Assembly (NCBI GenBank): GCA_032127875.1
Contig: JAQBHI010000049.1
Span: 40,150 to 104,149 of the forward strand
DNA: 64,000 nt
Direction: 5' to 3'
Source of the DNA: Acidobacteriota bacterium
Lineage (GTDB): Bacteria; Acidobacteriota; Vicinamibacteria; Fen-336
In this document: in pieces, positions 1-64,000 of the stretch
Layout of the letters: every line of letters begins with the position of its first letter
Position numbering within the stretch: position 1 is the stretch's first letter
Notes under the pieces: generated by a model
Databases searched by the model: none
What the model was told of the DNA's origin: nothing
The model's input: the letters and a program-made list of their open reading frames with translations, nothing else
Made by a program: the position numbers and the translations under genes

Positions 1-473
1 TGCGGTCGCGCCATGACGTCTCGGCGACCGACGCGTCACCCGCCGCCATTGCCGCGGTGCGCCGTCTCGCCGCCACTCTCGCACCGCATCTGCCCCCGGA
101 GAACTTCCGTACGGAGCCGGTGGAGCGCATGTCGTTCCCGGACGCGTTCGCCGACGTCGTCATCAGCAGCGCCGTCCTCCACTTCGCGAGCGATGACGTG
201 CAGTTCGAGGCGATGCTGCACGAGATGTGGCGCGTCCTCGCGCCTGGCGGGTTCCTGTTCGCCCGCTTGGCCTCCACCATCGGCATGGAGCGGCGCGTGA
301 GGCACATCGAGGGACGGCGGTTTCACCTGCCCGACGGCAGCGAACGCTACCTGGTCGACGAAACCATGCTGGCCGACCTCGCCCGACGCCTCGGCGGCGA
401 TCTGCTGGACCCGCTCAAGACCACCGTGGTACAGGATCAACGCGCGATGACCACTTGGGTGCTCCGCAAGTAA
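1..473 (+). CDS. Class I SAM-dependent methyltransferase, C-terminal part (5' end lies outside the window)
   Basis: The frame is open from the window edge. Methyltransf_11-like C-terminus (VVISSAVLHFASDD ... WRVLAPGGFLF). Stop TAA at 471-473. Confidence 0.6.
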   Translation, partial: RSRHDVSATDASPAAIAAVRRLAATLAPHLPPENFRTEPVERMSFPDAFADVVISSAVLHFASDDVQFEAMLHEMWRVLAPGGFLFARLASTIGMERRVRHIEGRRFHLPDGSERYLVDETMLADLARRLGGDLLDPLKTTVVQDQRAMTTWVLRK

Positions 474-590
474 CCAGATGCGACCATGCGGTCTCGGAAA
501 CTGCCGGTCCACAAGCCCCAGCTGCGGCGTGAACGGCAAGGAGCGAACGGCGAAAGCGGACAGATCACTCGTCAAAAAACAACGGTCAAA

Positions 591-1340
591 TCACTTGTCA
601 ACGACAGCAGCCGACGCGCCGGAGGCGGGACGCAGGCTGCGGTACAGGACGATCATCTCCGCGGGCCGGCCCGCCCCCACGACCCTCCCCTGGTCCAGGA
701 CGATGAGACGATCGCAGAGCGCTTCGAGCAGTGTCGTCTCGTGGCTCACGAACAAGGCCGTGTCGCCACGCTGGCGCCGGCGCTTCAGCTCCGCCAGGCA
801 ACGCTCCCGAAAGGCCTCGTCGCCGACAGCCAGCGCCTCGTCGATCAGCAGGATGGGCGCCTCGGCGCGCAGCGCGACCGTGAAGGCGAGCCGCATCTTC
901 ATGCCCGTGGAGAGGTTCTCGAGACGTGCGTCCGTGAAGCGTTCGAGACCGGCCCCCGCCACGATCTCCGCCGCCTCCGCCACCAGCTTTCGGCGGGGGA
1001 TGCCGAGTACCACCCCGTACAGCAGCACGTTGTCCAGAACGCTCAATGTCCCGTGAAATCCCACCCCCAGCTCCAGGATTGGAGCCACGCGTCCACTGAC
1101 GACCACCGACCCGGCAGTGGGCGGGTAGATGCCCGCCACGATCCGGATCAGCGTCGATTTGCCCGAGCCGTTCTTGCCGAGCACGCCGACGAACTCGCCA
1201 CCTTCGACGCGCAGCGAGACGTCACTGAGGGCGTAGAGCGTCTCGTAGGTGAAGCGGCCCTCGACGAGCCAGCGGCTGAAGCTGCGGCGCCTCTGGTGCG
1301 GGATACGGAACAGCTTCGACAGCCCCGTGACCTCGATCAC
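591..1340 (-). CDS. ABC transporter ATP-binding protein, polysaccharide/O-antigen exporter type (Wzt/KpsT/TagH-like)
   Basis: Walker A GKNGSGKST, ABC signature LSTGMKMRL, Walker B ILLIDE. GTG start overlaps the stop of the upstream permease (GTGA). Confidence 0.85.
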   Translation of the reverse strand: MIEVTGLSKLFRIPHQRRRSFSRWLVEGRFTYETLYALSDVSLRVEGGEFVGVLGKNGSGKSTLIRIVAGIYPPTAGSVVVSGRVAPILELGVGFHGTLSVLDNVLLYGVVLGIPRRKLVAEAAEIVAGAGLERFTDARLENLSTGMKMRLAFTVALRAEAPILLIDEALAVGDEAFRERCLAELKRRRQRGDTALFVSHETTLLEALCDRLIVLDQGRVVGAGRPAEMIVLYRSLRPASGASAAVVDK

Positions 1341-2101
1341 AGCGTCTCCGGGATCAGCCGCTGACGCCGCACGAACGCGTACAGGCCGAGTGCGAACACC
1401 CCCACGCAGAACACCACCGTGAGCACGATGAAGCGCGTGGCCGGGAAGAAGCTGGCGGTCAGGAACCAGCGGATCAGAAAAAGACAGCGCGCGATGGGGT
1501 TCAGGTACAACACTTCAGCCATGGCGTCGGAGTGAACGGGATAGACGACCGGCGTCAACCAGAAAAGCGCCTGAAGAGCCGTGTGCCAAATGAGACCCGT
1601 GTCGCGAAAATCGACGTAGGCGAGGGCAACCAAGAAACCGATCCCCGCCGCCAGCAGGCCGAGGCACATGATCGGCAGGATCGCCAAGGGTGCGAGCGGC
1701 GACAACACGCCCCCGACCGCGAGGACCAGCACCAGCAGCAGGCTGTTGATGGCGAGGGTGATGAATGTGGAGAACATGCCCGAGGCGACCACCACTACGG
1801 CGGGCAGGGGCACCGCCTTCAGGATTCCCGTCTTGCGGGTGAGCGCATCGAGCCCCGAGAACGTGCAGTCCTGGAAGAACGTCCAGAACACGACCCCCAC
1901 GAGAACGTAGATCTCGAAGCCCCGACCGCCGATACCCAGGATCTTGCGGAAGACGGTGAGGTAAATCCCCAGCATCACCAGCGGGCTCAACAGGCCCCAG
2001 GCATAGCCCAGGGCCGAGTCGTTGTATTTGAGGCGGAAATCGCTGACCGCCACCTCGCGCACGATGTCGAGAAGGCGCGCGCGATCACGCCAGGGATGCA
2101 T
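1337..2101 (-). CDS. ABC-2 type transporter permease (Wzm/KpsM-like)
   Basis: Polytopic membrane protein with the typical ABC-2 N-terminus (VAVSDFRLKYNDSALGYAWGLLSPL). I place the start at the internal ATG 2099-2101, 13 nt after the upstream GT4 stop. The ORF-track start at 2356 is an antisense/alternate-frame extension. Confidence 0.8.
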   Translation of the reverse strand: MHPWRDRARLLDIVREVAVSDFRLKYNDSALGYAWGLLSPLVMLGIYLTVFRKILGIGGRGFEIYVLVGVVFWTFFQDCTFSGLDALTRKTGILKAVPLPAVVVVASGMFSTFITLAINSLLLVLVLAVGGVLSPLAPLAILPIMCLGLLAAGIGFLVALAYVDFRDTGLIWHTALQALFWLTPVVYPVHSDAMAEVLYLNPIARCLFLIRWFLTASFFPATRFIVLTVVFCVGVFALGLYAFVRRQRLIPETL

Positions 2102-3227
2102 ACAGGGACTCCATCGCGCGGGCGTACTGAGCGCGCGTGTATCGTACCGCCACGCGGCTGCGTCCGGCCGCTGCCAGCCGATCTCGTAACTCCCGGTCGC
2201 CGAGCAAACGCACGACCGCCTTCGCCAGCGAGGCCGGGTCGCCGGTCCGGAAATGAAGGCCGCTGCGCCCGTCTTCCACGATCTCGGCAGGCCCCCCGGA
2301 GTCCGACACGGCCACGGCGACGCCCGCAGCCATGGCTTCGACGACGACGAGTCCAAACGGCTCCCGGAGCGAGGGGCAGACCACCACGTCGCAGGCGGCC
2401 ATCACCGCGGCGATGTCCGGAACGAAGCCGGTGACGTGCACGCTCGCCTCGAGGCCGAGCTTCTGCCGCAGCCTCAGGACGCCGTCCCTGACCCGGCTCA
2501 CGTGGGGCAGCACGCCGGCATTCAGAGCCCCTCCAACGATCGCGAAGGCCACCTCGGGGAGGCTCGTCTGGATCTCGCGCGCTGCCAGGAGGAAGGTTGC
2601 GTGGCCCTTCATCGCGTCGAAGCGGGCGAACATCGCGACGAGCGGCACGGCCTCGGGGATGCCCAGGCGGAGCCGCACCGCGCGCGACCCCTCGCTGGGA
2701 GCGGCGGGATCGATCCCGACCGGGACCACCTGCGTGCGGGCGGTCAGCTCCGGTGCAAACGCCGCGATTTCGGCGCGCTGCGCCTCCGAGAAGGCAAGCA
2801 CCCGGGCCACAAGGCGGCGTGCCGCCATCCGCCACACAAAGCGTCGCGGCGCCTCGCCAAGATAGTTCACCTGGTAGACGAGCCTCGCTCCCGCGCGAGC
2901 AGCAGGAACGGCGAGCAGCAGCCCGAGCGGATCGGACACATGCAAGAGATGGACGCCTCGCTCCAGCACCAGCTTCCGGAGCCGAAGAGCGACCCGCGCG
3001 TGGCGAAGCCACACCCAGGGGGCCGCCAGGTGCCAAAGCGAGCGAGCCGAAAACCGGATCACGAGGGACTCGACGCCGGCCTCGCGCAAGCTGGCCACGA
3101 GCGGGCCATCGCTCGCGAGCACCACGAGAGGTCGAAACCGCGAGGTGTCGAGGCCGGCGAGCAGATGCAGCAGGGCGTTCTCGGCCCCGCCCAGTTCCGC
3201 GTACAGGTTCAGGTAGAGCACCGACAT
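2085..3227 (-). CDS. Glycosyltransferase family 4 (GT-B fold)
   Basis: N-terminus LYLNLYAELGGAENAL and C-terminal GT1/GT4 donor-binding region (EPFGLVVVEAMAAGVAV). Start taken at ATG 3227. Alternative upstream starts exist at 3257 and 3338. Confidence 0.8.
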   Translation of the reverse strand: MSVLYLNLYAELGGAENALLHLLAGLDTSRFRPLVVLASDGPLVASLREAGVESLVIRFSARSLWHLAAPWVWLRHARVALRLRKLVLERGVHLLHVSDPLGLLLAVPAARAGARLVYQVNYLGEAPRRFVWRMAARRLVARVLAFSEAQRAEIAAFAPELTARTQVVPVGIDPAAPSEGSRAVRLRLGIPEAVPLVAMFARFDAMKGHATFLLAAREIQTSLPEVAFAIVGGALNAGVLPHVSRVRDGVLRLRQKLGLEASVHVTGFVPDIAAVMAACDVVVCPSLREPFGLVVVEAMAAGVAVAVSDSGGPAEIVEDGRSGLHFRTGDPASLAKAVVRLLGDRELRDRLAAAGRSRVAVRYTRAQYARAMESLYASLA

Positions 3228-3288
3228 TGTTTCGCGGGGGCTCGCGCTCTCGTTCATCGGAGCATGCAGTCCGGGCACCCGCCCGAGT

Positions 3289-3987
3289 CTATACAGCCTC
3301 GGACGAGGCTGGCCACACCCGGCGGACGATACGCTCACGGTGGCCGGTCACCGCGACCGCGGCCACATAGCCTGGGCCGACAGGCAGGTCCGCTACTGCC
3401 AGACTCGTGATGCGCCGAAAGCCAGGGGGCCAGTCTTCGATCCCGACCTCGATCTTGTCCAGCCCATGCCCGATCCCCACGCCCAGCGCCTTCAGGCAGG
3501 CTTCCTTGCGGACCCAGCAGCGAAAGAAGGCTGTGGCCCGAGCTGTTTCTGGAAGGGCACGAAGCGCTTCCGCCTCTTTCGTGGCGAAGAAACGGTTGGC
3601 GATCGCCGTACTGTCACGGCCTGCGCAGACCCTCTCGATGTCCACTCCCGGCTCGTCGCGGCAGGTGAATGCGAGCAGGGCCCGGTCACCCGAGTGAGAG
3701 ACGTTGAAGCAAAGCTCGCCGGCGCCAGTCCTGTCCAGGACCGGCTTCCCGTGCGGCCCCTGCGCAAACAAAATGGACTGAGCCGAGGCTCCGAGGTAGC
3801 GGGCGAGAAGCGCGCGGAGCGCGCCGCGCACGACCACGAAGCGTCGGCGCGGTTCGTCGGACCGAAACGCCGCGGCTCGTTCCAGCTCGTCAACCGAGAG
3901 GCGAGCCGCGGCAGCTGCGGCGACATCGCCCAGGGCCACATCCCAGACGTGTACATCGCGTCCCTCGGGCCGGGCGAGGCCGCTCAC
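3289..3987 (-). CDS. 4'-phosphopantetheinyl transferase (Sfp-type)
   Basis: PPTase motifs (GKPVL, FNVSHSGD, WVRKEACLKALG). GTG start overlaps the stop of the NRPS-like gene (GTGA coupling). Confidence 0.75.
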   Translation of the reverse strand: MSGLARPEGRDVHVWDVALGDVAAAAAARLSVDELERAAAFRSDEPRRRFVVVRGALRALLARYLGASAQSILFAQGPHGKPVLDRTGAGELCFNVSHSGDRALLAFTCRDEPGVDIERVCAGRDSTAIANRFFATKEAEALRALPETARATAFFRCWVRKEACLKALGVGIGHGLDKIEVGIEDWPPGFRRITSLAVADLPVGPGYVAAVAVTGHRERIVRRVWPASSEAV

Positions 3988-6512
3988 GCGGAGGCTCCCA
4001 GGCCGGCGAGGAGAGCCTCGATCCGGGTGGCCACGGCGTCGACCGCTGGCTCCTGCAACAACTCCGCGTGGCCCGCGCCGATTCGTTCGACGCGGACGCC
4101 GCCTCGCGTCAGCCGGCGCAGCGCGTGCTCGGCCTCCTCAGCTGCCTCCGGTGGACCCTGGCCTGCAAGGAACAGCGCGAGACGAGCTTCGACGGGGCGG
4201 GGCCGGTAGCGGCGCAGCGCGCGCCGATTCGCTTGCATCAGGGGCGCTTCCACTGGCGAAATGGGCGGCCCTGGCTCGTTGCGGTGCAGCCGATTCGCGA
4301 GCGCGCTGAGAGCGACCCTGAGACGATCCTGCGGCCGGCGCCGGGCACCCAGGGGCAGCGGCGGTGGATCGAGCAGGACCAACAGGCTCACCTCCTGTCC
4401 GCCATGTTCGAGTTGGCGCGCCATCTCCAGAGCTACGGCGGACCCCATGCAGAATCCCCCCAGCAGATACGGCCCCAGTGGCTGGCGTCGCTGCAGGGCA
4501 CGGACGTAGTGAGCGGCGAGACCTGGCACGTCGGTGAGGGGCGGCTCAGCGCCGTCGAAGCCAGGCGCCTGCAGGCCGAAGAATGGCCGGCCCTCGAGTC
4601 GGCTGGCCAGTTTGGAAAGAAACATCACGCCCCCGCCCAGCCCGTGGACGAAGAAGAGAGGCTGGCCTGCGCCACGCGCCCGCAGTGGCACGAGCGGGCC
4701 CCACGCAGCACCTTCGGTCGTGCCGACGTGTTCGGCGAGCGCCCCGGCGCTGGGCGCGTCGAAGAGCACGCTGACCGGGAGGCTCACGCCGAGACGTTCG
4801 TGGAGCCTCGCCATCAGCTGCGCCGCCGCAACCGAGTCTCCTCCGAGCTCGAAGAAGTCGTCCTCTGCCGAGACACGCTGTACGCCAAGTACGTTCGCGA
4901 GCTGCTCGGCTATCGCCCGCTCCAACACCGACGCGGTTGAAGACGCGGCCGACTCGGGGCCCGCTTGCACGGCAGGGCGAGCGTCGCTCGTCAAGCCCAG
5001 CATCGCCGCGAGTCCGTTGCGCGGCACTTTACCCGAGGCATTCCGCGGCAGCGCGTCCCGGAAGACGATTTTCGACGGCACCTTGACCGCCGCAAGACGT
5101 GCCGCGACGAAGGCCCGCAAGGTCGCCGCCACGACGGCAGCACTCGGACGCAAGACCACGACGGCAGCCAGATCCTCCCCGAGGCGAGGATGGGCCACTC
5201 CGAAGGCGGCGGCTTCGGCCACGTCGGGGTGCGCAAGCAGCGCCTCGTCGACCTCGCCTGGCGAGATCTTCTCTCCACCGCGATTCACCTGCTCCTTGAG
5301 CCGGCCAGTGATCCAGAGGTCGCCATCGGCATCGAGCCGCCCAAGGTCCCCCGTCCGGAGCCAGTGCCCGAAAAAGGCTCCGCTCGTAGCTTCTGGATCC
5401 CCGTCGTAGCCGGCCATCACGCCCGGCCCCTCGACCACGATCTCGCCGACCAAGCCCGTCGGCAAAGGCCGGCCGGAGGCGTCGACGATCGCTAGCGAGG
5501 GCCCGACGGATCGGCCTACGCTACCGGGCTTGCGGCCCGCGTGCTTTTCGGTCACTGCGGTGACGAGCCCGGCCTCGGTGAGGGCGTAAGCCTCCAGGAC
5601 CGGCACGCCGAAAAGGGCCTCTACGCGTTCCTTTAGCGAGCTCGGCAGGGGGGCAGCTGCGGAGCGCACGAAACGCAGCGGCGCGCGATGGCGCAGCTCT
5701 TCGGGGTCGCCGGCACGATCCAGGATCGCCTGGTAAACGGCCGGTGAGGCGCCGAAATAGGTGGGCATCGCCTCTTGAAACCAGCGGCGGAAACGCTCGG
5801 CGGCGAAGCCCGGTGACACGAAGATGCTGCTTCCCGAAACGAGTGGGAACGCGAGAGTGTGGTAGAGAGCGGCCAGATGGAAGAGCGGCGAGACCGTGAA
5901 GCCCCTGTCGTCAGCCGTTAGCCCCCACACGCGGCAGGCGTCCCTGCCGGCTCCGCAGAACTGAGCATGCGTGATCCGCACGCGCCGCGGCTCACCGGCC
6001 GTGCCGGACGTGCACAACACGAAGGCGGCGTCGGCCGGCGACGCGGCCGACACCGCGGCGAGACCACCTGGATCACCTCGCCCATGCAGGTCGAAGAGAC
6101 CCGCAGGCCCGCTCGGGCGCGATTCGAGCTCGAGCACTTCAATCCCGAGCTCGCGCGCCGCCGCAGCCGCCGGCACGCTGCTGCGCTGGGGCACGGCGAT
6201 GGCACGGGCGCCCAGGCCGCTCAAGACCTGGCGGGCTTCGTGAAGCGGCAGCCCGATGGGAAGGGGCGCCGCGATGGCCACAGCGGTGACCGACAGAAGG
6301 GCTGTGACGGTCGCTGCCTCGTCCGGAAGCGCCAGCGCAATCCGGTCTTCTCGACCAAAGCCCCGCCCAGCCAGCAGGCCGGACACCCTCTCGACGTGAC
6401 CTGCCAGCTCGCCGTAGGTGAGAGGCGGTTGGCTCGGGGCCCTCAGGGCCTCGGCACGCGGCCGCTCGCGCGCGTGCTGCTCCAGAAGCCGAACGAGGGT
6501 GTTCCCGTACAT
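3984..6512 (-). CDS. NRPS-like tridomain protein: adenylation (AMP-binding) - peptidyl carrier protein - thioesterase
   Basis: A-domain cores LTYGEL, TSGTAGEPRRV, YALTE, LRTGDLGRLDADGDL, GRLKEQVNRGGEKISPGEVDEAL and PRNASGKVPR. PCP motif FFELGGDSV. Alpha/beta-hydrolase TE domain (FFVHGLGGGV ... LLGGFCMGSAVA ... GAGHAEL). 842 aa, ATG start at 6512. Confidence 0.85.
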   Translation of the reverse strand: MYGNTLVRLLEQHARERPRAEALRAPSQPPLTYGELAGHVERVSGLLAGRGFGREDRIALALPDEAATVTALLSVTAVAIAAPLPIGLPLHEARQVLSGLGARAIAVPQRSSVPAAAAARELGIEVLELESRPSGPAGLFDLHGRGDPGGLAAVSAASPADAAFVLCTSGTAGEPRRVRITHAQFCGAGRDACRVWGLTADDRGFTVSPLFHLAALYHTLAFPLVSGSSIFVSPGFAAERFRRWFQEAMPTYFGASPAVYQAILDRAGDPEELRHRAPLRFVRSAAAPLPSSLKERVEALFGVPVLEAYALTEAGLVTAVTEKHAGRKPGSVGRSVGPSLAIVDASGRPLPTGLVGEIVVEGPGVMAGYDGDPEATSGAFFGHWLRTGDLGRLDADGDLWITGRLKEQVNRGGEKISPGEVDEALLAHPDVAEAAAFGVAHPRLGEDLAAVVVLRPSAAVVAATLRAFVAARLAAVKVPSKIVFRDALPRNASGKVPRNGLAAMLGLTSDARPAVQAGPESAASSTASVLERAIAEQLANVLGVQRVSAEDDFFELGGDSVAAAQLMARLHERLGVSLPVSVLFDAPSAGALAEHVGTTEGAAWGPLVPLRARGAGQPLFFVHGLGGGVMFLSKLASRLEGRPFFGLQAPGFDGAEPPLTDVPGLAAHYVRALQRRQPLGPYLLGGFCMGSAVALEMARQLEHGGQEVSLLVLLDPPPLPLGARRRPQDRLRVALSALANRLHRNEPGPPISPVEAPLMQANRRALRRYRPRPVEARLALFLAGQGPPEAAEEAEHALRRLTRGGVRVERIGAGHAELLQEPAVDAVATRIEALLAGLGASA

Positions 6513-6590
6513 CCGCGTTCAGTCTACGCGGGCGGCGAGCGGCGGTGCAACGACCGCGCGGCTGAGCTGCCGCTACTAGAATGAGAGCGC

Positions 6591-8189
6591 GTGAGCCCGC
6601 TCCTTCGGCCCGAGCAACGACAGCATCTCGTCGCGCGCAGCTACCGCGTGCTCTCGGCTACGGTCGGTGGAGGGCCCGCACGGCGAATTGCCCGCCTGCA
6701 CCCGGCCCTCGACGAGGAAGCGGCCTATCAAGGCTGGCGCCGGGCGCAGAGGCAGGTCGCAATCGACTCCCCCACCCCGGCCCCGCCTCAGAATAGACCC
6801 CTCATCAGCGTCGTCATGCCGATCTTCGACGCGCCGGAGCGATTCCTGCGTGAGGCGATCGGGTCGCTGATCGAGCAGTCGTACCCGGAATGGGAGCTGT
6901 GTGCGGCCGACGGCGGCCCGGGCGGATCCGCTGGGAGCCGCGTCCTGCAGGAGTGGGCCCGGGTGGATCGTCGCGTCCGCGTCGTCGCGGTCGGCGAGAA
7001 CCGCGGCATCGCCGGCAACTCGAACGCGGCCCTTCGAATGGCACGCGGCGAGTTCGTCGCCCTGCTGGATCAGGACGACCTGCTGGAGCCCGACGCACTT
7101 CTGGCCCTGGTCGCGAGGCTCGACGAGGAACCGGGGCTCGACCTCCTCTACTCCGACACGGACAACGTGACGCCCTGGGGCGACCTCTACGCTCCCTTCT
7201 TCAAGCCAGACTGGTCCCCGGAACTACTCCTCTCCGCAAACTATCTCGCGCACCTGACTCTCGTGCGGCGCTCCGCGCTCGAGGCTGTCGGCAGCTTCGA
7301 CCAGAGCCTGGACGGCGCTCAGGACTGGGACCTGCTGCTGCGCGTCACCAAGAAGACCTCTCGGATTGCCCACGTGCCTCGGATCCTCTACCACTGGCGG
7401 TCGCTCCCGACCTCGTGCGCCTCGAGCCTGGATGCCAAACCCTATGCCCGCGAGGCGCAGCGGCGGGCGGTACAGGCTCACCTGGCAAGGGGCGGTCTCG
7501 CCGCCAGCGTGGAAGTCGCCGCGACCGGCCGGGTGCGGGTCGAACTACAGATGAAGGAACTGCCGAGCGTCACGCTCGTCCTGGCCAAGGGCGTCGCGCG
7601 CGCCCACGCCATGAGCTTCGCGGCCAGCGGCTTTCGCGGCCTCGACGTCGCCGAGCACGCGCGAGACGCGCGGGGCGAAGTGCTGGTGATCTGGGATCCC
7701 GGTTTCGAGCCCGACGACGAGGCCTGGGCCCGTGACCTCGCTGCCTGGGCGCTCGACCCCGAGATTGGCGCCGCAGGGGGGCTGGCGGTGGACAAGGACG
7801 GCCGCGTGGATTCCATCGGCTACGTGGCGAACGAGGGTATCGCCACGCCCGTTTTCGCCGGTGCTCAGGCCGATGCATGGACGCCCCTGGGTAGAGCGGA
7901 CTGGTACCGCAACCTGCTGGCGCCGTCGCCGCGCGCGTTTGCCACACGGCGGGAGATCTGCGAGCGCCTGGGCAGCCTGGAGGCATCACCGCAAGGGATC
8001 CTGGACTATGGAGTGAGATTGCGACGCGCCGGGCTGCGCACCATGGTCGTGCCGACGGCCCGGCTGGTTCGCTGTGGGCCGGCGAGCGCGTTGCCTGCGG
8101 TGCGCGGGGACTCCCTCGCGGGAACCGACCCTTGCTTCAACCCCAACCTCGCGCCGTCGTCGACGCTGCCTCGCCCTCGCGAAGACTAG
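6591..8189 (+). CDS. Glycosyltransferase family 2 (GT-A) with long C-terminal extension
   Basis: GT2 core ISVVMPIFDAPERFLREAIGSLIEQSY ... LDQDDLLEPDAL (DXD). GTG start. Divergent from the NRPS-like gene. Confidence 0.75.
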   Translation: MSPLLRPEQRQHLVARSYRVLSATVGGGPARRIARLHPALDEEAAYQGWRRAQRQVAIDSPTPAPPQNRPLISVVMPIFDAPERFLREAIGSLIEQSYPEWELCAADGGPGGSAGSRVLQEWARVDRRVRVVAVGENRGIAGNSNAALRMARGEFVALLDQDDLLEPDALLALVARLDEEPGLDLLYSDTDNVTPWGDLYAPFFKPDWSPELLLSANYLAHLTLVRRSALEAVGSFDQSLDGAQDWDLLLRVTKKTSRIAHVPRILYHWRSLPTSCASSLDAKPYAREAQRRAVQAHLARGGLAASVEVAATGRVRVELQMKELPSVTLVLAKGVARAHAMSFAASGFRGLDVAEHARDARGEVLVIWDPGFEPDDEAWARDLAAWALDPEIGAAGGLAVDKDGRVDSIGYVANEGIATPVFAGAQADAWTPLGRADWYRNLLAPSPRAFATRREICERLGSLEASPQGILDYGVRLRRAGLRTMVVPTARLVRCGPASALPAVRGDSLAGTDPCFNPNLAPSSTLPRPRED

Positions 8190-9196
8190 GCAATCACCGG
8201 CGGCAGGTCGCCGATCGGCAGTCCCGCCAACTCGCGCAGCGCGCGCGCCACCTCGATGCGGACCATGCGCTTGCGCCAGGCGTACACGAGGTCCGCGTTG
8301 TCGAGGGGCTTCGCTGGCTTGTAGGCAATGCCGGCAGCCATCTCGATCGCTTCGGCGTCGAGAATGCGGCCTTGCAGGAAGCTCTCGGCCCCCGTCGCCT
8401 CGACGGGATGGGTGTGCACAGCGCCGAGAACGATGCGCGATTCTTCCACGACGCTGCCCGGCCCCAGCCTGACTGCGGCGGCGACACCGACGATCGGGAA
8501 ATCGATCGAGCCGCGACGCCGGAGCTTGCGATAGGTCGCCTTCCAGCCGGCGCAGTCCGGCACGTGAATCTGCGTCAGGATTTCCTCGGGTCGCTTGGTG
8601 AGGTAGTGGATGCCGTCCGGGCCGTAGAGCGCGCTCACGGGAATGCGGCGCTCGCCGCTGGTACCGACCAGAGTCACTTCGGCGCCGAGCGTGATCATCA
8701 CCGGCGCCGTGTCGGAGGACGAAAGCGCCCAGCAGATCGACGAGCCCGGGGCAACCAGGCAGATGTCGCCATCCTTCTTCATGCAATAGCCGATCGAGGC
8801 GCGCCAGAACTCAGACTGGTTGTAGTAGTTGCAGCGCGTGTCGACGCACAGGTTGCCGCCGATGGTGCCGGCGTTGCGCAGCGGCGGCGAAGAAACCAGG
8901 CCTGCCGAGCGTGCGATCGACGGCCAGCGGCTTCGGATCGCCGGATGCTCCGCGACGGCCGTGAGCGTCGCCAGCGCCCCCAGCTGGAGGCCGCCGTTGG
9001 CGTGGATCGCGCCCGCGCCCTCGAGTTTGCGAACACTGACGAGAAGCTTTGGCGTGAACTGCTTCCGCTTCATGTTCGGGTAGAGATCGGTGCCGCCCGC
9101 AACGACCATCGCATCGGGACCGTGGTCGGCCAGGATCTGCGCTGCCTCGCGCGCCGTCTTCGGGGCGACGAAGCGAAACGCCGGCAGTCTCATCAT
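8186..9196 (-). CDS. Molybdenum hydroxylase FAD-binding medium subunit with Cys-rich insertion (HcrB/CoxM-like)
   Basis: FAD_binding_5 N-terminus (MMRLPAFRFVAPKT ... VVAGGTDLY) and CO_deh_flav_C region. Insertion CVDTRCNYYNQSEFWRASIGYCMKKDGDICLVAPGSSIC. The ATGATG start at 9191-9196 overlaps the large-subunit stop. Confidence 0.8.
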   Translation of the reverse strand: MMRLPAFRFVAPKTAREAAQILADHGPDAMVVAGGTDLYPNMKRKQFTPKLLVSVRKLEGAGAIHANGGLQLGALATLTAVAEHPAIRSRWPSIARSAGLVSSPPLRNAGTIGGNLCVDTRCNYYNQSEFWRASIGYCMKKDGDICLVAPGSSICWALSSSDTAPVMITLGAEVTLVGTSGERRIPVSALYGPDGIHYLTKRPEEILTQIHVPDCAGWKATYRKLRRRGSIDFPIVGVAAAVRLGPGSVVEESRIVLGAVHTHPVEATGAESFLQGRILDAEAIEMAAGIAYKPAKPLDNADLVYAWRKRMVRIEVARALRELAGLPIGDLPPVIA

Positions 9197-11679
9197 CGGC
9201 GCGCCCCCTGGCCGGAGAATTCGGGAGCGACCGAGCTGGCGCCGCGATGACCCTCGGGGACAGGCGCGGTGGCCGGATCGAGAGCCTCTACCGCGACGCT
9301 TTCCGGGTATTCGAAGCGCGGCAGCTGCGGGGCGCGATAGCGGCCCTCGAGCGCGGCCACGATTTTCTCCGGTGTGATGGGCACCTCGTCCACGCGCGCG
9401 CCGAGCGCTTCGTAGATCGCGTTCGCCACGGCGGGGATCACCGGAAGCAGCGGCCCCTGGCCACACTCCTTGGCGCCATACGGCCCTTCCGGATCCAGGG
9501 TCTCGACCAGGATCGAGTCGACCGGCGGCATCTCGAGCGTGGTGGGGCTCTTGTAGTCGAGCATCGACGGGATCTTGTGCAGGCCCTTGCGAAAGACCTG
9601 CTCTTCCATCAGCGCCTCGCCAAGCGCCATGTAGACGGAGCCCTCGATCTGGCCCAGCACCAGCATCGGGTTCAGGGACCGGCCGATGTCGTGCGCGATC
9701 CACACCTTGTCCACGCGGACGATGCCGGTCTCTTTGTCGGCCGAGAGCTCCACGGCCGCGGCGGAGTAGGAATATGTCGGCGTCGGGCCCACACCCGAGC
9801 CCTTCCATTTCGCGACGCTCCTGGGCGCCTTGTACGAGCCCACGGACCCGAGCGTGCCGTGCGCGGACTCGGCGAGCACGACGGCCTCCGCGAAACAGAG
9901 CGAGCGGCCTGGGTCGGCGGCGTCGAAGATGCGGCGTCCGCTCGCCCGCAGGCGGCCGACGGAAAGCTCGAGCTTGCTCGCTGCGGCCTCGAAGATCAGC
10001 TTACGCAGCTTGCGCGCGGCCTGGATCGCCGCGTTGCCGGTCATCAGCGTGACGCGCGACGAGTAGGAACCGAGGTCCACGGGCGTCAGGTCGGTGTCGG
10101 CGGTCACGACGCGAATGTCCTCGAACCCGATGCCAAGCTCCTCGGCCACGATGTAGGCGAGGATCGAATCGGAGCCCTGGCCGATGTCCGTCGAACCGCA
10201 GAACACCGTGACGCCGCCGCCGCGATCCACTTTGATCTGCACGCCCGACTGCGGCATGGCGTTCCAGTAGATCGGCAGGCCAGCGCCCGTCAGGTACGCG
10301 GACGCCGCGATCGCGAGGCCCCTGCCGGGCCCGAGCTTACCGTGCTTCTCTCGATAGCCGCTCTTCTCGATGACTCGCTCCAAACAGGCCTTGAGCCCGA
10401 TCGTGCGCACGTACATGTGGTTGGCAGTGACCGTGTACGGCTCGAGGCAGTTGTCGATCCGCCACTGCGCCGGCTCGAGGCCCAGATCCTCACAGAACTT
10501 GTCGATGTGGCATTCGAGAGCAAAGCGTGGCTGAGGCGTTCCGTGGCCACGCTTGGGTCCGCAGGGCGGCTTGTTGGTGAAGACGCGGACGCCCTCGAAG
10601 CGATAGCGCGGGATCCTGTAGGTCACCGTCTGCAGCGCGCCGGTGTAGTAGAGACTCGCGACGCCATAACTGCCATACGCGCCGCCGTCGAGGGCCGTCT
10701 TGAAGTGCATCGCCGTGATCGTGCCGTCCTTCTTGAGGCCGGTCCTCACCCACATCTTCACGGGATGGCGTCCGCGATGGCAGTAGAAGACCTCCTCTCG
10801 CGTCAGCGTCAGTTTCACCGGCCGGCCCGTCTTCATCGAGAGCTTGCAGGCCACGATCTCGTGGCCGAACGGGTCGCTCTTGCCGCCAAAGCCGCCGCCG
10901 TTCGGGCAAGCAATCACGCGCAGCTGCGAGGGCGGCAGCTCGAGCACCTTGGCCGCCGCGCGGTGCACGTAGTGCGGCGTCTGGGTCGAGGACCACAGCG
11001 TCAGCTTCCCGTCCGCGCCCGCCGCGGCGACGCACGCGTGCTGCTCCATCGGCAAATGCGTGTTGCCCTCGAAGTAGAAGTTGTCCTCGCGAACGTGCTC
11101 GGCCTCGGCAAAGCCCGCTTCGACGTTGCCGAAGTCGAAAGACACCTCCTTGTGGACGTTGCCGCGCGGGCCGTACTCGTGGATCCGCGCCTCCCGAATT
11201 TGAGGGGATGCGGCTTCCAAGGCCCCCCCGCCGGCTAACGCCTCATCAATAGACATGAACGCCGGCAGCAGCTCGTACTCGACTTCGATCAGCCCGCAGG
11301 CGGCCTCGGCGGTCTCCTCGTCGATCGCCGCGACCGCCGCGACCGGATCCCCGACGAAGCGGACCTTGTCGATGCACAGCGCGTGCTCGTCCTGGCTGAC
11401 CGGCAGGATGCCGAAGGGAATCGGCAGCTCGCTGCCCACGAGCGTTGCGAGGACGCCATTCAGCGCTGCGGCCCTCGAGACGTCGACGCGCTTGATCCTG
11501 GCATGGGGATGGGGGGAGCGCAGCAGCTTCGCGAAGGTCATGCGCGGCAGCACCAGGTCGTCGGCGAACACGGTCTGGCCGGTGACCTTAGCCGCGGCGT
11601 CGACCTTGAGCAGCGACCGGCCGATCACGCTCAGCGGCTCGCCCGCCTCGCCGGGCGTGGGAATTCGCGGATCAGCCAC
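9193..11679 (-). CDS. Molybdenum hydroxylase molybdopterin-binding large subunit (xanthine dehydrogenase / aldehyde oxidase family)
   Basis: Ald_Xan_dh_C-type N-terminus (IGRSLLKVDAAAKVTGQ), GGGFGGK motif, about 830 aa. Most plausible start is GTG at 11677-11679, which overlaps the small-subunit stop. The ORF-track ATG is at 11742. Confidence 0.85.
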   Translation of the reverse strand: MADPRIPTPGEAGEPLSVIGRSLLKVDAAAKVTGQTVFADDLVLPRMTFAKLLRSPHPHARIKRVDVSRAAALNGVLATLVGSELPIPFGILPVSQDEHALCIDKVRFVGDPVAAVAAIDEETAEAACGLIEVEYELLPAFMSIDEALAGGGALEAASPQIREARIHEYGPRGNVHKEVSFDFGNVEAGFAEAEHVREDNFYFEGNTHLPMEQHACVAAAGADGKLTLWSSTQTPHYVHRAAAKVLELPPSQLRVIACPNGGGFGGKSDPFGHEIVACKLSMKTGRPVKLTLTREEVFYCHRGRHPVKMWVRTGLKKDGTITAMHFKTALDGGAYGSYGVASLYYTGALQTVTYRIPRYRFEGVRVFTNKPPCGPKRGHGTPQPRFALECHIDKFCEDLGLEPAQWRIDNCLEPYTVTANHMYVRTIGLKACLERVIEKSGYREKHGKLGPGRGLAIAASAYLTGAGLPIYWNAMPQSGVQIKVDRGGGVTVFCGSTDIGQGSDSILAYIVAEELGIGFEDIRVVTADTDLTPVDLGSYSSRVTLMTGNAAIQAARKLRKLIFEAAASKLELSVGRLRASGRRIFDAADPGRSLCFAEAVVLAESAHGTLGSVGSYKAPRSVAKWKGSGVGPTPTYSYSAAAVELSADKETGIVRVDKVWIAHDIGRSLNPMLVLGQIEGSVYMALGEALMEEQVFRKGLHKIPSMLDYKSPTTLEMPPVDSILVETLDPEGPYGAKECGQGPLLPVIPAVANAIYEALGARVDEVPITPEKIVAALEGRYRAPQLPRFEYPESVAVEALDPATAPVPEGHRGASSVAPEFSGQGARR

Positions 11680-12207
11680 GGCTGACGCCGTCTTCGAGCC
11701 CGACCGTCTCCAGCGCCACCGGCAAGGGCGGATCCTCGCCACGCATCCGCGCCGCAGCCAACTCGACCGCCTCGAAGATCTTCAGATACCCGGTACAGCG
11801 ACACAGGTTCCCGGCCAGCGCTTCGGCGATCTCGGCACGATCGGCTTCAGGCTTCTTGCGGAGCAGCGCCTCGGCCGTGAGCAGAAAGCCCGGCGTGCAA
11901 TAGCCGCACTGCGCCGCGCCCAGGTCCGCGAACGCCTGCTGCAAAGGGTGCAGGGTCGCGCCATCGGCCATCGCTTCGACCGTGCGGATCTCGTGACCCT
12001 CGCACTCCACCGGCAGGCTCAGGCAGGACAGGATCGGCTTGCCGTCGACGAGCACCGTGCACGTGCCGCACTCCCCAAGCTCACAGCCGTGCTTCGTGCC
12101 CATCAGACCCAGCTCTTCGCGAATCACCTCGAGCAGGGTGTGGTGCACCGGCGCCAAGCACTCCCGCTCTTCGCCGTTGACCCTCAGCCGGATCCGCTGT
12201 TTCTCCA
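11672..12207 (-). CDS. [2Fe-2S] iron-sulfur small subunit of molybdenum hydroxylase (HcrC/CoxS-like)
   Basis: Plant-ferredoxin-type CELGECGTCTV and second cluster motif QCGYCTPG ... CRCTGY. GTG start at 12205-12207, preceded by GGAG 8 nt upstream. Confidence 0.8.
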
Positions 12208-12222
12208 CCTCAACCGCTCCTG

Positions 12223-13854
12223 ATGCTGCCTTTGAACGCCCGGTCAAACCCGGATTATAGCGCCCGGCACGAGCCCAGCAAACCGCTATACTGCCCGGCC
12301 TTGGTTCCCCGCGAGGCCGACCGCCGCCAGACCGCCCTCGTCGTGGCGTTGGGGATCGCCCTCTGGGCTCCCCGCCTGGTCCTGCAGTTCGCGCCACCGG
12401 CGCCCTACGACGAGGGCAACACGGTGGTGGCGGCCTGGCGCGTACTCGAGGGGGAGCGGCTGTATCGCGACGTCTGGCAGATGCACCCTCCGGGAACGGC
12501 CTGGAGCCTGGCCTTGGCATTCCGCCTGCTGGGAACGACGCTCTTCACCGAGCGCCTGGTCAAGGCCGCCCTCGCGGGCATCGCTCTCGGCCTGCTCCAC
12601 CGCTTCGCGCGGCGGATGGCGGGGCCGTGGCTCGCGGCGAGCGCGGTCGTCGCGGGAGCGCTGCTTCCGCCGGCAACCCCGTTCCTGCGTCCCAACGATC
12701 CGGCGTTCGTCGCGAGCCTTGCGGCCAGCGCGCTGGTGCTGGCGCGGGACCGCCTAGGTCGCTGGGGATCGCCGGCGATCGGAGCGCTCCTGGGCCTGAC
12801 CGCGGCCTATCGGCTGGACTTCGGCGCCGGTTCCGCGCTGGCGATCGCGGCGTTCCTGGTAGCGCGGGGCGAGGCGCGCCGTCTTCTCGCCGTGATCCCG
12901 GGCGCCGCCATTGCGCCCGCGGCCGGCGCTGCGGCACTCCTGCTCCAGGGAGTGGCCGGCTCTGCGTGGGAACAGATGTTCGTGTTTCCAGCTACGGCCT
13001 ACCCCGCTCAGCGCGGCATGCCGCTGTACGACCCTGCTGTGGTCCTGCTGCCCCTGGCGCTGTGCGGCGCGGCGCTCCTCGCAGCCTGGGCCGGGAGGCG
13101 CCACGATCGCGTCCGCCACGAGGCGCTGCTCCTGACGGGCTGCCTGGGACTGGGCTACCTCGGGTACGCGCTGGTGCGCCCTGACTTGGAGCATACGCTC
13201 CCGGCGCGGGTGCTGGGCCTGCTGGCCGGGACCGGGCTTGTGTCGGCAGCAAAGGGTATCGTTCCGGTCACCTCGCGCCGGCTGCTCCAGGCCGTGGCCG
13301 TGGCCGCGTCCTGCGGCGTCGTCGCGCCGGCGCTGCCGACGCTCGTGGAGACCGCGCGGCTGGGACTGATGCTGCTCCGGCCGGTAGCCCGGGAGCCGCA
13401 GTGGGCGAGAGCGGGCCCGCTGCTCCGCGTCGACACCGACGCGGCGGCAATGGCCCGACTTGTCGCCGAGCGCACCCGTCCGGGCGAGCGGATCTTCGTG
13501 GGCAACGAGCGCCACGATCGCATCCTTGTCAACCACGTGCTCCTCTACTTCCTCGCAGATCGGCCGTCGGTGACGCGCTACTACAACCTCCACCCCGGTC
13601 TAGCCACCCGCGCCGACATCCAGGAGGAGATCGTCGAGGCCATCGAACGGCAGGCTGTCCGGATCGTCGTGCTCTGGAGCGCTCCGCTTTGGGACGAACC
13701 CAACGCAACCGCGCGGCCGGCCGCCGGTACGCTCGACGCGGCTCTCCGCTCCCACTTCGAAGCGCGGGAGACGCGAGGCCGCTACACGCTCTGGGAGCGC
13801 TCGTCTGCCGGACCCGGCGCTGTCAACACCAGGACGGCCAGCGGCGCCAGATGA
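12223..13854 (+). CDS. Polytopic membrane protein, putative GT-C-type glycosyltransferase (start uncertain)
   Basis: 543-aa ORF with 10 or more hydrophobic helices and a DEG motif after the first helix. Antisense frames are fragmented R/P-rich junk. The listed start lies only 16 nt from the divergent hydroxylase gene, so the true start may be downstream. Confidence 0.5.
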   Translation: MLPLNARSNPDYSARHEPSKPLYCPALVPREADRRQTALVVALGIALWAPRLVLQFAPPAPYDEGNTVVAAWRVLEGERLYRDVWQMHPPGTAWSLALAFRLLGTTLFTERLVKAALAGIALGLLHRFARRMAGPWLAASAVVAGALLPPATPFLRPNDPAFVASLAASALVLARDRLGRWGSPAIGALLGLTAAYRLDFGAGSALAIAAFLVARGEARRLLAVIPGAAIAPAAGAAALLLQGVAGSAWEQMFVFPATAYPAQRGMPLYDPAVVLLPLALCGAALLAAWAGRRHDRVRHEALLLTGCLGLGYLGYALVRPDLEHTLPARVLGLLAGTGLVSAAKGIVPVTSRRLLQAVAVAASCGVVAPALPTLVETARLGLMLLRPVAREPQWARAGPLLRVDTDAAAMARLVAERTRPGERIFVGNERHDRILVNHVLLYFLADRPSVTRYYNLHPGLATRADIQEEIVEAIERQAVRIVVLWSAPLWDEPNATARPAAGTLDAALRSHFEARETRGRYTLWERSSAGPGAVNTRTASGAR

Positions 13855-15101
13855 ATCAGCACGCGTTCGAAGGAGAGCAGCACCTGGAGGACGCCCTTCC
13901 AGGGCGAGGCGACGTAGATCAGGAAGACGACCGCCAGGTACGCCGGCGGCACGAGGCGCCGGTCGCTGATCGGACCGCAACGTGCGCGCTGCCTGAGGGC
14001 CCACAACCCGGCCATCCCCCACCAGAACAGGCCGGAGCGCTGGGGGTGCAGCAGCGCGATCCGCAGCATCTCCGCCAGGACCATGGGGGCGCGGGGCGCC
14101 CCAGTGGCGAGCGCGTCGGGCGTGAGCCGCGTGAGATAGCGCTCGTCGAAGCCCGGGGGCAGCGTCGCCCGGACCAGCAGCCAGGGGACGACGACGGCAG
14201 CGCACACGGCGAACATCGTGAGGGCCGGCCGCAGCCGACGACGCGACGCGCTGCCCTGGATCCAGGCCGACACGGCGAGCAGCAGGCCGAGGACGATGCC
14301 CTCGTTCTTCGAGAGGACAGCGCCCGCGGCCAGCAGGCCCGCGAGCGGCACGGCGCCAGCCTCGAGGGCGAGGGCCGAGCCCGCGACGTACGAGGCCAGC
14401 ATCGTGTCGGCCACGCCCGCGTCCGCTCCACCCTCCTCGGAGAAGAGCAAGGTGGGCATGAGCAGCACCGCCAGGGCCAGCCCCCGCCCTGTCCGCGAGT
14501 CGCGCCGCGGCAGTTCCGCGAGCAGTAGGGCGCCCAGCGCCAGGTAGAACAGCAGGGGCACCGCGCGCATCACTGGCTCCGACGGCGGGCCGAACGCCGC
14601 TGCCGTCGCCTCCAGCGTCGGCAGCAGGGGCGGGTACTGCGGATGCGGCAGCGGGAAGCCGAGGTCGCGGTGTTCCGGGCTCGGGTAGCTCGAGGCCGCG
14701 TGGATCACCCGCGCGTGGAGCCACCACAGCGTCCGGCCGTCCACGGAGGCCATCGGGACCGTGGCGACGTTGCGCACCATCGCTGCGACCATGAGCAGCC
14801 AGACGAGCAGGCCGATGCGCTCGATCAGCGTCCAACCAGGGACGGCTTCCCGCGGACGCTCGCGCAGCCGCCACAGCCAGTGCAGCCCCAGCGGCGCGCC
14901 CAGGCCCAACAGCAGCACGCTCGCGTGGCGCATCGGCACGCCGACTTGCGACGCGGCGAGCAGCAGCACGGCGACGCCGAGTCCACCCAGCAGGAACGCC
15001 GCCGCGACTCGAGCCGTCCGCGGGACGGGCCAGGCGCTTCGCCTGAGGAACTGCCCCCCCACGCCAAGGCAGGCCGCGACCAGCAGCAGGAGGCCACTCA
15101 T
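13782..15101 (-). CDS. Polytopic membrane protein, ArnT/PMT-like GT-C glycosyltransferase candidate
   Basis: ATG at 15101, preceded by the stop of the upstream gene (ATGA overlap). About 12 predicted TM helices. The upstream 230 aa of the ORF-track ORF are an R/G-rich alternate frame of the neighbouring gene. Confidence 0.55.
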   Translation of the reverse strand: MSGLLLLVAACLGVGGQFLRRSAWPVPRTARVAAAFLLGGLGVAVLLLAASQVGVPMRHASVLLLGLGAPLGLHWLWRLRERPREAVPGWTLIERIGLLVWLLMVAAMVRNVATVPMASVDGRTLWWLHARVIHAASSYPSPEHRDLGFPLPHPQYPPLLPTLEATAAAFGPPSEPVMRAVPLLFYLALGALLLAELPRRDSRTGRGLALAVLLMPTLLFSEEGGADAGVADTMLASYVAGSALALEAGAVPLAGLLAAGAVLSKNEGIVLGLLLAVSAWIQGSASRRRLRPALTMFAVCAAVVVPWLLVRATLPPGFDERYLTRLTPDALATGAPRAPMVLAEMLRIALLHPQRSGLFWWGMAGLWALRQRARCGPISDRRLVPPAYLAVVFLIYVASPWKGVLQVLLSFERVLIHLAPLAVLVLTAPGPADERSQSV

Positions 15102-15823
15102 GGCGACCCGAATGGGCGCGGTGCAAAAGCTCCGCGCTCGCAGGAGAGCTGCAGCCAGCGCACGTCCGGCCGCGACGCCGCGAGCAGCGCCGCGGCCGCC
15201 GCAGAGCAGCGCGGGGCGTGCGCGACGTAGACCCGCCGGGGGAACAGGTAGGACGCAGCGAACCCGTCCGCGAAGTCGAAGAAGCGTCCCGTCCGCAGGA
15301 CCAGCAGGGCGCCGGCGTCGCCCGAGCTGCGCTGGAAAGCCTCGATTGCCCGGTAGTCCGGCTCCGAGCTGTGCCGGCCGTAAACGTGCAGACGCCGCTC
15401 CGCGAAACCCAGTCCCGCCAGCTCGGCCTCGCGAAGGCCGTCGCGCACCAGCCGCACCGGCGCGAGGGCGATCGAATACAGGAGGAGCAGCGCAACCAGC
15501 CGCCGGCGCCAGGTCTCGCTGGCGGACTCGTCGTCGCGTTGGCCGGTGACGGCCCGAGCCAGGAACACGCCGCGTGCCGAGGCCAGCGCCCATGCGCCGG
15601 TGGCCACGACCGCCGCCGGGCCGCAGAGGGAGTGCAGGATCCGAGTCTGCACCGCCAGCTCGGCCCGAAACACCGCGCCGTGGATGGGGAGGCGCAGGTA
15701 GAGCCACTGGATCACCGCAACGAACGCGTCTGGCGACAGCAGCGCCGCGCCGAAGAACGGCGCCGCGAACGCCACCAGCCAGGCGTTCGCGAGCCAAGGG
15801 CTGCGCTCGCAGCGGCCGGTCAT
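15098..15823 (-). CDS. Integral membrane protein, hypothetical
   Basis: 241 aa and hydrophobic. Translationally coupled on both sides (ATGA overlaps at 15820-15823 and 15098-15101). Confidence 0.5.
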   Translation of the reverse strand: MTGRCERSPWLANAWLVAFAAPFFGAALLSPDAFVAVIQWLYLRLPIHGAVFRAELAVQTRILHSLCGPAAVVATGAWALASARGVFLARAVTGQRDDESASETWRRRLVALLLLYSIALAPVRLVRDGLREAELAGLGFAERRLHVYGRHSSEPDYRAIEAFQRSSGDAGALLVLRTGRFFDFADGFAASYLFPRRVYVAHAPRCSAAAAALLAASRPDVRWLQLSCERGAFAPRPFGSP

Positions 15824-17034
15824 GGCAGGAGCCGCCGGCTGAGCAGGGACGCGGCGACGAACTCGCCGGTCACGCGGTGGCCGCGGGCGTTCCAGTGGAT
15901 GCCGCTCGAGAAGTACGCTCCGCCGAGCAAGCCCCGATCGGCAGCGCGCAGGGCGACACTGGGATCGATCAGCGGCAGATCCGCCTTGGCCGCAATGGAG
16001 ACCAGACGCCGGCGCACCGAGGCGGGGTCGGCATCAGCGTCGGACCATCCGTAGCGTTGGCAGGCGATGCGCCAGTTGCGGTCCGCGACCTCTACGCGGT
16101 CCGGCACGTAAACGACGGCGAAACGGGCGCCATCGGCGACGACCTCGTCGCGCATCAGGGCCAGCAGACGCGCGGTGCGCTCCCACGCTTCCTCCACGAA
16201 CTGCGGCGGCCGCCGCTCGAACACCCGCCGCTCGTCAGGCGGCGCGTGCTTCCGAAGCGGCGGCCCGGCGCCCAGGCGCGAGAGCAGGCCGTGGACCCAC
16301 GGGGCGCCCTCCCCCAGCCGGGAACGCGCGAAGGCGCGCAGGTCCGACGCCGCCCCTTCGTCGTTGCCGATGTCCGGCGGGGCCCTGATCGCCACTCTGG
16401 GCACGGGCACGCCGCGCAGGACCAGGGCGCCCGCTTCCGCGACGAAGTAAGGCTTGCGACCGCGCCAGTAGTTGTCGCGTGCGTTGTGCACGACGTCATT
16501 GCCAAAGAAGAAGAGCAGCACGAGACCCGGGTGCAGCGAGCGGCCCAGCGTCCGATACAGCAGCAGCTCCTGGTCCGAGGCGTAGCCGGCCACGCCGCCA
16601 TTCACAACCTCGGCGCGTCGGCCCGCCCGCAGCAACTGCTCCTCGAGCACGCGGGCTACGCCGAGGGGTTCTGGAATGGCCCACCCCTCCACGAACGAGT
16701 CGCCCAGCGCGAGGACGCGGAGCGTGCCGGGAGCCGGCCGCTCGGTACGATCGCGGTCCCGGAGGCCAGCGGCGTTGATCGCGATATCGGCGTCGCCCTC
16801 GGGGAAGCCGACCCGCTCCCGGACACCGGGACGATGAGACCAGCCGAGCAGCGCGTCGTGCCGAAAGTAGGCCGACAGCGGCGCGCCTCGGTGATTGAGG
16901 TGATAGCGGATCCGCAGGGCGACATCGACCACGAGCAGCGCGACCAGGACGCTGACGAAGGCGAGCGCGAGCTCCGCGCGCCCGACCCGTCGCGAGCGTT
17001 CAGCGATGGCCGAGGGCCCGCCTGAGGCCGGCAT
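15820..17034 (-). CDS. SGNH/GDSL-family hydrolase with N-terminal membrane anchor
   Basis: N-terminal TM helix, then GDS block LALGDSFVEG and GND block LFFFGNDVV. Glycan O-acyl esterase / acyltransferase-like. Confidence 0.65.
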   Translation of the reverse strand: MPASGGPSAIAERSRRVGRAELALAFVSVLVALLVVDVALRIRYHLNHRGAPLSAYFRHDALLGWSHRPGVRERVGFPEGDADIAINAAGLRDRDRTERPAPGTLRVLALGDSFVEGWAIPEPLGVARVLEEQLLRAGRRAEVVNGGVAGYASDQELLLYRTLGRSLHPGLVLLFFFGNDVVHNARDNYWRGRKPYFVAEAGALVLRGVPVPRVAIRAPPDIGNDEGAASDLRAFARSRLGEGAPWVHGLLSRLGAGPPLRKHAPPDERRVFERRPPQFVEEAWERTARLLALMRDEVVADGARFAVVYVPDRVEVADRNWRIACQRYGWSDADADPASVRRRLVSIAAKADLPLIDPSVALRAADRGLLGGAYFSSGIHWNARGHRVTGEFVAASLLSRRLLP

Positions 17035-17890
17035 CGATGTCCAAGGGAGCGTAGCCGCACTCCGCCCGGAAGCTCGCGTGGTCGAGCGTGGCGTCCTGCA
17101 ACAAGCCGGCGAGTGACTCGGGCGTCAGGAACGAGCCGGGCAGCCGGGCTGCGACGCCGGCGATCGCTTTCAGCAGGCCCACGGGGACGCGGAACTGGAC
17201 CCGGCGCAGGCCGAGCTGTGCGCAAATGCGGCGGCACAGCTCGTCGAAGAGCACGACCGTCGCGCCCGAGACGGCATACGTGCGCCGGGCGGCGCGCGAG
17301 TCGTCGAGCACCCGCTCGATTGCGTCCACGACGTCGCCAATCCAGACGGGCTGCAGGCGGGCGCTGCCGGAGCCGAGGATTGGCGTGACCAGCGGGACGC
17401 GGCGCAACAGGCGCACCAACTGGGCGAAGTGCAGCCCGCCGTCGGGGCCGTATACCATCGTGGGCCGCAGGATCGTGTAGTCGAGCCCCGAGTCGATCAC
17501 CAGGCGCTCGGCTTCGGCCTTGGAGCGCCCGTAACAGTTCTTCTGCGCGTACACTGCAGACACCGCCGACAGGTACACGAATCGGCCAACGCCCCAGCCG
17601 CGCGCCGCGGCCAGCAGATGGCGGGTCCCCTCGACGTTGATGGCCTGGATACGATCGGCCGGGTTGGGCAGCATCAGGGCCGCGGCGTGCACGACCGTGG
17701 ACACGCCGCTGCCCAAAGGGACGAGGGCCGGCGCGTCGAGCAGGTCGGCCCGCACCTCCTCGACCCCGGGCCCCGAGGCATGCGCAGGATCCCTCGGCAG
17801 CACCAGGCAGCGCACCGGAGTGCCCCGGGTCCGCAGCCGTTCCAGCAAGTGGCGACCCACGTAGCCCGTGGCGCCAGTGAGGAAGATCAC
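17000..17890 (-). CDS. NAD-dependent epimerase/dehydratase (extended SDR)
   Basis: Rossmann motif LTGATGYVG. YxxxK (YGRSK). GTG start. Confidence 0.8.
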   Translation of the reverse strand: MIFLTGATGYVGRHLLERLRTRGTPVRCLVLPRDPAHASGPGVEEVRADLLDAPALVPLGSGVSTVVHAAALMLPNPADRIQAINVEGTRHLLAAARGWGVGRFVYLSAVSAVYAQKNCYGRSKAEAERLVIDSGLDYTILRPTMVYGPDGGLHFAQLVRLLRRVPLVTPILGSGSARLQPVWIGDVVDAIERVLDDSRAARRTYAVSGATVVLFDELCRRICAQLGLRRVQFRVPVGLLKAIAGVAARLPGSFLTPESLAGLLQDATLDHASFRAECGYAPLDIDAGLRRALGHR

Positions 17891-17938
17891 GACGCGGGCT
17901 CGATCCGACCGGCGAGGAAACGGGCGCCGGCGGCGGGG

Positions 17939-18409
17939 CTACTCGGCAATCTGCTGGGCCAAATAGTTCTCGATGCCGATCTCCTCGATCTGGTGGAGCT
18001 GCGCTTCGAGCCAGTCGATGTGCTCCTCCTCGCTCTTCAGGATTTCTTCGAGGAGCGAACGGCTGCCGTTGTCGCTCCTTTCGGCACTGAGGGCGATGCC
18101 GGCGTTGAGTCGCTTCACGGCGTCGTATTCGAGCTGCAGGTCGAACTCATGCTGCTCCTTGACGTCCTTGCCGACCTGCACCTTCATGTACTTCTGCATG
18201 TTCGGCTGACCATCGAAGTAGAGGATGCGGTCGATCACGAGTTGAGCGTGCTTCATCTCCCCGAGGGATTCCTTGTAGGTGTACTCGGCCAGACGCTTGT
18301 AGCGCCAGTTCTCTCGCATCCGGGCGTGAATGAAGTACTGGTTGATCGCCGTCAACTCGGCGCACAGCACGTCCCCCAGAACCGCGATGACGTCAGCATT
18401 CCCTTTCAC
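17939..18409 (-). CDS. bfr: Bacterioferritin
   Basis: Near-canonical Bfr sequence (INQYFIHARMRENW ... EMKHAQLVIDRILYFDG ... EEEHIDWLEAQL). GTG start with GGAGG 6 nt upstream. Confidence 0.9.
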   Translation of the reverse strand: MKGNADVIAVLGDVLCAELTAINQYFIHARMRENWRYKRLAEYTYKESLGEMKHAQLVIDRILYFDGQPNMQKYMKVQVGKDVKEQHEFDLQLEYDAVKRLNAGIALSAERSDNGSRSLLEEILKSEEEHIDWLEAQLHQIEEIGIENYLAQQIAE

Positions 18410-18479
18410 GACTCACCTCCGCCGAAAGACCTGGCCAGGATTCTAGTCCGAACGGCGAGGCTTTTTTTCTGGGAGAAGG

Positions 18480-18680
18480 CTAGCGCCGCGGGGCGAGGTA
18501 GGCCTTGAGATCCGGGAGGCAGGCGGTGCACGTCTGGCCACACCCGGTGCGCTTGCCCAGATCCTCGAGACTGAGCTGCTCGCACGCCAGTTTTTCGGCG
18601 ATCTCTTCGAAGCGCATGTCGGAGCACTCGCAACGAGTCATCGGGGGCGGCGACCAGAGCAGCTTGACGAACGCGGCCAT
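18480..18680 (-). CDS. bfd: Bacterioferritin-associated ferredoxin ([2Fe-2S] Bfd-like)
   Basis: 66 aa with the C-x-C ... C-x2-C pattern (CECSDM ... CGQTCTAC). Lies immediately upstream of bfr on the same strand. Confidence 0.8.
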   Translation of the reverse strand: MAAFVKLLWSPPPMTRCECSDMRFEEIAEKLACEQLSLEDLGKRTGCGQTCTACLPDLKAYLAPRR

Positions 18681-18689
18681 ACGCCAAAA

Positions 18690-18717
18690 TCCTACTGAAA
18701 CTGAATTTCAAATTCAA
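18690..18717. promoter_or_regulatory. AT-rich near-palindrome (GAATTTCAAATTC) in the bfd promoter region; Fur-box-like operator candidate
   Basis: An island of about 65% AT in a 70% GC genome. Near-perfect inverted repeat 10-35 nt upstream of the bfd start. Confidence 0.35.
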
Positions 18718-18764
18718 GTCGGCCCCGAACCGAAGGTGCGTGCGGGTGCTAGAATCGGCGCATC

Positions 18765-19055
18765 GTGCCCGAGGCCTTCGACATCACCTGCCCGTGCTGC
18801 TCGGCCCTGCTCAAGGTCGACCCCGAGACCGGAGCGATCGTCTGGGTCGAGCAGAAGAAGGCTCCGGCCAGGGACTTCGACGACCTGGTGAACCGGGTGC
18901 ACTCGCAAAAGAGCCAGCTCGACGAGAAGTTCGCGCGCTCGGTCGAACAGACGAAGAACGCGAAGCAGATCCTCGAGAAGAAGTTCGAGGAGGCTCGGCG
19001 GCGTGCCGAGGCCGACCCGACCAAGCGCCCACCCAGCCCCTTCGACAACGAGTAG
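18765..19055 (+). CDS. Small zinc-ribbon protein (CPCC motif), hypothetical
   Basis: 96 aa. N-terminal C-P-C-C, K/E-rich helical C-terminus. Divergent from bfd. Confidence 0.45.
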   Translation: MPEAFDITCPCCSALLKVDPETGAIVWVEQKKAPARDFDDLVNRVHSQKSQLDEKFARSVEQTKNAKQILEKKFEEARRRAEADPTKRPPSPFDNE

Positions 19056-19062
19056 GCGGAGA

Positions 19063-19584
19063 ATGCCGGAGGGCAGGGCGCTGTCGCTGTGGCTGGCTGG
19101 CCTGTGGCTGGGCCTGCTGCTGGCCTCCTGGGTTTCGGCTACAGCCAGCTTCCGCAGCGTCGATCACGTGCTCGGACCCGGGCAGCGGCCCGAGTTGGAG
19201 ACGCGGCTGAGCGCGGTCGCTGCTGGCGATCGCCGCCTGGTCCTGCGCTACCTGGCGGCCGAGATCAACCGCTGGATGTTCCGGCGCTGGGGTGTCGCCC
19301 AACTGGCACTGAGCCTCGCCCTGCTCGCAGCCGCGTGGCGCGGCGGGGCGGCGCTGCGGACGATTCTGGGGTTGGCGCTCGCGATCGTCGTCGTGCAGTC
19401 GCTGGCGCTCGCACCCCCGATCGAGTCGCTGGGCCGCTCCATCGATTTCGTGCCTCGCCCGCTGCCTCCTGAGATCGCCCGCCGCTTCGGCCTGCTGCAT
19501 GCCGGGTTCGTCGGCCTCGACCTCGTCAAGGCGCTGCTGCTCGCTGCGGCGGGATACCTGCTCGCGTGCCGGCCGTTCCCTTGA
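19063..19584 (+). CDS. Integral membrane protein, hypothetical
   Basis: Start taken at the internal ATG (MPEGRALSLWLAG...). Four hydrophobic helices. Its stop is 5 nt before the GT2 start. Confidence 0.5.
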   Translation: MPEGRALSLWLAGLWLGLLLASWVSATASFRSVDHVLGPGQRPELETRLSAVAAGDRRLVLRYLAAEINRWMFRRWGVAQLALSLALLAAAWRGGAALRTILGLALAIVVVQSLALAPPIESLGRSIDFVPRPLPPEIARRFGLLHAGFVGLDLVKALLLAAAGYLLACRPFP

Positions 19585-19589
19585 ACTCG

Positions 19590-20581
19590 TGACATCCGTC
19601 TCCGTGATCGTTCCGGTCAGGGACGCGGCGGCTTTCCTGGAGCGGACGCTGCCGCCGCTGATCGCGAGCCTGCCAGAGGGCGCCGAGCTGATCGTGAGCG
19701 ACGATGCGTCGGACGACGCCTCCGCGGCCGTAGCGCGGACACACGGCGCGCGTGTGGTCAGCCATCCCACTGCGACTGGCCCGGCCGCCGCCAGAAACCG
19801 CGGCGCGAACGCGGCCCTGGGCGCGATCCTGGTGTTTCTCGACGCGGATGTCCGCGTTCACACCGACACCCTCGCGCGACTCCTCGGCGCCTTCCGGGAC
19901 CCCGCGATCGTGGCTGCCTTTGGTTCCTACGACGCCACGCCCGAGGCCCGTTCCTGGATCAGCCTTTACAAGAACCTGGCCCACCATTTCGTCCACCAGC
20001 GCTCGAGCGGAGAGGCCTCGACGTTCTGGGCGGGTTGCGGGGCGATCCGCGCCTCCGTCTTCCGCGCGCTGGGCGGCTTCGATGAGGCGTACCGACGGCC
20101 GTCGATCGAGGACGTGGAGCTGGGCTACCGGTTGCGCGCCCGCGGCCATCGCACCCGCCTGCTGCCTACGGCGCAGGTCACGCATCTCAAGGAATGGTCG
20201 CTCGTGAGCTGGCTGCGCGCCGATTTCGCCGACCGGGCGGTGCCTTGGGCCAGGCTACTGCGCGAGGGACGCGGCCTACCCTGCGAGCTCAACTTCACCG
20301 GGCTGGACCGGGCCGCGTCGCTGCTGGTCGCCCTCGGCTGCGCCGGCCTGCTTACCGGAGCGTTCGTCCCCCTGGCGCCGCTCAGCGGCGTGGCTGCGTT
20401 CGCACTCGCACTCGCCCTCGATGCGCGCTTTCTCGGTTTTTGCATGCAGCGAGCGGGCATTCCATTTGCGCTCGCCGCCGCCGGCCTCCAGCTGCTGCAC
20501 CGCATCGCTGGCCTCATCGGGCTTCTGGTCGGCTTCGCAACGCCTGGCCCGCGCCTTGCCTCGACCCCGCCATCCACCTAA
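19590..20581 (+). CDS. Glycosyltransferase family 2 with C-terminal membrane helices
   Basis: VSVIVPVRDAAAFLERTL ... SDDASDD ... FLDADV (DXD) ... SIEDVELGYR. GTG start just after the upstream stop. Confidence 0.75.
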
Positions 20582-20620
20582 GATCGCCTGGGGCTCGTTT
20601 CCATTGGAGGTCAGCGAAGC

Positions 20621-21109
20621 ATGAAGCGTCGATTGTTCCTTTCGTCATCCCTCATCGTCCTGGCCACGCTACCCGTCTTCGCGCATGGCGTGGCGCGCGG
20701 CGAAGCGAAGGCAACCGTGGCGGGCAAAGCCGTCTCGATCGAGTACGGGCGCCCCAGCTTGCAAGGCCGCGACGTGCTGAGCCTCGCGACGGCAGGCGAG
20801 CCGTGGCGCATGGGCGCTGACGCCGCGACCACGCTCACCACCGCAGCGGAGCTCGCCTTCGGCACCGTCGCCGTGCCCAAGGGCAGCTACATCCTGACGG
20901 CCACGAAGGACGACAAGGGCGGCTGGACGCTCAACGTCCGCGACAAGGCCGATCGCAAGAACGTGATCGCGAACGTTCCGCTCAGCTCTGCCGCTCTCAC
21001 CGAGAGCGTCGATCTGTTGACGGTCGAACTCAAGGGCGAGAAGGACAAGGGCAGCTTCACGATGAGTTGGGGGACCGCGGCCTTCTCGGCAAGCTTCACG
21101 GGGAAGTAG
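20621..21109 (+). CDS. Secreted protein with signal peptide, hypothetical
   Basis: ATG with GGAGG 10 nt upstream. Signal peptide MKRRLFLSSSLIVLATLPVFAHG. 162 aa. Confidence 0.55.
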   Translation: MKRRLFLSSSLIVLATLPVFAHGVARGEAKATVAGKAVSIEYGRPSLQGRDVLSLATAGEPWRMGADAATTLTTAAELAFGTVAVPKGSYILTATKDDKGGWTLNVRDKADRKNVIANVPLSSAALTESVDLLTVELKGEKDKGSFTMSWGTAAFSASFTGK

Positions 21110-21129
21110 CCGCGCCGGACTAGGGGCGC

Positions 21130-23160
<2,031 letters not shown>

Positions 23161-23201
23161 GAGGAGGTCCAAGGTTCAGTCTCCTTCGTCCGAAAAAGGG
23201 G

Positions 23202-23900
23202 CTAGGTCCTGTGCTGCGGGCCGGCCGAGGCGCCAGCCTTCCGTTCCGTGTAGACCGTCCACGCGATCGGCACGACGGAGAGGAACACTACCACTAGCGC
23301 GATCTTGTCGATGTTTGCAGCGAGATCGAAGCCGGGCCAGAAGCGATGCAGCAGCGGCGGGAGCAGGTAGCCGGCCAGCACCATGCTCCACACCCAGCTG
23401 AAGGCGCCGAGCACGTTCCAGGCCGCGAACGTCCGGAACGGCATCTTCGTCACCCCGGCGACGATGGGCGCGAAGGTTCGAACGATCGGCACCCAACGCC
23501 CCGCGACGATGAAGAAAGTGCCCCAACGCTCGTAGAAGCGCTCGGTCCGCTGAAGGTAGGCCTGCTTGAAGATGGGAATGCCCAGGAAGGCCACGTCCCT
23601 CCAGGTGTAGAGCGCGCGACCAAACCAGCTGCCGAGCCAGTAGCCTACCTGGTCGCCCAGCACGCCGAAGACGGGAACGACGGTGAGCAGGAGCGGCAGC
23701 GACAGCAGCGGCCGCCCCGAAGCGCCGGGCGTGGCGGCGAAGATGCCGCAGAGCACGAGCATCGAGTCGCCCGGCAGCAGGGCGAAGAAGCCCGTCTCCG
23801 CGAAAATCACCAGGCAGATGGCCGGCAGGCCACCCGTCTGGATCAGCCACTGAATGCCCTCGGGCTTCAGCAGCCACAGCAGCTTTTCAACAAGCTCCAA
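23202..23900 (-). CDS. DedA-family (VTT/SNARE-associated) membrane protein
   Basis: DedA core (FAETGFFALLPGDSMLV ... GRWVPIVRTFAPIVAGV). Confidence 0.8.
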   Translation of the reverse strand: MELVEKLLWLLKPEGIQWLIQTGGLPAICLVIFAETGFFALLPGDSMLVLCGIFAATPGASGRPLLSLPLLLTVVPVFGVLGDQVGYWLGSWFGRALYTWRDVAFLGIPIFKQAYLQRTERFYERWGTFFIVAGRWVPIVRTFAPIVAGVTKMPFRTFAAWNVLGAFSWVWSMVLAGYLLPPLLHRFWPGFDLAANIDKIALVVVFLSVVPIAWTVYTERKAGASAGPQHRT

Positions 23901-23982
23901 GGCGGTCTTCTCCTGCGTGCCGGTTGGAAAAGTCCAGTTCGAGCCTCGAAGTCCGGCCGCGAAGCGGCGTCGCTCGCATCCC

Positions 23983-26145
<2,163 letters not shown>

Positions 26146-26338
26146 GGCAGTCACCTAAACGGCTGATCTACTCTTGAAGGGGACCGGGGCGGATAAGCCG
26201 AGCCGCCCGCCCTCGTCAAGGTCCAGCAGGCCACGCCTCAGCCCTGGCTCCCCTGGCGGAGCGGCGGATTCATTCCGGCGCGTAGCGGTCGGGGGGAGCC
26301 CGAGGGCGCGGGGGGCATGGGTCCGTACCCCCGGGTTC

Positions 26339-27712
26339 TTAGTGAGCTGCCGACAGTTCCTTCACCAGCCCTGTGACAAAGGCCTTGGCGTCGCCAAACA
26401 GCATCAGCGTCTTGTCGAGGTAGAACAGTTCGTTTTCGATGCCCGCAAAACCGTGGCTCATGCCGCGCTTGATGACCATCACGGTGCGGGCTTTGTCCAC
26501 ATCGAGGATCGGCATGCCGTAGACGGGGCTGCCCTTGTCGTGGCGCGCCGCCGGGTTCGTCACGTCGTTGGCGCCGATCACCAGTGCGACGTCGGCCTGG
26601 CCCATTTCCGGGTTCGCGTCCTCCATCTCGAGCAGCTTGTCGTACGGGACGTCCGCCTCGGCCAGCAGCACGTTCATGTGGCCAGGCATGCGCCCGGCCA
26701 CTGGGTGGATCGCGTAGCGCACCTGGACGCCCTTCCTGGCGAGTGCATCGGCCAGTTCGCGAACCTTGTGCTGGGCCTGGGCCACGGCCATGCCGTAACC
26801 GGGAACGATCATCACCGAAGTTGCCGCCTCGAGTATCCCCGCGGCCTCCTCGGGGGTCGCGCTGCGCACCGTCTTCTGCTCGCCCGCCGCGGCCGTGGCC
26901 CGGACTTGGCCGAAGGCGCCGAACAGCACGTTCGTGAACGAGCGATTCATGGCCTTGCACATGATGACCGACAGGATCAGGCCCGAAGAGCCGTCGAGCG
27001 AACCCGCTATGATCAGCAGCTTGTTGTCCAGCACGAAGCCCATCGCCGCCGCGGCCAGGCCCGCGTAGGAGTTGAGCAGCGAGATCACGGTCGGCATGTC
27101 GGCGCCGCCGATCGGGATGATGAACAGCACCCCGAAGACGAGAGCCAGCGCCGCCATGGCCGGGAACAAGGCGCTCTTCGTCGGGTCGAGGACGAGCAGC
27201 ACGGCGACGACGCCGGCGGCGGCGAAGATCGAGAGGTTGACCAGGTTCTGCCCGCGGTAGATGATCGGCCGCGTCGGCAAGAGTTCCTGGAGCTTGCCAA
27301 ACGCCATCAGGCTCGCAGTGAAGGTGAGGAAGCCGAGCACTACCTCGAGCGCGAGTGCCGCCATCGTGAAGCGGCTGAGCTCGTGGGCGCGGAGGTAGTA
27401 CTCGGCCGTGCCGACCAGTGCCGCGGCCAGAGCGCCGAAGGCGTGCGAGAGGGCCGTCCGCTGTGGCACAGCCGTCATCGGCATCATCGCCATCGGCACG
27501 CCGATCACAGTACCCAGGACGAAGGCGACCGCGATCCACCGGTAGCTGACGATTTCCGGCAGGGCGAGCGTCCCACCGATGGCGAGGGCCATGCCCAGGG
27601 CGCCGACCAGCACGCCGCGGCGGGCGGTCGCAACGGACGAGAGCCACTTGAGCGCCAGGATGAAGGCGGCGGCGGCGGCGAGGTAGACGATCTCTATGAA
27701 GCTGTGGGTCAC
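26339..27712 (-). CDS. pntB: NAD(P) transhydrogenase subunit beta
   Basis: Full-length PntB (membrane N-terminal half plus dIII NADP(H) domain GMPILDVDKARTVMVIKRG). GTG start overlaps the alpha2 stop. Confidence 0.9.
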   Translation of the reverse strand: MTHSFIEIVYLAAAAAFILALKWLSSVATARRGVLVGALGMALAIGGTLALPEIVSYRWIAVAFVLGTVIGVPMAMMPMTAVPQRTALSHAFGALAAALVGTAEYYLRAHELSRFTMAALALEVVLGFLTFTASLMAFGKLQELLPTRPIIYRGQNLVNLSIFAAAGVVAVLLVLDPTKSALFPAMAALALVFGVLFIIPIGGADMPTVISLLNSYAGLAAAAMGFVLDNKLLIIAGSLDGSSGLILSVIMCKAMNRSFTNVLFGAFGQVRATAAAGEQKTVRSATPEEAAGILEAATSVMIVPGYGMAVAQAQHKVRELADALARKGVQVRYAIHPVAGRMPGHMNVLLAEADVPYDKLLEMEDANPEMGQADVALVIGANDVTNPAARHDKGSPVYGMPILDVDKARTVMVIKRGMSHGFAGIENELFYLDKTLMLFGDAKAFVTGLVKELSAAH

Positions 27713-28092
27713 TTCTTCCCGCCGTCACGCCTCTTGAACATGCCAACCATGCGCCATGTGATCAGGAAGCCGCCGACGACGTTGATCATCGACGCGGTCA
27801 CCGCGGCGGTGCCGAGCAGCGTGCTGAGGCTCGTTTCCTGACGGCCCGCAATCACGATCGAGCCGACGACCGCGATCGCCGAGATCGCGTTCGTCAGGGA
27901 CATGAGCGGGGTGTGGAGCAGGGGCGAGACGCGCTTGATGATCTCGAAGCCGATGAACGTCGCGAGCAGCAGGATGTAGAGCAGCGGGAGCAGGTCTTGC
28001 AGCGGGGTCTCCTTGGAAGTGGCCTTCGGCCTATTTATTGGCGTCCTGGCGTCGCAGCTTCGCGAGCACGCTGTGCTGACGCCCGTAGCCAA
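27709..28092 (-). CDS. pntA: NAD(P) transhydrogenase subunit alpha part 2 (membrane, PntAB); start uncertain
   Basis: C-terminal 97 aa match PntA-alpha2 (LLPLLYILLLATFIGFEIIKRVSPLLHTPLMSLTNAISAI ... WRMVGMF). The ORF-track start is TTG at 28092. AAGGAG lies at 28009-28014 with a CTG at 28000-28002. Confidence 0.7.
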   Translation of the reverse strand: MATGVSTACSRSCDARTPINRPKATSKETPLQDLLPLLYILLLATFIGFEIIKRVSPLLHTPLMSLTNAISAIAVVGSIVIAGRQETSLSTLLGTAAVTASMINVVGGFLITWRMVGMFKRRDGGKK

Positions 28093-29569
28093 AGTAGATG
28101 GCGAAGCCGAGCGCGAGCCAGACGAACAGCCGCAGCCAGTTTTCGCTCGGGAGCGAGAACATCAGCATCAGGCAAAGCAGGATGCCCGCCACCGGAGAGA
28201 AGCTGCCCAGCGGCGCGCGGAACGGTCGCTCGGCGTTCGGGTTCGTGATGCGCATGATCAGCACGGCGCCGCACACGATAACGAACGCGAGCAGCGTGCC
28301 GATGTTCACGAGCTCAGCGAGAATGCGTAGCGGGACGAGCGCCCCGACGACGCCCACGAAGGCGCCGGTGAGGATGGTGGACTTCCAGGGCGTCCGAAAC
28401 TTCTCGTGGACTGCGCCGAAGAAGCTCTCGGGCAGCAGGCCGTCGCGCGCCATCGCCAGGAACACCCGCGGCTGGCTGAGCATCATCACGAGCAGCACGG
28501 AGGTGATCCCGGCCAGCGCCCCGGCCGAGACCAGCAGCTGGATCCACGGCAGCCCGACTTGCTTGAAGGCGTCGGAAACGGGCGCGTCGATGTTGATCTT
28601 GGCATACGGCACCATCCCCGTCAGCACGGCCGACACGGCGATGTAGAGCACGGTGCACAGGACCAGCGATGCGATGATGCCGATGGGCACGTCGCGCGAA
28701 GGATTCTTCGCCTCCTCGGCATGCGTCGAGATCGAGTCGAACCCGATGTAGGCGAAGAAGATCGTGGCGGCCGCGGCCAGCATGCCGAGCGGCTCGCCGC
28801 CCTTACCCGTCTCGCCGATCACCGTGTGGCCGAACACCGCGAGGCCGGAGTAGCCAAAGGGCGCGAACGGATGCCAGTTGGCCGGGTCGACGTAAAAGGC
28901 TCCGACGCCGATCACGATGAAGACGACCGCCAGCTTGATCACGACCATCGTCGTATTGAAAGTCGCGCTCTCCTGGATGCCCTTGACCAGCACCACCGTC
29001 ACGGCGAGCGCGATCAGCAGCGCAGGCAGGTCGAAGAGCGTCCCGGTGGCCGAGACCAGCCCGGTCGCCGGGTCGAAGTCGAAGGGCGCGTTGGTAAGGG
29101 CGTGCGGAACGTGGAAGTTCAAGCTGATCGCAGTGAGGACGCCCTGGACGTACTGATTTTCCAGCAGGTCCTGAAAGTAGTGGGACCAGCCGTGGGCCAC
29201 CGTGGCCGAGGCGACCGCGTATTCGAGGATCAGGTCCCAGCCGATGATCCAGGCGAACAACTCGCCCAGCGTTGCATACGCATAGGTATACGCCGAGCCC
29301 GCCACGGGAGCCATGGAAGCGAACTCCGCGTAGCACAGCGCCGCGAAGATACAGGCGAGGCCGGAGACCACGAACGAGAGCATCAGGGCGGGGCCGGCCT
29401 TGTCATGAGCCGCGACGCCGGTGAGCACGAAGATGCCGGTGCCGATGATGGCGCCGACGCCGAGGCTCGTGAGTTGGACCGGGCCGAGCACCCGGCGCAG
29501 GCGATTATCGCCCTTCGCTTCCTCGAGCAGCATGCTGAGCGGCTTGCGCGCAAACAATGGACCGGACAA
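28031..29569 (-). CDS. Amino acid permease (APC superfamily, CAT/YhdG-like)
   Basis: 12-TM APC signature (LGVGAIIGTGIFVLTG ...). TTG start at 29569, or ATG at 29533. Confidence 0.85.
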   Translation of the reverse strand: MSGPLFARKPLSMLLEEAKGDNRLRRVLGPVQLTSLGVGAIIGTGIFVLTGVAAHDKAGPALMLSFVVSGLACIFAALCYAEFASMAPVAGSAYTYAYATLGELFAWIIGWDLILEYAVASATVAHGWSHYFQDLLENQYVQGVLTAISLNFHVPHALTNAPFDFDPATGLVSATGTLFDLPALLIALAVTVVLVKGIQESATFNTTMVVIKLAVVFIVIGVGAFYVDPANWHPFAPFGYSGLAVFGHTVIGETGKGGEPLGMLAAAATIFFAYIGFDSISTHAEEAKNPSRDVPIGIIASLVLCTVLYIAVSAVLTGMVPYAKINIDAPVSDAFKQVGLPWIQLLVSAGALAGITSVLLVMMLSQPRVFLAMARDGLLPESFFGAVHEKFRTPWKSTILTGAFVGVVGALVPLRILAELVNIGTLLAFVIVCGAVLIMRITNPNAERPFRAPLGSFSPVAGILLCLMLMFSLPSENWLRLFVWLALGFAIYFGYGRQHSVLAKLRRQDANK

Positions 29570-29624
29570 GGAGGCCCCCCCTTCGGGCGCCCCATACGAT
29601 GCTTCCGCTCGCGCGCCGCGTCAA

Positions 29625-29656
29625 GCGCCCCCGCCCCGGGGCGCTTTGCTTTTTGC
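29625..29656 (+). terminator. Terminator-like hairpin plus T-tract in the 5' leader of the NSS transporter gene (attenuator candidate)
   Basis: GCGCCCC-(6 nt loop)-GGGGCGC followed by TTTGCTTTTTG, about 70 nt upstream of the transporter start. No upstream plus-strand gene exists for it to terminate. Confidence 0.4.
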
Positions 29657-29720
29657 GCTCGCTCCCTTATTCTCCCGGCGTCCTCAATCTCGAGAATGTT
29701 GAGCTCGTCACGCTAAAGGG

Positions 29721-31319
29721 GTGAGCATGTCGCAGCAGAAGCAGGAGTGGGGCACGCGGCTCGGCGTTATTCTCGCCGTGTCCGGGTCCGCCGTCGGGCT
29801 TGGTAACTTCCTGCGTTTCCCGGGCCAGGCGGCCGCCAACGGCGGCGGCGCCTTCATGATCCCCTACTTCTGCGCGCTCTTGTTCCTGGGCATCCCGATC
29901 GGCTGGGCCGAGTGGACCATGGGCCGTTACGGCGGCAGGAAAGGGGTCCATTCCGCGCCTGCCGTGATGGGCATCATCGGCAAGGGCCGCCTGGCCCGCT
30001 ACCTCGGCGTCGTCGGCGTGCTGATTCCGCTGGCGGTGTCGTTCTACTACACGTACATTGAGGCCTGGTGCCTGGGCTACACGTGGAGCTACCTCACCGG
30101 TGGCATCGGCGTGGTCACGAACGCCCCGGTCGCCGAGCAGACGGCGCGCGCGGCGCAGTTCTACAGCGAGCTGACCGGCCGTGAGCATGACGGTGTGCTG
30201 GCGAGCGGGTCATACCGGACGTTCGTCTTCTGGGCGATCACCTTCGGGATCAACATCTGGCTGGTCTACCGCGGTATCTCGAAGGGCATCGAGAAGTTCT
30301 GCTCGTGGGCCATGCCGGCGATGGCGGTGTGTGCGCTGATCGTGCTGGTCCGCGTGCTCACGCTGGGGACGCCCGACTCGAGCCTGCCCGACCAGAACGT
30401 GGTCAACGGGCTCGGCTACATGTGGAACCCGAACCTCGAGGCCCTCGGAAACCCGCAGACCTGGCTCGCCGCCGCCGGCCAGATCTTCTTCAGCTTGTCG
30501 GTCGGCTTCGGCGTGATCATCAATTACGCGTCCTATATGAAGAAGAAGGACGACGTCGTGCTCTCGGGCCTCACCTCCTCGGCCACGAACGAGTTGTTCG
30601 AGGTGGGCTTCGGCGGGCTCATCACGCTCACGGCCGCCTTCGTTTTCCTGGGACTTTCTGGAACGGCGGCCGCGGTGTCCGGCGGGAGTTTCGGGCTCGG
30701 CTTCACAACCCTGCCGGTCGTCTTCGCTCACATGGGAGCCTTCGGCAACGTGATCGGCGCGGTGTGGTTCTTCATGCTGTTCCTGGCAGCGATCACCAGC
30801 TCGATCTCGATGTATCAGCCTTCGCTCGCGTTCTTCGAGGAATCGCTCGGAGCGTCGCACAAGGCGGCCACCAGTCTGGTGGTCGGCGTCTGCATGATCG
30901 GCTCGTTCCTCGTGATGTACTACAGCGAGGGCGGCGTCTTCTGGAGCACCATCGACGACTGGGTCGGCACGTTCCTGATCTTCATACTGGCGATGGTCCA
31001 GATCATCTTCTTCAGCTGGGTCTTCGGCATCGAGCGCGGCTGGCGCGAAGCGCACCAGGGCGCCCAGATCCGGATCCCGGGGATCTACAAGTTCATCATG
31101 AAGTTCGTCGCGCCGATCTACCTGATCGTGGTGTTCGTCGCCTTCTGCAAGTCGAACCTGCCGGCCTGGATCCAGGCGGTCCGCGACGACCCCGCGCGGC
31201 AGGGGGCCTTGGCGCTGATTACGGCCACGACGCTTCTGCTGGTGGTGTGCACCTATCTCGGAGAGAAGCGCTGGCGCGCGGCGGGAATCGACCTGGACGG
31301 AGACAAACCGGCGGACTGA
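29721..31319 (+). CDS. Sodium-dependent transporter, neurotransmitter:sodium symporter (NSS/SNF) family
   Basis: NSS N-terminus GTRLGVILAVSGSAVGLGNFLRFP, 12 TM. GTG at 29721 or ATG at 29727. Confidence 0.9.
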   Translation: MSMSQQKQEWGTRLGVILAVSGSAVGLGNFLRFPGQAAANGGGAFMIPYFCALLFLGIPIGWAEWTMGRYGGRKGVHSAPAVMGIIGKGRLARYLGVVGVLIPLAVSFYYTYIEAWCLGYTWSYLTGGIGVVTNAPVAEQTARAAQFYSELTGREHDGVLASGSYRTFVFWAITFGINIWLVYRGISKGIEKFCSWAMPAMAVCALIVLVRVLTLGTPDSSLPDQNVVNGLGYMWNPNLEALGNPQTWLAAAGQIFFSLSVGFGVIINYASYMKKKDDVVLSGLTSSATNELFEVGFGGLITLTAAFVFLGLSGTAAAVSGGSFGLGFTTLPVVFAHMGAFGNVIGAVWFFMLFLAAITSSISMYQPSLAFFEESLGASHKAATSLVVGVCMIGSFLVMYYSEGGVFWSTIDDWVGTFLIFILAMVQIIFFSWVFGIERGWREAHQGAQIRIPGIYKFIMKFVAPIYLIVVFVAFCKSNLPAWIQAVRDDPARQGALALITATTLLLVVCTYLGEKRWRAAGIDLDGDKPAD

Positions 31320-31338
31320 AGAAGGAGGCCGCGGACCA

Positions 31339-31473
31339 ATGAGCGCACTGGGCTGGATTTTCCTCGCGAGCTCGCTCAGCTTCGTTTGGGGGCTGGCGGG
31401 TTGGTGCTACTACAAGATTCTCTCGGCTCCCGTAGAACCGCCGGACGAAGTGCAGCGCTTCCACGGCGCCTGA
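31339..31473 (+). CDS. Small single-TM protein, MetS-like companion subunit of the NSS transporter (not in the ORF track)
   Basis: 44-aa ORF MSALGWIFLASSLSFVWGLAGWCYYKILSAPVEPPDEVQRFHGA. ATG preceded by GAAGGAGG about 10 nt upstream, 20 nt after the NSS stop. Confidence 0.55.
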   Translation: MSALGWIFLASSLSFVWGLAGWCYYKILSAPVEPPDEVQRFHGA

Positions 31474-31478
31474 GTTCA

Positions 31479-31500
31479 GGGCCCCGGTTTCCCGGGGCCC
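31479..31500. terminator. Perfect 9-bp GC hairpin between convergent genes (bidirectional terminator candidate)
   Basis: GGGCCCCGG-TTTC-CCGGGGCCC between the MetS-like ORF (+) and the BON gene (-). Confidence 0.45.
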
Positions 31501-31526
31501 CGTTCACGCAGCTTGCAGCCGCGGGC

Positions 31527-32309
31527 TCAGAGCTCGATGGCGGGTCCCTCGAGCGGAACTGGCCTGTCGCCTCCGGGTTGCTCGCCGTCGAGGTGCAGCC
31601 TGTTGACCACGTCGAACGCCAGCGTCTGGCGCGCGATGCTTTCGATCTTCACGCGTTCGACTGGGCTCTGGACGAACCCGGTGAGCGTCACTCGGCCGCG
31701 ATCCACGATGATCCGAATCGGCGGGTTGGCCCGGTGGGCGTACTGGGCAAAGTCGAGACTGCCATAGACCTGTGCGTAGATCTCCCGCCGCAGCCGATCG
31801 TCGAAGAGCGAGAGTGACTGCACGCTGATCCGGTTATCGATGGCGAGCACGCCGGCCACCTTCGCCACGGCCGCGTCGAGATCGCTCTTCCGGTTCGGGC
31901 GGTACACGGAGCCAGCCAGCGTCACGACGCCGTTGACGACGCCCAGCTCGACGCTGTCGAAGACCCCGTAGTAGGGGTAACGCAGGATGGCGCTGCGGAC
32001 GTCCTTGGTTATCTGCACGTCGGTGCGCTCTTCCGGAACCACGCGCAGGCGATTCTCGACGAGCTTGGATTCCTTGCGCGCGGAGCGCTCGGCCTCGCGG
32101 CGCGCGGCCAGCGTTGTGACCGCCCCGTCGAGGATTACGACGCCCTGCGCGGCGCTGACTTCGACCGCACCCTGGCTCACGGACTTGGACTTCGCGAGGC
32201 GCTCGAGAACGCGCTGCCTGACGTCATTGTCATCGGCTGTGGCCGGGAGCGCGGCCAGGAGGAAAATGGCGGCCGCCGCCCCCGTCATGCGATGAAGAGT
32301 GTGGTTCAT
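31527..32309 (-). CDS. BON-domain protein (OsmY-like), secreted
   Basis: Start at internal ATG (MNHTLHRMTGAAAAIFLLAALPATA signal peptide) preceded by GAGGGAA. Two BON repeats. Confidence 0.75.
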   Translation of the reverse strand: MNHTLHRMTGAAAAIFLLAALPATADDNDVRQRVLERLAKSKSVSQGAVEVSAAQGVVILDGAVTTLAARREAERSARKESKLVENRLRVVPEERTDVQITKDVRSAILRYPYYGVFDSVELGVVNGVVTLAGSVYRPNRKSDLDAAVAKVAGVLAIDNRISVQSLSLFDDRLRREIYAQVYGSLDFAQYAHRANPPIRIIVDRGRVTLTGFVQSPVERVKIESIARQTLAFDVVNRLHLDGEQPGGDRPVPLEGPAIEL

Positions 32310-32485
32310 GATTCCCTCTGCTCTGAGGCCAGGCCCCCTTCGGCGGCCTCTGCGCCTCACTCTGGAGCAAGTTGCTTGCCAGTGCCCGCACGACGGCAAG
32401 TGCGTGAGCCACATCGCCTTCACATCTCTTGACGAGTGCGCGCTGTCCGCGGGCGCGGACAGGCAGCGGACTTGCCGGGCGTGGG

Positions 32486-32923
32486 CTACAAATCAGCCAG
32501 TATTTCTTCGGGGTGGGCGGCGGCGTTGACCTTCGGGTAGGCCTTCTTCACCTTGCCGTCCGGCGCGATCAGATAGCTAATGCGCTTCGCGTGCTGGGCG
32601 GTGGCGTCGTCAGCGGCTCCATACGCCAGCCCAATGGCGCGATTCGCGTCGGATAGCAGCGGGAAGTCGAAGCCGAATTTCTGAGCAAAGACGGCCTGGT
32701 CAGGGACCGTGTCGAAGCTGACGCCCAGCACCTGCACGCCCTTGTCCCCGTACTGCCGAATCCGGTCGCGGAACCCGCAACCTTCGGCCGTTCAACCGGG
32801 CGTGTCGGCCTTCGGATAGAACCAGAGAACGACGCTCCGGCCACGATACTGGGAGAGCCGGATCAGCTTGCCCGTGTGGTCGCGCACCTCGAAATCCGGC
32901 GCCTCGGCTCCGACCTCCAGCAT
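32486..32923 (-). CDS. bcp: Bcp-type peroxiredoxin with in-frame TGA (predicted selenocysteine) at the peroxidatic position
   Basis: ATG at 32921-32923. Translation is MLEVGAEAPDFEVRDHTGKLIRLSQYRGRSVVLWFYPKADTPG-U-TAEGCGFRDRIRQYGDKGVQVLGVSFD..., and it runs in frame into ORF-track entry 32486..32737. The TGA at 32792-32794 replaces the Cys of the conserved PGCT motif. The resolving Cys five residues later is retained. Confidence 0.75.
32764..32782 (-). other. Candidate bacterial SECIS hairpin downstream of the UGA
   Basis: mRNA GGUUGCGG-GUU-CCGCGACC (8-bp stem with one G-U pair) beginning 10 nt after the UGA. The apical loop carries G and U and lies about 18 nt from the UGA. Confidence 0.45.
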
Positions 32924-32944
32924 AGCGAGACCCCCAGCACCCGA

Positions 32945-33544
32945 TTATACGGCGAGGCTGTCGCCGCGGGCCGACCAGCGCAGCGACCATACGCAGGCCA
33001 CGTCGCCCTTGTTCTGGCAGTAACGCTCCTCGGCGCTCACGGACCCGCCGGTGAGACATTCGATGGAGCGGCGGATGTAGCCCTTGGCGGAGAGGCAGTA
33101 GATCGGATCGTTTTCGGGGTAATCGCTGAAGGAGATCTCGCCGACGCTGAAGTTGATGCGGCGATAATCGGCGCGGCCGAAGTTGTGGAAGCGCCGGTGC
33201 TCCTCGGCCATGCGCGCGAGAAAACCGTGCACGTTGATGAGCGCCGCGTGCTCTCCAAGCCAGAACGTACGCTGCTGCGCAGAAGCCTCACCCAGACGCT
33301 CGTACAGGAGTTCGTCACCCTTGCCAAACTGCGTGGCGATGGCCCGGTCCAGGCGGATCAGCGTGCCGAACGGGTACCAGGTGTTCCTGTCGACGCCTGC
33401 GAGTCGGCCACGATCCTGGGCGGGAAGCGCCTCGAGGACGCGGGCGATCGCGTCGGACCCGTGCTCCCGTTTCAAGTACTCGAAACGGGACACGACGATC
33501 TGTCCGTGCAGGTGGGGCCCCCTGAGATCCGATGGCTCGCTCAT
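32945..33544 (-). CDS. Hypothetical protein with C-terminal Cys-containing region (possibly DUF2378-like)
   Basis: 199 aa. Coding-like composition. Its stop is 22 nt before the selenoprotein start on the same strand. Confidence 0.5.
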   Translation of the reverse strand: MSEPSDLRGPHLHGQIVVSRFEYLKREHGSDAIARVLEALPAQDRGRLAGVDRNTWYPFGTLIRLDRAIATQFGKGDELLYERLGEASAQQRTFWLGEHAALINVHGFLARMAEEHRRFHNFGRADYRRINFSVGEISFSDYPENDPIYCLSAKGYIRRSIECLTGGSVSAEERYCQNKGDVACVWSLRWSARGDSLAV

Positions 33545-33701
33545 GCCGGGGCTGAAGAGCAGGATTCGTGCCCGCTCGCTATCAACGACTTACGCATGGC
33601 TCGTCGGACGGGACGGCCGACAAGCTGACATGGCCGGCTGGAAGTCGGACAGGCCCGCGGGCCTTGAGAGTTGCCCCGCCGATCCTTTACACTTAAACGA
33701 T

Positions 33702-34475
33702 ATGAGCCTGGCGGGGCGTAGGGCACTGGTGACGGGAGGCGGGCGCGGCATCGGGCGGGCCGTGGCTCGAGAACTCGCGCGCGCCGGCGTTTCGGTCGCG
33801 GTCGCGTCTCGGACGCGGGCCGAGCTCGACGCCGTCGTCGCGGAACTGCACGCCGCGAATCTCCGCGCGGCAAGCTTCACGGCCGACGTCTCCAGGGCCG
33901 AGGATGTGGCCAGCCTGGTGCGCGCCGCCGACGAGGCGCTGGGTGGTCTAGACATCCTCGTGAATGCGGCGGGCACAGCACCTTCGGCGCCGCTCGTGAA
34001 GACCTCCGACGAGCAGTGGCGGGCGGCCATCGAGACCAACCTCAGCGGCGCCTTCTATGCGATGCGCGCCGCGCTGCCTGGGATGCTGGCGGCGAGCTGG
34101 GGGCGTGTCGTGAACGTGGCCTCGATCGCGGGCAAGACTGGCTACCCCTACATCTCGGCCTACGCCGCGAGCAAACATGGCCTGCTCGGGCTCACGAAAT
34201 GCGCGGCCCTCGAAGTCGCGGAGAAGGGCGTCACGGTCAACGCCGTCTGCCCCGGCTATGTCGATACGCCCATGACGGACCTGTCGATAGCCCGCATCGT
34301 CGAGAAGACCTGCCGGCCGGCCGCCGAGATTCGGCGTCGCCTCGAGGACGCAAGCCCGCAAAAGCGGCTCTACACCGCGGAGGAGGTGGCGGCGCTGGTC
34401 GTGTTCCTGTGCGGCGAGGCCGCAAGCGGCATCAACGGCCAGGCGCTTAGCGTCGATGGTGGGACGCTGGTTTGA
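33702..34475 (+). CDS. SDR-family oxidoreductase (FabG-like 3-oxoacyl reductase)
   Basis: TGGGRGIGRAVA, NAAG, catalytic YAASKHGLLG. The ORF-track entry 33183..34475 is a spurious 5' extension. Confidence 0.85.
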   Translation: MSLAGRRALVTGGGRGIGRAVARELARAGVSVAVASRTRAELDAVVAELHAANLRAASFTADVSRAEDVASLVRAADEALGGLDILVNAAGTAPSAPLVKTSDEQWRAAIETNLSGAFYAMRAALPGMLAASWGRVVNVASIAGKTGYPYISAYAASKHGLLGLTKCAALEVAEKGVTVNAVCPGYVDTPMTDLSIARIVEKTCRPAAEIRRRLEDASPQKRLYTAEEVAALVVFLCGEAASGINGQALSVDGGTLV

Positions 34476-34864
34476 AGCTGCAGCCCGTGAATCCTGCGAG
34501 CCTGGCGCTGGCCCGCGGCTACAGCCACGGCATGCGGGGCTCCGGCGAGGTGCTCTTCGTTGCCGGCCAGATCGGCTGGGATGCACAGGCTCGGCTGGTG
34601 TCCGACGACTTCGCGCTCCAGTTCGGCCAGGCGCTCGACAACGTCCTGGCGGTCGTGCGAGAGGCGGGCGGCAGCCCTCAATCGATCGGCCGCTTGACGA
34701 TCTACGTCGTGGACAAGCGCGAGTACCTGGCGCGGGCCAAGGACGTCGGGGCGGCCTATCGGACCCGCATGGGGCGCCACTTCCCCGCGATGGCCCTCGT
34801 CGAAGTGAAGTCGCTCCTCGAGGCGGGGGCGAAGCTGGAAATCGAGGCGACGGCGCTGCTGTGA
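34472..34864 (+). CDS. RidA/YjgF-family protein
   Basis: 130 aa. TTG start overlapping the SDR stop (TTGA). Typical RidA fold signatures (VFVAGQIG ... PAMALVEV). Confidence 0.7.
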   Translation: MKLQPVNPASLALARGYSHGMRGSGEVLFVAGQIGWDAQARLVSDDFALQFGQALDNVLAVVREAGGSPQSIGRLTIYVVDKREYLARAKDVGAAYRTRMGRHFPAMALVEVKSLLEAGAKLEIEATALL

Positions 34865-35304
34865 AGAACACTGACTCGCGCCTGGCACTTTCGGTCTGGG
34901 TCCGGTTGCTCAAGGCGCACGGCCTGCTGTTGCGCGAGGTGCGGCGCCGCGTGCCCGACGCGCTCACGCTGCCGCAGTTCGACGTGCTTGCGCAGCTTTA
35001 TCGCAGCGACGAGGGCATGACGCCGGGCCGGCTCACCCGGGAGCTGCTGGTGACCGCGGGCAACGTCACGGGCATCGTCGAGCGGCTCGCGAGCCTCGGG
35101 CTGGTCGAGCGCCACCCGGTGCCCGAGGATCGGCGGGCTGTGCGGATCCGGCTTACGGCCAAAGGCTCTAAGCTGATGCGGCGGGCCATTCCGCGCCATC
35201 GGCGCGAGGTCGGCACGCTGTTCGCCCCGTTGGCCGAGGGCGAGCTGGCCCACCTGCGCGACCTGCTGGGTACGCTGAACCAGCGACTGGAGGAGCGCGC
35301 ATGA
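34861..35304 (+). CDS. MarR-family transcriptional regulator
   Basis: GTG start overlapping the RidA stop. Winged-HTH MarR core (LTLPQFDVLAQLYRSDEGMTPGRLTRELLVTAGNVTGIVERLASLGLVER). Confidence 0.8.
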   Translation: MKNTDSRLALSVWVRLLKAHGLLLREVRRRVPDALTLPQFDVLAQLYRSDEGMTPGRLTRELLVTAGNVTGIVERLASLGLVERHPVPEDRRAVRIRLTAKGSKLMRRAIPRHRREVGTLFAPLAEGELAHLRDLLGTLNQRLEERA

Positions 35305-36101
35305 CGACGAAGGGCTTTCGTTGCCAGGAGGCGGGCGGCGTCGCGACGCTCACCCTCGACCGTCCGGACACGCTCAACTCGCTCACCTTCGAAATGTACC
35401 GCGAGCTGACCGGAGTCTTTCGCGCGCTGCCCGCCCGTCGGGAGATCCGGGCGGTGGTGCTCACCGGAGCCGGGCGCGCCTTCTGCACCGGCGGCGACGT
35501 GAAAGAGATCATCGGCGAACTGCTTCAGCACGACCACGCCCAGCTGCTGGCGTTCACGCGGCTCACGTGCGAGCTGGTGCGCGCGATGCGCGAAGCGCCA
35601 CAGCCGATCGTCGCCTGCCTCAACGGTACGGTGGCGGGCGCCGGGGCCGCCTTGGCACTCGCCGCCGACTTCCGCGTCGCGGCGGACACGGCGAAGATCG
35701 CGTTCCTGTTCGTGAAGGTGGGGTTGGCCGGCGCGGACATGGGCGCTGCCTGCCTGTTGCCACGAGTGGTGGGCCTGGGCCGCGCCACCCAGCTGCTCAT
35801 GACCGGCGACTTCGTCGACGCGACCGAAGCGGAGCGCATCGGCCTCTATCACCGCGTAGTGCCCAAAGACGGGCTCGACGCTGCGACCCGGTCACTCGTG
35901 GCGCGCCTGGTGCGCGCCCCTCGCGAGGCCATCGCCGCCACCAAGGCCGCGCTCAACCACGAACTCACGCTCGCGATCGGCACAGCACTCGACCACGAGG
36001 CCGTGGTCCAGGCCGAGCTGATGACGCGTCCCGATTTCCGCGAAGGCTTCGCGGCCTTCATGGAGAAGCGACCGCCCCGCTTCGAAGGAGCCCCCGAGTG
36101 A
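35301..36101 (+). CDS. Enoyl-CoA hydratase/isomerase (crotonase family)
   Basis: Crotonase fold motifs (AVVLTGAGRAFCTGGDVKE ... ACLNGTVAGAGAALALAADFRVA). ATGA overlap with MarR. Confidence 0.85.
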   Translation: MTTKGFRCQEAGGVATLTLDRPDTLNSLTFEMYRELTGVFRALPARREIRAVVLTGAGRAFCTGGDVKEIIGELLQHDHAQLLAFTRLTCELVRAMREAPQPIVACLNGTVAGAGAALALAADFRVAADTAKIAFLFVKVGLAGADMGAACLLPRVVGLGRATQLLMTGDFVDATEAERIGLYHRVVPKDGLDAATRSLVARLVRAPREAIAATKAALNHELTLAIGTALDHEAVVQAELMTRPDFREGFAAFMEKRPPRFEGAPE

Positions 36102-37228
36102 GCGACGATCCGTTCCTCGAAAGGAAGCACGCCCTTCTCGGCGAGCGCATCCGCGCCTTCGGCGACAAGTGGCTGCGCAGCTCGGCACAGGACGAGTCGG
36201 ACCCCGCCGGCCGGACGCGCCGGATCGTGACGGCGATGGCGGAAGCATCGTTCCTGCGCTACGCGGTGCCGCCCCCGCACGGGGCCATGGACCTGCGCTC
36301 GCTGGTGGTCGTGCGCGAGAACCTGGCGTACTTCTCGTCGCTCGCCGACACGGGCTTCGTCATGCAGGGCCTGGGTTCGTACCCGATCGCCCGCGTCGGC
36401 ACCGAAATCCAGCGCAACACCTGGCTGCCGCCGATCGCCGGCGGCCACGTGCTCGCCGCGTTTGCGGTCACCGAGCCCGAGGCCGGCTCGGACCTGGGCG
36501 GGATTCGCACGCAGGCGGATCGCGACGGCGCGCTGTGGCGCCTCACGGGCGTCAAGAGCTACATTTCGAACGCCGGCATCGCGGGCGTCTACAGCGTACT
36601 CGCCCGCACTGGAGAGGGCTCCTCCCATTCCGGGCTCTCGATGTTCCTCGTCGATGCCGAGGCGCCGGGCCTGTCGGTGAAGATGCTGGAAGCGATGGCC
36701 CCGCATCCGCTCGGGGAACTGCGCTTCAGCAACACGCCTGCCCTGCTGCTGGGTGAGCTAGGCGAAGGCTTCGCGCTCGCAACCGCGACGCTCGAGCAGT
36801 TTCGACCTACCGTGGGCGCCGCGGCCTGCGGCCTCGCCGGTCGCGCCTTCGACGAAGCGCTGCGCCACGCCCAGGCGCGACGGCAGTTCGGCCGCAGCCT
36901 CGCTGACTTCCAGGCCACGAAGATGGCCCTCGCTGAGATGCACGTCGAGATCGAGGGGGCGCGGCTGCTCGTCCACAGGGCGGCCTGGCGGAAGGACACC
37001 GGCGCCGAGTCGATCGCCCGCGAGGGCGCCGTGGCGAAGCTCGCTGCGACCGAGATGGCCCAGCGCGTGGTGGATCGCGCCGTGCAGATCCACGGCGCTC
37101 GGGGCGTGATGCGCGGATCGACCGTGGAGCGGCTGTACCGCGAGGTGCGGGCGCTGCGCATCTACGAGGGCACGAGCGAGATCCAGAAGCTGGTGATCGC
37201 CCGCGAGCTATTGAAGGAGAGCCGATGA
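36098..37228 (+). CDS. Acyl-CoA dehydrogenase
   Basis: ACAD N/M/C domains (AFAVTEPEAGSDLGGIRT ... YEGTSEIQKLVIAREL). GTG start overlapping the crotonase stop. Confidence 0.85.
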   Translation: MSDDPFLERKHALLGERIRAFGDKWLRSSAQDESDPAGRTRRIVTAMAEASFLRYAVPPPHGAMDLRSLVVVRENLAYFSSLADTGFVMQGLGSYPIARVGTEIQRNTWLPPIAGGHVLAAFAVTEPEAGSDLGGIRTQADRDGALWRLTGVKSYISNAGIAGVYSVLARTGEGSSHSGLSMFLVDAEAPGLSVKMLEAMAPHPLGELRFSNTPALLLGELGEGFALATATLEQFRPTVGAAACGLAGRAFDEALRHAQARRQFGRSLADFQATKMALAEMHVEIEGARLLVHRAAWRKDTGAESIAREGAVAKLAATEMAQRVVDRAVQIHGARGVMRGSTVERLYREVRALRIYEGTSEIQKLVIARELLKESR

Positions 37229-37938
37229 GCACGGACGTCGTTCGCGCGGAAGAAATGTCGGCCGAGTACCGGCAGATGATCGTGCAGCTGATGCAAAGCC
37301 AGGCCTATCGCGAGCTGGCGGCCGCCCACATGTTCGGCCACGGGCTGCGCTTCGTCCCGGACAAGTGGCTGCGCTTCATGGTCTGGCACATCCGGGAGGA
37401 AGCCGAGCACTACGAGGCGGTGGCGAAGATGTACGAACAGTTCACCGGCGAGAGCGTCGAGGCGGTGGTGCGCCAGCGCCTCGAGGGCAAGCCGATCCCG
37501 ATGGCCGAGAGCTGGATGGAGCTGGCGATGGCCCAGTTCCTCTACGACCGCGGCGGCTTCTGGCAGCTCAAGGAGTACGAGGAGTGCTCGTTCGTCGCCT
37601 ACCGCGCGGTGATCCAGAAGATCGTCAAGGAGGAAGCGGGCCACCAGAGCCTGGGCGAGAAGATCGTGGTCGAGCAATGCCAGTCGGGCGACTTCGAGGA
37701 GGTGAAGCAGGCGCTCTTCGAGAAGTGGCTCCGGATCGGACTGCTCTCGTTCGGACGACCCGGCACGCCCGGCAACCGCTACGCCATCGAGCAGGGCATC
37801 AAGAAGCGCGATTCGGGCGAGTGCATGAAGGACTTCGTGGCCGACATCCGGCCAGCGGTGAAGGCCGCCGGGCTGCGCTTTCCACGGCCCGCCGCGCTGC
37901 GCGTGGAACTGCCGGCCGACATCGACTGGAGCGCGTGA
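37225..37938 (+). CDS. Ferritin-like diiron-carboxylate protein, PaaA/PaaC (PF05138)-like
   Basis: Two E...ExxH motifs (RELAAAHMF ... IREEAEHY and EYEECS ... KEEAGHQ). 237 aa. ATGA coupling with the ACAD gene. Confidence 0.6.
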   Translation: MSTDVVRAEEMSAEYRQMIVQLMQSQAYRELAAAHMFGHGLRFVPDKWLRFMVWHIREEAEHYEAVAKMYEQFTGESVEAVVRQRLEGKPIPMAESWMELAMAQFLYDRGGFWQLKEYEECSFVAYRAVIQKIVKEEAGHQSLGEKIVVEQCQSGDFEEVKQALFEKWLRIGLLSFGRPGTPGNRYAIEQGIKKRDSGECMKDFVADIRPAVKAAGLRFPRPAALRVELPADIDWSA

Positions 37939-37939
37939 G

Positions 37940-38389
37940 ATGGGACGCATCCTGGACCTGTGCGCCGAGATCGCGGCCGAGGCCGAAGAGGGGGAAGACG
38001 GCCTGGTGATCTCCCCCGACGCCTGGGACCGTTTCCGGCAGGACTGGAACGACGAGGAAATCGAGGACGCGATGGCGCTCGTCAAGGACAGCCTGCTGCA
38101 GGGCGAGCTGGCCGAGGCGGCCGACAACCTTTCAGCCCGCCTCGTCGAGGTGCTCGGCCACTATGGAACCGCCCCGGCCTTCCAGCAGGCGGTGGCCGGC
38201 GAGGCGCGCATCAGCGTCGAGACGATCGGCCAGCTGGCGCGGCGCGTCAACCGCCTGGAGGAGGTCCTCGAGCTGTTCCGCGACGGCACGCCGCCCGACC
38301 GAGCCGGCTTCGATGGTCTGCGCCGCCGCCTGGTCGATCAAGGCATCGAAGCGGAGATGGTTGGCGACGACGAGGACGCCCAAGATTGA
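37940..38389 (+). CDS. Acidic hypothetical protein
   Basis: 149 aa, Asp/Glu-rich. The ATG is 2 nt after the preceding stop. Confidence 0.5.
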   Translation: MGRILDLCAEIAAEAEEGEDGLVISPDAWDRFRQDWNDEEIEDAMALVKDSLLQGELAEAADNLSARLVEVLGHYGTAPAFQQAVAGEARISVETIGQLARRVNRLEEVLELFRDGTPPDRAGFDGLRRRLVDQGIEAEMVGDDEDAQD

Positions 38390-38396
38390 CGCTTCG

Positions 38397-39797
38397 ATGA
38401 GCGAGGCCGGCCGGACCGCGGCGCTGCTGTTCCAACCGCTCCCGATCGGTCGCGGCGGGCTGCGCCTTCCCAACCGCATCTGGCTGCCGGCCATGGTGAC
38501 GTGGCGCGGCACCGAAGACGGCTTCGTGACGCCCGCAGTGCGCGAGATCTACCTACGCTACGCCCTGGGCGGCGCGGGCATGATCGTGCTCGAGGCCACT
38601 GGTATTCGCGACGTCGCCAGCGGACCCCTGCTGCGGCTCTCCCACGACCGCTACGTTCCAGGCCTGCGGGCGCTGCGCGAGGAGATGCGCGCGGCTTCCA
38701 ACTCGCTGGTGGTCCCGCAGATCATCGACTTTCTCAAGATCGCGAAGCGCAAGCCGACGCGGGAGTACATCGCCGGCATGGTGAGACGCGGGCGCCTCCC
38801 GCCCAGCGCGCTCGCCCAGAGCGATGCCGAGTTCGAGCAGAGCCTCGAGACGCAGCTTCCCGAGCCGCGTGATCGGCGTGACTTCCGTTTCGGCTACCGG
38901 CAAACCATCGAGGACCTGCCACTCTCCGAGATCCGGCAGATTCCGGGCTTCTTCGCGGCGGCCGCGCGGCGCGCCCGCCAGGCGGGCTTCGACGGCGTCG
39001 AACTGCACTTCGCCCACGCCTACACGATGGCGTCCTTTCTCTCCGTCACGAACCAGCGCGGCGACGCCTACGGCGGCAGCTTCGAGAATCGCATGCGCCT
39101 GCCGCTCGAGGTGGTCGCCACGGTGCGCGAAGAGGTCGGCCGTGATTTCCTCCTGGGCTGCCGGTATCTCGGCAGCGAGGACATCCTGGGCGAGGACGGG
39201 CGGATCCACGGCAACACGCTCGCGGATGCTCGGGCGATCGGCGTCGGGCTGAGTCGAGCCGGGCTCGACTTTCTCTCGATCTCACGTGGCGGCAAGTTCG
39301 ACGATGCCAAGCAGCCACCGATCGGCGAGGCCAGCTACCCCTACACGGGCTGGAGCGGTGCTCGGTGCATCCCGCGCGACAAGCAGGATCCGTTCGGCGT
39401 CAACGTGCCGCTGGCGGCGGGGATCCGCGAAGCGGTGCGGGCCGCGGGCTTCGCAGTGCCCGTCGTTGCGGCCGGCAAGATCCACACTTTCGAGCAGGCC
39501 GAGGGCATCTTGCGCGACGGCAGTGCCGACTTGATCGGCATGGCTCGCGCCCTGCTGGCCGACCCCGACCTGCCGCGCAAATGGACGGCCGGCGCCGACG
39601 AGGCCGGCCGCGCCTGCGTGTTCTGCCCATATTGCGAGCACGAAGACCAGCACCATCGCGTCGTGACGTGCACGCTGTGGCCTAAGCCTGCGGGAAACCA
39701 CCGGCTGCGCCTGACGCCAGCCGTGTGGGAGTGGGGGACGCGCTTCGATCGGCATGCCGTCTTCCACCCCGACTCCGCGCGGCTGAAGACGCGGTAG
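38397..39797 (+). CDS. NADH:flavin oxidoreductase (Old Yellow Enzyme family) with C-terminal Cys/His-rich motif
   Basis: OYE TIM-barrel motifs (LPNRIWLPAMVTW ... GFDGVELHFAHAYTMASFLS ... NQRGDAYGGSFENRMR). C-terminal CVFCPYCEHEDQHHRVVTC. The protein ends at 466 aa with no FAD/NADPH domain. Confidence 0.8.
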   Translation: MSEAGRTAALLFQPLPIGRGGLRLPNRIWLPAMVTWRGTEDGFVTPAVREIYLRYALGGAGMIVLEATGIRDVASGPLLRLSHDRYVPGLRALREEMRAASNSLVVPQIIDFLKIAKRKPTREYIAGMVRRGRLPPSALAQSDAEFEQSLETQLPEPRDRRDFRFGYRQTIEDLPLSEIRQIPGFFAAAARRARQAGFDGVELHFAHAYTMASFLSVTNQRGDAYGGSFENRMRLPLEVVATVREEVGRDFLLGCRYLGSEDILGEDGRIHGNTLADARAIGVGLSRAGLDFLSISRGGKFDDAKQPPIGEASYPYTGWSGARCIPRDKQDPFGVNVPLAAGIREAVRAAGFAVPVVAAGKIHTFEQAEGILRDGSADLIGMARALLADPDLPRKWTAGADEAGRACVFCPYCEHEDQHHRVVTCTLWPKPAGNHRLRLTPAVWEWGTRFDRHAVFHPDSARLKTR

Positions 39798-39804
39798 AAT
39801 CGCC

Positions 39805-41917
39805 GCCCCCAACGATGCGGCAGCGAATCGGCGGCTTCGGGACGGTCTTGGTCGCAGGCCTTCTGGGAGTTGTGCTGTTCGCTCCAGGCGGTCGCAAGGA
39901 CGCGCCGGTTCGGAAGCCGCGACTGCCCGAGTTGGACGGGCGCGAGTCACTCCCGCCGCTGCCCGAGATCTCTCCGCGCAACGCCAACTACACGATCGAA
40001 GCACGCCTCGACCCGACGACCCAGACGATCGAAGGCAGCCTGCTGCTCGACTGGCGCAACCTCGGCGACGTCCCCATGGACACGTTCCCCTTCCATCTCT
40101 ACTGGAACGCCTTCCGCAACAACCTCTCGACCTCGGCCAGGGGTGAGGGCGGCCGCGCGGCGCGTTTCAAGGCGGATCGCGACTACGGCTTCAGCCACGT
40201 CAAGCGGGTCGTACTGCTTGGAGAGACCGAGCAGGATCTGACCGAGCGCGTCCGCTACGTCGCGCCCGACGACGCCAACGCCGACGACCGCACCGTTCTC
40301 GGAGTCAAGGCCTTCTCCGCCGTCGCGCCGGGCGCCACGGCCCGCTTCAGGATCGAGTGGACGGCGCGGATCCCATATGGCAGGGGCGGGCGCGCCGGTT
40401 GGGTGCACGACTACTACTTCATCGTGCAGTGGTTCCCGAAGATCGGGGTGCTTCGCAAGGACAAGTGGAACGCGCACCAGTTCCACTCCACGACCGAGTT
40501 CTTCTCGGACTATGGCAATTACGACGTCAAGCTCACGCTGCCACGTGGCTTCGTGGTCGGGGCGACGGGGATCTCGGGCGCGCCAGTGGACAACGCCGAT
40601 GGCACGCAGACCCTGCGCTTCCTGCAGGACGACGTCCACGATTTCGCATGGACCGCGAGCCGGCGTTTTGTCGAGCGGCAGGGACGCTTCGAGGATGCGG
40701 GTTACCCGCCCGTGGAGATCCGCCTGCTGCTGCAACCTGAACACGCGCATCTGGCCGAGCGCTATCTCGAGGCGACCCGGGTCGCGCTTCGCAGCTACGG
40801 TGCGTGGGCCGCTGCCTACCCCTACGGGCACCTCACCGTCGTCGATCCGGCCTGGTTCTCGGCCTCGGGTGGCATGGAGTATCCGACGCTGTTCACCGGC
40901 GGGACTCACGTGCAGGCTCCGATCGAATTGCAGAGCCCGGAGTCAGTGACGGTGCACGAGGCCGGCCATCAATTCTGGTACGGGCTCGTCGGCACCAACG
41001 AGTTCGAGGAGCCCTGGCTCGACGAAGGACTGAACGATTACAGCGAAGCCAAGGCGCTCGAGCTCTTCTACGGCCCGGCGAGCTGGGGCCGGCGCTACTT
41101 CGGCGGCAAGGACGCGCGGGGACGAGCGCGCGGCCTCCCAGTGCTGGCGCCAGGCGTTTTCGTGGGTCGCGGCGAGGCGGGGCTCGCCGATCTGCGCGAG
41201 TTCGGCCGACGCGACCCGATGGCTCGAGCCTCGTGGCAGTTCGACAGCTCGGACGCGTACTACCTCAACGCCTACCGCAAGCCGGCGCTCGTCCACAAGA
41301 CGCTGGAGGCGCTGGTCGGCGACGAGACGATGACGCGCATCCTGCGCACCTGGGCGAGGCGGTACCGCTTCGAGCACCCGACCACGGAGGACTTCATCGC
41401 CACCGTGAACGAAGTCAGCGGCCAGGACTGGCGCTGGTTCTTCGACGAGACGTTCTTCTCGAGCGGGCTGTGCGACTACGCGATCTCCGTCAAGGAGGAG
41501 CCGCGACGCCGCGCCACAGGCTTCAGCGACGGGCCGGCGCCGGCCCGCGCACCGATACCGGCGCCGACGCTTCCCAAGGGCGCGCCTCGGGACGGCGGTG
41601 CCGACAGCGTCGTGACCGTGCGTCGGCTGGGCGAGGTGCGCATGCCAGTCGAGATCGTGGTCGAGTTCGCGGACGGCCGCATCGCGCGCGAGAGCTGGGA
41701 CGGCCGTGATCGCTGGAAGCGCTTCTCTTACGGGGGCGCCCCGAAAATCCGCCGGGCAGTGGTCGACCCCGACCACAAGCTCGCGATCGACGTGAATCCC
41801 GGCAACAACGCCTGGCGCGCGGAGACGGGGCTTGGTCGGCAGGCCGCCTTCAAGTGGTCGGCCCGCTTCTTGTTCTGGCTGCAGAACCTGCTCGAACTGC
41901 ACACGGTCCTCGGATGA
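39805..41917 (+). CDS. M1-family zinc aminopeptidase (gluzincin), N-terminally anchored
   Basis: HEAGHQFWYG ... EPWLDEGLNDY (HEXXH-X18-E). N-terminal TM/signal helix. 704 aa. Confidence 0.8.
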
Positions 41918-42909
41918 GAGCCGCGCTCGTGGCCGGCCTGCAAGCGGCCTGGCGCTGCCGCACGCTCGCAGCCTTGTTGCTCGCCGTCAACCTCGGCGTC
42001 GCGGGCCTGCTGGCCGTGCCTTTCGCGGCCCAGCTCGGGCGCGACCTGCGCGAGAGCGAAGCGGCGGCGCAGATGGCCCGGGGCTTCGACTTTCCCTGGT
42101 GGAGCCACTGGTCGGACCAGCAGCAGGGCTGGACGTCCGCCTTCAAGCCCGACATCTTCGGCGTGGGCTTTGCGTTCCGGAACACCGACCTGCTACTCAA
42201 GGGCGAGTTGCCGGCGCGCTTGTTCGCTCCGCCCCCGGAGGACCCGAGCGCGCCCGTGCCAAAGCCCGAGCTGGATAACGTAGTCCTGGGCCTGGGTGTC
42301 GCCTACCTGTTGCTGCAGGTGTTCTTTGCCGGAGGGATATTGGGGGCACTGCGCGGCCCCCGCGGCGGCTTCACGGTGCGCGGCTTCGCTCACGGCTGCG
42401 GCTTCTACTGCGGCCGCATGCTGCGCCTCTCGCTGCTGGCGCTGCTCGCCGACGCGCTGCTCTTCCGGCTGAGTGTGCCGGTCTCGGGCTGGGTCGCGAG
42501 CCGCGCCGCGGAGTCGGTCTCCGAGACGACGGCACTCGCCTGGTCGTATGGGCGCAGTGCGGCACTCCTGCTCGGCATCCTGCTGATCCACATGCTCGCG
42601 GGCTACGCGCGCGTGATCACGGTGCTCGAAGAGCGCAAGAGCGCCAGCCTCGCGTTCGTGTCCGCGCTCGCATTCTGCCTCGGTCGCCTTCCCGCCGCCC
42701 TCGGACACTATCTCTCGGTCGCCCTGCTCGCGACGGCGATGCTCGCGGCCTGGGCACGTCTGGACGGCGCTTTCGTTGTCACGGGCTGGGGCACACAGGC
42801 GCTCGCTTTCGCGCTCATGCAGGCCTTCGTGCTCGGGCGTATCGGGCTGCGACTGGCTCTCGCCGGCGGCCAGATGCAACTCTACCGGGGCAGCGGACCG
42901 TCGCAATGA
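41914..42909 (+). CDS. Integral membrane protein, hypothetical (translationally coupled to the M1 peptidase)
   Basis: ATGA overlap with the peptidase stop. About 6 TM helices. Confidence 0.55.
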   Translation: MRAALVAGLQAAWRCRTLAALLLAVNLGVAGLLAVPFAAQLGRDLRESEAAAQMARGFDFPWWSHWSDQQQGWTSAFKPDIFGVGFAFRNTDLLLKGELPARLFAPPPEDPSAPVPKPELDNVVLGLGVAYLLLQVFFAGGILGALRGPRGGFTVRGFAHGCGFYCGRMLRLSLLALLADALLFRLSVPVSGWVASRAAESVSETTALAWSYGRSAALLLGILLIHMLAGYARVITVLEERKSASLAFVSALAFCLGRLPAALGHYLSVALLATAMLAAWARLDGAFVVTGWGTQALAFALMQAFVLGRIGLRLALAGGQMQLYRGSGPSQ

Positions 42910-43354
42910 GCGTAGGCGTCGTGCAACGCAGCGCGCAGTTCGCCCTGCTCACCGGCGCCGCTGCTGTGTCTGTCGATCGCGCTGGGGACGCGTGGCCTCG
43001 CCCACCCCGACGAGCGGCTGCATGCCGACGCCTTCCGTTACTTCGGTGTCCACGTCTGGCCGCCCGACCTCGGCTCCGATGCCCTTCACAAGCTCCGATG
43101 CCCTCCACAAGTATGATGCGTTCGGTACGAGCAAGGTCTACGCGCGCGACGTCGCCTAAGTGATCCTGGGACCGCTGGGCCGGAGCCTCGAGGGTCTGCT
43201 CGGCAGCGAGCGCCCGTGGCTCGCCGTTCGTCGCTGCCAGCAGCTCCCGAGCACGCTGCGACGGTGGCACCTGGCGAGCGCGGCGGTGGCCCTGGCGCTC
43301 TTGCGCGTGGAGCTTGCCCTGCCGCGCCTCGCACTGCACTAGAATCCGGCATCC

Positions 43355-43840
43355 ATGCCCATCGATGGACAGGACTTCCGGCAGGCGCTCGGCCAGTTTG
43401 CAACCGGCGTCACGATCGTCACCACGCGCGACGCGGGAGGCTGGCCGATGGGGCTGACCGTCAACTCCTTCTGCTCGGTCAGCCTGGATCCGCCCCTGGT
43501 GCTGGTCTGCATCGACAACCGCTCGGAAACCCACGACGGGTTCGAGGCCTCGGGCGTCTTCGGCATCAGCGTGCTGTCTGAGGCGCAGGAGGGCTGGTCG
43601 CGGCGCTTCGGGGCGCCGGGCAGGGAGAAGTTCGAGTCGGCCGACCTCGCCGTCGGCGAGACCGGCGTGGGGCTCGTACCGGGGGCGCTCGTCCACATCG
43701 AGTGCCGAGTCGGCGCGCGGCTTCCCGGCGGCGACCATACGATCTACGTGGGCGAGGTGCTGAGACTTCAAGTGGCGCCCGGGCGGCCGCTCCTGTATCA
43801 CGCGAGCGGCTACGCCAGGCTGGCAGGTTCCGGGCCTTGA
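43355..43840 (+). CDS. Flavin reductase (NAD(P)H:FMN oxidoreductase, HpaC-like)
   Basis: Flavin_Reduct domain (FATGVTIVTT ... TVNSFCSVSLDPPLVLVCI). Confidence 0.8.
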   Translation: MPIDGQDFRQALGQFATGVTIVTTRDAGGWPMGLTVNSFCSVSLDPPLVLVCIDNRSETHDGFEASGVFGISVLSEAQEGWSRRFGAPGREKFESADLAVGETGVGLVPGALVHIECRVGARLPGGDHTIYVGEVLRLQVAPGRPLLYHASGYARLAGSGP

Positions 43841-45390
43841 GCGAATTTACCTTCCCCGAACGTTTCAACATGGCGTGGTATTTCCTCGACCGCAACGTCG
43901 AGGCGGGGCGAGGCGACAAGACCTGCCTCTACTGGCGCGACGAGGCCTACACGTACGGCGACGTGCAGGCGCACTCGAACCGGGTCGCAAACGCCCTGCG
44001 CTCGCTCGGCGTCGCAATCGAAGACCGCGTGCTGCTGATCCTGCCGGACCGGCCTGAGTTCGCCTTCGCCTGGTTCGGGGCAGCCAAGGCCGGAGCGGTG
44101 ATCGCGATGGTGAACCCGCTGCTGCCCGCCGAGGACTACGCCCACTACTTCGAGTACACGCGGGCCAGGGTCGCGATCGTGGATGCGTCCACCCGGGATC
44201 GCCTGGATCCGATGCGAGAGTCGTTCCGTCACTTGAAGCATCTCGTCGTCGTCGGCGAGTGTGGCCCGCATCTTGGCTTCGACGAGCTGACCGGGCACGC
44301 CTCAGACGCCTTCACGAATGCCGACACCCATCGCGACGATCCCGCCATCTGGCTGTTCACCAGCGGTTCGACCGGCAAGCCCAAGGCCGCGGTCCACCTC
44401 CAGCAGGATCTGCCCTGGAATACCGAGCGCTACGCGAAGCAGGTGCTCGGGATCGGCGAGCATGACCTGACGCTTTCGGTGCCGAAGCTGTTCTTCGGCT
44501 ACGCGACCGGGACCAACCTGCTGTTCCCGTTCGCGGTGGGCGGCGCCACCGCGCTGTTCAGCGAGCGCAGCGAGCCGGCCACGCTGTTCGACGTGATCGA
44601 GCGGTACAAGCCGACGGTGCTGACCTGCGTACCGACGATGATCGGCGGGATGCTGAACCACCCGGGCGGACAAGGGCGCGATCTCTCGTCGCTGCGGCTC
44701 GTGCTCTCCGCCGGCGAGGCCCTGCCTCCCGAACTGCACCGGCGCTGGAAGGAGAGCTTCCGTGTCGAAATCCTGGACGGCATCGGCTCCGCCGAGATGT
44801 TCCACATCTACATCTCGAACTATCCGGGCGAGGTGGTGCCGGGAAGCCTGGGCCGGCTCGTGCCCGGTTACGACGCCCGCCTGGTCGGCCCGGAAGGCGA
44901 TGAGGTGGCCGAGGGCGAGTCGGGCACGTTGTGGATCAAGGGCGAGTCGGCCGCCATCCTGTATTGGCAGGCGCACGAGAAATCCAAGCAGGTGTTGCGC
45001 GGCGACTGGGTCGTCACGGGCGATCTGATGCGACGCGACCCGCAGGGGTACTTCTGGTACGAGGGCCGGTCCGACGACATGCTCAAGGTCGGCGGCATCT
45101 TCGTCTCGCCGCTGGAGGTGGAAAACTGCCTGTTGCAGCACCAGGCGGTAGCGGAATGCGCCGTGATGGGCTATAAAGACGCCGACGGACTCGTGAAACC
45201 CAAGGCCTTCGTGGTGCTCCGGCAGCGGCAGGGCGACGACGCACTCGCTCGTGAGTTGCAGGATTTCGTGAAGGGGCGCCTGGCGCCCTTCAAGTACCCG
45301 CGGGCCGTGGCCTTCGTTCCGTCGCTCCCGAAGAACGACCGTGGGAAGATCGATCGCCGCCGGCTCGAAGTCGAAGCCCCCCTGGCATGA
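43837..45390 (+). CDS. Aryl-CoA ligase, benzoate / 4-hydroxybenzoate-CoA ligase family
   Basis: AMP-binding motifs (LFTSGSTGKPKAAVH, YGATE-like GIGSAEM, TGDLMRRDPQGYFWYEGRSDDMLKVGG, PKNDRGKIDR). The N-terminus aligns with BadA-type ligases. TTG at 43837 (TTGA overlap) or ATG at 43870. Confidence 0.85.
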   Translation: MSEFTFPERFNMAWYFLDRNVEAGRGDKTCLYWRDEAYTYGDVQAHSNRVANALRSLGVAIEDRVLLILPDRPEFAFAWFGAAKAGAVIAMVNPLLPAEDYAHYFEYTRARVAIVDASTRDRLDPMRESFRHLKHLVVVGECGPHLGFDELTGHASDAFTNADTHRDDPAIWLFTSGSTGKPKAAVHLQQDLPWNTERYAKQVLGIGEHDLTLSVPKLFFGYATGTNLLFPFAVGGATALFSERSEPATLFDVIERYKPTVLTCVPTMIGGMLNHPGGQGRDLSSLRLVLSAGEALPPELHRRWKESFRVEILDGIGSAEMFHIYISNYPGEVVPGSLGRLVPGYDARLVGPEGDEVAEGESGTLWIKGESAAILYWQAHEKSKQVLRGDWVVTGDLMRRDPQGYFWYEGRSDDMLKVGGIFVSPLEVENCLLQHQAVAECAVMGYKDADGLVKPKAFVVLRQRQGDDALARELQDFVKGRLAPFKYPRAVAFVPSLPKNDRGKIDRRRLEVEAPLA

Positions 45391-45464
45391 GGTCGCTGCC
45401 CGCCTGACGCTCTAAAGGACCCCTGAAGCACTAACCGAAAGGAGAGAAGGGTCACTTCCCTTCG

Positions 45465-46223
45465 ATGGCCATGGCCGAGAACATCGTGATGTCGGAGATG
45501 ACGTGGACGGAGATCGACGAGGCGCTCAAGGAACGGCCCGTGGGGCTGCTCCCGGTGGGCGCCGTGGAAGCGCACGGCCCGCACCTGCCCGTCTCGGCCG
45601 ACACCGTGATCGCTACCGAGATGGCGCGGCGCGGCGCGGAAAAGCTCAAGGAGCACGGCATCCCGTCGCTGATCCTGCCACCGGTGTTCTACACCGTCGC
45701 CGATTTCGGCGCCTCTTTCGCCGGCACCCTGAGCGTCCAGGCTGACACGGCAACGGCCCTGCTGCGCGACGTCTGCATCGCGGCCTCGAAGCGCTTCCGA
45801 TGCGTGGGCCTTGCCAACATCCACCTCGAGGCGGCGCATGTCGAGTGCGTGAAGAAGGCGCTCGAGGAAGCGAACAAGGCGGGCGCGTCGGCCTGCTACG
45901 CGGATTTGACGCGCAAGCGCTGGGCCGAGCTGATGGGGCCTGTCTTCCAGCTGGGCGATCACGCCGGGGCCTGGGAGACCTCGCTGATGATGGCCGCCGC
46001 GCCGGTGATGGTGCGCGAACGCGCGCGGATCAGCCTGCCACCCCTCGATGGCCTGATGCCCGCCCTCAAGAAGGGCGCCAAGACGTTCGTCGAGGCGGGC
46101 GGCGAGGATGCCTACTTCGGCAACCCGATCGCCGCCTCCGCCGAAGACGGCGAGGCCAACCTCGAGTCGCTGGGCGAGGTGCTGTGCGTTTCGGTCATGG
46201 AGCACCTCGGGAGCAAGGCATAG
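45465..46223 (+). CDS. Creatininase-family amidohydrolase
   Basis: Creatininase fold signatures (LLPVGAVEAHGPHLP ... GDHAGAWETSLMMA). Confidence 0.75.
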   Translation: MAMAENIVMSEMTWTEIDEALKERPVGLLPVGAVEAHGPHLPVSADTVIATEMARRGAEKLKEHGIPSLILPPVFYTVADFGASFAGTLSVQADTATALLRDVCIAASKRFRCVGLANIHLEAAHVECVKKALEEANKAGASACYADLTRKRWAELMGPVFQLGDHAGAWETSLMMAAAPVMVRERARISLPPLDGLMPALKKGAKTFVEAGGEDAYFGNPIAASAEDGEANLESLGEVLCVSVMEHLGSKA

Positions 46224-46636
46224 CTTTCACCACGCAGATCCTGGTTCGCTTCTGCGATCTCGACCCGGCTGGGATCGCCTACTATCCGAACCTCGTCAAC
46301 TTCCTGCACGTGGCCTTCGAGGACTTCTTCGCGGGCCACGTCGGGCGGCCCTATCCAGACGTCTTCCGCGAGGGCCTCGGCTTCCCCACCGTCAAGGTCG
46401 AGATGGAGTACCTGACGCCCATCCACTACGGCGACCGCGTCGATGTGCGCGTGAGTGTCGAAAAAGTCGGCCGTTCGTCGGTCCGCTTCCGGTACCAGGG
46501 CAGCGTCCTGGGCAAGCCGGTATTTCGCGCTCGGAACACCGCGGTCGTGGTGGACATGAAGACGTTCAAGCCGATGACCGTTCCGGACGACTTGCGGAGC
46601 AAGTTCCTGGAAGCGGCCGATCCTGCGCCAGCCTAG
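46184..46636 (+). CDS. 4HBT/YbgC-type hotdog acyl-CoA thioesterase (start uncertain)
   Basis: ILVRFCDLDPAGIAYYPNLVNFLHVAFEDFF is the typical 4HBT N-terminus. No ATG is present. The candidate GTG at 46184 overlaps the creatininase 3' end. Confidence 0.6.
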   Translation: MRFGHGAPREQGIAFTTQILVRFCDLDPAGIAYYPNLVNFLHVAFEDFFAGHVGRPYPDVFREGLGFPTVKVEMEYLTPIHYGDRVDVRVSVEKVGRSSVRFRYQGSVLGKPVFRARNTAVVVDMKTFKPMTVPDDLRSKFLEAADPAPA

Positions 46637-46694
46637 AGTTTCGCCGAACATTCCCTTCTCGCCGCTCGTCCGTCCCAGATCGGAGGAGATTGCC

Positions 46695-49600
46695 TTGAAG
46701 AACCTCGGTCGCATCTTGAGCCTGGCCACGCTCGTCGCGCTGCCCGTGCTTGCGGCGTCCAGCGCGGTGAACTCGACTCCGCCGAAGCCTGACTCGGACA
46801 AGCCCTGGAAGGTGGAAGAGCCCCACGGCCCGACGAAGAGCGTCTCGTTCCAGACCGACGAAGGCACCTGGCTCGCCCTCGACGTGCACCCCGATGGACG
46901 GCAACTCGTCTTCGCGATGCTCGGCGATCTATACCTGCTGCCCATCGAGGGCGGCCAGGCGAAGCGCGTCAGCAGCGGGCCGGCCTACGACGTGCAGCCG
47001 CGCTTTTCGCCAGACGGCAAGTCGATCGCATTCGCGAGCGACCGCGCTGGCATCGAGAACCTGTGGGTTTGCGACCTCGAGGGCAAGGCCGCGCGGCAGA
47101 TCAGCAGTGAGATGGACCACACGGTCAGCGCTCCCGCCTGGACGCCGGATGGCGACTATCTGGTGGGCCGCAAGCGCATGACCGACCTCTCCTCGCTCGG
47201 CACCGTCGAGCTGTGGATGTGGCACACGAAGGGCGGCAAGGGCGTCCAGATCACGAAGCGCGAGGACCAGCCCGACGCAGCGGATCCCGTTTTCTCGAAG
47301 GACGGCCGCTTCCTGTATTTCTCGGCGCGCGACTCGCGCTACAAATACGACCGCAACGTCAACGAGGGCATCTGGCAGATCAAGCGGCTCGACCGGCACA
47401 CCGGCCAGGTGATCGCGCTGACCGGCGAGTTCGGCGGGGCGGCGACGCCCGCCTTCTCACCCGACGGCGCCTCGATGGCGTTCGTCCGTCGGATCCGCGC
47501 GAAGACGCTGCTACAGGTGATGGATCTCCCCAGCGGCAGACTACGCACCGTAGCCCCCGACGTGCAGCGCGACAACCAGGAGGGCTTTGCGTTCCACGGC
47601 GTCTTCCCCGGCTACGCCTGGACGCCGGACGGGCGTGCCATCGTGGCCACGGCCGAGGGCAAGATCTGGCGCTGGGACGCGGCCTCGGGGCTTCGCACCG
47701 CCATCCCCTTCACGGCCTGCGTCGACCAGAAGGTCACCGACGCCGTGCGCTTTCCCCGACGCCTGAACGACGAGGCGGTGCGCGCCCGGATCCTGCGCTG
47801 GCCCGTCGAGTCGACTGAGGGCAAGCGACTGGTCTTTTCGGCCCTCGGGCACCTTTACGGTGTCGACCTGCCGAAGGGCGTTCCCCAGCGGCTCACCTCG
47901 GGCGACGACCTCGAGTACGCGCCGTCGTTTTCAAAGAGCGGTGCGAGCCTGACCTACGTGACTTGGAACGACGACTTGGGCGGGCAGGTGTGGAAGATGC
48001 CGGCCGCGGGCGGCGCAGCGACGCGCCTCACGCAGACGCCCGGCCAGTACGCGAACCCGGCCTTCTCGCCCGACGGCAGCAAGGTGGTGTTCGTGAAGGG
48101 CAGCGGAGCTACTTTCCGCGGAGGGGATCTCTCCGACGAGCTGTGGCACGAGATCACCTGGGTGAGCGCCTCGGGCGGCGAGAGCCACTACGTGATCGGC
48201 ACGAAGAATCGCGGCACCAACCGGCGCATGGCGCGGCCGACGTTCTCGGCCGACGGCGAGCGTATCTGGTACGTGGAGGACGAGCCGGCGGCCAAGCCGG
48301 CAGAGCCCGGCAAGACGGTGCTGGCGTCCGTCAAGCTGGACGGGACCGATCGCCGCACGCACCTGCGCTTCAGCTTCGCCGAAGAGGCTGTCGTTTCCCC
48401 CGATGGCCGCTGGGTCGCCTTCAACGAGCTGCACAACGCCTACGTCACGGCCCTGCCCGAAACCAGCAAAGACGCGATTGACGTCGCGCTGGAGGGCGCC
48501 GCGCTGCCCCTGGGCCAGCTAACCGACGAGGGCGGCGAGTGGGTGAACTGGGCCGACGACGGCCGCACGGTGACCTGGATCTTCGGCCCGACCTACCACC
48601 GGCTCGCGCTCGACAAGGCGGTGCCGACACCGAAGCCCGGTGAGGCGGAGGCGGCCGCCGCGGCCAAGGCCGAGAAGGCGGCGAAGAAGAAGAGCGGAAC
48701 AGCCACGGCCTCCAAGAAGGACGAGAAGAAGAAGCTGCCGGAATCAGACCAGGTCGAGATCGTCCTCACGGTGCCACGGGAGAAGCCCACGGCCATGGTC
48801 GCCTACACGGGCGCCCGCATCATCACGATGAAGGGTGACGACGTGATCGAGAACGGCGTGGTCGTAGTCGAGGGCAATCGCATCAAGACCGTCGGCGCCG
48901 CCGCTTCGGTCCAGGTCCCGCCGGGCGCCGGCAGCGTCGACGTCGCGGGTCGCACCATCATCCCGGGCCTCTTCGACGAGCACGCCCATCTGCACTACTC
49001 GACGCTCGACGTGTTCCCGCAACGGCCCTGGAAGTACCTTGCGAACCTGGCCTACGGGGTGACGTCGGCGCACGACCCCTCCGCGGCGACGCAGGAGGCG
49101 TTCGGCCAGGGCGAAATGGTGGAGGCGGGCCTGATGACCGGCCCCCGCATCTTCTCGACAGGCTACATCCTGTACGGAGCCGACGGTGCCGGCAAGGCCG
49201 TGGTGAAGAGCCTCGAGGATGCGCGCCACCATATCCGCCGCCTGAAGACGCTGGGCGCCTTCAGCGTGAAGTCGTACATGCAGCCGCGTCGCGAACAGCG
49301 ACAGTGGATCCTGCAGGCGGCCCGCGAGGAAGCCATCATGGTCGTGCCCGAAGGCGGCGGCGATCTCGAGAGCGACATGACGATGATCCTCGACGGCCAC
49401 ACCAGCATCGAGCACGCGCTGCCCTTTGCCCCGCTGCAAAAGGACGTGGTCACGCTGTTCGGCCAGAGTCAGACCTCGTACACGCCGACGCTGCTCGTCG
49501 CCTACGGCGGGATCTCAGGCGACAAGTGGTTCCATCAGCACTACGACCTGTGGAAGGACGAGCGACTCGGGCGCTATGTGCCACAGTCGGTGATCGACAC

Positions 49601-49997
49601 GCTCGGCCGGATCCGCGGCATCATGGCGACCGATCCCGCCGACTGGCATCACGTCGACGTCGCCGCGGCGGCCAAGCAGGTGATGGACGCCGGCGGCAGG
49701 GTCTGCCTGGGCGGACACGGCCAGCTGCAGGGGCTCGGTCCGCACTGGGAGATGTGGGCCTTCGTGCAAGGCGGCATGAAGCCGCTCGAGGCGTTGCGCG
49801 TCGCAACGCTGTTTCCCGCCCAGACGCTCGGCCTCGACGCCGACCTCGGCTCGATCGAGGCGGGCAAGCTCGCGGACTTCGTCGTCCTCGAGAAGAACCC
49901 CCTCGAAGACATCCACAACAGCCAGAGCGTGAGCCTGGTCGTGAAGAACGGCACGGCCTGGCGACCCGAGGAGTTGGCCCGCAAGAAGCTGGAATAG
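46695..49997 (+). CDS. Secreted fusion protein: TolB-like beta-propeller repeats plus amidohydrolase-family domain
   Basis: TTG start with GGAGGAG 5 nt upstream. Signal peptide. Repeated PD40/WD40-like blocks (FSPDG...). K/A/E-rich linker. C-terminal metal-dependent amidohydrolase motifs (DEHAHL ... HTSIEH ... GGHGQ). Confidence 0.8.
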   Translation: MKNLGRILSLATLVALPVLAASSAVNSTPPKPDSDKPWKVEEPHGPTKSVSFQTDEGTWLALDVHPDGRQLVFAMLGDLYLLPIEGGQAKRVSSGPAYDVQPRFSPDGKSIAFASDRAGIENLWVCDLEGKAARQISSEMDHTVSAPAWTPDGDYLVGRKRMTDLSSLGTVELWMWHTKGGKGVQITKREDQPDAADPVFSKDGRFLYFSARDSRYKYDRNVNEGIWQIKRLDRHTGQVIALTGEFGGAATPAFSPDGASMAFVRRIRAKTLLQVMDLPSGRLRTVAPDVQRDNQEGFAFHGVFPGYAWTPDGRAIVATAEGKIWRWDAASGLRTAIPFTACVDQKVTDAVRFPRRLNDEAVRARILRWPVESTEGKRLVFSALGHLYGVDLPKGVPQRLTSGDDLEYAPSFSKSGASLTYVTWNDDLGGQVWKMPAAGGAATRLTQTPGQYANPAFSPDGSKVVFVKGSGATFRGGDLSDELWHEITWVSASGGESHYVIGTKNRGTNRRMARPTFSADGERIWYVEDEPAAKPAEPGKTVLASVKLDGTDRRTHLRFSFAEEAVVSPDGRWVAFNELHNAYVTALPETSKDAIDVALEGAALPLGQLTDEGGEWVNWADDGRTVTWIFGPTYHRLALDKAVPTPKPGEAEAAAAAKAEKAAKKKSGTATASKKDEKKKLPESDQVEIVLTVPREKPTAMVAYTGARIITMKGDDVIENGVVVVEGNRIKTVGAAASVQVPPGAGSVDVAGRTIIPGLFDEHAHLHYSTLDVFPQRPWKYLANLAYGVTSAHDPSAATQEAFGQGEMVEAGLMTGPRIFSTGYILYGADGAGKAVVKSLEDARHHIRRLKTLGAFSVKSYMQPRREQRQWILQAAREEAIMVVPEGGGDLESDMTMILDGHTSIEHALPFAPLQKDVVTLFGQSQTSYTPTLLVAYGGISGDKWFHQHYDLWKDERLGRYVPQSVIDTLGRIRGIMATDPADWHHVDVAAAAKQVMDAGGRVCLGGHGQLQGLGPHWEMWAFVQGGMKPLEALRVATLFPAQTLGLDADLGSIEAGKLADFVVLEKNPLEDIHNSQSVSLVVKNGTAWRPEELARKKLE

Positions 49998-50109
49998 CCG
50001 GCAGCCGGGACCGGCCGCCGAAGGCTGCGGACGCGGGTCCCGCAGACCGCCGCCGTTCCCTCCTGCGAAGCAGAGGGAGCGGCGGTCGTCGCTTGAGCCA
50101 AAGAGCTCT

Positions 50110-50133
50110 TCCCTCCCCCCACGTGGGGAGGGA
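50110..50133. terminator. Palindromic hairpin TCCCTCCCC-CCACGT-GGGGAGGGA between convergent genes
   Basis: 9-bp stem centred on CACGTG. A second imperfect long hairpin lies just upstream (about 50050-50096). Sits between the TolB-amidohydrolase 3' end and the thioesterase 3' end. Confidence 0.4.
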
Positions 50134-50177
50134 TAGGCTGGGGGGTCGATGATCGAATAGCCTCCGAGCCGGGCCGC

Positions 50178-50639
50178 CTACCAGCGGTGATAGGCCGGGT
50201 GGTCGGGGCCGACAGCGACGAACGTGCCGCGGCACCTAGCGCAGAGCTTGCCGCCGGCCTGCAGCGTGCCCTCGACCACGGCGCGATTGCCCTCGGCCTC
50301 GACGACGCACGCGCGTAGCGAGATCGGGCCGCTGATCGGCGTCGGGCGCTTGAGCTTGATGGCGTAGTCGGCCGTGACCGTGCTGGGGAGCGCCGCCTTC
50401 GGGCCCGCGGCTCGCATCAGGTGCATCGCTGCGGCCCAGTTGCAGTGGCAGTCGAGCAGCGCACCGATGATCCCGCCGTTCAGCACGCCGGGGAATGCCT
50501 CGTGGTGCGCCTCGGGCGTCCACACGGCCACCAGCTCGTCGCCTTCGGCGAAACTGCGAATCCGCAAACCCTTCGCGTTGGCGGGGCCACAGCCGAAGCA
50601 GGTGCTCTTCGGCGCGTACTGCTCTTGCAGGCTCTCCAT
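50178..50639 (-). CDS. PaaI/YbdB-type hotdog thioesterase
   Basis: Hotdog core with GxxxGGxxxxLxD (VLNGGIIGALLDC). Confidence 0.75.
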   Translation of the reverse strand: MESLQEQYAPKSTCFGCGPANAKGLRIRSFAEGDELVAVWTPEAHHEAFPGVLNGGIIGALLDCHCNWAAAMHLMRAAGPKAALPSTVTADYAIKLKRPTPISGPISLRACVVEAEGNRAVVEGTLQAGGKLCARCRGTFVAVGPDHPAYHRW

Positions 50640-50651
50640 GAGCCCGAGATT

Positions 50652-51026
50652 CTAGTAGAGCTTCACGTCCATGTTGTCGGCGGCGATGTCCGTGAGGTCG
50701 ACGATCGCCGCCGCGTTCACGCCGATCGCGATGGCGATCGACTCGGAGATCTCTTCGCGGCTCGCGCCGAACTTGAGCGCCTTCTTGACGTGACCCTCGA
50801 GGCAACCCTGGCATTTGGCGGCCAGGCTCGCGGCGATCGCGATCAGCTCCTTGGTCTTGCGGTCTATGACCGAGGGCTTGTAGGTCTCCTTGTAGAACTG
50901 GAAATAGATCTCGCGGAAGCGCGGATCGACCATGGTGTAAGAGCTGCTCTGCTCCGGAGGCTTGGTCGCCACCCCATTGTCCTCTTCGGGGAAGGGCACA
51001 TGGTGTTTCTTGTCTTCTGGGCTCAC
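50652..51026 (-). CDS. Carboxymuconolactone decarboxylase / AhpD-like protein
   Basis: AhpD core with CxxC...H (AAKCQGCLEGHVK). Confidence 0.75.
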   Translation of the reverse strand: MSPEDKKHHVPFPEEDNGVATKPPEQSSSYTMVDPRFREIYFQFYKETYKPSVIDRKTKELIAIAASLAAKCQGCLEGHVKKALKFGASREEISESIAIAIGVNAAAIVDLTDIAADNMDVKLY

Positions 51027-51961
51027 CGGAGCTCTCCTATGCTAGACGGCGCTACGGATTCGAGCAGCGAGTTGACCGCCGCTTCGTAAGCTGCTGTACC
51101 GTCGCGGTACGCATGGCCGTGTCCTTGGCTCGTGATCACGAGCGTCTTCGCCGAAGGCCCTGCGGCCTTCGCCAGGTCCGAGGCGATCTCCGGCGGCATC
51201 CGCTCGTCGCCCGTGCCGCCGACGAAGAGCGCGGGCCGAGAGCCCAGCAGCGACGCCGCTCTCAGGACGTCGAGCCCATCGGGATCGAAACCCGCGCGGC
51301 GGCCCATCCAGAAGACCGCCACGTCCGAGGTGGGCCAGGCGGGGACGAGCCGAAGCCACCAGGCGAAGGTGCGGAACAGCGCCAGGTGATGGCGCGCCGT
51401 GTCGCGCAAGCCGCGAAAGCTGCTGTCGCAGACGAGGCCCACGATCTGCGGATCCTCGGCCGTCGCCAGGGTCGCCGCCGCGCCCCCGAACGAGATCCCC
51501 CAGGCCACCACCGGGCCCGCCAGCCGCGAGCGCGCGAAGTCGGCGGCCCCCAGCACGTCGTTGCGCTCGTGGTAGCCGAGACTGCGCACCATTCCCCCGC
51601 TCTGCCCGTGACGCCGCAGGTCGAAGAGCAGCGCGTTCCACCCCAGCTGGTTCAGGAAGGGCGCCTTCTTGACCATCTCGAGGCGCGAGCGGTTCAGGCC
51701 GTGCACCAGGACGACCGTGCCCCTCGCCGCCGGAGCCGGAACCCACCAGCCCGAAAGCGACACTCCATCGCGCGCCTTGAAGCTCACGTCCTCGGAGACG
51801 AGGCCCAGCGTCGCGGGCGTGATCCCCTGGTTCTCCGGGTCCTTCATCTGGAAGGTGCGGATCGTGAAGACGCTGGCGAGGAAGTAGGGCAGGAAGCCGA
51901 AGACGAATCCGAGCAGCGCCAACAGCAGCACGAGGAGGAGACGGCGCAGCCATTTCCTCAA
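51023..51961 (-). CDS. Alpha/beta hydrolase, membrane-anchored
   Basis: N-terminal TM helix. Nucleophile elbow GISFGG. ATGA coupling to the AhpD-like gene. Confidence 0.75.
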   Translation of the reverse strand: MRKWLRRLLLVLLLALLGFVFGFLPYFLASVFTIRTFQMKDPENQGITPATLGLVSEDVSFKARDGVSLSGWWVPAPAARGTVVLVHGLNRSRLEMVKKAPFLNQLGWNALLFDLRRHGQSGGMVRSLGYHERNDVLGAADFARSRLAGPVVAWGISFGGAAATLATAEDPQIVGLVCDSSFRGLRDTARHHLALFRTFAWWLRLVPAWPTSDVAVFWMGRRAGFDPDGLDVLRAASLLGSRPALFVGGTGDERMPPEIASDLAKAAGPSAKTLVITSQGHGHAYRDGTAAYEAAVNSLLESVAPSSIGELR

Positions 51962-52211
51962 TCAGCCGACCCCGGGCTCACGCTCACGGGGCGATGATAG
52001 CAGGACGATCGGAGGGGAGCGTGGAAGCGGACACGACGGCCGCGTGGATGAGGCCTCTCTGGGGGCATTGGATCAGCCTCGGCGCGCCGTCACCCCGTCT
52101 CGTTTCCACGCTTCCTCCGATTTGCTCGACAACAGCTACGCTAGCCGCAGTTCCTTGTTCCGCAGGCACTTGTGAAAGCTTGTCACCGGTTTCAAGGGTA
52201 GGATCTGCAGC

Positions 52212-53024
52212 ATGCTGCCCTCGGCAACGATGCTGATCCTGACCGGCGCGGCGACGGGGCTCGTTGGCTCGCTTCTGGGCCTGGGCGGCGGCGTTTTCCT
52301 GGTGCCGCTGCTGAGCCTCGGCCTGGGCGTCCCGATCCGCACAGCGATCGCGGCCAGCCTGATCTCGGTGATCGCGACGGCCTCCGCCTCGGCCACGGTC
52401 AGCCTCGGCCGCGGCCTCGTGAACATGCGGCTGGGCCTGGCGCTCGAAGTGGCCACCAGCATCGGCGGCCTGGCCGGCGGCCTCGCCGCGTCGCTGCTCA
52501 CGCACCAGCAGCTGTTCGTCACATTTGGCGTGACGCTCGCGGTCATGGGGGTGATCATGGCGGCACGCTCGCGCAAGCGAAACGTGATCCATGACCCCGA
52601 CGCTGACACCGGCCTTCTCGGCGGCCGACTCGTGGAAGGTGAGCGCACCTATACCTACCGCGTGAAGCGGCTGCGGGTCGGGCTGGCCGCCTCGCTCATC
52701 GCAGGTGCGATCTCGGGCCTGCTGGGTGTCGGGGGTGGCATCATCAAGGTCCCGGTGCTCTCGACCTTCTGTGGCATCCCGATCCGGGTAGCCGCGGCCA
52801 CCAGCACCTTCATGATCGGCGTGACGGCGGCAGCCTCCTCTTTCATCTACTTCAGCCGTGGCGACGTAGCGCTGCCACTGACGGCGGCCATCGCTCTGGG
52901 TGCGCTGCCAGGGAGCCTCGCCGGCGCGCAACTCTCGGAGCGGGTCGAGACCCGCTCGCTCAAGATCCTGATGGCCGTGGTGCTGCTGGTCGTCGGAACG
53001 CGCATGGGTCTCGAGGGCTTGTGA
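52212..53024 (+). CDS. TSUP (TauE/SafE) family membrane transporter
   Basis: Two 4-TM repeats with LGxGGG motifs. Confidence 0.8.
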   Translation: MLPSATMLILTGAATGLVGSLLGLGGGVFLVPLLSLGLGVPIRTAIAASLISVIATASASATVSLGRGLVNMRLGLALEVATSIGGLAGGLAASLLTHQQLFVTFGVTLAVMGVIMAARSRKRNVIHDPDADTGLLGGRLVEGERTYTYRVKRLRVGLAASLIAGAISGLLGVGGGIIKVPVLSTFCGIPIRVAAATSTFMIGVTAAASSFIYFSRGDVALPLTAAIALGALPGSLAGAQLSERVETRSLKILMAVVLLVVGTRMGLEGL

Positions 53025-53293
53025 ACGAGAACGCCTCCGGCCTCGACAAGACGATCGAGGTCGTGCTCATGCTGGGCCTCGCCGCGAGTGCCTTGCTGCT
53101 GGTCCTCGGCCTGAGCCTGGGCCGCTCGTCACTGCTCCAGGCGGGGGTGCTGCTCCTGATGCTGACGCCGGTCGGGCGAGTGGTGGTGGTGACGCTCGGA
53201 CTCTTCCACCAGGGCGACAAGCTCTTTGGCTTCGTCTCCCTGGGGATCCTGCTGATACTGATCAGTTCCGGGATCGTGGCGCTGCGCCTGTAA
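53021..53293 (+). CDS. DUF1634-like small membrane protein
   Basis: 90 aa, 2-3 TM. GTG overlapping the TauE stop. DUF1634 is a common neighbour of TSUP genes. Confidence 0.6.
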   Translation: MNENASGLDKTIEVVLMLGLAASALLLVLGLSLGRSSLLQAGVLLLMLTPVGRVVVVTLGLFHQGDKLFGFVSLGILLILISSGIVALRL

Positions 53294-53934
53294 TGCCGCC
53301 CCATCCACTGCGAGCCGTGCTCTTCGACTGGGACGGCACGCTGGTGGACTCCGCCGCAGCCAGCCTGCGCTCCTACGTGCGGCTCTTCGCCGCGTACGGG
53401 ATCGCCTATGGCAGCGGCGACTTCGAGCGAACCTACTCTCCGAACTGGCAGCGCACCTACGAGATGGTCGGCCTGCCGCGCGAGAAGTGGGACGAGGCCG
53501 ACGAGCGCTGGCTCACGCTCTACGCCGACGAGGCGAACGCACTCTTGCCCGGCGCTCGGGAGACGCTCGCGCGTTTGCAGGGGGCGGGTCTCGCCCTGGG
53601 CCTGGTCACGAGCGGCAGCCGAGCCCGCGTCGAACGTGACCTGGTGCGTCTCGCCGTCGGCCGCTTTCTTGGCGCCGTGATCTGCGACGGCGACACCCCG
53701 AACCGAAAGCCGCATCCCGAGCCGCTCCAGGTGGCTCTCGCCCGTCTCGGGGTCGAACCCGCTGCGGCCGTCTACCTTGGCGACAGCCCCGAAGACATCG
53801 AGATGGCGCGCGCTGCGGGCGTCTTCGCGATCGGCATCCCCGGTGGTTTCCCGAATCAGCGGGCCCTCGAAGCATCGACACCCGATCTCCTCGCGTCGAG
53901 CCTGGACGAGGTCGTGCACGCGCTCGTTAGCTGA
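53293..53934 (+). CDS. HAD-family hydrolase (phosphoglycolate phosphatase-like)
   Basis: Motif I LFDWDGTLVDS. Motif IV GDSPEDIEMARAAG. Confidence 0.8.
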   Translation: MPPHPLRAVLFDWDGTLVDSAAASLRSYVRLFAAYGIAYGSGDFERTYSPNWQRTYEMVGLPREKWDEADERWLTLYADEANALLPGARETLARLQGAGLALGLVTSGSRARVERDLVRLAVGRFLGAVICDGDTPNRKPHPEPLQVALARLGVEPAAAVYLGDSPEDIEMARAAGVFAIGIPGGFPNQRALEASTPDLLASSLDEVVHALVS

Positions 53935-53988
53935 AAAGCCCGCTGTTTGGCGATTTCTCGCCCCGAAAGCTAGACTCGTGGGCTTGTG

Positions 53989-55122
53989 ATGCTACCGATT
54001 GTCGACGCTGCGCCGGTCCCGATGGTCGACCTCAATGCGCAATACCAGCGGATCAGGGCCGAGGTCGACGAGGCGATCGCGCGCGTAGTCGAGAGCGCCC
54101 ACTTCATCAACGGGCCCGATTGCCGGCTGTTCGAGCAGGAGTTCGCGGCCTACTGCGGGGTTTCTCAGGCCGTGGGCGTCGCAAACGGTACTGACGCCCT
54201 GATTCTGGCGCTGCGCGCCTACGGGATCGGCAGCGGGCACGAAGTCGTCACGGTTGCCAACACGTTCATCGCCACGGGCGAGGCGATCCTGCTGAACGGT
54301 GCCCGGCCCGTGTTCGTGGACGTGGACGAGGCCTCCTTCACGCTGGACCCGCGTCTGCTCGAGAAGGCGCTCACGCCTCGCACCAGATTGATCCTGCCGG
54401 TGCATCTCTACGGTCAGCCCGCGGACATGCAGCCGATCCTCGACATCGCGAAGCGCCACGGCCTGCCCGTCCTGGAAGACGCAGCCCAGGCGCACGGCGG
54501 GGCGATCGGCGGGCGGCGGGTCGGCAGCCTGGGCCACAGCGCCTGCTTCAGCTTCTATCCCGGGAAAAACCTCGGTGCGTATGGCGACGCGGGCATGGTG
54601 GTCTCGAACGATGCCGACTTCATCGCCCGGCTGAGACAGCTGGCCAACCACGGCGGTGGCGCGCACAAATACGACAACATCGTGGTCGGCACCAACAGCC
54701 GCCTCGACACGCTTCAGGCCGCGATCCTGCGCGTCAAGCTGCGCCATCTCGACACCTGGAATCGCGAGCGCCGCGAGCGCCTTGCAGCCTACACGAAGGC
54801 GCTCCACGGAACGCCCGGCCTCGTCCTCCCCGCCGAGCGACCCGGCGTCAGCTCCGCCTGGCACCTCTACTCGATTCGCGTGAAGTACGACCGCGAGGGT
54901 CTCGAGAAACAGCTGACCTCGCGAGGCATCGCCACGGCCCGCCACTACTCGAAGCCGATCCACCTGCAACCCGCGCTGGCCTCGGTCGGGGGCCGGGAAG
55001 GCGACCTGCCCGTCTCGGAAATGCTGTCCCGCGAGATCCTGCAGCTCCCGCTCTACCCGGAACTGCCCTTCGAAGCGATCACCCGCATCGCGGGCGAGAT
55101 CAAGAGCTTCCTGGCCGGCTGA
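53989..55122 (+). CDS. DegT/DnrJ/EryC1/StrS-family PLP-dependent sugar aminotransferase
   Basis: GTDAL, HLYG, SFYPGKNLGAYGDAG (PLP lysine). Confidence 0.85.
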   Translation: MLPIVDAAPVPMVDLNAQYQRIRAEVDEAIARVVESAHFINGPDCRLFEQEFAAYCGVSQAVGVANGTDALILALRAYGIGSGHEVVTVANTFIATGEAILLNGARPVFVDVDEASFTLDPRLLEKALTPRTRLILPVHLYGQPADMQPILDIAKRHGLPVLEDAAQAHGGAIGGRRVGSLGHSACFSFYPGKNLGAYGDAGMVVSNDADFIARLRQLANHGGGAHKYDNIVVGTNSRLDTLQAAILRVKLRHLDTWNRERRERLAAYTKALHGTPGLVLPAERPGVSSAWHLYSIRVKYDREGLEKQLTSRGIATARHYSKPIHLQPALASVGGREGDLPVSEMLSREILQLPLYPELPFEAITRIAGEIKSFLAG

Positions 55123-55514
55123 CGGATCGCGACCGGATCTTCGACCTCGACGTCCGCCTGGAAGAGGCCGCGGCCGATGCCCACGCGACGGTCGCCCGCA
55201 TTTGGCTTGTTTCCACAGGCGAACGAGCCGATCGCCCGCGGCAGGATCAGTTGATAGGAGGCAGCCGCGCCCCTCCGCGGCAAGACCAGTTCCGCCTCGG
55301 GCGCGTCGGCGACGACCTGCTTGCCGCCGCCCGTGCAATTCAAGAGTCCCCGCACTTGGTGACGGGCGGTGAGAACGATTCGCTGCGGCACGAGGCGGAC
55401 GCGGTCCGCGATCACCGCGCCGTTCGCATCAAGCACCGGAGTCCGACCGGCCTCCCGGAACTCGAGCGTGAAGTCCGTCTGGTACGGGTGCTCGCCGCCG
55501 CCCTCCCAGATCAT
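55053..55514 (-). CDS. Hypothetical protein
   Basis: 153-aa ORF with protein-like composition. Overlaps the DegT 3' end by about 70 nt (convergent), so existence is uncertain. Confidence 0.35.
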   Translation of the reverse strand: MIWEGGGEHPYQTDFTLEFREAGRTPVLDANGAVIADRVRLVPQRIVLTARHQVRGLLNCTGGGKQVVADAPEAELVLPRRGAAASYQLILPRAIGSFACGNKPNAGDRRVGIGRGLFQADVEVEDPVAIRQPARKLLISPAMRVIASKGSSG

Positions 55515-55984
55515 CGCCTCGACGTGCGCGGTGCCGGCCTAGAGCACGCCGACCAGCAAGACACCTGCAAGGCCCGGCGTGCGTCAGTCCTGCTTCGCCG
55601 CGGAGGCGAGCAGCCGGAGCTGGGCTTCGGCGGCTTTGCGGACTTCGAGGTGGCGGCTCTCGGCCAGGATCCGGCGCAGGTAGTCGCTGTCCTCGGTGCG
55701 GTTCATGCCGCGGACCAGGATCTGGCCGATGTGCCGGTCGCTCGAGCGGTCGCGCAGCAGACCGACGTCGCGGACCTTCTTGGCCGCTTCCTGGCGAATG
55801 AAGAAGTGGCGGTTGCTGTCGATGATCTCGAGCAGCGTCTTGTCGTCGTCGTGCGGAACCCCGAGCGATTCGATTCGAAACAGCAGTTCGTCGTCGGAGA
55901 GTGCCAGCCAGCCGTATTCCGTCGCCGCTTGCGGGCCTTGGCGCCCGGCCTGGCGCCGGCCCGGGTCGTCGTCTTCGGGCTCGC

Positions 55985-56371
55985 TCAGGAGGCCGTCTCC
56001 AGAAGCCGGGCGGCCCGCTCGCGAAACTCCGCGAGTACCGAATCCACGGTCCGTCGCTGCTCCGAAGTGAGCCCCTTGAAGCTGACGCCGAACGAGTGCA
56101 GGCCGCTCACGTCGGAGGCGGTGCGCACCCAGCGCGCCTCGGCCGGCAGGCGATGCTTGGCCGCGCGCGTCCGCAAACGCAACTCGAGCGTGAGCCGCTG
56201 GCCCACACGCGGCGGCGGCTCGTCGGAGTACACGCGCGCGCCGCGGACCGAGAGGTTGGTGACGTAGCCCGACAAGCGCCGCCGGCCTGCCACCACGCGG
56301 CAGGCCGCCAGATACGGCTCGATGCGCCGCGTCTTGCGCTTGTCCTTGCTCTCAGGCACGCTCCGCACCAT
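55985..56371 (-). CDS. PilZ-domain protein (c-di-GMP receptor)
   Basis: ATG 56371 with GGAGG upstream. PilZ motifs RKTRRIE and NLSVRGARV (RxxxR ... N/DxSxxG). Confidence 0.7.
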   Translation of the reverse strand: MVRSVPESKDKRKTRRIEPYLAACRVVAGRRRLSGYVTNLSVRGARVYSDEPPPRVGQRLTLELRLRTRAAKHRLPAEARWVRTASDVSGLHSFGVSFKGLTSEQRRTVDSVLAEFRERAARLLETAS

Positions 56372-57065
56372 CGGACTCGCCTCCTTCCGCGCCTTGCTCC
56401 AGCGCGGCCGCGATCCGGCCACGAACCTCGGCGATCAAGAGATCGCGGTCGTCGTAACTGTACCCTCCTGCTTCGAGCGGGTCCAGGACCCGCAGCGTGA
56501 CTGTGCCGGGCCTCACACTGAAGCCGCCGCGCGGCAGCAGCTCCCGAATGCCCGAGATCGCCACCGGCAGGATCCTGCTGCCCGCCTCGGCCGCCACCAC
56601 GAAGCCGCCCTTCCGGAATTCCCCAAGGCTCCCGGTCTTCGTTCGCGTGCCTTCCGGGAAGATCAAGAAGCAGTTGCCGCCTTTGAGCGACGCCACCGCC
56701 GCGCTGATCGCCGGGCGCGACTGCTCGGGATCCTTACGGTCGACTTCGATGAAGCCTGCATAACGCAGGCAGTTGCCGAAGAACGGCGTGCGGTACAGCT
56801 CGGTCTTCACGACTGCCTTGAAGTCGATGCCGAGCGTGAGCGCCACGACCGGCGCATCGAGCTGGCTGACGTGATTGGGCATCACCACGACGTTGCGGGT
56901 GTCGGCGAGGCGCTGCTTGCCAAGGACGACGAAGCGTGTGCCGGCGATGAAGAGCATGATCCTGCAGCCGAGCCGGCCGAGCCTATAGAGCAGCGCGGGT
57001 GAGCCCAGCAGCCGGGCCACGGGGTAACCGATCAGGCTCGCGAGGACGACGTAGGGAGGAATCAC
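56352..57065 (-). CDS. plsC: 1-acyl-sn-glycerol-3-phosphate acyltransferase
   Basis: NHVSQLD (HX4D) and FPEGTR motifs. Confidence 0.8.
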   Translation of the reverse strand: MIPPYVVLASLIGYPVARLLGSPALLYRLGRLGCRIMLFIAGTRFVVLGKQRLADTRNVVVMPNHVSQLDAPVVALTLGIDFKAVVKTELYRTPFFGNCLRYAGFIEVDRKDPEQSRPAISAAVASLKGGNCFLIFPEGTRTKTGSLGEFRKGGFVVAAEAGSRILPVAISGIRELLPRGGFSVRPGTVTLRVLDPLEAGGYSYDDRDLLIAEVRGRIAAALEQGAEGGESDGAERA

Positions 57066-57096
57066 CGCCAGGATGAGAGCGGCCCGGATCAGGAGA

Positions 57097-57417
57097 TCAG
57101 GACTCCCGGTTGGGCTCGGAGGCCGCGGGGGCGCCGGCCATGGCTCCGTTCAGCAGGGCCTTCAGTTCCTTGCCCATCTTGAAGTAGGGGATCTTCTTCG
57201 ACGGAACGTCCACCTTCTCGCCGGTCTTGGGGTTGCGTCCCTTGCGCGGCGCCCGGTTCCGGAAGCGGAAGCTTCCGAAGCCGCGGATCTCGACCTCTGA
57301 GCCGTTCTGAAGGGCCGAGACGATGCTCTTGAGGGCCGCCTCGACGATGATCCCGGACTGAACCTGGGTGATATCGAGGCGCTTCGCCACGATGTTGATC
57401 AGGTCCGCCTTCGTCAT
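57097..57417 (-). CDS. Integration host factor / HU-family DNA-binding protein
   Basis: IHF core GFGSFRFRNRAPRKGRNPKTGEKVDVP. Start taken at ATG 57417 (MTKADL). Confidence 0.85.
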   Translation of the reverse strand: MTKADLINIVAKRLDITQVQSGIIVEAALKSIVSALQNGSEVEIRGFGSFRFRNRAPRKGRNPKTGEKVDVPSKKIPYFKMGKELKALLNGAMAGAPAASEPNRES

Positions 57418-57550
57418 CGCACTTCTGGAGGGCTCGTTCATCGCAGCGCTTGGCTCGCTAGGGGTCAAAAGACGAACAGAAGTCTAGCCCTGGGATCAGG
57501 CCGAAGTCAAGGCAGCGTTTGGAGTTGGACGAGGCCGACGGTGTGGTCGC

Positions 57551-58180
57551 CTAGGCGTCCGCCGTGCGCCGGCGCAGCCCGACCGGCTTCTGACGCACGG
57601 GCTTGGGCGCGGCTTCGAAGGTCTTGTTGAGGGCCTTCTCGACCTTTTCCTCGATGGTCTCCAGCGTCTTGCCCTCGACCTCGGCGATCTCACTCGTGAT
57701 CAGGAACTTGGCGCGGTCGAGCATGCGCTTCTCACGGAACGAGAGGGCCTTCTTCTTCGAAAGGAAGGTGAGGCCCTTGAGAACGTGGGCCACCTCGAAG
57801 ATGCTGCCCGTCCGCATCTTGTCCGAATTCTCCTTGAAGCGGCCCTTCCAGTTCGAATGCTGCTCGATCGTGCCGTCGCCGAGAATCGTGAAGATCTTGC
57901 GCACGTCGCTCGAGCTGATGACCGGCCGCAGGCCCACCCCGCCGGCGTTCTGCTGCGGAACCCAGACCCGCGAGTCGTTCGAAAGGATGCGCAGCTTGTA
58001 GAGGCTGATCTTGCCCGTCGGCGTCGGCCGGGTCTGGATGCTCTCGACGATGCCGATGCCGTGATTCGGGTAGATGACCTTCTCGCCGACCTGGAACTCC
58101 ACGCGGACCTCTCTTTCGAGTCTTACCGATGAGCTCGGGTGGGTTTGGGTGCTTGCACGATAAAGCGCCGAGAAGGACAT
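57551..58180 (-). CDS. CarD/CdnL-family transcriptional regulator
   Basis: CarD_CdnL_TRCF N-terminal domain (FQVGEKVIYPNHGIGIVESI). Start taken at ATG 58180; uncertain. Confidence 0.7.
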   Translation of the reverse strand: MSFSALYRASTQTHPSSSVRLEREVRVEFQVGEKVIYPNHGIGIVESIQTRPTPTGKISLYKLRILSNDSRVWVPQQNAGGVGLRPVISSSDVRKIFTILGDGTIEQHSNWKGRFKENSDKMRTGSIFEVAHVLKGLTFLSKKKALSFREKRMLDRAKFLITSEIAEVEGKTLETIEEKVEKALNKTFEAAPKPVRQKPVGLRRRTADA

Positions 58181-58217
58181 TGTAGCAAACGCCGCTGCGC
58201 GCGGCAAACGCAAGGGC

Positions 58218-59333
58218 TCAGGAATCCTGTGCGTACTCCTTGAGCACCGCGACGCACCGATCGATATCGGCCTCGTTGTTGTAGAAGTGCGTCGAGATGC
58301 GGATGCCCTGGCGCTTCTCGGTCACGAGCACGCCCTGGCGACGCAGGGCGCGGGCGCAGCCGGCGGGATCGTCGGCCTCCACGAGCGTTTCGCCCGAGCG
58401 GTGGGCGCCGCCGGGAGACAAGCAGGCGAAGCCTGCCTCGGCGAGCGACGCAGTCAGATAGGCGTTGAGTTCGAGGACGCGCTGCGCGATGTGCGGGATG
58501 CCGATGCCGAGGACGTAGTCGAGCGCCGCACCCAGTGCGAAGATCGCCCCGAAAGGTGGGCAGCCCAATTCCGCCCGTTCCGCCGAGGCAAGCACCTTGT
58601 ATGCCCGGTTGTCGAACTCGAACGGATTCTCGACGCTCATCCAGCCCAGATTTCGGGGTGGACGGCGTGCCAGAAGCGCGCGGCTCATGTACACGAAGCC
58701 CGCCCCGTAGCCCGCGCACAGCCACTTGTGCCCGGCGCTGGCGAGGGCGTCGATCTGGCACTTCTTCACGTCGATCGGAAAAGCCCCGACACTCTGGCTT
58801 CCGCAGACCACGAAACTGCGACGCCCCTTTATCGCGCCGAAGGCCTCGAGATCCTGGCGGCAGCCGTTCGAGAATTGCACGTGGCTCAGGACCAGGCTCG
58901 CCGCCTTCGGCGCGTCGGCGAGCGAAAACGACTCGATGTGGAGGATGCCCTCGACCGCGGGCACGAAATGCAGGGCCGCACCGCGATGCAGCCACGGCAG
59001 CGTGACCGTCGGGAACTCGAGCTCGTCGGTGAGTACGGCCCCGTCGTCGGCCAAGAGGTCGGCGATCAGGTTCATGCCCACGGAGGTGTTGTCGACGAAC
59101 GCGATCTCGTCGGGCTCAGCGCCGATCAGGCTGGCCGCCTGCACGCGTGCGTGGGCGCGGCGCGCGAGCCACAACTCCCAGGCGCGATCCCCCGACTCTT
59201 CGAGTTCCCGGTAGAACGCGCTCACCGCTTCGCGCACCGGCTTCGGCGTGGGGCTACCGGCCGCGGCGTTCAGGTAGACGTAGCGTTCGGCGGCCGGGAA
59301 GTCCTTGCGCAGCTCGTCCCAGGCAGGGGCCAT
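58218..59333 (-). CDS. Class V aminotransferase (cysteine desulfurase / selenocysteine lyase-like)
   Basis: AAT-V fold with PLP-lysine motif SAGHKWL. Start at ATG 59333. The ORF-track 5' extension to 59708 is antisense to the tRNA gene. Confidence 0.75.
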   Translation of the reverse strand: MAPAWDELRKDFPAAERYVYLNAAAGSPTPKPVREAVSAFYRELEESGDRAWELWLARRAHARVQAASLIGAEPDEIAFVDNTSVGMNLIADLLADDGAVLTDELEFPTVTLPWLHRGAALHFVPAVEGILHIESFSLADAPKAASLVLSHVQFSNGCRQDLEAFGAIKGRRSFVVCGSQSVGAFPIDVKKCQIDALASAGHKWLCAGYGAGFVYMSRALLARRPPRNLGWMSVENPFEFDNRAYKVLASAERAELGCPPFGAIFALGAALDYVLGIGIPHIAQRVLELNAYLTASLAEAGFACLSPGGAHRSGETLVEADDPAGCARALRRQGVLVTEKRQGIRISTHFYNNEADIDRCVAVLKEYAQDS

Positions 59334-59425
59334 TGCCGAGAGGATAGCGTAAACGGCGGCGCTGTGATCCGGTCCTTGGGGCGCGACGGCCACGGCAGAC
59401 TCGCATACACTTAAGATCCGCTTCG

Positions 59426-59513
59426 GCCGGAGTGGCGGAATGGCAGACGCCCCGGACTCAAAATCCGGTACTTCGCAAGGAGTGTGCGGGTTCAAGTCCC
59501 GCCTCCGGCACCA
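59426..59513 (+). tRNA. tRNA-Leu (anticodon CAA), type II with long variable arm, CCA encoded
   Basis: Manual fold: 7-bp acceptor stem GCCGGAG/CUCCGGC, anticodon loop CU-CAA-AA, 17-nt variable arm, T-arm GCGGG-UUCAAGU-CCCGC, discriminator A plus CCA. Confidence 0.85.
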
Positions 59514-59559
59514 CTGGCGGTCGAGCAGCCGCCGGTTTCGGGGCCGCTTGGGTAGGCTA

Positions 59560-59901
59560 GTGGAGATCACTGCAGAACAGGTCGCCAGCGTCCTCGTGCT
59601 CTCGCCGCAGGGGCGCCTCGACAGCAACACCTCGCCCCGGCTCGAGGAGCGTGCGTTTCTGGAGATCAGCGGCGGGACCACGCGCCTGGTGGTCGACCTG
59701 TCCGCCATCGACTACATCAGCAGCGCTGGAGTGCGCGCGTTTCTCGCCGTGGCCAGAAGACTCAAGGACCCGCCTGCCCGCCTCGTGCTGTGCGGCATGG
59801 CGCCCAGCGTCAGGCAGATCTTCGATCTCGCGGGGTTCACGGCGATCTTCGCGATCGAGGGCATGCGCGACGACGCCCTGGCCCGCGCCGCCGGGCCGTG
59901 A
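59560..59901 (+). CDS. STAS-domain anti-sigma factor antagonist
   Basis: SpoIIAA-like (LSAIDYISSAGVRAFLAV ... VRQIFDLAGF). GTG start. Confidence 0.7.
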   Translation: MEITAEQVASVLVLSPQGRLDSNTSPRLEERAFLEISGGTTRLVVDLSAIDYISSAGVRAFLAVARRLKDPPARLVLCGMAPSVRQIFDLAGFTAIFAIEGMRDDALARAAGP

Positions 59902-61154
59902 GCGACGGCCGGCGGCTGCGCTCGCTGCTCGACGTCTCGCAGGCGATGGCGGCGGAGATCGACCTGGAGGCGCTGCTCGAGGTGATCCTGCGGCGCGCCA
60001 ACGAGATCATGGAGGCCGAGCGCAGCAGCCTCTTCATCTACGAAGAGACGACACAGACGCTCTCGAACCGGATCTCGGGGGCCCTGAAGCCTGGCAGCGT
60101 GCGCGTCGCCCTGGGTGAAGGCATTGCGGGGCACGTCGCGAAGACGCAAGCGGTTCTGAACGTCCCCGACGCCTACGCCGACCCGCGCTTCAACCCGAGC
60201 TTCGACAAGGAAACGAGTTTCCGCACGCGGTCGATCCTGTGCGCGCCGATGGTCGCGCGCAACGGCCGGCTGATGGGCGTGCTGCAGGCGCTCAACAAGG
60301 CCGGGGGGGGCGCCTTCACGGGCGAAGACGAGGAGCTGTTGTTGGCTTTTGCCTCGCACGCGGCGATCGCGCTCGATCGTGCGCAACTGGTCGAGGCCTT
60401 CGTCGACAAGCAGCGCATCGAAGAAAGCCTGCGCCTCGCACACGACATCCAGATGGGGATGCTGCCCCGCAGCTTCCCGGAGCGGCCGGGTCTGCGTACG
60501 TTCGCGAGACTGCTGCCGGCGCGCTCGGTGGGCGGCGACCTCTACGATGTGGTGGACCTGGGCGATCGCGTCTTCTTCCTGGTGGGCGACGTGTCCGGCA
60601 AGGGCGTTCCCGCCGCGCTGTTCATGGCGGTGACCAGGACGCTGCTGCGCGCGAGCGTCGAGATCGAGCGCACGCCCGCCGCCGTGCTGGCCCGCGTCAA
60701 CCGCGAGCTCAGCCGCGACAACGAGCGATCGATGTTCGTCACCGCTTTCGTCGGTTGCCTGGAGCTGGCCAGCGGCGAGCTCCAGTTCTCGAACGCGGGC
60801 CACAATCCCCCCTACCGGGTTGACCGTGACGGAGGGATCACCGAGGTACAAGACGCCCACGGGATGGCGATGGGGATCCTGGAAGAGTTCCCCTACACGA
60901 CCGGAAGCTTGAAGCTCGACGCCGGTGACGGGCTGTTCCTCTTCACCGATGGCGTGGTCGAGGCGCTGAACCGGCCGGGCGAGCAGTTCGGGTCCGAACG
61001 TCTCATGGCCTACCTGACCGCGAGCGCGCAGTCGCCTCCCGAGGCCGTCGTGCGAGGCGTCCTTGCTTCCGTGTCGGCGTTCGTCGGCGACGCCCCCCAG
61101 TTCGACGACATCACGGTGCTCTCGCTCCGCTTCGGCGACCCTCTGAAGGCGTGA
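59898..61154 (+). CDS. GAF-domain plus PP2C-type Ser/Thr phosphatase (RsbU/SpoIIE-like)
   Basis: GTG overlapping the STAS stop (GTGA). GAF domain, then PP2C motifs (GGDLYDV, FLVGDVSGKGVPAALFMA, FTDGVVEA). Confidence 0.8.
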   Translation: MSDGRRLRSLLDVSQAMAAEIDLEALLEVILRRANEIMEAERSSLFIYEETTQTLSNRISGALKPGSVRVALGEGIAGHVAKTQAVLNVPDAYADPRFNPSFDKETSFRTRSILCAPMVARNGRLMGVLQALNKAGGGAFTGEDEELLLAFASHAAIALDRAQLVEAFVDKQRIEESLRLAHDIQMGMLPRSFPERPGLRTFARLLPARSVGGDLYDVVDLGDRVFFLVGDVSGKGVPAALFMAVTRTLLRASVEIERTPAAVLARVNRELSRDNERSMFVTAFVGCLELASGELQFSNAGHNPPYRVDRDGGITEVQDAHGMAMGILEEFPYTTGSLKLDAGDGLFLFTDGVVEALNRPGEQFGSERLMAYLTASAQSPPEAVVRGVLASVSAFVGDAPQFDDITVLSLRFGDPLKA

Positions 61155-61160
61155 TGCGGC

Positions 61161-62807
61161 TCAGGGCCGGGAGAGGTAGCGAGCCACCAGGATCGCGATG
61201 TCGTCCGACTGGGGCGCTTCGCCCGAAAACTCCTGAACGGCGCGCAGCGACCCTTCCACGATGCCCTGCGCTGGTGCGCCGCAGAGCGCGCGCAGGCAGG
61301 CTTCGAGCCGCGCCTCCGTGTACTGCGCTTGGCCGGGCTCCTGGGCCTCGGTGACGCCGTCGGTGTAGAGGTAGAGCGCTTCGCCGGGGTCGAGCCGCAC
61401 GTGTCCCGGGGCATAGGCCTGGCCCGCCACGACACCCAAGGCCATGCCCGCGGCCTCGTCGAGGCGGAGCAGCGAGCCCTCGCTTCCGAGGACGTAAGGA
61501 CGGTTGTGGCCCGCATTGGCGAAGCGGAGGTCGCCGCTGCCGAGGTCAAGGCAGGCGGCGAAGGCCGTGACGAACATCGCGCTCTCGTTGTCGCGGGCGA
61601 GCTCGCGGTTCATGGCCGTGAGCACGGCGGCAGGCGAGGCCTGCGCCTGGAGCAGGGCACGGAACAGCGTCTTCGTCACCGCCATCAGCAAGGCTGCGGG
61701 GAAACCCTTTCCCGAGACGTCGCCCACCAGCAGCCACAGGCCGCGTTCGTCCATCACGAAGTCGTAGAGATCTCCTCCCACCGCGCGGGCCGATTTCAGG
61801 GTCGCCGCCAGCTCGAACTCGGCCCGGCGCGGGAACTCCCGCGGCAGCATGGCCATCTGGACCTCGCGGGCGAGATCGAGCTCCTTTTCCAGGAGCAGAT
61901 GGCGGGCCGCCTGCTCGGTCAGCGTGAGGTTGCGGATGCGCAGGGCGGCCGCCGACGCCAGGGACACCAGGAGCCCGAGGTCCTCCTCCGAGAAGCGCCG
62001 CACGTGGAGCCGGGAATTCAGCACGATCATGCCGAGGCAGCCGTCGCCGTCGAGAAGCGGAGCGGCGACCAGGCTTCGCACGCCGGCGAACTGGATACTC
62101 TCGGATCCCGCGAACCGATCGTCGACGCCGACGTCCGCCACGAGAGCCGCCATGCGTTTCTCGTTGACCTCGCGAACCAGGCTGCGTGAACACAGGAACT
62201 CGCCGACGACGTCCGGGTGGCGGCGGCTGGCCGCCGGGTAGAGTTCTCCCGAGGCTCCCTTCAGGAAGATGGCGCCCTCTTCGGGCTTCAGGTGTTCGAA
62301 GGCTCTGTCCAGGATAAGGTCGAGCAGCGCTTCGCGGGTGATGGGTTCGGCGAGGGCGCGGTGCACTTCGTTGATCAGCTCGAGCCGGCCTGTCAGCCGT
62401 CGCAGCGTCGCTTCGTCCGCGCTATTTCGCTCCCAGCTCCGCACCTGTGTCTCGAGCTCCAGCGCCGACTTGAAGATCCCCTGGATCGCCGGTGCGGACG
62501 ACGCCGCGGCGGCCGTGGGCCCAATCGTCACGCGGGTCGAACCCAGCCTCAGCACGTCCCCGGGGCGCACGGGAGTTCGCCCGGAGACGGCGTGCTCGTT
62601 GAGCAGCGTCGGGTTGTGCGAGCCCAGGTCTTCCAGGATCCACTCTTCGCCCTCGGGCACGAGCCGGGCGTGCAGCCGGGACAGGAACCGATCGGGGATC
62701 ACGAGGTCGGCCTTGCGCGAGCGGCCCATCACCAGGCAGGGCCCCGAACACTCACGGGAGAAGGCGACGCCCGACGGCGGCGTGACGACCAGCTGCAGTG
62801 GCGTCAA
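61161..62807 (-). CDS. FHA-domain plus GAF-domain plus PP2C-type phosphatase
   Basis: N-terminal FHA (CLVMGRSRKADLVIPDRFLSRLHARL ... LEDLGSHNPTLLN). GAF. SpoIIE-type PP2C (VGDVSGKGFPAALLMA). Confidence 0.8.
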   Translation of the reverse strand: MTPLQLVVTPPSGVAFSRECSGPCLVMGRSRKADLVIPDRFLSRLHARLVPEGEEWILEDLGSHNPTLLNEHAVSGRTPVRPGDVLRLGSTRVTIGPTAAAASSAPAIQGIFKSALELETQVRSWERNSADEATLRRLTGRLELINEVHRALAEPITREALLDLILDRAFEHLKPEEGAIFLKGASGELYPAASRRHPDVVGEFLCSRSLVREVNEKRMAALVADVGVDDRFAGSESIQFAGVRSLVAAPLLDGDGCLGMIVLNSRLHVRRFSEEDLGLLVSLASAAALRIRNLTLTEQAARHLLLEKELDLAREVQMAMLPREFPRRAEFELAATLKSARAVGGDLYDFVMDERGLWLLVGDVSGKGFPAALLMAVTKTLFRALLQAQASPAAVLTAMNRELARDNESAMFVTAFAACLDLGSGDLRFANAGHNRPYVLGSEGSLLRLDEAAGMALGVVAGQAYAPGHVRLDPGEALYLYTDGVTEAQEPGQAQYTEARLEACLRALCGAPAQGIVEGSLRAVQEFSGEAPQSDDIAILVARYLSRP

Positions 62808-63154
62808 GGCGACGGGGCGTTCGCGAGCCGCGTGATCGCCAGTTCCCGTGAAGCCTCCATCTCGAAGAGCGAGACGAAGCCGGCCAGCTCGAACACCTGT
62901 CGCACGGCCGGGCCCAGCGAGCTCAGCACGATGCGGCCGGAACGCTCCTTCTGCTTCCGGGCCAGCCGCAGCAGGACGCGGAGCCCCGCGCTGCTGATGT
63001 ACTCCACGGCCCGCATCTCCAGAACCAGCTTCGCCTCGCCCTGGGCCACCAGGCCGAGCAGGCTTTGCTCCAGTTTATCGGACGTGACAGCGTCGACGCG
63101 GCCGACCGGGACCACGACCACGACGTCGCCGCTTCTCTCATGGCTGATCTCCAT
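62804..63154 (-). CDS. STAS-domain anti-sigma factor antagonist
   Basis: ATG 63154 with GAGGGA upstream. EYISSAGLRVLL ... VRQVFELAGF. Its stop overlaps the phosphatase start. Confidence 0.7.
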   Translation of the reverse strand: MEISHERSGDVVVVVPVGRVDAVTSDKLEQSLLGLVAQGEAKLVLEMRAVEYISSAGLRVLLRLARKQKERSGRIVLSSLGPAVRQVFELAGFVSLFEMEASRELAITRLANAPSP

Positions 63155-63162
63155 GGTTTCCC

Positions 63163-63594
63163 TCAGGCCTCTTCCATGAGCTTCCTTCGGAGCCGGAGCC
63201 GGTTGCGTTCTCCGCGCCGCTCGTACTCGACGACCTCCATGAGCTTGCGCAAGAGGGCGATGCCCAGGCCGCCGACCTGTCTCTCCTCGAGGGGCAGCTC
63301 GGTGTCGGGCGTAGGGGCCTCGAGCGGATTGAACGCCGGAGCGTCGTCGACGATCAGCATCTCGATCTCCCGGCCCTGGAGCCGCAGTTCGATCTCGATC
63401 GCGGTCCCTTCGCCGCCGCCTGACAGCCCGTGGCCGACGATGTTGGACAACGTCTCGTCGAGCGCGACCTGGAAGGGCCAGACCTCGCCCTTCGAGAGCC
63501 CGTGGGCTGCCGAGAACGCCTCGAAGCGCTCCGCCGCCAGCCGAAGGCCCTCCTTCGAGCCCGGCACGCGCATTCTCTCGCAGGCTTCCATCAT
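63163..63594 (-). CDS. Anti-sigma regulatory factor (RsbW/SpoIIAB-like Ser kinase, GHKL ATPase)
   Basis: HATPase_c-like (ALDETLSNIVGHG ... IEIEL ... VDDAPAFNP ... GGLGIALLRKL). Confidence 0.75.
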   Translation of the reverse strand: MMEACERMRVPGSKEGLRLAAERFEAFSAAHGLSKGEVWPFQVALDETLSNIVGHGLSGGGEGTAIEIELRLQGREIEMLIVDDAPAFNPLEAPTPDTELPLEERQVGGLGIALLRKLMEVVEYERRGERNRLRLRRKLMEEA

Positions 63595-63691
63595 GGGACG
63601 GCGAACCTGCTGGATAGTAACCCGGCCGTGGTTGCGGCGCCGCCGCGCCGTGATAGCCTCCTATCAACTTTTGGATCCGCGACGTGTATTT

Positions 63692-64000
63692 ATGGTCGAT
63701 GGGGGGGACGACAACGAGTTCGTCGACCGGTGCCTTCATGGCGACCTCGAGGCCTTCGCGCCCCTCGTGGCCCGGTACCAGAGGCCGCTCTACAACGTGG
63801 CCCTGCGCATGGTCAGGGATCGCGAAGATGCACGCGACATCACGCAGACCGCATTCGTCAAGGCCTGGGAGAAGCTCGGAAGCTTCGACCCTAAGCGCCG
63901 CTTCTTCAGTTGGATCTATAGGATCGCGCTCAACGAGTGCCTCAACTTCGTCTCGCGACGCCCGCGGGAGCAGCCCCTCCAGACGGAACTGCCCTCGGCC
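63692..64000 (+). CDS. ECF-type RNA polymerase sigma factor, 3'-truncated at the window end
   Basis: Sigma-70 region 2 (FAPLVARYQRPLYNVALRMVRDREDARDITQTAFVKAWEKL ... SWIYRIALNECLNF). Absent from the ORF track because no stop lies inside the window. Confidence 0.7.
   Translation, partial: MVDGGDDNEFVDRCLHGDLEAFAPLVARYQRPLYNVALRMVRDREDARDITQTAFVKAWEKLGSFDPKRRFFSWIYRIALNECLNFVSRRPREQPLQTELPSA

Follow-up and report, generated by a model that had tools for sequence, protein, structure and literature searches.

What does a thiotemplate enzyme do at the head of an operon that otherwise encodes a sugar transferase and an ABC exporter? The question arises at one end of a 64,000-nucleotide stretch of an Acidobacteriota genome (the window). 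Here, an adenylation–PCP–thioesterase (A-PCP-TE) protein is encoded together with a 4'-phosphopantetheinyl transferase (PPTase), two glycosyltransferases (GT2 and GT4) and an ABC-2 exporter. All six genes listed in an earlier note on this DNA are present, with the domains assigned to them there (Pfam and NCBIfam profiles; Table 1). The answer favoured here, to which an even chance is given, is that region 591–8189 serves a surface glycan of the O-antigen, capsule or EPS kind whose export depends on an ABC transporter, and that it includes a variable thiotemplate acylation module, in which an acid held on the PCP would be moved by the TE to a lipid-linked glycan and the product exported.

Gene order and junctions

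The operon runs on the minus strand from 6512 to 591, in the order A-PCP-TE, Sfp-type PPTase, GT4, Wzm permease and Wzt ATPase. The last three genes, described earlier as upstream of the A-PCP-TE gene, are thus downstream of it in the direction of transcription. As read from the sequence, three of the four junctions overlap. A-PCP-TE and PPTase genes share the letters GTGA, the stop of the first (TGA) overlapping the start of the second (GTG), and the coupling previously proposed for this pair agrees with the junction sequence. GT4 and permease genes overlap by 17 nt, and those of permease and ATPase again by GTGA. Between PPTase and GT4 there is a 29-nt gap if GT4 starts at 3257, or a 50-nt overlap if it starts at the GTG at 3338, which would make it 417 aa long; relatives align from residue 28–40 of the longer ORF, which favours the shorter protein. 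The claim that all starts and stops overlap was, therefore, slightly overstated for this one junction. No intergenic terminator was found inside the operon.

The GT2 gene is divergent, as proposed earlier, and lies 78 bp from the operon; the intergenic region presumably carries promoters in both directions. A consensus scan of positions 1–8400 gave no sigma-70-type match. The spacing is likewise about 80 bp in two related loci, L084 and L001. The methyltransferase gene at the edge of the window, formerly counted as part of the cluster, does not belong to it: it is truncated and convergent with the ATPase gene, and tblastn found no counterpart in any related locus, where its position is occupied by citrate synthase or a third GT2.

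Table 1. Features of the locus, with positions in the window (nt) or in the protein (aa)
Feature	Position	Strand	Size	Basis
Class I SAM methyltransferase, C-terminal fragment	3..467	+	155 aa	Translation; weak NCBIfam methyltransferase matches
Wzt-type ABC ATPase, last operon gene	591..1340	-	249 aa	Pfam ABC_tran
Wzm-type ABC-2 permease	1337..2101	-	254 aa	Pfam ABC2_membrane
GT4 (GT-B fold), ATG at 3257	2085..3257	-	390 aa	Pfam Glycos_transf_1 (1e-37), Glyco_transf_4
Sfp/HetI-type 4'-phosphopantetheinyl transferase	3289..3987	-	232 aa	Pfam ACPS (PF01648), AASDHPPT_N (PF22624)
A-PCP-TE, first operon gene	3984..6512	-	842 aa	Pfam AMP-binding (3e-57), PP-binding (4e-18), Thioesterase (8e-31)
A domain	~aa 1-505, nt 4998-6512	-		
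P-loop TSGTAGEPRRV (A domain)	aa 168-178			
A10 lysine (A domain)	Lys495			
PCP domain	aa 533-596, nt 4725-4916	-		
PCP serine	Ser560, nt 4833-4835			
TE domain	aa 617-834, nt 4011-4664	-		
TE cysteine	Cys688, nt 4449-4451			
TE aspartate	Asp715, nt 4368-4370			
TE histidine	His815, nt 4068-4070			
Divergent intergenic region, A-PCP-TE operon/GT2	6513..6590		78 bp	Sequence read
Two-domain GT2	6591..8189	+	532 aa	Pfam Glycos_transf_2 at aa 73-232 only

The A-PCP-TE protein and its PPTase

The A, PCP and TE domains each retain their catalytic residues, which are also conserved across the clade of the window protein. Among solved structures, the A domain comes closest to oxalyl-CoA synthetases (AtAAE3, LsOCS and yeast Pcs60), with which it has the core ANL motifs and the A10 lysine in common; the nearest is the oxalate-CoA ligase AtAAE3 (5IE0, E 1e-80), to which it aligns end to end (3–501 against 3–506), without large insertions. 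These synthetases load CoA, whereas the window enzyme is predicted to load its fused PCP. In amino-acid A domains, Asp235 within the FDxS motif binds the α-amino group. The window protein has PLFHLAAL at this place, a motif of the acyl-CoA-synthetase type, and NCBIfam acyl-CoA ligase models (FadD7 family) score 354 bits against 174 bits for the amino-acid adenylation model; on these two grounds, an amino-acid-activating domain was ruled out. FAAL enzymes are marked by an insertion of about 20 residues in their N-terminal domain, which keeps them from adopting the conformation for CoA binding. No such insertion was seen in the end-to-end alignment to AtAAE3. These features fit neither of the two classes, FAAL and aminoacyl, that were suggested earlier for comparison.

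Four pocket residues of AtAAE3 are altered: H216 is A214 in the window protein, C288 is A285, S289 is A286 and H319 is deleted. Ser289 and His319 (AtAAE3 numbering) are conserved only in oxalate enzymes and contact oxalate (PMC8905533). Both are kept by the oxalyl-CoA synthetases, whereas the change to Ala286 and the deletion occur in the window protein and its clade alike, ruling out an oxalate-activating enzyme. The A domain is predicted to activate a carboxylic acid that is neither an α-amino acid nor oxalate. Its substrate, once considered unreadable from the sequence, is thus partly readable from the loss of the two oxalate-specific residues; as to the loaded unit, left before as acyl or aminoacyl, the acyl option holds, with an unusual acid, and the aminoacyl option does not. 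Many distant members of the A-PCP-TE family keep the oxalate-contacting residues. The wider A-PCP-TE(Cys) family with this oxalate-type pocket, found in many phyla, appears to be uncharacterised.

The TE triad is Cys-Asp-His (Cys688, Asp715 and His815), the cysteine being aligned with the nucleophilic serine of solved NRPS TE domains. The aspartate (LLDPP) follows 27 residues after the cysteine, apparently at the canonical position seen in EntF and AB3403. The GxCxG nucleophile motif is the less common choice among TE domains (PMC6668435, PMC11298585). It is common to the window TE and to the Cys-nucleophile NRPS TEs ObiF and SulM; the triad aspartate of the latter, however, lies on a different strand ("position II"), and they form β-lactone and β-lactam rings from β-substituted aminoacyl substrates, whereas the substrate here would be a plain acid. 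Among the weaker solved relatives is the TE of Pks13 (E ~3e-4). This C-terminal TE is an acyltransferase that places mycolate onto trehalose, and the resulting glycoconjugate is exported by a dedicated transporter (PMC11649247), an order of events also proposed for the window. Pks13 differs in its nucleophile, which is Ser where the window TE has Cys, in the great length of its acyl chain and in its exporter, MmpL3, which is of the RND type; the kinship is distant.

The PPTase fits the Sfp-type pattern, being two-lobed, about 230 aa long and composed of AASDHPPT_N and ACPS. Its best NCBIfam match is HetI (1.9e-44), with 152 bits against a family cut-off of 370, and it was, therefore, not accepted as a HetI equivalog. 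The PPTase gene is present in seven of nine related loci; in the two that lack it (L082 and L083), the A-PCP-TE stop overlaps the GT4 start.

Glycosyltransferases and the exporter

The PDB matches of the GT4 protein are generic GT4 enzymes. The GT2 protein consists of an N-terminal GT-A domain with a DQDD motif (aa 160–163) and a second α/β domain (~aa 305–495), which has the sequence WDPGF and neither a DXD motif nor a Pfam GT2 match. An AF2 model (mean pLDDT 84, pTM 0.83) gave as top Foldseek matches the chondroitin polymerase K4CP (2Z86, E 1e-17) and heparosan synthase 2, PmHS2 (8VH8). Such bifunctional polymerases have two GT-A domains with a DXD motif in each; the window GT2 has this motif in its first domain and looks polymerase-like in its predicted fold. 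Its distant homologues are double-GT2 proteins of about 620 aa annotated as 'O-antigen biosynthesis protein', with a Wzt-like ATPase in 24 of 77 loci and an A-PCP-TE in none of the 77.

The permease has several hydrophobic segments, and its only significant PDB matches are Wzm (6M96_B and 6OIH_D), TagG (9CFP) and mycobacterial RfbD (9QFX). The best solved relatives of the ATPase are A. aeolicus Wzt (6AMX, 6e-49), TarH (6JBH, 5e-43), M. tuberculosis RfbE (9QFX, 4e-37) and TagH. In NCBIfam, it scores 158 bits against galactan Wzt/RfbE, compared with 102 for DrrA and 97 for NodI, all under the equivalog cut-offs; the Wzt/RfbE score also exceeds that of TagH. These matches place the exporter in the Wzm/Wzt/TarGH class of ABC-2 (type V) glycopolymer exporters; the permease, at 254 aa and encoded beside the ATPase, also falls within the range of about 250–300 aa for separate permeases of this class. 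The ATPase aligns only to the NBD of A. aeolicus Wzt (residues 27–234), the C-terminal carbohydrate-binding domain being absent. This domain is present only in the terminator-dependent subclass; if the system is of the O-antigen type, the ATPase would belong to the subclass without it.

The GT2, GT4 and Wzm/Wzt proteins would together form a standard kit for ABC-dependent glycans. The core appears ordinary because of the class of its exporter and its polymerase-like GT2, and the earlier opinion that the locus is unlike a canonical O-antigen locus fails for this core, the transporter relatives being Wzm/Wzt, TarGH/TagGH and RfbDE. The known O-antigen, capsule and teichoic-acid pathways of this kind (Wzm/Wzt, KpsMT and TarGH) have a similar permease and ATPase, a GT4 and a two-domain K4CP/PmHS2-like GT2; in them, too, a constant set of export genes lies beside genes that vary, at one place in the chromosome. 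The window differs from them in a Wzt that lacks the carbohydrate-binding domain, in a cluster without a priming enzyme, terminator kinase/methyltransferase or ligase, in a second GT2 domain without a DXD motif, and in an operon that starts with a thiotemplate enzyme, which is, to our knowledge, without precedent among characterised ABC-dependent glycan loci. A priming phosphoglycosyltransferase, a chain-length regulator and a ligase were also absent from the window ORFs scanned.

A variable site beside citrate synthase

The gene arrangement is more than chance, because the same order is found in nine independent related loci at 41–88% protein identity. All loci with the arrangement share their flanks (ferritin, XDH genes and citrate synthase, the XDH genes having been lost in L082), and part of the conservation, therefore, reflects common descent. 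The GT2 gene is divergent and adjacent to the operon in all related loci sequenced across this position (the window, L001, L082–L084, L086–L089 and L157, whose contig is that of L170); in the P0332 locus, this gene is missing.

In the Vicinamibacteria-like lineage, the site next to citrate synthase varies among four states. Seven loci have the A-PCP-TE gene (the window, L084, L001, L082, L083, L087 and L089). One, L086, has no thiotemplate gene and keeps the PPTase (GT2, PPTase-GT4-Wzm-Wzt-GT2); this orphan PPTase could reflect recent decay of the module rather than a functional 'type'. The P0332 locus has GT2s and Wzm/Wzt only (GT2-GT2-Wzm-Wzt-DUF6311-citrate synthase). In L088 and L169/L170, an NRPS of about 2,700 residues occupies the same slot, composed of an A-PCP-C-A-PCP-nitroreductase protein of 1,933–1,937 aa and a C-PCP-TE protein of 792–802 aa, with a Cy-like C domain, a Cys-type A domain and an oxidase; PPTase-GT4-Wzm-Wzt-GT2 follow downstream, with overlapping genes. 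The loading A-PCP of this NRPS is 41% identical to the window protein and its terminal PCP-TE 41–44%. As a counterpoint, a thiazole-type NRPS fits a small-molecule product better than decoration of a polysaccharide, for which we know of no precedent.

The Wzm permeases of all locus types fall in one tight clade, with 54–91% identity to that of the window against ≤38% outside. The clade is sharply bounded, comprising about 100 clusters at ≥46% identity before the drop to ≤38%. Constant export genes beside an absent, single-module or multi-module thiotemplate part would be comparable to the serotype-specific decoration genes of O-antigen and capsule loci.

Distant A-PCP-TE homologues (35–44% identity) occur in many phyla without the GT/ABC genes, in contexts such as a CapK-like ligase or radical SAM proteins, and no GT/ABC neighbours were found in 80 loci. 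The separation regarded earlier as speaking against a functional link thus exists for distant homologues, whereas the orthologues in this lineage are always inside the operon. The overlapping junctions and the recurrent gene order support a single unit, conserved and translationally coupled, that comprises the carrier-protein enzyme, the PPTase, the glycosyltransferases and the ABC-2 exporter.

Proposed acylation of an exported glycan, and alternative products

In the favoured reading of an acylated surface glycan, GT4 and the two-domain GT2, judging from their families, would assemble a glycan, linked to a lipid carrier, on the cytoplasmic side, and the PPTase would convert the PCP to its holo form. 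The A domain, whose acyl-CoA-synthetase character and pocket changes are evident, would activate the acid and load Ser560. The TE would take the acyl group on Cys688 and hand it on not to water but to the glycan or a sugar precursor, at a hydroxyl or amino group, with the Pks13 TE as precedent, and Wzm/Wzt, in keeping with its class, would export the lipid-linked product. The exported entity is probably defined by the glycan or lipid carrier and not by the thiotemplate acid, because the same Wzm clade and GT2s serve loci without a thiotemplate gene.

The usual decorators encoded in surface-polysaccharide loci are acetyl-, methyl- or aminoacyl-transferases. An ABC transporter exports the O1 antigen of V. 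cholerae, in whose acylation with tetronate a discrete acyl carrier protein takes part. This N-acylation needs the ATP-binding protein WbeL; its gene belongs to the O-antigen locus, and the O antigen is lost without WbeL (PMC3441752). Likened by the described roles of the wbeK–O genes, both systems would acylate a sugar of a polysaccharide with an unusual small acid by means of a ligase-like enzyme; in V. cholerae, however, ligase, carrier and transferase are separate, whereas the window has a fused A-PCP-TE, whose Cys-TE would be the transferase, and a PPTase of its own.

A small glycoside or glycolipid, the product suggested in the earlier note, is possible but doubtful. The TE would free the acid (an acyl-thiazolyl peptide in the sister loci) as an aglycone, to be glycosylated by GT4 and/or GT2 and secreted by the ABC-2 pump, by analogy with the phenolic glycolipid/DrrABC or heterocyst glycolipid/HetI systems. 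The HetI-like PPTase, the position of the thiotemplate genes at the head of the operon and their coupling to GT4, the full NRPS of the sister loci, with domains typical of small molecules, and the lack of priming or polymer-length genes in the cluster are all in keeping with it. The transporter, however, is of a class that handles lipid-linked polymers, with lower ATPase scores against DrrA and NodI and no DrrB or NodJ match for the permease. Natural-product glycosylation normally relies on GT1 enzymes, whereas GT4 and especially the two-domain GT2 are envelope-glycan enzymes. Together with the service of the same Wzm clade in loci without a thiotemplate gene, this makes acyl transfer onto a glycan likelier than the order of release, glycosylation and export envisaged before.

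Mere adjacency is unlikely. The A-PCP-TE and PPTase proteins would then produce or turn over an acyl metabolite that has nothing to do with the glycan, for example as a detoxification or housekeeping acyl-thioester hydrolase, within a variable glycan locus. The breadth of the family, with distant members in unrelated contexts, the glycan genes without A-PCP-TE in L086 and the P0332 locus, and the common ancestry of all positive loci are compatible with this. Against it, the gene is joined to the glycan genes by overlapping stop and start codons, and its place in the operon has been kept over 41–88% divergence while the flanks were rearranged by the XDH and PPTase losses; moreover, another assembly line, whose loader and TE are orthologous, replaces it in exactly the same slot, which argues for selection on position.

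Quite improbable is a role of the acid as primer or anchor, the TE forming an aglycone or lipid end for the GTs to extend, and Wzm/Wzt flipping a glycolipid with a polymerised head group: the larger, hydrophobic pocket (His, Cys and Ser of oxalyl-CoA synthetase changed to Ala), compatible with a longer aliphatic acid, and the lack of a polyprenyl-phosphate priming enzyme within the cluster suit it, but the GTs and exporter persist without the module, on which priming can thus not depend, the A domain lacks a FAAL-type insertion and the Wzm/Wzt-class systems known to us so far use polyprenyl-PP carriers.

If the acylated-glycan reading is true, an A-PCP-TE in a Wzm/Wzt operon, and an NRPS in its sisters, would link nonribosomal assembly lines to envelope glycans in an abundant, poorly cultured soil lineage and extend what is known of bacterial surface chemistry and of the roles of TE domains. 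A more specific and rather speculative extension is that the Cys-TE transfers the upstream assembly-line product, a simple acid here and an acyl-thiazolyl peptide in the sisters, as a cap or decoration to a lipid-linked glycan, the swapping of NRPS modules diversifying surface antigens in Vicinamibacteria-like Acidobacteriota; both the glycoconjugate, as a class, and this role of NRPS release domains would then be new. For genome mining, antiSMASH-type tools would call the region an 'NRPS-like' secondary-metabolite cluster, although it may be a serotype locus for an envelope glycan.

Layout of the operon

ORF listing and the Pfam and NCBIfam searches recovered every gene that the earlier note had named at positions 1-8189, and the parts of the cluster all belong to known families. 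The first gene to be transcribed encodes the A-PCP-TE protein (adenylation, carrier and thioesterase domains in one chain); the GT4 and ABC genes, described before as upstream of it, lie downstream in the direction of transcription. The overlapping starts and stops hold for three junctions when the sequence is read directly: GTGA overlaps join the TE to the PPTase (4'-phosphopantetheinyl transferase) and the permease to the ATPase, and the GT4 and permease genes share 17 nt. The PPTase/GT4 junction is instead a 29-nt gap if the ATG start that fits the relatives is taken. The methyltransferase, truncated and convergent, was dropped as a cluster member because no related locus has a counterpart. 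The G+C content of the window is about 70%. Promoter and terminator scans gave matches no more numerous than in shuffled sequence, and Rfam gave no match to a regulatory RNA in the vicinity of the cluster.

Features of the window and NRPS genes of two related loci (operon and GT2 genes from ORF listing, Pfam and NCBIfam)
Feature	Position	Strand	Remarks
Methyltransferase, truncated	3-467	+	Convergent; translated ORF
ABC ATPase, 249 aa	591-1340	-	Fifth in transcription order
ABC-2 permease	1337-2101	-	Fourth in transcription order
GT4 glycosyltransferase	2085-3257	-	Third in transcription order
PPTase, Sfp/HetI-type	3289-3987	-	Second in transcription order
A-PCP-TE protein, 842 aa	3984-6512	-	First in transcription order
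GT2, 532 aa	6591-8189	+	Divergent, 78 bp off A-PCP-TE start
Xanthine-dehydrogenase-family (XDH) molybdenum hydroxylase trio	8186-12270	-	FAD, MoCo and 2Fe-2S subunits
PMT_2-like GT-C membrane glycosyltransferase	12223-13854	+	25.8 bits, just below Pfam cut-off of 26.1
Multi-TM protein	within 13782-15797	-	No family match
241-aa protein	15098-15823	-	No family match
SGNH/AlgX-like protein	15820-17034	-	Putative O-acyltransferase or esterase
NAD-dependent sugar epimerase	17000-17890	-	
GT2/GT21-like glycosyltransferase	19499-20581	+	
Two tandem H+-translocating pyrophosphatase genes	21130-26154	-	680 and 723 aa; both PF03030, ~870 bits
VTT/DedA-family membrane protein	23202-23900		Between the pyrophosphatase genes
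Stand-alone AMP-binding ligase, 602-aa ORF	43582-45390	+	Not beside cluster
DegT/DnrJ/EryC1-type sugar aminotransferase	53974-55122	+	Not beside cluster
tRNA gene	59426-59510	+	Sole Rfam match in window
Three-carrier NRPS, L088	1789-9965		Same operon as GT4-Wzm-Wzt-GT2
Three-carrier NRPS, L169	1-8219		Same operon as GT4-Wzm-Wzt-GT2

The A-PCP-TE protein and its wider family

The A domain belongs with the acyl-CoA synthetases: a FadD7-family model scores 354 bits on it, the amino-acid adenylation model 174 bits. Of the carrier-bound acyl or aminoacyl unit envisaged in the earlier note, only the acyl alternative thus survives. Among solved structures, plant oxalyl-CoA synthetases are nearest to the domain (5IE0 at 1e-80; 6QJZ), a match that raised oxalate as a candidate substrate. 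The alignment to oxalyl-CoA synthetase runs end to end and contains no FAAL-type insertion. In the plant enzyme AtAAE3, the oxalate pocket comprises Val215-His216, Cys288-Ser289, Ala313-Met314, His319 and Lys500 (PMC8905533). In the window protein, as in its close relatives, the three pairs are replaced by Leu-Ala, Ala-Ala and Ala-Leu, and His319 (AtAAE3 numbering) is deleted. These residues rule out oxalate; they predict a pocket larger and less polar than that of AtAAE3 and point to a carboxylic acid that is neither oxalate nor an alpha-amino acid.

The A10 lysine and Ser560 of the PCP are both present, as is the TE triad of Cys688, Asp715 and His815. In an alignment with solved NRPS TE domains, Cys688 falls at the position of their catalytic serine. 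A Cys nucleophile is the less common option in TE domains and is seen in ObiF (beta-lactone) and SulM (beta-lactam) (PMC6668435, PMC11298585). The window TE has this nucleophile in common with both, but its Asp is at the canonical spacing, so the special chemistry of ObiF and SulM is not indicated; the Asp position, and a substrate that is not an amino acid, make a TE of the beta-lactone or beta-lactam type unlikely.

Distant homologues (35-44% identity; 1,828 matches in many phyla) sit in unrelated gene contexts. A-PCP-TE proteins without GT/ABC genes, a case considered in the earlier note, thus exist at this distance, whereas the closer loci L084, L001, L082, L083, L087 and L089 keep the whole arrangement. 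A contig profile search with the A-PCP-TE alignment listed mostly stand-alone acyl-CoA ligases, the window's lineage not being among them; the 80 loci among the matches listed were used as a negative control, and GT4, Wzm or GT2 neighbours occur in none of them. The alignment of the wider family (A1, proteins P0010-P0120) covers Cyanobacteria, Planctomycetota, Chloroflexota, Bacteroidota, Acidobacteriota and others. Here the oxalyl-CoA-synthetase pocket residues are mostly kept (FH[IV]HGL, RS[CS]SS, TEAxHQM), together with a GxCxG thioesterase; the pocket suggests an uncharacterised family whose members would charge a carrier protein with oxalate or an acid like it. A literature search gave no paper on the family and nothing specific on oxalyl-loading carrier enzymes.

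Glycan export genes and the variable site beside citrate synthase

The best solved relatives of the ATPase are Aquifex Wzt (E 6e-49), TarH, mycobacterial RfbE and TagH, and the NCBIfam ranking places Wzt/RfbE and TagH above DrrA and NodI; a carbohydrate-binding domain is absent. Among all solved structures, the permease matches Wzm, TagG and RfbD only. The structure model of the GT2 has two predicted alpha/beta domains (pLDDT 84), only the first with a DXD motif; in fold it comes closest to two capsule polymerases, K4CP and PmHS2. Remoter GT2 homologues are double-GT2 proteins of ~620 aa, several labelled 'O-antigen biosynthesis protein'. In a metagenome profile search with the GT2 alignment, the close relatives among the matches listed were L089, L092 and L157 only; the other 77 loci listed, taken as background, contain a Wzt-like ATPase in 24 cases and an A-PCP-TE protein in none. 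From these ATPase counts, the exporter class and the GT2 fold and homologues, the core of the cluster does resemble an O-antigen locus, contrary to the first description. The exporter and glycosyltransferases are a standard glycan kit, and a priming enzyme is absent from the cluster.

The order GT2/A-PCP-TE-(PPTase)-GT4-Wzm-Wzt recurs in six related loci, with A-PCP-TE identity to the window of 88% (L084), 76% (L001), 53-54% (L082 and L083, both without PPTase), 46% (L089) and ~44% (L087, the locus of P0142, from a MAG labelled Vicinamibacteria). Flanking synteny is common to all loci with the cluster arrangement. Searches that started from the GT2 and the permease revealed that the site beside citrate synthase is variable. 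L086 reads GT2/PPTase-GT4-Wzm-Wzt-GT2, with no A-PCP-TE gene and no remnant found. L088 and L169/L170 (L157 and L170 being one contig) carry A-PCP-C-A-PCP-nitroreductase (1,933-1,937 aa) and C-PCP-TE (792-802 aa) genes in the A-PCP-TE slot, followed by PPTase-GT4-Wzm-Wzt-GT2 with an overlap at every junction. The locus of P0332 has GT2-GT2-Wzm-Wzt-DUF6311 only, then citrate synthase. In all these locus types the Wzm proteins fall into a single clade with a sharp boundary (54-91% identity to the window protein, at most 38% outside). In the literature searched, no Wzm/Wzt glycan operon headed by a fused A-PCP-TE is described, nor one in which a multi-module NRPS replaces the A-PCP-TE, and nothing specific came up on Vicinamibacteria NRPS-like clusters.

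In the multi-module NRPS, the loading A-PCP shares 41% identity with the window protein and the terminal PCP-TE 41-44%; by sequence, this NRPS therefore resembles the A-PCP-TE protein of the window expanded by additional modules placed between its loading and TE parts. Judged by its N-terminal motif FPLTEVQEAYWVGR, the first C domain among them is presumably heterocyclisation-like, and the second A domain we take to be Cys-type from the motifs FDLSVYD and SLGGATEAS; together, they imply a putative acyl-thiazole or thiazoline unit in the product. In L086, the PPTase (9290-10001) adjoins the divergent GT2 across a 57-bp gap in a locus that lacks a carrier-protein gene; it may be either an orphan left by clean deletion or the server of a carrier encoded elsewhere.

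Serotype loci for O antigens and capsules show just this combination of conserved export genes and changeable neighbours at one set place in the chromosome. Since one transporter clade occurs in loci with and without thiotemplate genes, the transporter must recognise the glycan or its lipid carrier. For these two reasons an acylated glycan is favoured, with evenly balanced confidence: the acid would be loaded onto the PCP, the Cys-TE would move the acyl group to a glycan or sugar precursor, and export of the lipid-linked, acylated glycan would follow. The O1 antigen of V. cholerae is exported by an ABC transporter, and its tetronate acylation uses a discrete ACP. Precedents are that acylation (PMC3441752) and, for TE transfer to a sugar, the passage of mycolate to trehalose by the Pks13 TE (PMC11649247). 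The model of the earlier note, glycosylation of a free aglycone that is then pumped out, draws on the full NRPS in sister loci, but is rather unlikely. It is likewise doubtful that the polysaccharide would be capped with a nonribosomal product, module swapping serving antigenic diversification. Mere adjacency of the A-PCP-TE and glycan genes is improbable, and a role of the acid as primer or anchor slightly more so.

Flanking genes

The XDH trio and the GT2 gene meet at their 3' ends in a 4-nt overlap of the stop codons, and the position of the trio is kept in most related loci. As a source of the acid (aldehyde to acid) beside an acid-activating enzyme, the trio is suggestive, but this role stays speculative, given that L082 has no such trio and that the trio's place elsewhere may be due to synteny alone. 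Beyond it, the envelope-glycan-type gene group at 12223-17890 has counterparts in L086 and L088, and therefore the glycan locus may extend past 1-8189. At 19003-20581 (+), small ORFs without a family match (~96 and 173 aa in relatives) precede the GT2/GT21-like gene; this trio is kept beside ferritin in L001, L082-L084 and L087. The remainder of the window consists of housekeeping genes.

Follow-up and report, generated by a model that had tools for sequence, protein, structure and literature searches.

This locus raises the question of whether a cysteine that occupies the position of the catalytic serine in a thioesterase (TE) domain is the true nucleophile and, if so, what it says about the release of the acyl product. 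The domain is encoded in the window, which is the whole stretch of 64,000 nucleotides from an Acidobacteriota bacterium that was analysed, by a gene on the minus strand (3984..6512). The 842 amino acid product is an NRPS-like adenylation–carrier–thioesterase protein (A-T-TE), in which an acyl-CoA-ligase-like A domain (aa 10-495) is followed by a carrier domain with a GGDS motif that contains Ser560 (PP-binding, aa 533-596) and, directly after it, by a type I TE domain (aa 617-834). The TE region was assigned to the Pfam family PF00975 (Thioesterase) at 108.5 bits, where the cutoff is 26.4, and no condensation (C) domain was found in the 842-aa protein in the Pfam domain scan. A-T-TE is a small stand-alone enzyme with the TE domain at its end.

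The residue in question, Cys688, is located in a GFCMG motif and is encoded by a TGC codon on the minus strand at positions 4449..4451, where the plus strand reads GCA; its sequence context in A-T-TE is PYLLGGFCMGSAVALE. In a phmmer search against the PDB, the residue paired with Cys688 was the catalytic Ser in the GWSLGS motif of the skyllamycin TE (7crn), and in AB3403 (4zxh) it was the Cys in GGWCFGG. An AF2 model of the TE domain (pLDDT 94) contains an elbow that consists of strand 82-87, Cys88 and helix 89-103 (domain numbering, in which Cys88 corresponds to Cys688), as well as lid helices 127-142 and 157-168, and the best 50 Foldseek matches of the model were all TE domains of NRPS, PKS or FAS proteins. 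The PDB alignment and the model elbow thus agree with the sequence-only reading, which had placed a Cys at the nucleophile position.

That reading had also pointed to the GAGHAELL region, which it located correctly, as the place to look for the partners of the triad. The base, His815, is situated in this motif after the last core strand (codon CAC, 4068..4070, minus strand), while the acid, Asp715, is found 27 residues after Cys688 and directly after beta6 (codon GAT, 4368..4370, minus strand), at the site named “position I” in previous work (PMC11298585). In the AF2 model, the corresponding residues Asp115 and His215 follow strands 108-114 and 206-211, respectively. In the PDB alignments, Cys688, Asp715 and His815 coincide with the triad positions of TEs of known structure. 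All three columns are conserved among 71 homologous sequences, with C in 42 and S in 29 at the nucleophile position (C/S in 71/71), D in 61 and E in nine at the acid position (D/E in 70/71), and H in 65 and A in five at the base position. Cys688 is very probably the nucleophile of a canonical Cys-His-Asp triad composed of Cys688, His815 and Asp715.

If Cys688 were non-catalytic, either the neighbouring Ser691 would act in its place or the domain would be degenerate and inactive. Ser691 (codon TCC, 4440..4442, minus strand) is only three residues away, in GFCMGS, and the numbering under which it had been put forward as a possible nucleophile is correct. Its column is not conserved, with G in 54 of the 71 homologues and S, V, A or C among the close orthologues, and the residue sits inside a helix, away from the elbow in the AF2 model. 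Ser691 was therefore ruled out as the nucleophile, and since the three triad columns are all conserved, so was a degenerate TE. A sequencing error or chance feature at the Cys688 codon was also rejected because TGC is present at the same position in four orthologous loci, the proteins of which are 53-88% identical. The conservation of the Cys in orthologues, which had been suggested as a check, was seen as GFCMG in 9/9 orthologues of A-T-TE. On this evidence, a non-catalytic Cys688 is barely credible.

We compared the frequency of Cys and Ser at this position among the relatives of A-T-TE. To our knowledge, few Cys-type TEs have been studied. The statement in the sequence-only reading that such TEs are uncommon holds among characterised TEs, of which about 2% are of the Cys type (PMC13288461), but not in the A-T-TE family, where 64 of 100 A-T-TE homologues have a Cys nucleophile, as do 78 of the 198 TE domains from the 150 nearest representative proteins. 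About 8-12 switches between Cys and Ser were estimated among 99 homologues. Close to this TE in sequence, Cys is thus at least as frequent as Ser and the two have been repeatedly interchanged, so that Cys is a common state in the relatives of the domain and is not unusual there. Because the two residues alternate within the family, a distinct release chemistry may not follow from the nucleophile residue by itself, and a Cys at the elbow is, taken alone, a weak indicator of exotic chemistry.

Cys nucleophiles had been tied in the earlier reading to unusual reactions such as the formation of strained lactones, and the position of the triad Asp provides a better discriminator of beta-lactone and beta-lactam TEs than the Cys elbow. 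Were A-T-TE to form a strained four-membered ring in the manner of the ObiF and SulM TEs, it would share with them the Cys nucleophile in a GxCxG elbow. In ObiF and SulM, the triad Asp is relocated to a loop after beta7 and a Gly is found at the canonical beta6 site, whereas A-T-TE retains the conserved Asp715 after beta6, and Asp or Glu is present at this site in 70 of the 71 sequences. In addition, the motif of SulM is Gln-Cys-Asn, which is replaced by Phe-Cys-Met in A-T-TE, and the protein contains neither a C domain nor an amino-acid-type A domain from which a beta-hydroxy or beta-amino acyl chain could come. Since Asp715 occupies the canonical site, like its counterparts in AB3403 and in the macolacin and polymyxin TEs, the strained-ring reading is without support; the association of Cys with strained lactones is not transferable to this TE, and we consider such a product very improbable.

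The TE of AB3403 from Acinetobacter baumannii (4zxh), which is the third-best PDB sequence match (E 7e-17), is also of type I, uses a Cys as nucleophile and has its Asp after beta6, and its GGWCFGG is aligned to GGFCMGS of A-T-TE. The two proteins differ in that AB3403 has a C-A-T-TE organisation and an A domain for amino acids, while A-T-TE has no C domain, an acyl-CoA-ligase-like A domain and a genomic context of glycosyltransferase (GT) and ABC transporter genes that AB3403 does not share. A similar comparison can be made to the TEs for macolacin and polymyxin, MacB-TE and PmxB-TE. Likened by residue numbering, the triad of MacB-TE (Cys89-His218-Asp116) has the same spacing as the triad in A-T-TE (Cys88-His215-Asp115). 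Cys TEs with this triad geometry catalyze ordinary macrolactamisation in MacB and PmxB, and the C89S variant of MacB-TE hydrolyses rather than transfers, indicating that the Cys favours transfer over hydrolysis in that enzyme. The substrate of MacB-TE and PmxB-TE is a decapeptide from a multimodular NRPS, whereas A-T-TE is a single loading module that makes no peptide. Unlike TEs that end peptide-forming modules, A-T-TE has no upstream C domain, although a related protein at another locus (L078) has one.

The best PDB match of the A domain is the oxalyl-CoA synthetase AAE3 (5ie0, 6qjz), with an E-value of 4e-81 over the full length, and some JGI names read oxalate-CoA ligase. The residues that confer specificity for oxalate in AAE3 are gone: Ser289 corresponds to Ala286 and His319 to Gly315 or a gap in 9/9 orthologues, and His216 is replaced by Ala214 in the A-T-TE clade. 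Because these residues have been replaced by Ala or Gly, oxalate was ruled out as the acid for the A-T-TE clade; the oxalate signature is retained in many of the more distant A-T-TE homologues. The product of the A domain differs from that of AAE3 in being a carrier thioester rather than a CoA thioester.

The A-T-TE gene is surrounded by genes with predicted roles in carrier priming, glycosyl transfer and export. The GTG start codon of a gene for an Sfp/HetI-type 4'-phosphopantetheinyl transferase (PPTase; 3289..3987, minus strand) overlaps the stop codon of the A-T-TE gene (GTGA). On the same strand are genes for a GT4 glycosyltransferase (2085..3257), which likely starts with the ATG at 3257 to give a protein of 390 aa that matches its orthologues, a Wzm-like ABC-2 permease (1337..2101), for which the ATG at 2101 is the likely start (254 aa), and a Wzt/TagH-like ABC ATPase of 249 aa without the extra C-terminal domain (591..1340). 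A gene for a soluble GT2 glycosyltransferase of 532 aa (6591..8189, plus strand) is divergent from the A-T-TE gene and kept beside it in orthologous loci. No hydrophobic segments were found in this GT2, and a membrane-embedded processive synthase was therefore rejected. Among the subset of window ORFs that were scanned, no priming transferase of the WecA/WbaP type was recovered; such a gene may be located elsewhere in the genome.

The gene order GT2 / A-T-TE / (PPTase) / GT4 / Wzm / Wzt was identified in the window and in five other loci (L001, L002, L003, L076, L079). In L078, PPTase, GT4 and Wzm genes are located behind a gene for a C-T-TE protein, the TE of which is 43% identical to that of A-T-TE and reads GFCMGS. 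With this locus included, a T-TE(Cys) protein, a PPTase, a GT4 and a Wzm/Wzt-like ABC exporter recur together in seven loci. The PPTase, the GT4 and the Wzm/Wzt-like ABC-2 exporter are thus linked to the TE clade, usually along with the divergent GT2. More distant A-T-TE homologues, of both the Cys and the Ser type, have no GT or ABC genes in their surroundings, which indicates that the link to sugars is specific to this clade. In uncultured soil bacteria, one all-Cys TE clade is associated with a cassette that encodes glycosyltransferases and an ABC-2 exporter, and this recurring linkage is more interesting than the Cys itself.

The architecture of the protein and the conserved synteny make a transferase-like release onto a sugar acceptor plausible, as had been proposed in the sequence-only reading. 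In such a pathway, the A domain would activate a carboxylic acid other than oxalate, which would be loaded on Ser560 of the carrier domain after priming by the co-encoded PPTase. The acyl group would then move to Cys688 by an energy-neutral transthioesterification, and the acyl-S-enzyme would be attacked not by water but by a hydroxyl or amine group on a sugar or glycan that GT4 and GT2 have assembled. Finally, the ABC-2 transporter would export the acylated glycoconjugate. As there is no C domain, plain hydrolysis would consume ATP only to give back the acid that was activated, and non-hydrolytic acyl transfer is plausible. Taken as a whole, the explanation of a canonical Cys-His-Asp TE that ends A-T-TE and catalyzes acyl transfer has a probability just short of even, while a glycosyl acceptor for the acyl group is a more tentative suggestion.

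Intermolecular O-acylation is an established activity of TEs (PMC12979598). In the side-chain-attaching TEs of FR900359, necroxime and salinamide, in TE_B of OocS and in the TE of Pks13, the acyl group is handed to an external hydroxyl rather than to water, and some of the TEs with this activity are part of stand-alone single modules. OocS TE_B (7r0x) ranks fourth among the PDB sequence matches of the A-T-TE thioesterase and has a Ser (GYSMG) at the position of Cys688; the TE of Pks13, which transfers mycolate to trehalose, is also among the PDB matches. The acceptors of the O-acylating TEs are macrocycles, ACP-bound intermediates or trehalose, and we know of no intermolecular O-acylating TE in a Wzm/Wzt cassette.

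The acid could also be tethered to the carrier and modified there by enzymes acting in trans, such as GT4 and GT2, whereafter hydrolysis or a simple lactonisation by the Cys-TE would set it free as a natural-product glycoside for export through the ABC-2 transporter, with no glycan being acylated. Hydrolytic release after on-carrier tailoring is known from NikP1 in nikkomycin biosynthesis, which is also an A-T-TE protein. Such a route is consistent with the resemblance of GT4 to the small-molecule glycosyltransferases MshA and BshA, and with L078, where the cassette comes after a multi-domain NRPS (A-T-Ox, C-T-TE) that resembles a small-molecule assembly line. DrrAB-type ABC-2 pumps are exporters of small natural products, and the ATPase is matched by the DrrA model at 102 bits, but the best NCBIfam model for this protein is the galactan Wzt, at 158 bits (cutoff 400), and the best model for the permease is Wzm, at 58.8 bits (cutoff 380). 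All matches of the ABC and GT proteins are below the curated NCBIfam cutoffs, and the ABC pair has its best scores against the Wzt/Wzm and TagH models. Furthermore, two glycosyltransferases, including a GT2 that is long, two-lobed and soluble, suit the building of a glycan better than a single decoration, and the preference for transfer that the Cys confers on MacB-TE also argues against a hydrolytic release. Tailoring on the carrier followed by release of the acid is rather unlikely, although it retains an appreciable probability.

Another type of acceptor would be a second carrier-bound unit that attacks the acyl group held by Cys688, such that dimers, oligomers or a macrodiolide-type product are formed, as by the conglobatin and enterobactin TEs and the fungal A-T-TE quinone and furanone synthetases. 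The fungal NRPS-like dimerising enzymes typically are A-T-TE proteins that lack a C domain, and iterative O-acylating TEs are known (Cong-TE, Ela-TE, ThiA-TE). The A domain of A-T-TE is, however, of the acyl-CoA-ligase type and not of the aryl-pyruvate type. Genes in the cassette neither need nor explain oligomer chemistry, and the invariable association with GT4 and Wzm/Wzt would be left unaccounted for, all of which makes self-condensation unlikely.

Should a glycan or glycolipid be the acceptor of the TE, the cassette would provide a new and testable path to surface glycoconjugates that bear acyl groups, and its six genes would form a compact set to express in a heterologous host. Acyl transfer to a sugar would resemble in its logic the D-alanylation by DltABCD and the addition of glycine to Vibrio lipid A by AlmEFG, where the small acid that an adenylating enzyme places on a carrier protein is subsequently esterified to a surface polymer or glycolipid. 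Dlt and Alm consist of separate proteins and rely on transferases of the MBOAT or LpxL type, whereas the TE is fused in A-T-TE. No description of this cassette was found in a limited full-text literature search. We suggest, more speculatively, that the T-TE(Cys), PPTase, GT4 and Wzm-Wzt set (with GT2) might be an undescribed route to decorate or prime an exported surface glycan. The acid would be held on the carrier of the enzyme itself and moved by the Cys-TE in the cytoplasm to the nascent glycan or glycolipid before ABC export, where it could form, for instance, a cap at the non-reducing end or a lipid-like anchor, in a fused, TE-based counterpart of Dlt and Alm. By the same conjecture, the A-T-TE proteins with an oxalyl-CoA-synthetase-like A domain, most of which have a Cys nucleophile, might constitute a large uncharacterised class of carrier-dependent acyltransferases; this wider family is widespread.

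The A-T-TE (adenylation–carrier–thioesterase) protein of 842 amino acids is encoded on the minus strand at positions 3984-6512, with Pfam matches to AMP-binding (residues 10-369), AMP-binding_C (residues 420-495), PP-binding (residues 533-596, with a GGDS motif and Ser560) and Thioesterase (PF00975, residues 617-834, 108.5 bits, cutoff 26.4). At positions 4449-4451 the plus strand is GCA, hence TGC on the coding strand, which encodes Cys688 inside PYLLGGFCMGSAVALE. The sequence-only reading described this correctly, down to its Ser691 numbering and the GAGHAELL stretch. The cysteine is conserved in orthologues, with GFCMG present in nine of nine down to 53% identity, and all four orthologous loci compared use TGC as the Cys codon; Cys688 is thus not an error.

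We compared the protein to all PDB chains with phmmer, which aligned Cys688 with the catalytic serine of the skyllamycin TE (GWSLGS, 7crn), with the alanine of its mutant 7dxo, and with the cysteine of the AB3403 termination module (4zxh), in which GGWCFGGAIAYE aligns to GGFCMGSAVALE. Residues 601-842 were modeled with AlphaFold2 from 71 sequences (mean pLDDT 94, pTM 0.91); the model contains a nucleophile elbow formed by strand 82-87, Cys88 and helix 89-103 (domain numbering), with Asp115 after strand 108-114, His215 after strand 206-211 and a two-helix lid between these two regions. The best 50 Foldseek matches in PDB were all NRPS, PKS or FAS thioesterase domains. Among the 71 aligned sequences, column 688 contains only Cys (42) or Ser (29), while the triad partners are Asp715 (Asp in 61, Glu in 9) and His815 (His in 65). 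The neighboring Ser691, which had been named as the competing candidate for the nucleophile, was ruled out by its variable column, with Gly in 54 of the 71 sequences and S, V, A or C among close orthologues. Alignment, modeled elbow and triad conservation concur with the proposed placement of a cysteine at the nucleophile position, and Cys688 is very probably the nucleophile of a canonical Cys-His-Asp triad in a type I TE.

Structural papers describe two arrangements of Cys-type TEs. In ObiF and SulM, which form beta-lactones and beta-lactams, the triad Asp has moved to a loop after beta7 and Gly occupies the usual site, whereas AB3403 combines Cys with Asp at the usual site after beta6. [quoted passage not shown] Its triad spacing also equals that of MacB-TE (Cys89-Asp116-His218), which performs ordinary macrolactamization and turns to hydrolysis in the C89S mutant, and of PmxB-TE from polymyxin biosynthesis, which is 90.6% identical to MacB-TE (PMC13288461). 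The window TE thus belongs with the canonical-geometry Cys-type type I TEs, of which AB3403 is the solved and MacB and PmxB are the characterized examples; membership in the ObiF/SulM class was rejected, since the Asp is not relocated. The association with strained lactones suggested earlier is therefore not carried over. A tendency that may be shared is resolution of the thioester acyl-enzyme by a nucleophile other than water. As a TE, the domain is a further member of a kind that is already known.

Cys-type TEs account for about 2% of known TEs in a 2026 study (PMC13288461), and the literature on the ObiF and SulM TEs also describes them as less common. The statement that Cys-nucleophile TEs are uncommon nevertheless fails for this family: Cys was found in 64 and Ser in 36 of 100 whole-protein homologues with a TE, almost all of them A-T-TE, and Cys in 78 and Ser in 109 of 198 TE domains in the best 150 of 33,170 hits to the TE domain (from 1.84 billion representatives), both samples being seeded by a Cys query and silent on TEs in general. 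The closest full-length TE matches among these best 150 are all of the Cys type (P0006, P0130, P0131, P0137, P0139, P0144, P0165, P0191). Cys is the ordinary state in the TE branch around the window protein. On neighbor-joining trees of 99 homologues, the Cys/Ser state changed 8-12 times, as compared to about 29 times with shuffled labels, so the state is inherited, with repeated switches; a single base separates the codons for the two residues. Many of the nearest TE relatives carry two or three TE-like domains in a single protein (P0129, P0133, P0142, P0146, P0147, P0150, P0154, P0160, P0181 and others in the representative library). Some have Cys in both copies; elsewhere, the nucleophile position of the second copy holds Asp, Gly, Asn or Gln and its Asp position Asn or Gly, which suggests that this copy is probably degenerate or repurposed.

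The A domain is of the acyl-CoA-ligase rather than the amino-acid type. Its best NCBIfam models, FadD7 and fatty-acyl-CoA ligases, all score under cutoff, and its best PDB matches are the oxalyl-CoA synthetases 5ie0 (E 4e-81) and 6qjz (E 6e-80). The oxalate pocket of AtAAE3 comprises Val215-His216, Cys288-Ser289, Ala313-Met314, His319 and Lys500, with Ser289 and His319 specific to oxalate enzymes (PMC8905533). The window protein and all eight other orthologues have Leu213-Ala214, Ala285-Ala286, Ala310-Leu311 and Gly315 or a gap at the equivalent positions. With Ser289 and His319 replaced, oxalate is an unlikely substrate, and the A domain is strictly speaking no oxalyl-CoA synthetase; the replacements are small and suggest a more spacious pocket. 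Among the more distant A-T-TE homologues, many retain the oxalate-like signature (FHIHGL, RSSS, TEA[S/A]HQM; compared with residues 207-216, 281-291 and 308-320 of the window protein), with either Cys or Ser as TE nucleophile, and the Acidobacteriota clade of the window has lost the oxalate-specific residues. The homologues outside the window with these residues of the plant and yeast enzymes (P0019, P0022, P0024, P0025, P0028, P0031, P0035 and others) constitute an extensive, uncharacterized group of stand-alone A-T-TE proteins spread over many taxa, in which an adenylation domain of the oxalate type is joined to a carrier and a TE.

Downstream on the minus strand follow an Sfp/HetI-type PPTase (3289-3987), with a GTG start that overlaps the A-T-TE stop codon TGA, a GT4 glycosyltransferase (2085-3257), an ABC-2 permease (1337-2101) and an ABC ATPase (591-1340), while a soluble GT2 of 532 amino acids (6591-8189) is divergent. 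The mechanical ORFs of GT4 and permease were longer than the orthologous genes (by 3257-3338 and 2101-2356, minus strand); the true starts are likely ATG 3257 (390 amino acids) and ATG 2101 (254 amino acids), the latter giving a 17-nt overlap with the GT4 stop that is also present in L001. For the ABC pair, Wzt/Wzm and TagH models score best, yet under cutoffs. The gene order GT2, A-T-TE, PPTase, GT4, permease, ATPase recurs at five loci: L001, labeled uncultured Acidobacteriota (88% identity), L076 (76%), L002 and L003 (53-54%, without the PPTase) and L079, where the flanking genes differ. At a sixth locus, L078 (3-3958 of a Logan SRR22387798 contig, cut at both ends, with the assembly line seen in part), the PPTase-GT4-permease cassette stands behind a C-T-TE protein (P0139), whose TE reads GFCMGS and is 43% identical to that of the window; the preceding gene ends in A_C-T-Ox (AMP-binding_C, carrier, nitroreductase-type Ox). 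Identities to the window in blastp were 48-52% for GT4, 59% for the permease, 64% for the ATPase and 38-45% for the PPTase. GT4 and the exporter thus accompany the TE clade, whereas the loading part is variable. The GT4/exporter context was absent from homologues outside the clade, including those in an Anaerolineae genome, Tolypothrix, two radical-SAM-adjacent loci and one CapK-like-ligase-adjacent locus.

In the window, a canonical Cys-His-Asp type I TE ends a self-contained loading module whose gene is linked to those for sugar transferases and an ABC-2 exporter. As the module has no condensation domain, hydrolysis would only give back the acid that had been activated, at the expense of ATP, and non-hydrolytic release is expected. 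The acyl group would pass from the carrier thiol to Cys688, and from there onto a sugar, glycan or glycolipid that GT4/GT2 would have made, through one of its hydroxyls or amines; export of the acylated product would follow. A sugar acceptor for such transfer is a reasonable but tentative proposal. Precedents exist in TE domains that act as intermolecular O-acyltransferases, including the FR900359, necroxime and salinamide side-chain TEs, Cong/Ela/ThiA-TE and OocS TE_B (PMC12979598), the last of which (7r0x) was the fourth-best PDB match in phmmer. The main rival is that a small glycosylated acid is tethered, tailored and released and that the ABC-2 pump exports natural products; it is kept plausible by the multi-domain NRPS in L078 and by a match of the ATPase to the DrrA model, which is weaker than those to Wzt/Wzm and TagH. 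Self-condensation by the TE, beta-lactone formation and a non-catalytic cysteine are less likely or excluded. Full-text searches of one literature library found no description of a cassette with an NRPS-like T-TE, GT4 and Wzm/Wzt-like exporter, and it is possible, if rather doubtful, that the cassette acylates or primes an exported glycoconjugate by a route not described before. The residue Cys688 itself is of lesser interest than the conserved cassette and the large A-T-TE family, which are somewhat more so.

Genes for a three-subunit molybdoenzyme of the xanthine-dehydrogenase/CO-dehydrogenase type (2Fe-2S, MoCo-binding and FAD-binding; 8186-12520, minus) adjoin the divergent GT2. They are syntenic in L001, L003 and L076 and absent from L002 and L079, and are therefore probably not part of the cassette. 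Between these genes and ferritin, the window contains an extra block relative to L001 (12181-17938), with a PMT_2-like GT-C membrane glycosyltransferase (12181-13854, plus), an SGNH/AlgX-like hydrolase or O-acetyltransferase (15820-17124, minus), an NAD-dependent sugar epimerase/dehydratase (17000-17938, minus) and unannotated ORFs; this block may be another set of genes for modifying envelope glycans. A VTT-domain (DedA-like) membrane protein gene (23202-24035, minus) stands between two tandem, full-length genes for H+-translocating pyrophosphatases (21130-23175 and 23983-26154, both minus); in L001-L003, a single H_PPase gene adjoins the VTT gene. A second AMP-binding gene, a stand-alone acyl-CoA-ligase type (43582-45390, plus), adjoins a creatininase-family gene and is by its position unrelated to the cassette.

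Follow-up and report, generated by a model that had tools for sequence, protein, structure and literature searches.

A divergent Hcr-type molybdenum enzyme, predicted from an Acidobacteriota genome, with Gln where the family has its catalytic Glu

The closest described relative of the enzyme considered here is the 4-hydroxybenzoyl-CoA reductase (Hcr) of Thauera aromatica, in which electrons from a low-potential donor pass through a [4Fe-4S] cluster to FAD and on to molybdenum. The ligands of this cluster are presumably C122, C138, C146 and C155 of the FAD subunit HcrB. The xanthine oxidase family also includes the periplasmic aldehyde oxidoreductase PaoABC of E. coli, where PaoA carries a Tat signal, the genes follow the order small-medium-large (S-M-L), and PaoB is said to bind a [4Fe-4S] cluster at the site of the HcrB loop. 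Here we describe an operon from a 64-kb stretch of Acidobacteriota DNA (hereafter the window). To our knowledge none of the enzymes of its clade has been studied.

The operon consists of three translationally coupled genes on the minus strand (12208-8186). The overlapping genes for a 2Fe-2S, a molybdopterin and an FAD subunit lie essentially where the original prediction had placed them, although its end coordinate of 12207 was one base short, as S begins at 12208. The small subunit S (178 aa, 11672..12208) contains Fer2 and Fer2_2 domains (Pfam) with two [2Fe-2S] motifs, C42-x4-C47-x2-C50-x11-C62 and C101-x2-C104-x31-C136-x-C138. It starts with GTG, preceded by AGGAG 6–7 nt upstream, and has no signal peptide or N-terminal leader, the Fer2 domain beginning at residue 9. 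The GTG start of the large subunit L (828 aa, 9193..11679; Ald_Xan_dh_C, MoCoBD_1 and MoCoBD_2) overlaps the S stop by 8 nt (GTGGCTGA), and a 4-nt ATGA overlap joins L to the medium subunit M (336 aa, 8186..9196; FAD_binding_5 and CO_deh_flav_C). Together these domains make up the general architecture of the xanthine oxidase family. The order S-L-M is the gamma-alpha-beta order of HcrCAB and HbaBCD, as had been predicted. The molybdenum cofactor-binding motif GGGFGGK, likewise predicted, is found at L residues 261–267 (10879..10899, minus strand), and the motifs STQ (231), GRHP (303) and RGHG (377) are also retained.

Hcr is the best PDB and NCBIfam match for all three subunits. The best structure for L is HcrA (1RM6_A, 619 bits, 42% identity), while M is 39% identical to HcrB. 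All three nevertheless score under the NCBIfam Hcr equivalog cut-offs: S reaches 178.5 bits with TIGR03193 (Hcr gamma; cut-off 257.8), L 830.8 bits with TIGR03194 (994.55) and M 273.8 bits with TIGR03195 (404.55). The TIGR03194 cut-off was passed only by P0140, a representative of the HcrA cluster (1301.7 bits). In a neighbour-joining tree, the check suggested for the large subunit, L falls within the Hcr superclade (96–100% bootstrap), apart from CO dehydrogenase (CODH), xanthine dehydrogenase and nicotinate-type enzymes. The window clade is monophyletic (100%), and HcrA and P0140 form a group of their own (100%), outside the one that holds it (84%).

Two other family assignments were rejected. 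Neither the VAYRCSFR loop of CoxL form I nor the AYRGAGR loop of form II was found in L, and CoxL structures give only 240–262 bits. A PaoABC type is contradicted by the missing S leader, the S-L-M order and a score of 248.7 bits with NF041671 (PaoC), where the cut-off is 1180. Judged by its sequence, S-L-M is an Hcr-type enzyme by descent, a real but divergent relative. The more specific identity as 4-hydroxybenzoyl-CoA reductase is not supported, given the scores below cut-off, the 42% identity to HcrA, the separate fully supported clade and a Gln in place of the catalytic Glu.

The FAD subunit carries the Cys-rich insertion that had been noted, 39 residues long (M 117–155; 8732..8848, minus strand), but its spacing is C-x4-C-x15-C-x7-C-x8-C and not C-x4-C-x17-C-x8-C-x9-C. 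The loop aligns without gaps to that of T. aromatica HcrB (1RM6_B), with 22 of the 39 residues identical and with C122, C138, C146 and C155, the predicted [4Fe-4S] ligands, coinciding. These four Cys are retained in 77/77 orthologues, while the first loop Cys, C117, is dispensable, being Leu in Blastocatellia orthologues. The FAD subunits of CODH, quinoline oxidoreductase and the Sulfolobus type align only in two stretches flanking the loop (≈5–117 and 160–320), so this is a true insertion relative to them. A search with the loop alone gave 78.9 bits for HcrB against 20.9 for the Pao type. However, the proposal that the insertion marks the reductive direction is not supported, since a four-Cys insertion occupies the same site in 5Y6Q_B, the FAD subunit of a Methylobacillus aldehyde oxidase, which is an oxidative enzyme. 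E. coli PaoB (5G5G_B) also aligns across the site in one stretch, in an alignment that does not display the residues themselves.

A departure from the family lies at the molybdenum site. The general-base Glu of the xanthine oxidase family (bovine xanthine oxidase E1261, QorL E743) takes the proton from Mo-OH, and the Desulfovibrio gigas aldehyde oxidoreductase is inactive when this Glu is exchanged for Ala (PMC3624778). In L this position is Gln741 (codon CAG, 9457..9459, minus strand), which falls on QorL E743 and HcrA E726 in an alignment without gaps around GAKE-x-G-[E/Q]-G. Gln occupies the position in 113 of 120 close homologues (the motif was not found in 5). A regular expression located the site in 81 clade loci, and 80 of these have Gln. 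Only nine sites have diverged systematically between the window clade and other Hcr-type proteins, and this column alone separates them completely, with E in each of 16 Hcr-superclade sequences and Q in 100% of the clade. We know of no mechanistic precedent for the loss of this Glu in Hcr, which retains it, and the reaction could therefore differ in kind.

A GTDB scan for the clade returned 543 matching stretches (species). Among the 80 matches listed, most belong to Acidobacteriota (Vicinamibacteria, Blastocatellia/Pyrinomonadaceae and 'Marinacidobacterales') and a few to Methylomirabilota and Verrucomicrobiia. The close homologues listed are ≈80% identical, and hundreds of homologues bear the JGI label 'Hcr alpha'.

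The genes around the operon say little about its function in the window itself. Here and in four other Vicinamibacteria contigs it stands alone, anchored on one side by housekeeping genes (H+-PPase, DUF2911, ferritin, a PD40 protein and citrate synthase) and bordered on the other by variable glycosyltransferase, sigma factor and kinase genes. None of these five contigs has a CoA ligase within 10 kb of the operon, nor was an electron donor gene (ferredoxin) found beside it. The neighbouring AMP-binding protein, taken for an aryl-CoA ligase in the original prediction, is an A-PCP-TE module beside a PPTase within a glycosyltransferase/ABC-2 cluster. Of the genes that accompany anaerobic benzoyl-CoA metabolism (bcr, bam, ferredoxin, KGOR, 4-hydroxybenzoate-CoA ligase), none turned up in the 64-kb window or in any of the 80 clade loci retrieved.

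Candidate partners are found on the plus strand 22–31 kb away. A block encoding RidA (34472-34864), MarR (≈34.9–35.3 kb), a PRK08258-type enoyl-CoA hydratase (ECH; 35301-36101), an acyl-CoA dehydrogenase (ACAD; 36110-37228), a stretch without assignment (37225-38300) and an OYE-family flavoenzyme (38331-39797) shares its RidA, ECH, ACAD and OYE proteins, at 47–59% identity, with a block that in Pyrinomonadaceae directly follows S-L-M-mocA. Further along, a benzoate-CoA ligase family protein (43702..45390; TIGR02262, 538.6 bits, cut-off 375.25) may be the activating enzyme. Its identity to the ligases on either side of S-L-M in locus L023 is 48%, and another locus (L077) has an orthologue (62%) at a distance of 9 kb from S-L-M. 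We infer that both the block and the ligase are linked to the operon.

Relatives of the clade have more informative surroundings. Two loci (L023 and L024) encode TetR, ECH, a BoxB-like diiron oxygenase, a benzoate-CoA ligase, S-L-M, a second benzoate-CoA ligase and a CoA-transferase, and the S start of L080 shares 4 nt with a benzoate-CoA ligase gene. In L042, S-L-M is accompanied by an HTH/cupin regulator, BoxC (937 bits, cut-off 712), BoxB (854, 499), RidA and a benzoate-CoA ligase (685, 375). Some 30–40 Pyrinomonadaceae/Blastocatellia loci combine S-L-M with mocA, redoxin, RidA, ECH (PRK08258), ACAD, an FAD monooxygenase and OYE; this monooxygenase matches the N-terminal half of salicylyl-CoA 5-hydroxylase (NF006101, 482 bits). 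In loci of the L030 type, an operon for aa3 cytochrome oxidase and a gene for superoxide dismutase immediately precede S-L-M. Both BoxB and the FAD monooxygenase need O2, and the species cultured from the host classes are aerobic.

The conserved order in Pyrinomonadaceae could be plain lineage synteny, as panB, panC and folK upstream are equally conserved; the 'Marinacidobacterales' loci are as uninformative on function as the Vicinamibacteria ones, and adjacency to ligase or Box genes is found in only three to four independent lineages. Still, benzoate-CoA ligase genes are operonic with S-L-M in relatives from other phyla, which makes CoA-dependent aromatic acid metabolism a reasonable reading. 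That part of the original prediction stands, while its suggestion of an anaerobic pathway is not supported: bcr and bam genes are missing from the window and the 80 clade loci, and clade loci carry BoxB, monooxygenase, aa3 oxidase and superoxide dismutase genes. Because of the Gln at the catalytic position and the O2-dependent neighbours in relatives, an automatic label of 'anaerobic 4-hydroxybenzoyl-CoA reductase' is probably misleading.

Beside the established gene structure, cofactor motifs, clade membership, Glu-to-Gln change and neighbourhoods, the bound cofactors, the CoA-ester substrate and the direction of the reaction are matters of inference. We give an even chance to an Hcr variant that acts on aryl-CoA in aerobic soil bacteria and probably removes a ring substituent reductively. 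It would be a heterotrimer (probably a dimer of trimers) of the Hcr superclade, with a Mo-pterin predicted in L, two [2Fe-2S] clusters in S, and FAD plus an additional [4Fe-4S] cluster in M, and its predicted wire would run as in Thauera Hcr. The substrate would be a substituted aromatic acyl-CoA, and the probable reaction the loss of, e.g., the 4-OH of 4-hydroxybenzoyl-CoA. The product would then enter an O2-dependent attack on the ring of the CoA thioester, by a Box-type epoxidase or an enzyme resembling aminobenzoyl/salicylyl-CoA monooxygenase-reductase (ACMR), rather than by benzoyl-CoA reductase.

Three other explanations have to be weighed against this. The one assumed by the original prediction and by JGI/KEGG-style annotations is an ordinary HcrCAB orthologue, linked to ferredoxin and working in an anaerobic benzoyl-CoA pathway. 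The best matches of all three subunits, the shared gene order, the conserved loop and the 'Hcr alpha' label on hundreds of homologues all agree with it. Moreover, the nearest outgroup, locus L005, sits in a Bcr-type cluster although its large subunit also scores under the TIGR03194 cut-off (933 bits), so the cut-off alone is not decisive. We nevertheless consider such an orthologue quite improbable: no window subunit reaches its equivalog cut-off while P0140 does, L shares only 42% identity with HcrA and lies in its own fully supported clade with Gln for E726, bcr, bam and KGOR are missing from the window and the 80 loci, and the clade is associated with O2-dependent partners, aa3 oxidase and superoxide dismutase genes and host classes whose cultured members are aerobic.

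Should the enzyme instead be oxidative, a hydroxylase or dehydrogenase of an aryl- or heteroaryl-CoA (cf. furoyl-CoA dehydrogenase), an aldehyde or an N-heterocycle, its [4Fe-4S] cluster would pass electrons out to an acceptor, as in PaoABC. In favour, hydroxylases make up most of the family, the hosts are aerobic, a four-Cys insertion lies at the same site in 5Y6Q_B (and reportedly in PaoB), and adjacent CoA ligases would suit a CoA-ester hydroxylase equally well. This is unlikely, however, as the general-base Glu for Mo-OH attack (PMC3624778) is lost throughout the clade, the loop belongs to the Hcr type (78.9 bits, against 20.9 for Pao), and L is nested in the Hcr superclade. Finally, the Vicinamibacteria enzyme might have nothing to do with aromatic CoA esters and catalyse, for example, a redox reaction in housekeeping or detoxification, to which the aryl-CoA neighbourhoods of other phyla would not apply. 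A stand-alone operon in housekeeping synteny on five contigs, ≈80% identity among the close homologues listed, as expected of a core function, and superoxide dismutase or redoxin genes directly adjoining in some lineages would fit such a role. It seems to us rather improbable all the same, considering that the clade is monophyletic and differs from other Hcr-type proteins at only nine sites, that window L is 64–70% identical to members operonic with benzoate-CoA ligases, and that both a benzoate-CoA ligase and orthologues of the RidA-ECH-ACAD-OYE block are encoded in the window.

If we extend the reading of a reductive aryl-CoA enzyme to the whole clade, it may represent an unrecognised, O2-compatible molybdenum enzyme that dehydroxylates or otherwise de-substitutes aryl-CoA in hundreds of soil Acidobacteriota species and works without the family Glu. 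We put this forward tentatively, as somewhat doubtful. If true, lignin-derived 4-hydroxybenzoate or amino- and hydroxybenzoates would be channelled through benzoyl-CoA into aerobic Box or ACMR-like CoA pathways. Catalysis would then proceed without the Glu on which all studied xanthine oxidase family enzymes rely, and therefore by a modified mechanism at molybdenum.

Among the known systems, the urolithin C dehydroxylase UcdCFO of Enterocloster is comparable by description, being a heterotrimer of the xanthine dehydrogenase family that reductively dehydroxylates a phenolic substrate (PMC11760930). Unlike window M, its FAD subunit has no [4Fe-4S] loop (PMC11760930); its substrate is not a CoA ester and its host is a strict gut anaerobe. 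PaoABC (5G5G) and the Methylobacillus aldehyde oxidase (5Y6Q) are xanthine oxidase family heterotrimers like the window enzyme, but they are oxidative and keep the catalytic Glu, their loops differ from that of M in sequence and length, and their large subunits give only ≈175 bits with L, compared to 619 for HcrA.

The nearest outgroup, L005 (Ignavibacteriales MAG, MBS4028821.1), has a large subunit 55% identical to window L, and its FAD subunit shares the four-Cys loop. Unlike the window clade it retains the catalytic Glu, and it has the 2Fe-2S domain and the Mo subunit in one polypeptide. Its cluster is of an anaerobic type, with two HGD-D and two BcrAD_BadFG genes (four BcrABCD-type genes), a Had-like ADH, ACAD, a 2-oxoacid:ferredoxin oxidoreductase and mocA, which suggests aryl-CoA metabolism as the ancestry of the clade.

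T. aromatica HcrCAB (1RM6/1SB3) resembles the window operon in its three subunits, in the order 2Fe-2S, Mo, FAD, in its Pfam architecture and in an HcrB loop of equal length with the same four Cys. The window enzyme differs from it in sequence (42% identity for alpha, 39% for beta), in the exchange of Glu726 for Gln and in a C-terminal tail of L that is ≈45 aa longer than in HcrA. The window operon also lacks the bcr, ferredoxin and KGOR context of HcrCAB, and its clade relatives are tied to O2-dependent aryl-CoA enzymes. While HcrCAB is found in denitrifiers, phototrophs and fermenters, the hosts of the window clade are aerobic soil Acidobacteriota.

The S-L-M region (8186–12208) is made up of three minus-strand genes that run in the same direction and are translationally coupled. 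The gene for the small [2Fe-2S] subunit (S, 12208–11672) encodes 178 aa with the Pfam domains Fer2 and Fer2_2, and its GTG start is preceded by AGGAG. The molybdopterin large subunit (L, 11679–9193, 828 aa; Ald_Xan_dh_C, MoCoBD_1, and MoCoBD_2) starts with a GTG within the final codons of S (GTGGCTGA) and carries the GGGFGGK motif at residues 261–267. The FAD medium subunit (M, 9196–8186, 336 aa; FAD_binding_5 and CO_deh_flav_C) overlaps L by ATGA. A GT2 glycosyltransferase gene (6591–8189) is convergent with the operon, and a gene for a PMT_2-like membrane protein, starting at 12223, is divergent from it. No promoter or terminator was found in a scan of both strands of 7900–12600, which carries little information at 68% G+C.

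The top NCBIfam models for S, L, and M are the gamma, alpha, and beta subunits of 4-hydroxybenzoyl-CoA reductase (Hcr), with all three proteins below the equivalog cut-offs (178.5 of 257.8 bits for S, 830.8 of 994.55 for L, and 273.8 of 404.55 for M). L is 42% identical to the molybdenum subunit HcrA of T. aromatica and M is 39% identical to the FAD subunit HcrB. L was used to query 1.84 billion cluster representatives, and trees were built by neighbor-joining only, with bootstrap. L and HcrA share a superclade (96–100% bootstrap) that is well separated from GAKG-x-GE-type enzymes, including XDH- and CODH-like sequences. Within it, HcrA and the cluster representative P0140 form one branch (100%), while L lies on the other (84%), in a monophyletic clade of its own (100%). 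P0140 was also the only one of ten representatives tested to pass the TIGR03194 cut-off. A reading as CODH was rejected, as L lacks the CODH active-site loop and the phylogeny disagrees; the window enzyme is not of the CODH, XDH, or Pao type. Clustering with form II CODH or with the nicotinate/isoquinoline enzymes, which would have told against the original prediction of an HcrCAB-like enzyme, was not observed. Orthology to Hcr is not established either, and four of six testable criteria speak against membership of Hcr proper, namely its equivalog scores, its clade, the Gln at the active-site Glu position, and a gene context that is not anaerobic. The enzyme descends from the Hcr type and is predicted to work like it. 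Our searches found no structure, curated family model or study for any member of the clade.

The Cys-rich peptide predicted in the FAD subunit is indeed present, at residues 117–155 of M, but the proposed spacings of x17, x8, and x9 were a miscount, the counted motif being C-x4-C-x15-C-x7-C-x8-C. M aligns with HcrB (1RM6_B) with 210 bits in a single stretch that is gapless through the loop, where 22 of 39 residues are identical and C122, C138, C146, and C155 of HcrB align with C122, C138, C146, and C155 of M. These four ligand Cys residues are kept in 77/77 orthologs of the window enzyme, and the first Cys of the predicted motif in only 25/77. Against its counterparts from CODH, quinoline oxidoreductase, and the Sulfolobus enzyme, M aligns only on the two flanks of the loop, so that compared with these proteins the loop is a genuine insertion.

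L departs from HcrA at the position of the catalytic glutamate. Gln741, in the segment GAKE-C-G-Q-G, occupies the column of HcrA E726 and of quinoline oxidoreductase E743 (the latter confirmed by residue count on the alignment); 6-hydroxypseudooxynicotine dehydrogenase, CoxL, and nicotinate dehydrogenase also align with Glu there. In the xanthine oxidase family this glutamate, bovine E1261, is the general base that takes the proton from Mo-OH; in Desulfovibrio gigas aldehyde oxidoreductase, exchanging it for alanine abolished activity (PMC3624778). Gln was found in 113/120 close homologs of L (the motif was not found in five) and in 80/81 clade loci where a regular expression located the site, with two further loci giving a misfire or nothing. 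When 122 clade members were compared with 16 other sequences of the Hcr superclade, only nine columns differed systematically, and the Gln741 column was the sole one to do so at 100% vs. 100%.

Loss of the Glu is unusual in the family, not unique. About 15 of 136 family representatives related to L lack it, so several uncharacterized lineages have lost the catalytic base; among representatives P0121–P0270 the replacing residues are Q, D, S, M, N, R, I, or L. A second Gln lineage, represented by P0125 from locus L004, groups elsewhere. A single Glu-to-Gln origin common to both lineages was considered and is not supported, since they were joined in only 11% of bootstraps, and the change in P0125 thus appears independent. 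The L004 cluster (ENA ERZ27237009 k141_330702, 9505–22301) encodes this Hcr-like enzyme, 48% identical to window L; downstream come a large and a small aconitase-like subunit, a PaaK-type CoA ligase, and an HMGL-like lyase, together with several 2-oxoacid:ferredoxin oxidoreductases; it resembles an anaerobe-style catabolic set.

The clade is large. Each of the 8000 scored candidates for close homologs of L reached significance; the 120 in the list show 78–92% identity, and the few with a taxon name are Vicinamibacteria. JGI names such homologs Hcr alpha, while NCBI uses only "molybdopterin cofactor-binding domain-containing protein". When a single genome was scanned for each GTDB species, 543 stretches were confirmed to encode a relative. 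Among the listed loci, identity to window L is 92% for an Acidobacteriota MAG without finer classification (L009), 76–82% for Vicinamibacteria, 70% for "Marinacidobacterales", 67–70% for single Methylomirabilota and Verrucomicrobiia MAGs, and 63–68% for Blastocatellia/Pyrinomonadaceae.

Genes were called and clustered in 85 loci of relatives. The contigs of P0121 and P0271 contributed little on context, the sequence following L being truncated or outside the search. The Pyrinomonadaceae/Blastocatellia (∼30–40 loci) share the order panB, panC, S, L, M, mocA-like, redoxin, RidA, enoyl-CoA hydratase, acyl-CoA dehydrogenase, FAD monooxygenase, and a convergent OYE flavoenzyme. Here the hydratase matches PRK08258 above cut-off, and the model for bifunctional salicylyl-CoA 5-hydroxylase (NF006101) covers the monooxygenase with its N-terminal half (482 bits). 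The mocA neighbor hints at a cytosine-bearing pterin cofactor. In L023 and L024 the operon is preceded by TetR, ECH, a BoxB/PaaA-like diiron protein, and a benzoate-CoA ligase family gene, and followed by a second such ligase gene and a CoA-transferase, while in L080 a ligase gene of this family overlaps the start of S. The Verrucomicrobiia locus L042 has a CoA-transferase pair upstream of S-L-M and, after it, a regulator, BoxC, BoxB, RidA, and benzoate-CoA ligase, all above cut-offs. In L030-type Blastocatellia, S-L-M comes after an operon for aa3 cytochrome oxidase and a gene for superoxide dismutase. The dismutase (Fe/Mn type) lies immediately upstream of S and co-directional with it in L027, L030, L034, and L036, and the oxidase operon before it reads SCO1-COX2-COX1-COX3-COX4 (e.g., L030, 3226–9202). 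The nearest outgroup, L005 (Ignavibacteriales; sister at 60% bootstrap), keeps the Glu and is embedded in a Bcr-type anaerobic benzoyl-CoA cluster. In many Pyrinomonadaceae (L032–L083) one to several unrelated small genes, among them a BrnT-like toxin, a retropepsin-like protein, and a polysaccharide deacetylase, separate L from M and break the coupling (e.g., L054 12455–13015, L045 13043–14005, and L032 11932–12210); the junction appears to be a hot spot of repeated insertion.

The window itself offers a different setting. S-L-M is flanked by a glycan or lipid biosynthesis/export cluster (3–8189: a partial methyltransferase, ABC ATPase, ABC-2 permease, GT4, PPTase, A-PCP-TE, and GT2), with the PMT_2-like protein, an SGNH hydrolase, and an epimerase as further members. 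The neighboring AMP-binding protein is not an aryl-CoA ligase but a stand-alone adenylation-PCP-thioesterase protein (A-PCP-TE, 3984–6512), a carrier-protein loading module next to a 4′-phosphopantetheinyl transferase (PPTase, 3289–3987). Such a lone NRPS-like module amid glycosyltransferases points to a product of acylated glycan or glycolipid type. The 3–8189 block is also present in the closest relatives, L002 and L009. With glycosyltransferases, an ABC-2 exporter, PPTase, and A-PCP-TE as flanks, local context was rejected as evidence for the function of S-L-M. In four other Vicinamibacteria contigs S-L-M likewise stands alone, surrounded by the same housekeeping anchors as in the window (H+-PPase, DUF2911, ferritin, PD40 protein, and citrate synthase) with variable genes between them; no informative neighbor was found within the class. 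The window encodes two full-length H+-translocating pyrophosphatase paralogs on the minus strand (21130–23172 and 23983–26154), with a DedA/VTT-domain membrane protein gene (23202–23900) as the sole gene between them.

The acyl-CoA genes that the original prediction placed elsewhere in the window have some substance, but they lie 22–31 kb from S-L-M. RidA (34472–34864), PRK08258 enoyl-CoA hydratase (35301–36101), acyl-CoA dehydrogenase (36110–37228), and an OYE-family flavoenzyme (38331–39797) are orthologs of the Pyrinomonadaceae block, with 47–59% identity; this block (34472–39797) has no counterpart of the FAD monooxygenase. It also contains MarR, and at 37225–38300 ORFs without family match overlap in three frames. 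A benzoate-CoA ligase family gene (43702–45390; TIGR02262, 538.6 bits vs. a cut-off of 375.25) stands alone amid unrelated genes and is 48% identical to the ligases flanking S-L-M in L023. No bcr or bam genes were found within the 64-kb window, nor, by tblastn, homologs of BoxB/BoxC or of the FAD monooxygenase.

We therefore regard the window enzyme as a molybdenum enzyme of the Hcr superclade, predicted to have a complete Hcr electron wire and belonging to a distinct Gln-bearing clade. The recurrence of benzoate-CoA ligases nearby and the descent from Bcr-associated relatives argue for an aromatic acyl-CoA as substrate, which we consider fairly probable; that it is specifically 4-hydroxybenzoyl-CoA seems unlikely. 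BoxB/BoxC, the BoxB-like oxygenase, and the FAD monooxygenase as neighbors point to oxic or micro-oxic use, as do the aa3 oxidase and superoxide dismutase neighbors and the cultured members of the host classes, which are aerobes. Without the general base a conventional hydroxylase is disfavored, and reductive removal of a ring substituent is favored, although the reductive direction is a tentative assignment, leaning slightly toward doubtful. The enzyme would strip a ring substituent from an aromatic acyl-CoA, and benzoyl-CoA or a related thioester might then be handed to an O2-dependent CoA pathway. Ligase or Box adjacency to S-L-M occurs in only 3–4 independent lineages, and synteny within a single family counts for little because panBC is equally syntenic. 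No electron donor gene for S-L-M was found, and no paper in the literature searched usefully connects Hcr with either furoyl-CoA dehydrogenase or the Box pathway.

Automatic annotation gives the name 4-hydroxybenzoyl-CoA reductase to thousands of genes of this clade in soil metagenomes, and from such calls Vicinamibacteria have been credited with potential for the benzoyl-CoA pathway (bioRxiv 10.1101/2025.11.25.690425). As the clade fails the defining Hcr tests and is tied to aerobic genes, an anaerobic reading of these calls is doubtful, and it is likely that a very abundant soil gene family is mistakenly taken to indicate anaerobic breakdown of aromatics. If the Box-type link holds, phenolic acids would have a new way into the aerobic, CoA-dependent degradation of aromatic compounds, in organisms that rank among the most abundant bacteria of soil.

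The Cys insertion had been proposed as a mark of the reductive enzyme. It is absent from CODH-type FAD subunits, but the reductive enzyme is not alone in having it: the Methylobacillus aldehyde oxidase FAD subunit (5Y6Q_B) has a four-Cys insertion of different sequence at the same site. E. coli PaoB (5G5G_B), which we take to be a [4Fe-4S] cluster binder (no statement of this was found in the literature searched), aligns in one stretch spanning the loop site. The architecture of the window enzyme is ordinary; what is notable is the clade-wide loss of the catalytic Glu and the likely misannotation. Large, strongly conserved, and with the predicted Hcr cofactor wire whole while the catalytic Glu is replaced, the clade is a natural experiment on the reverse operation of molybdenum hydroxylases.
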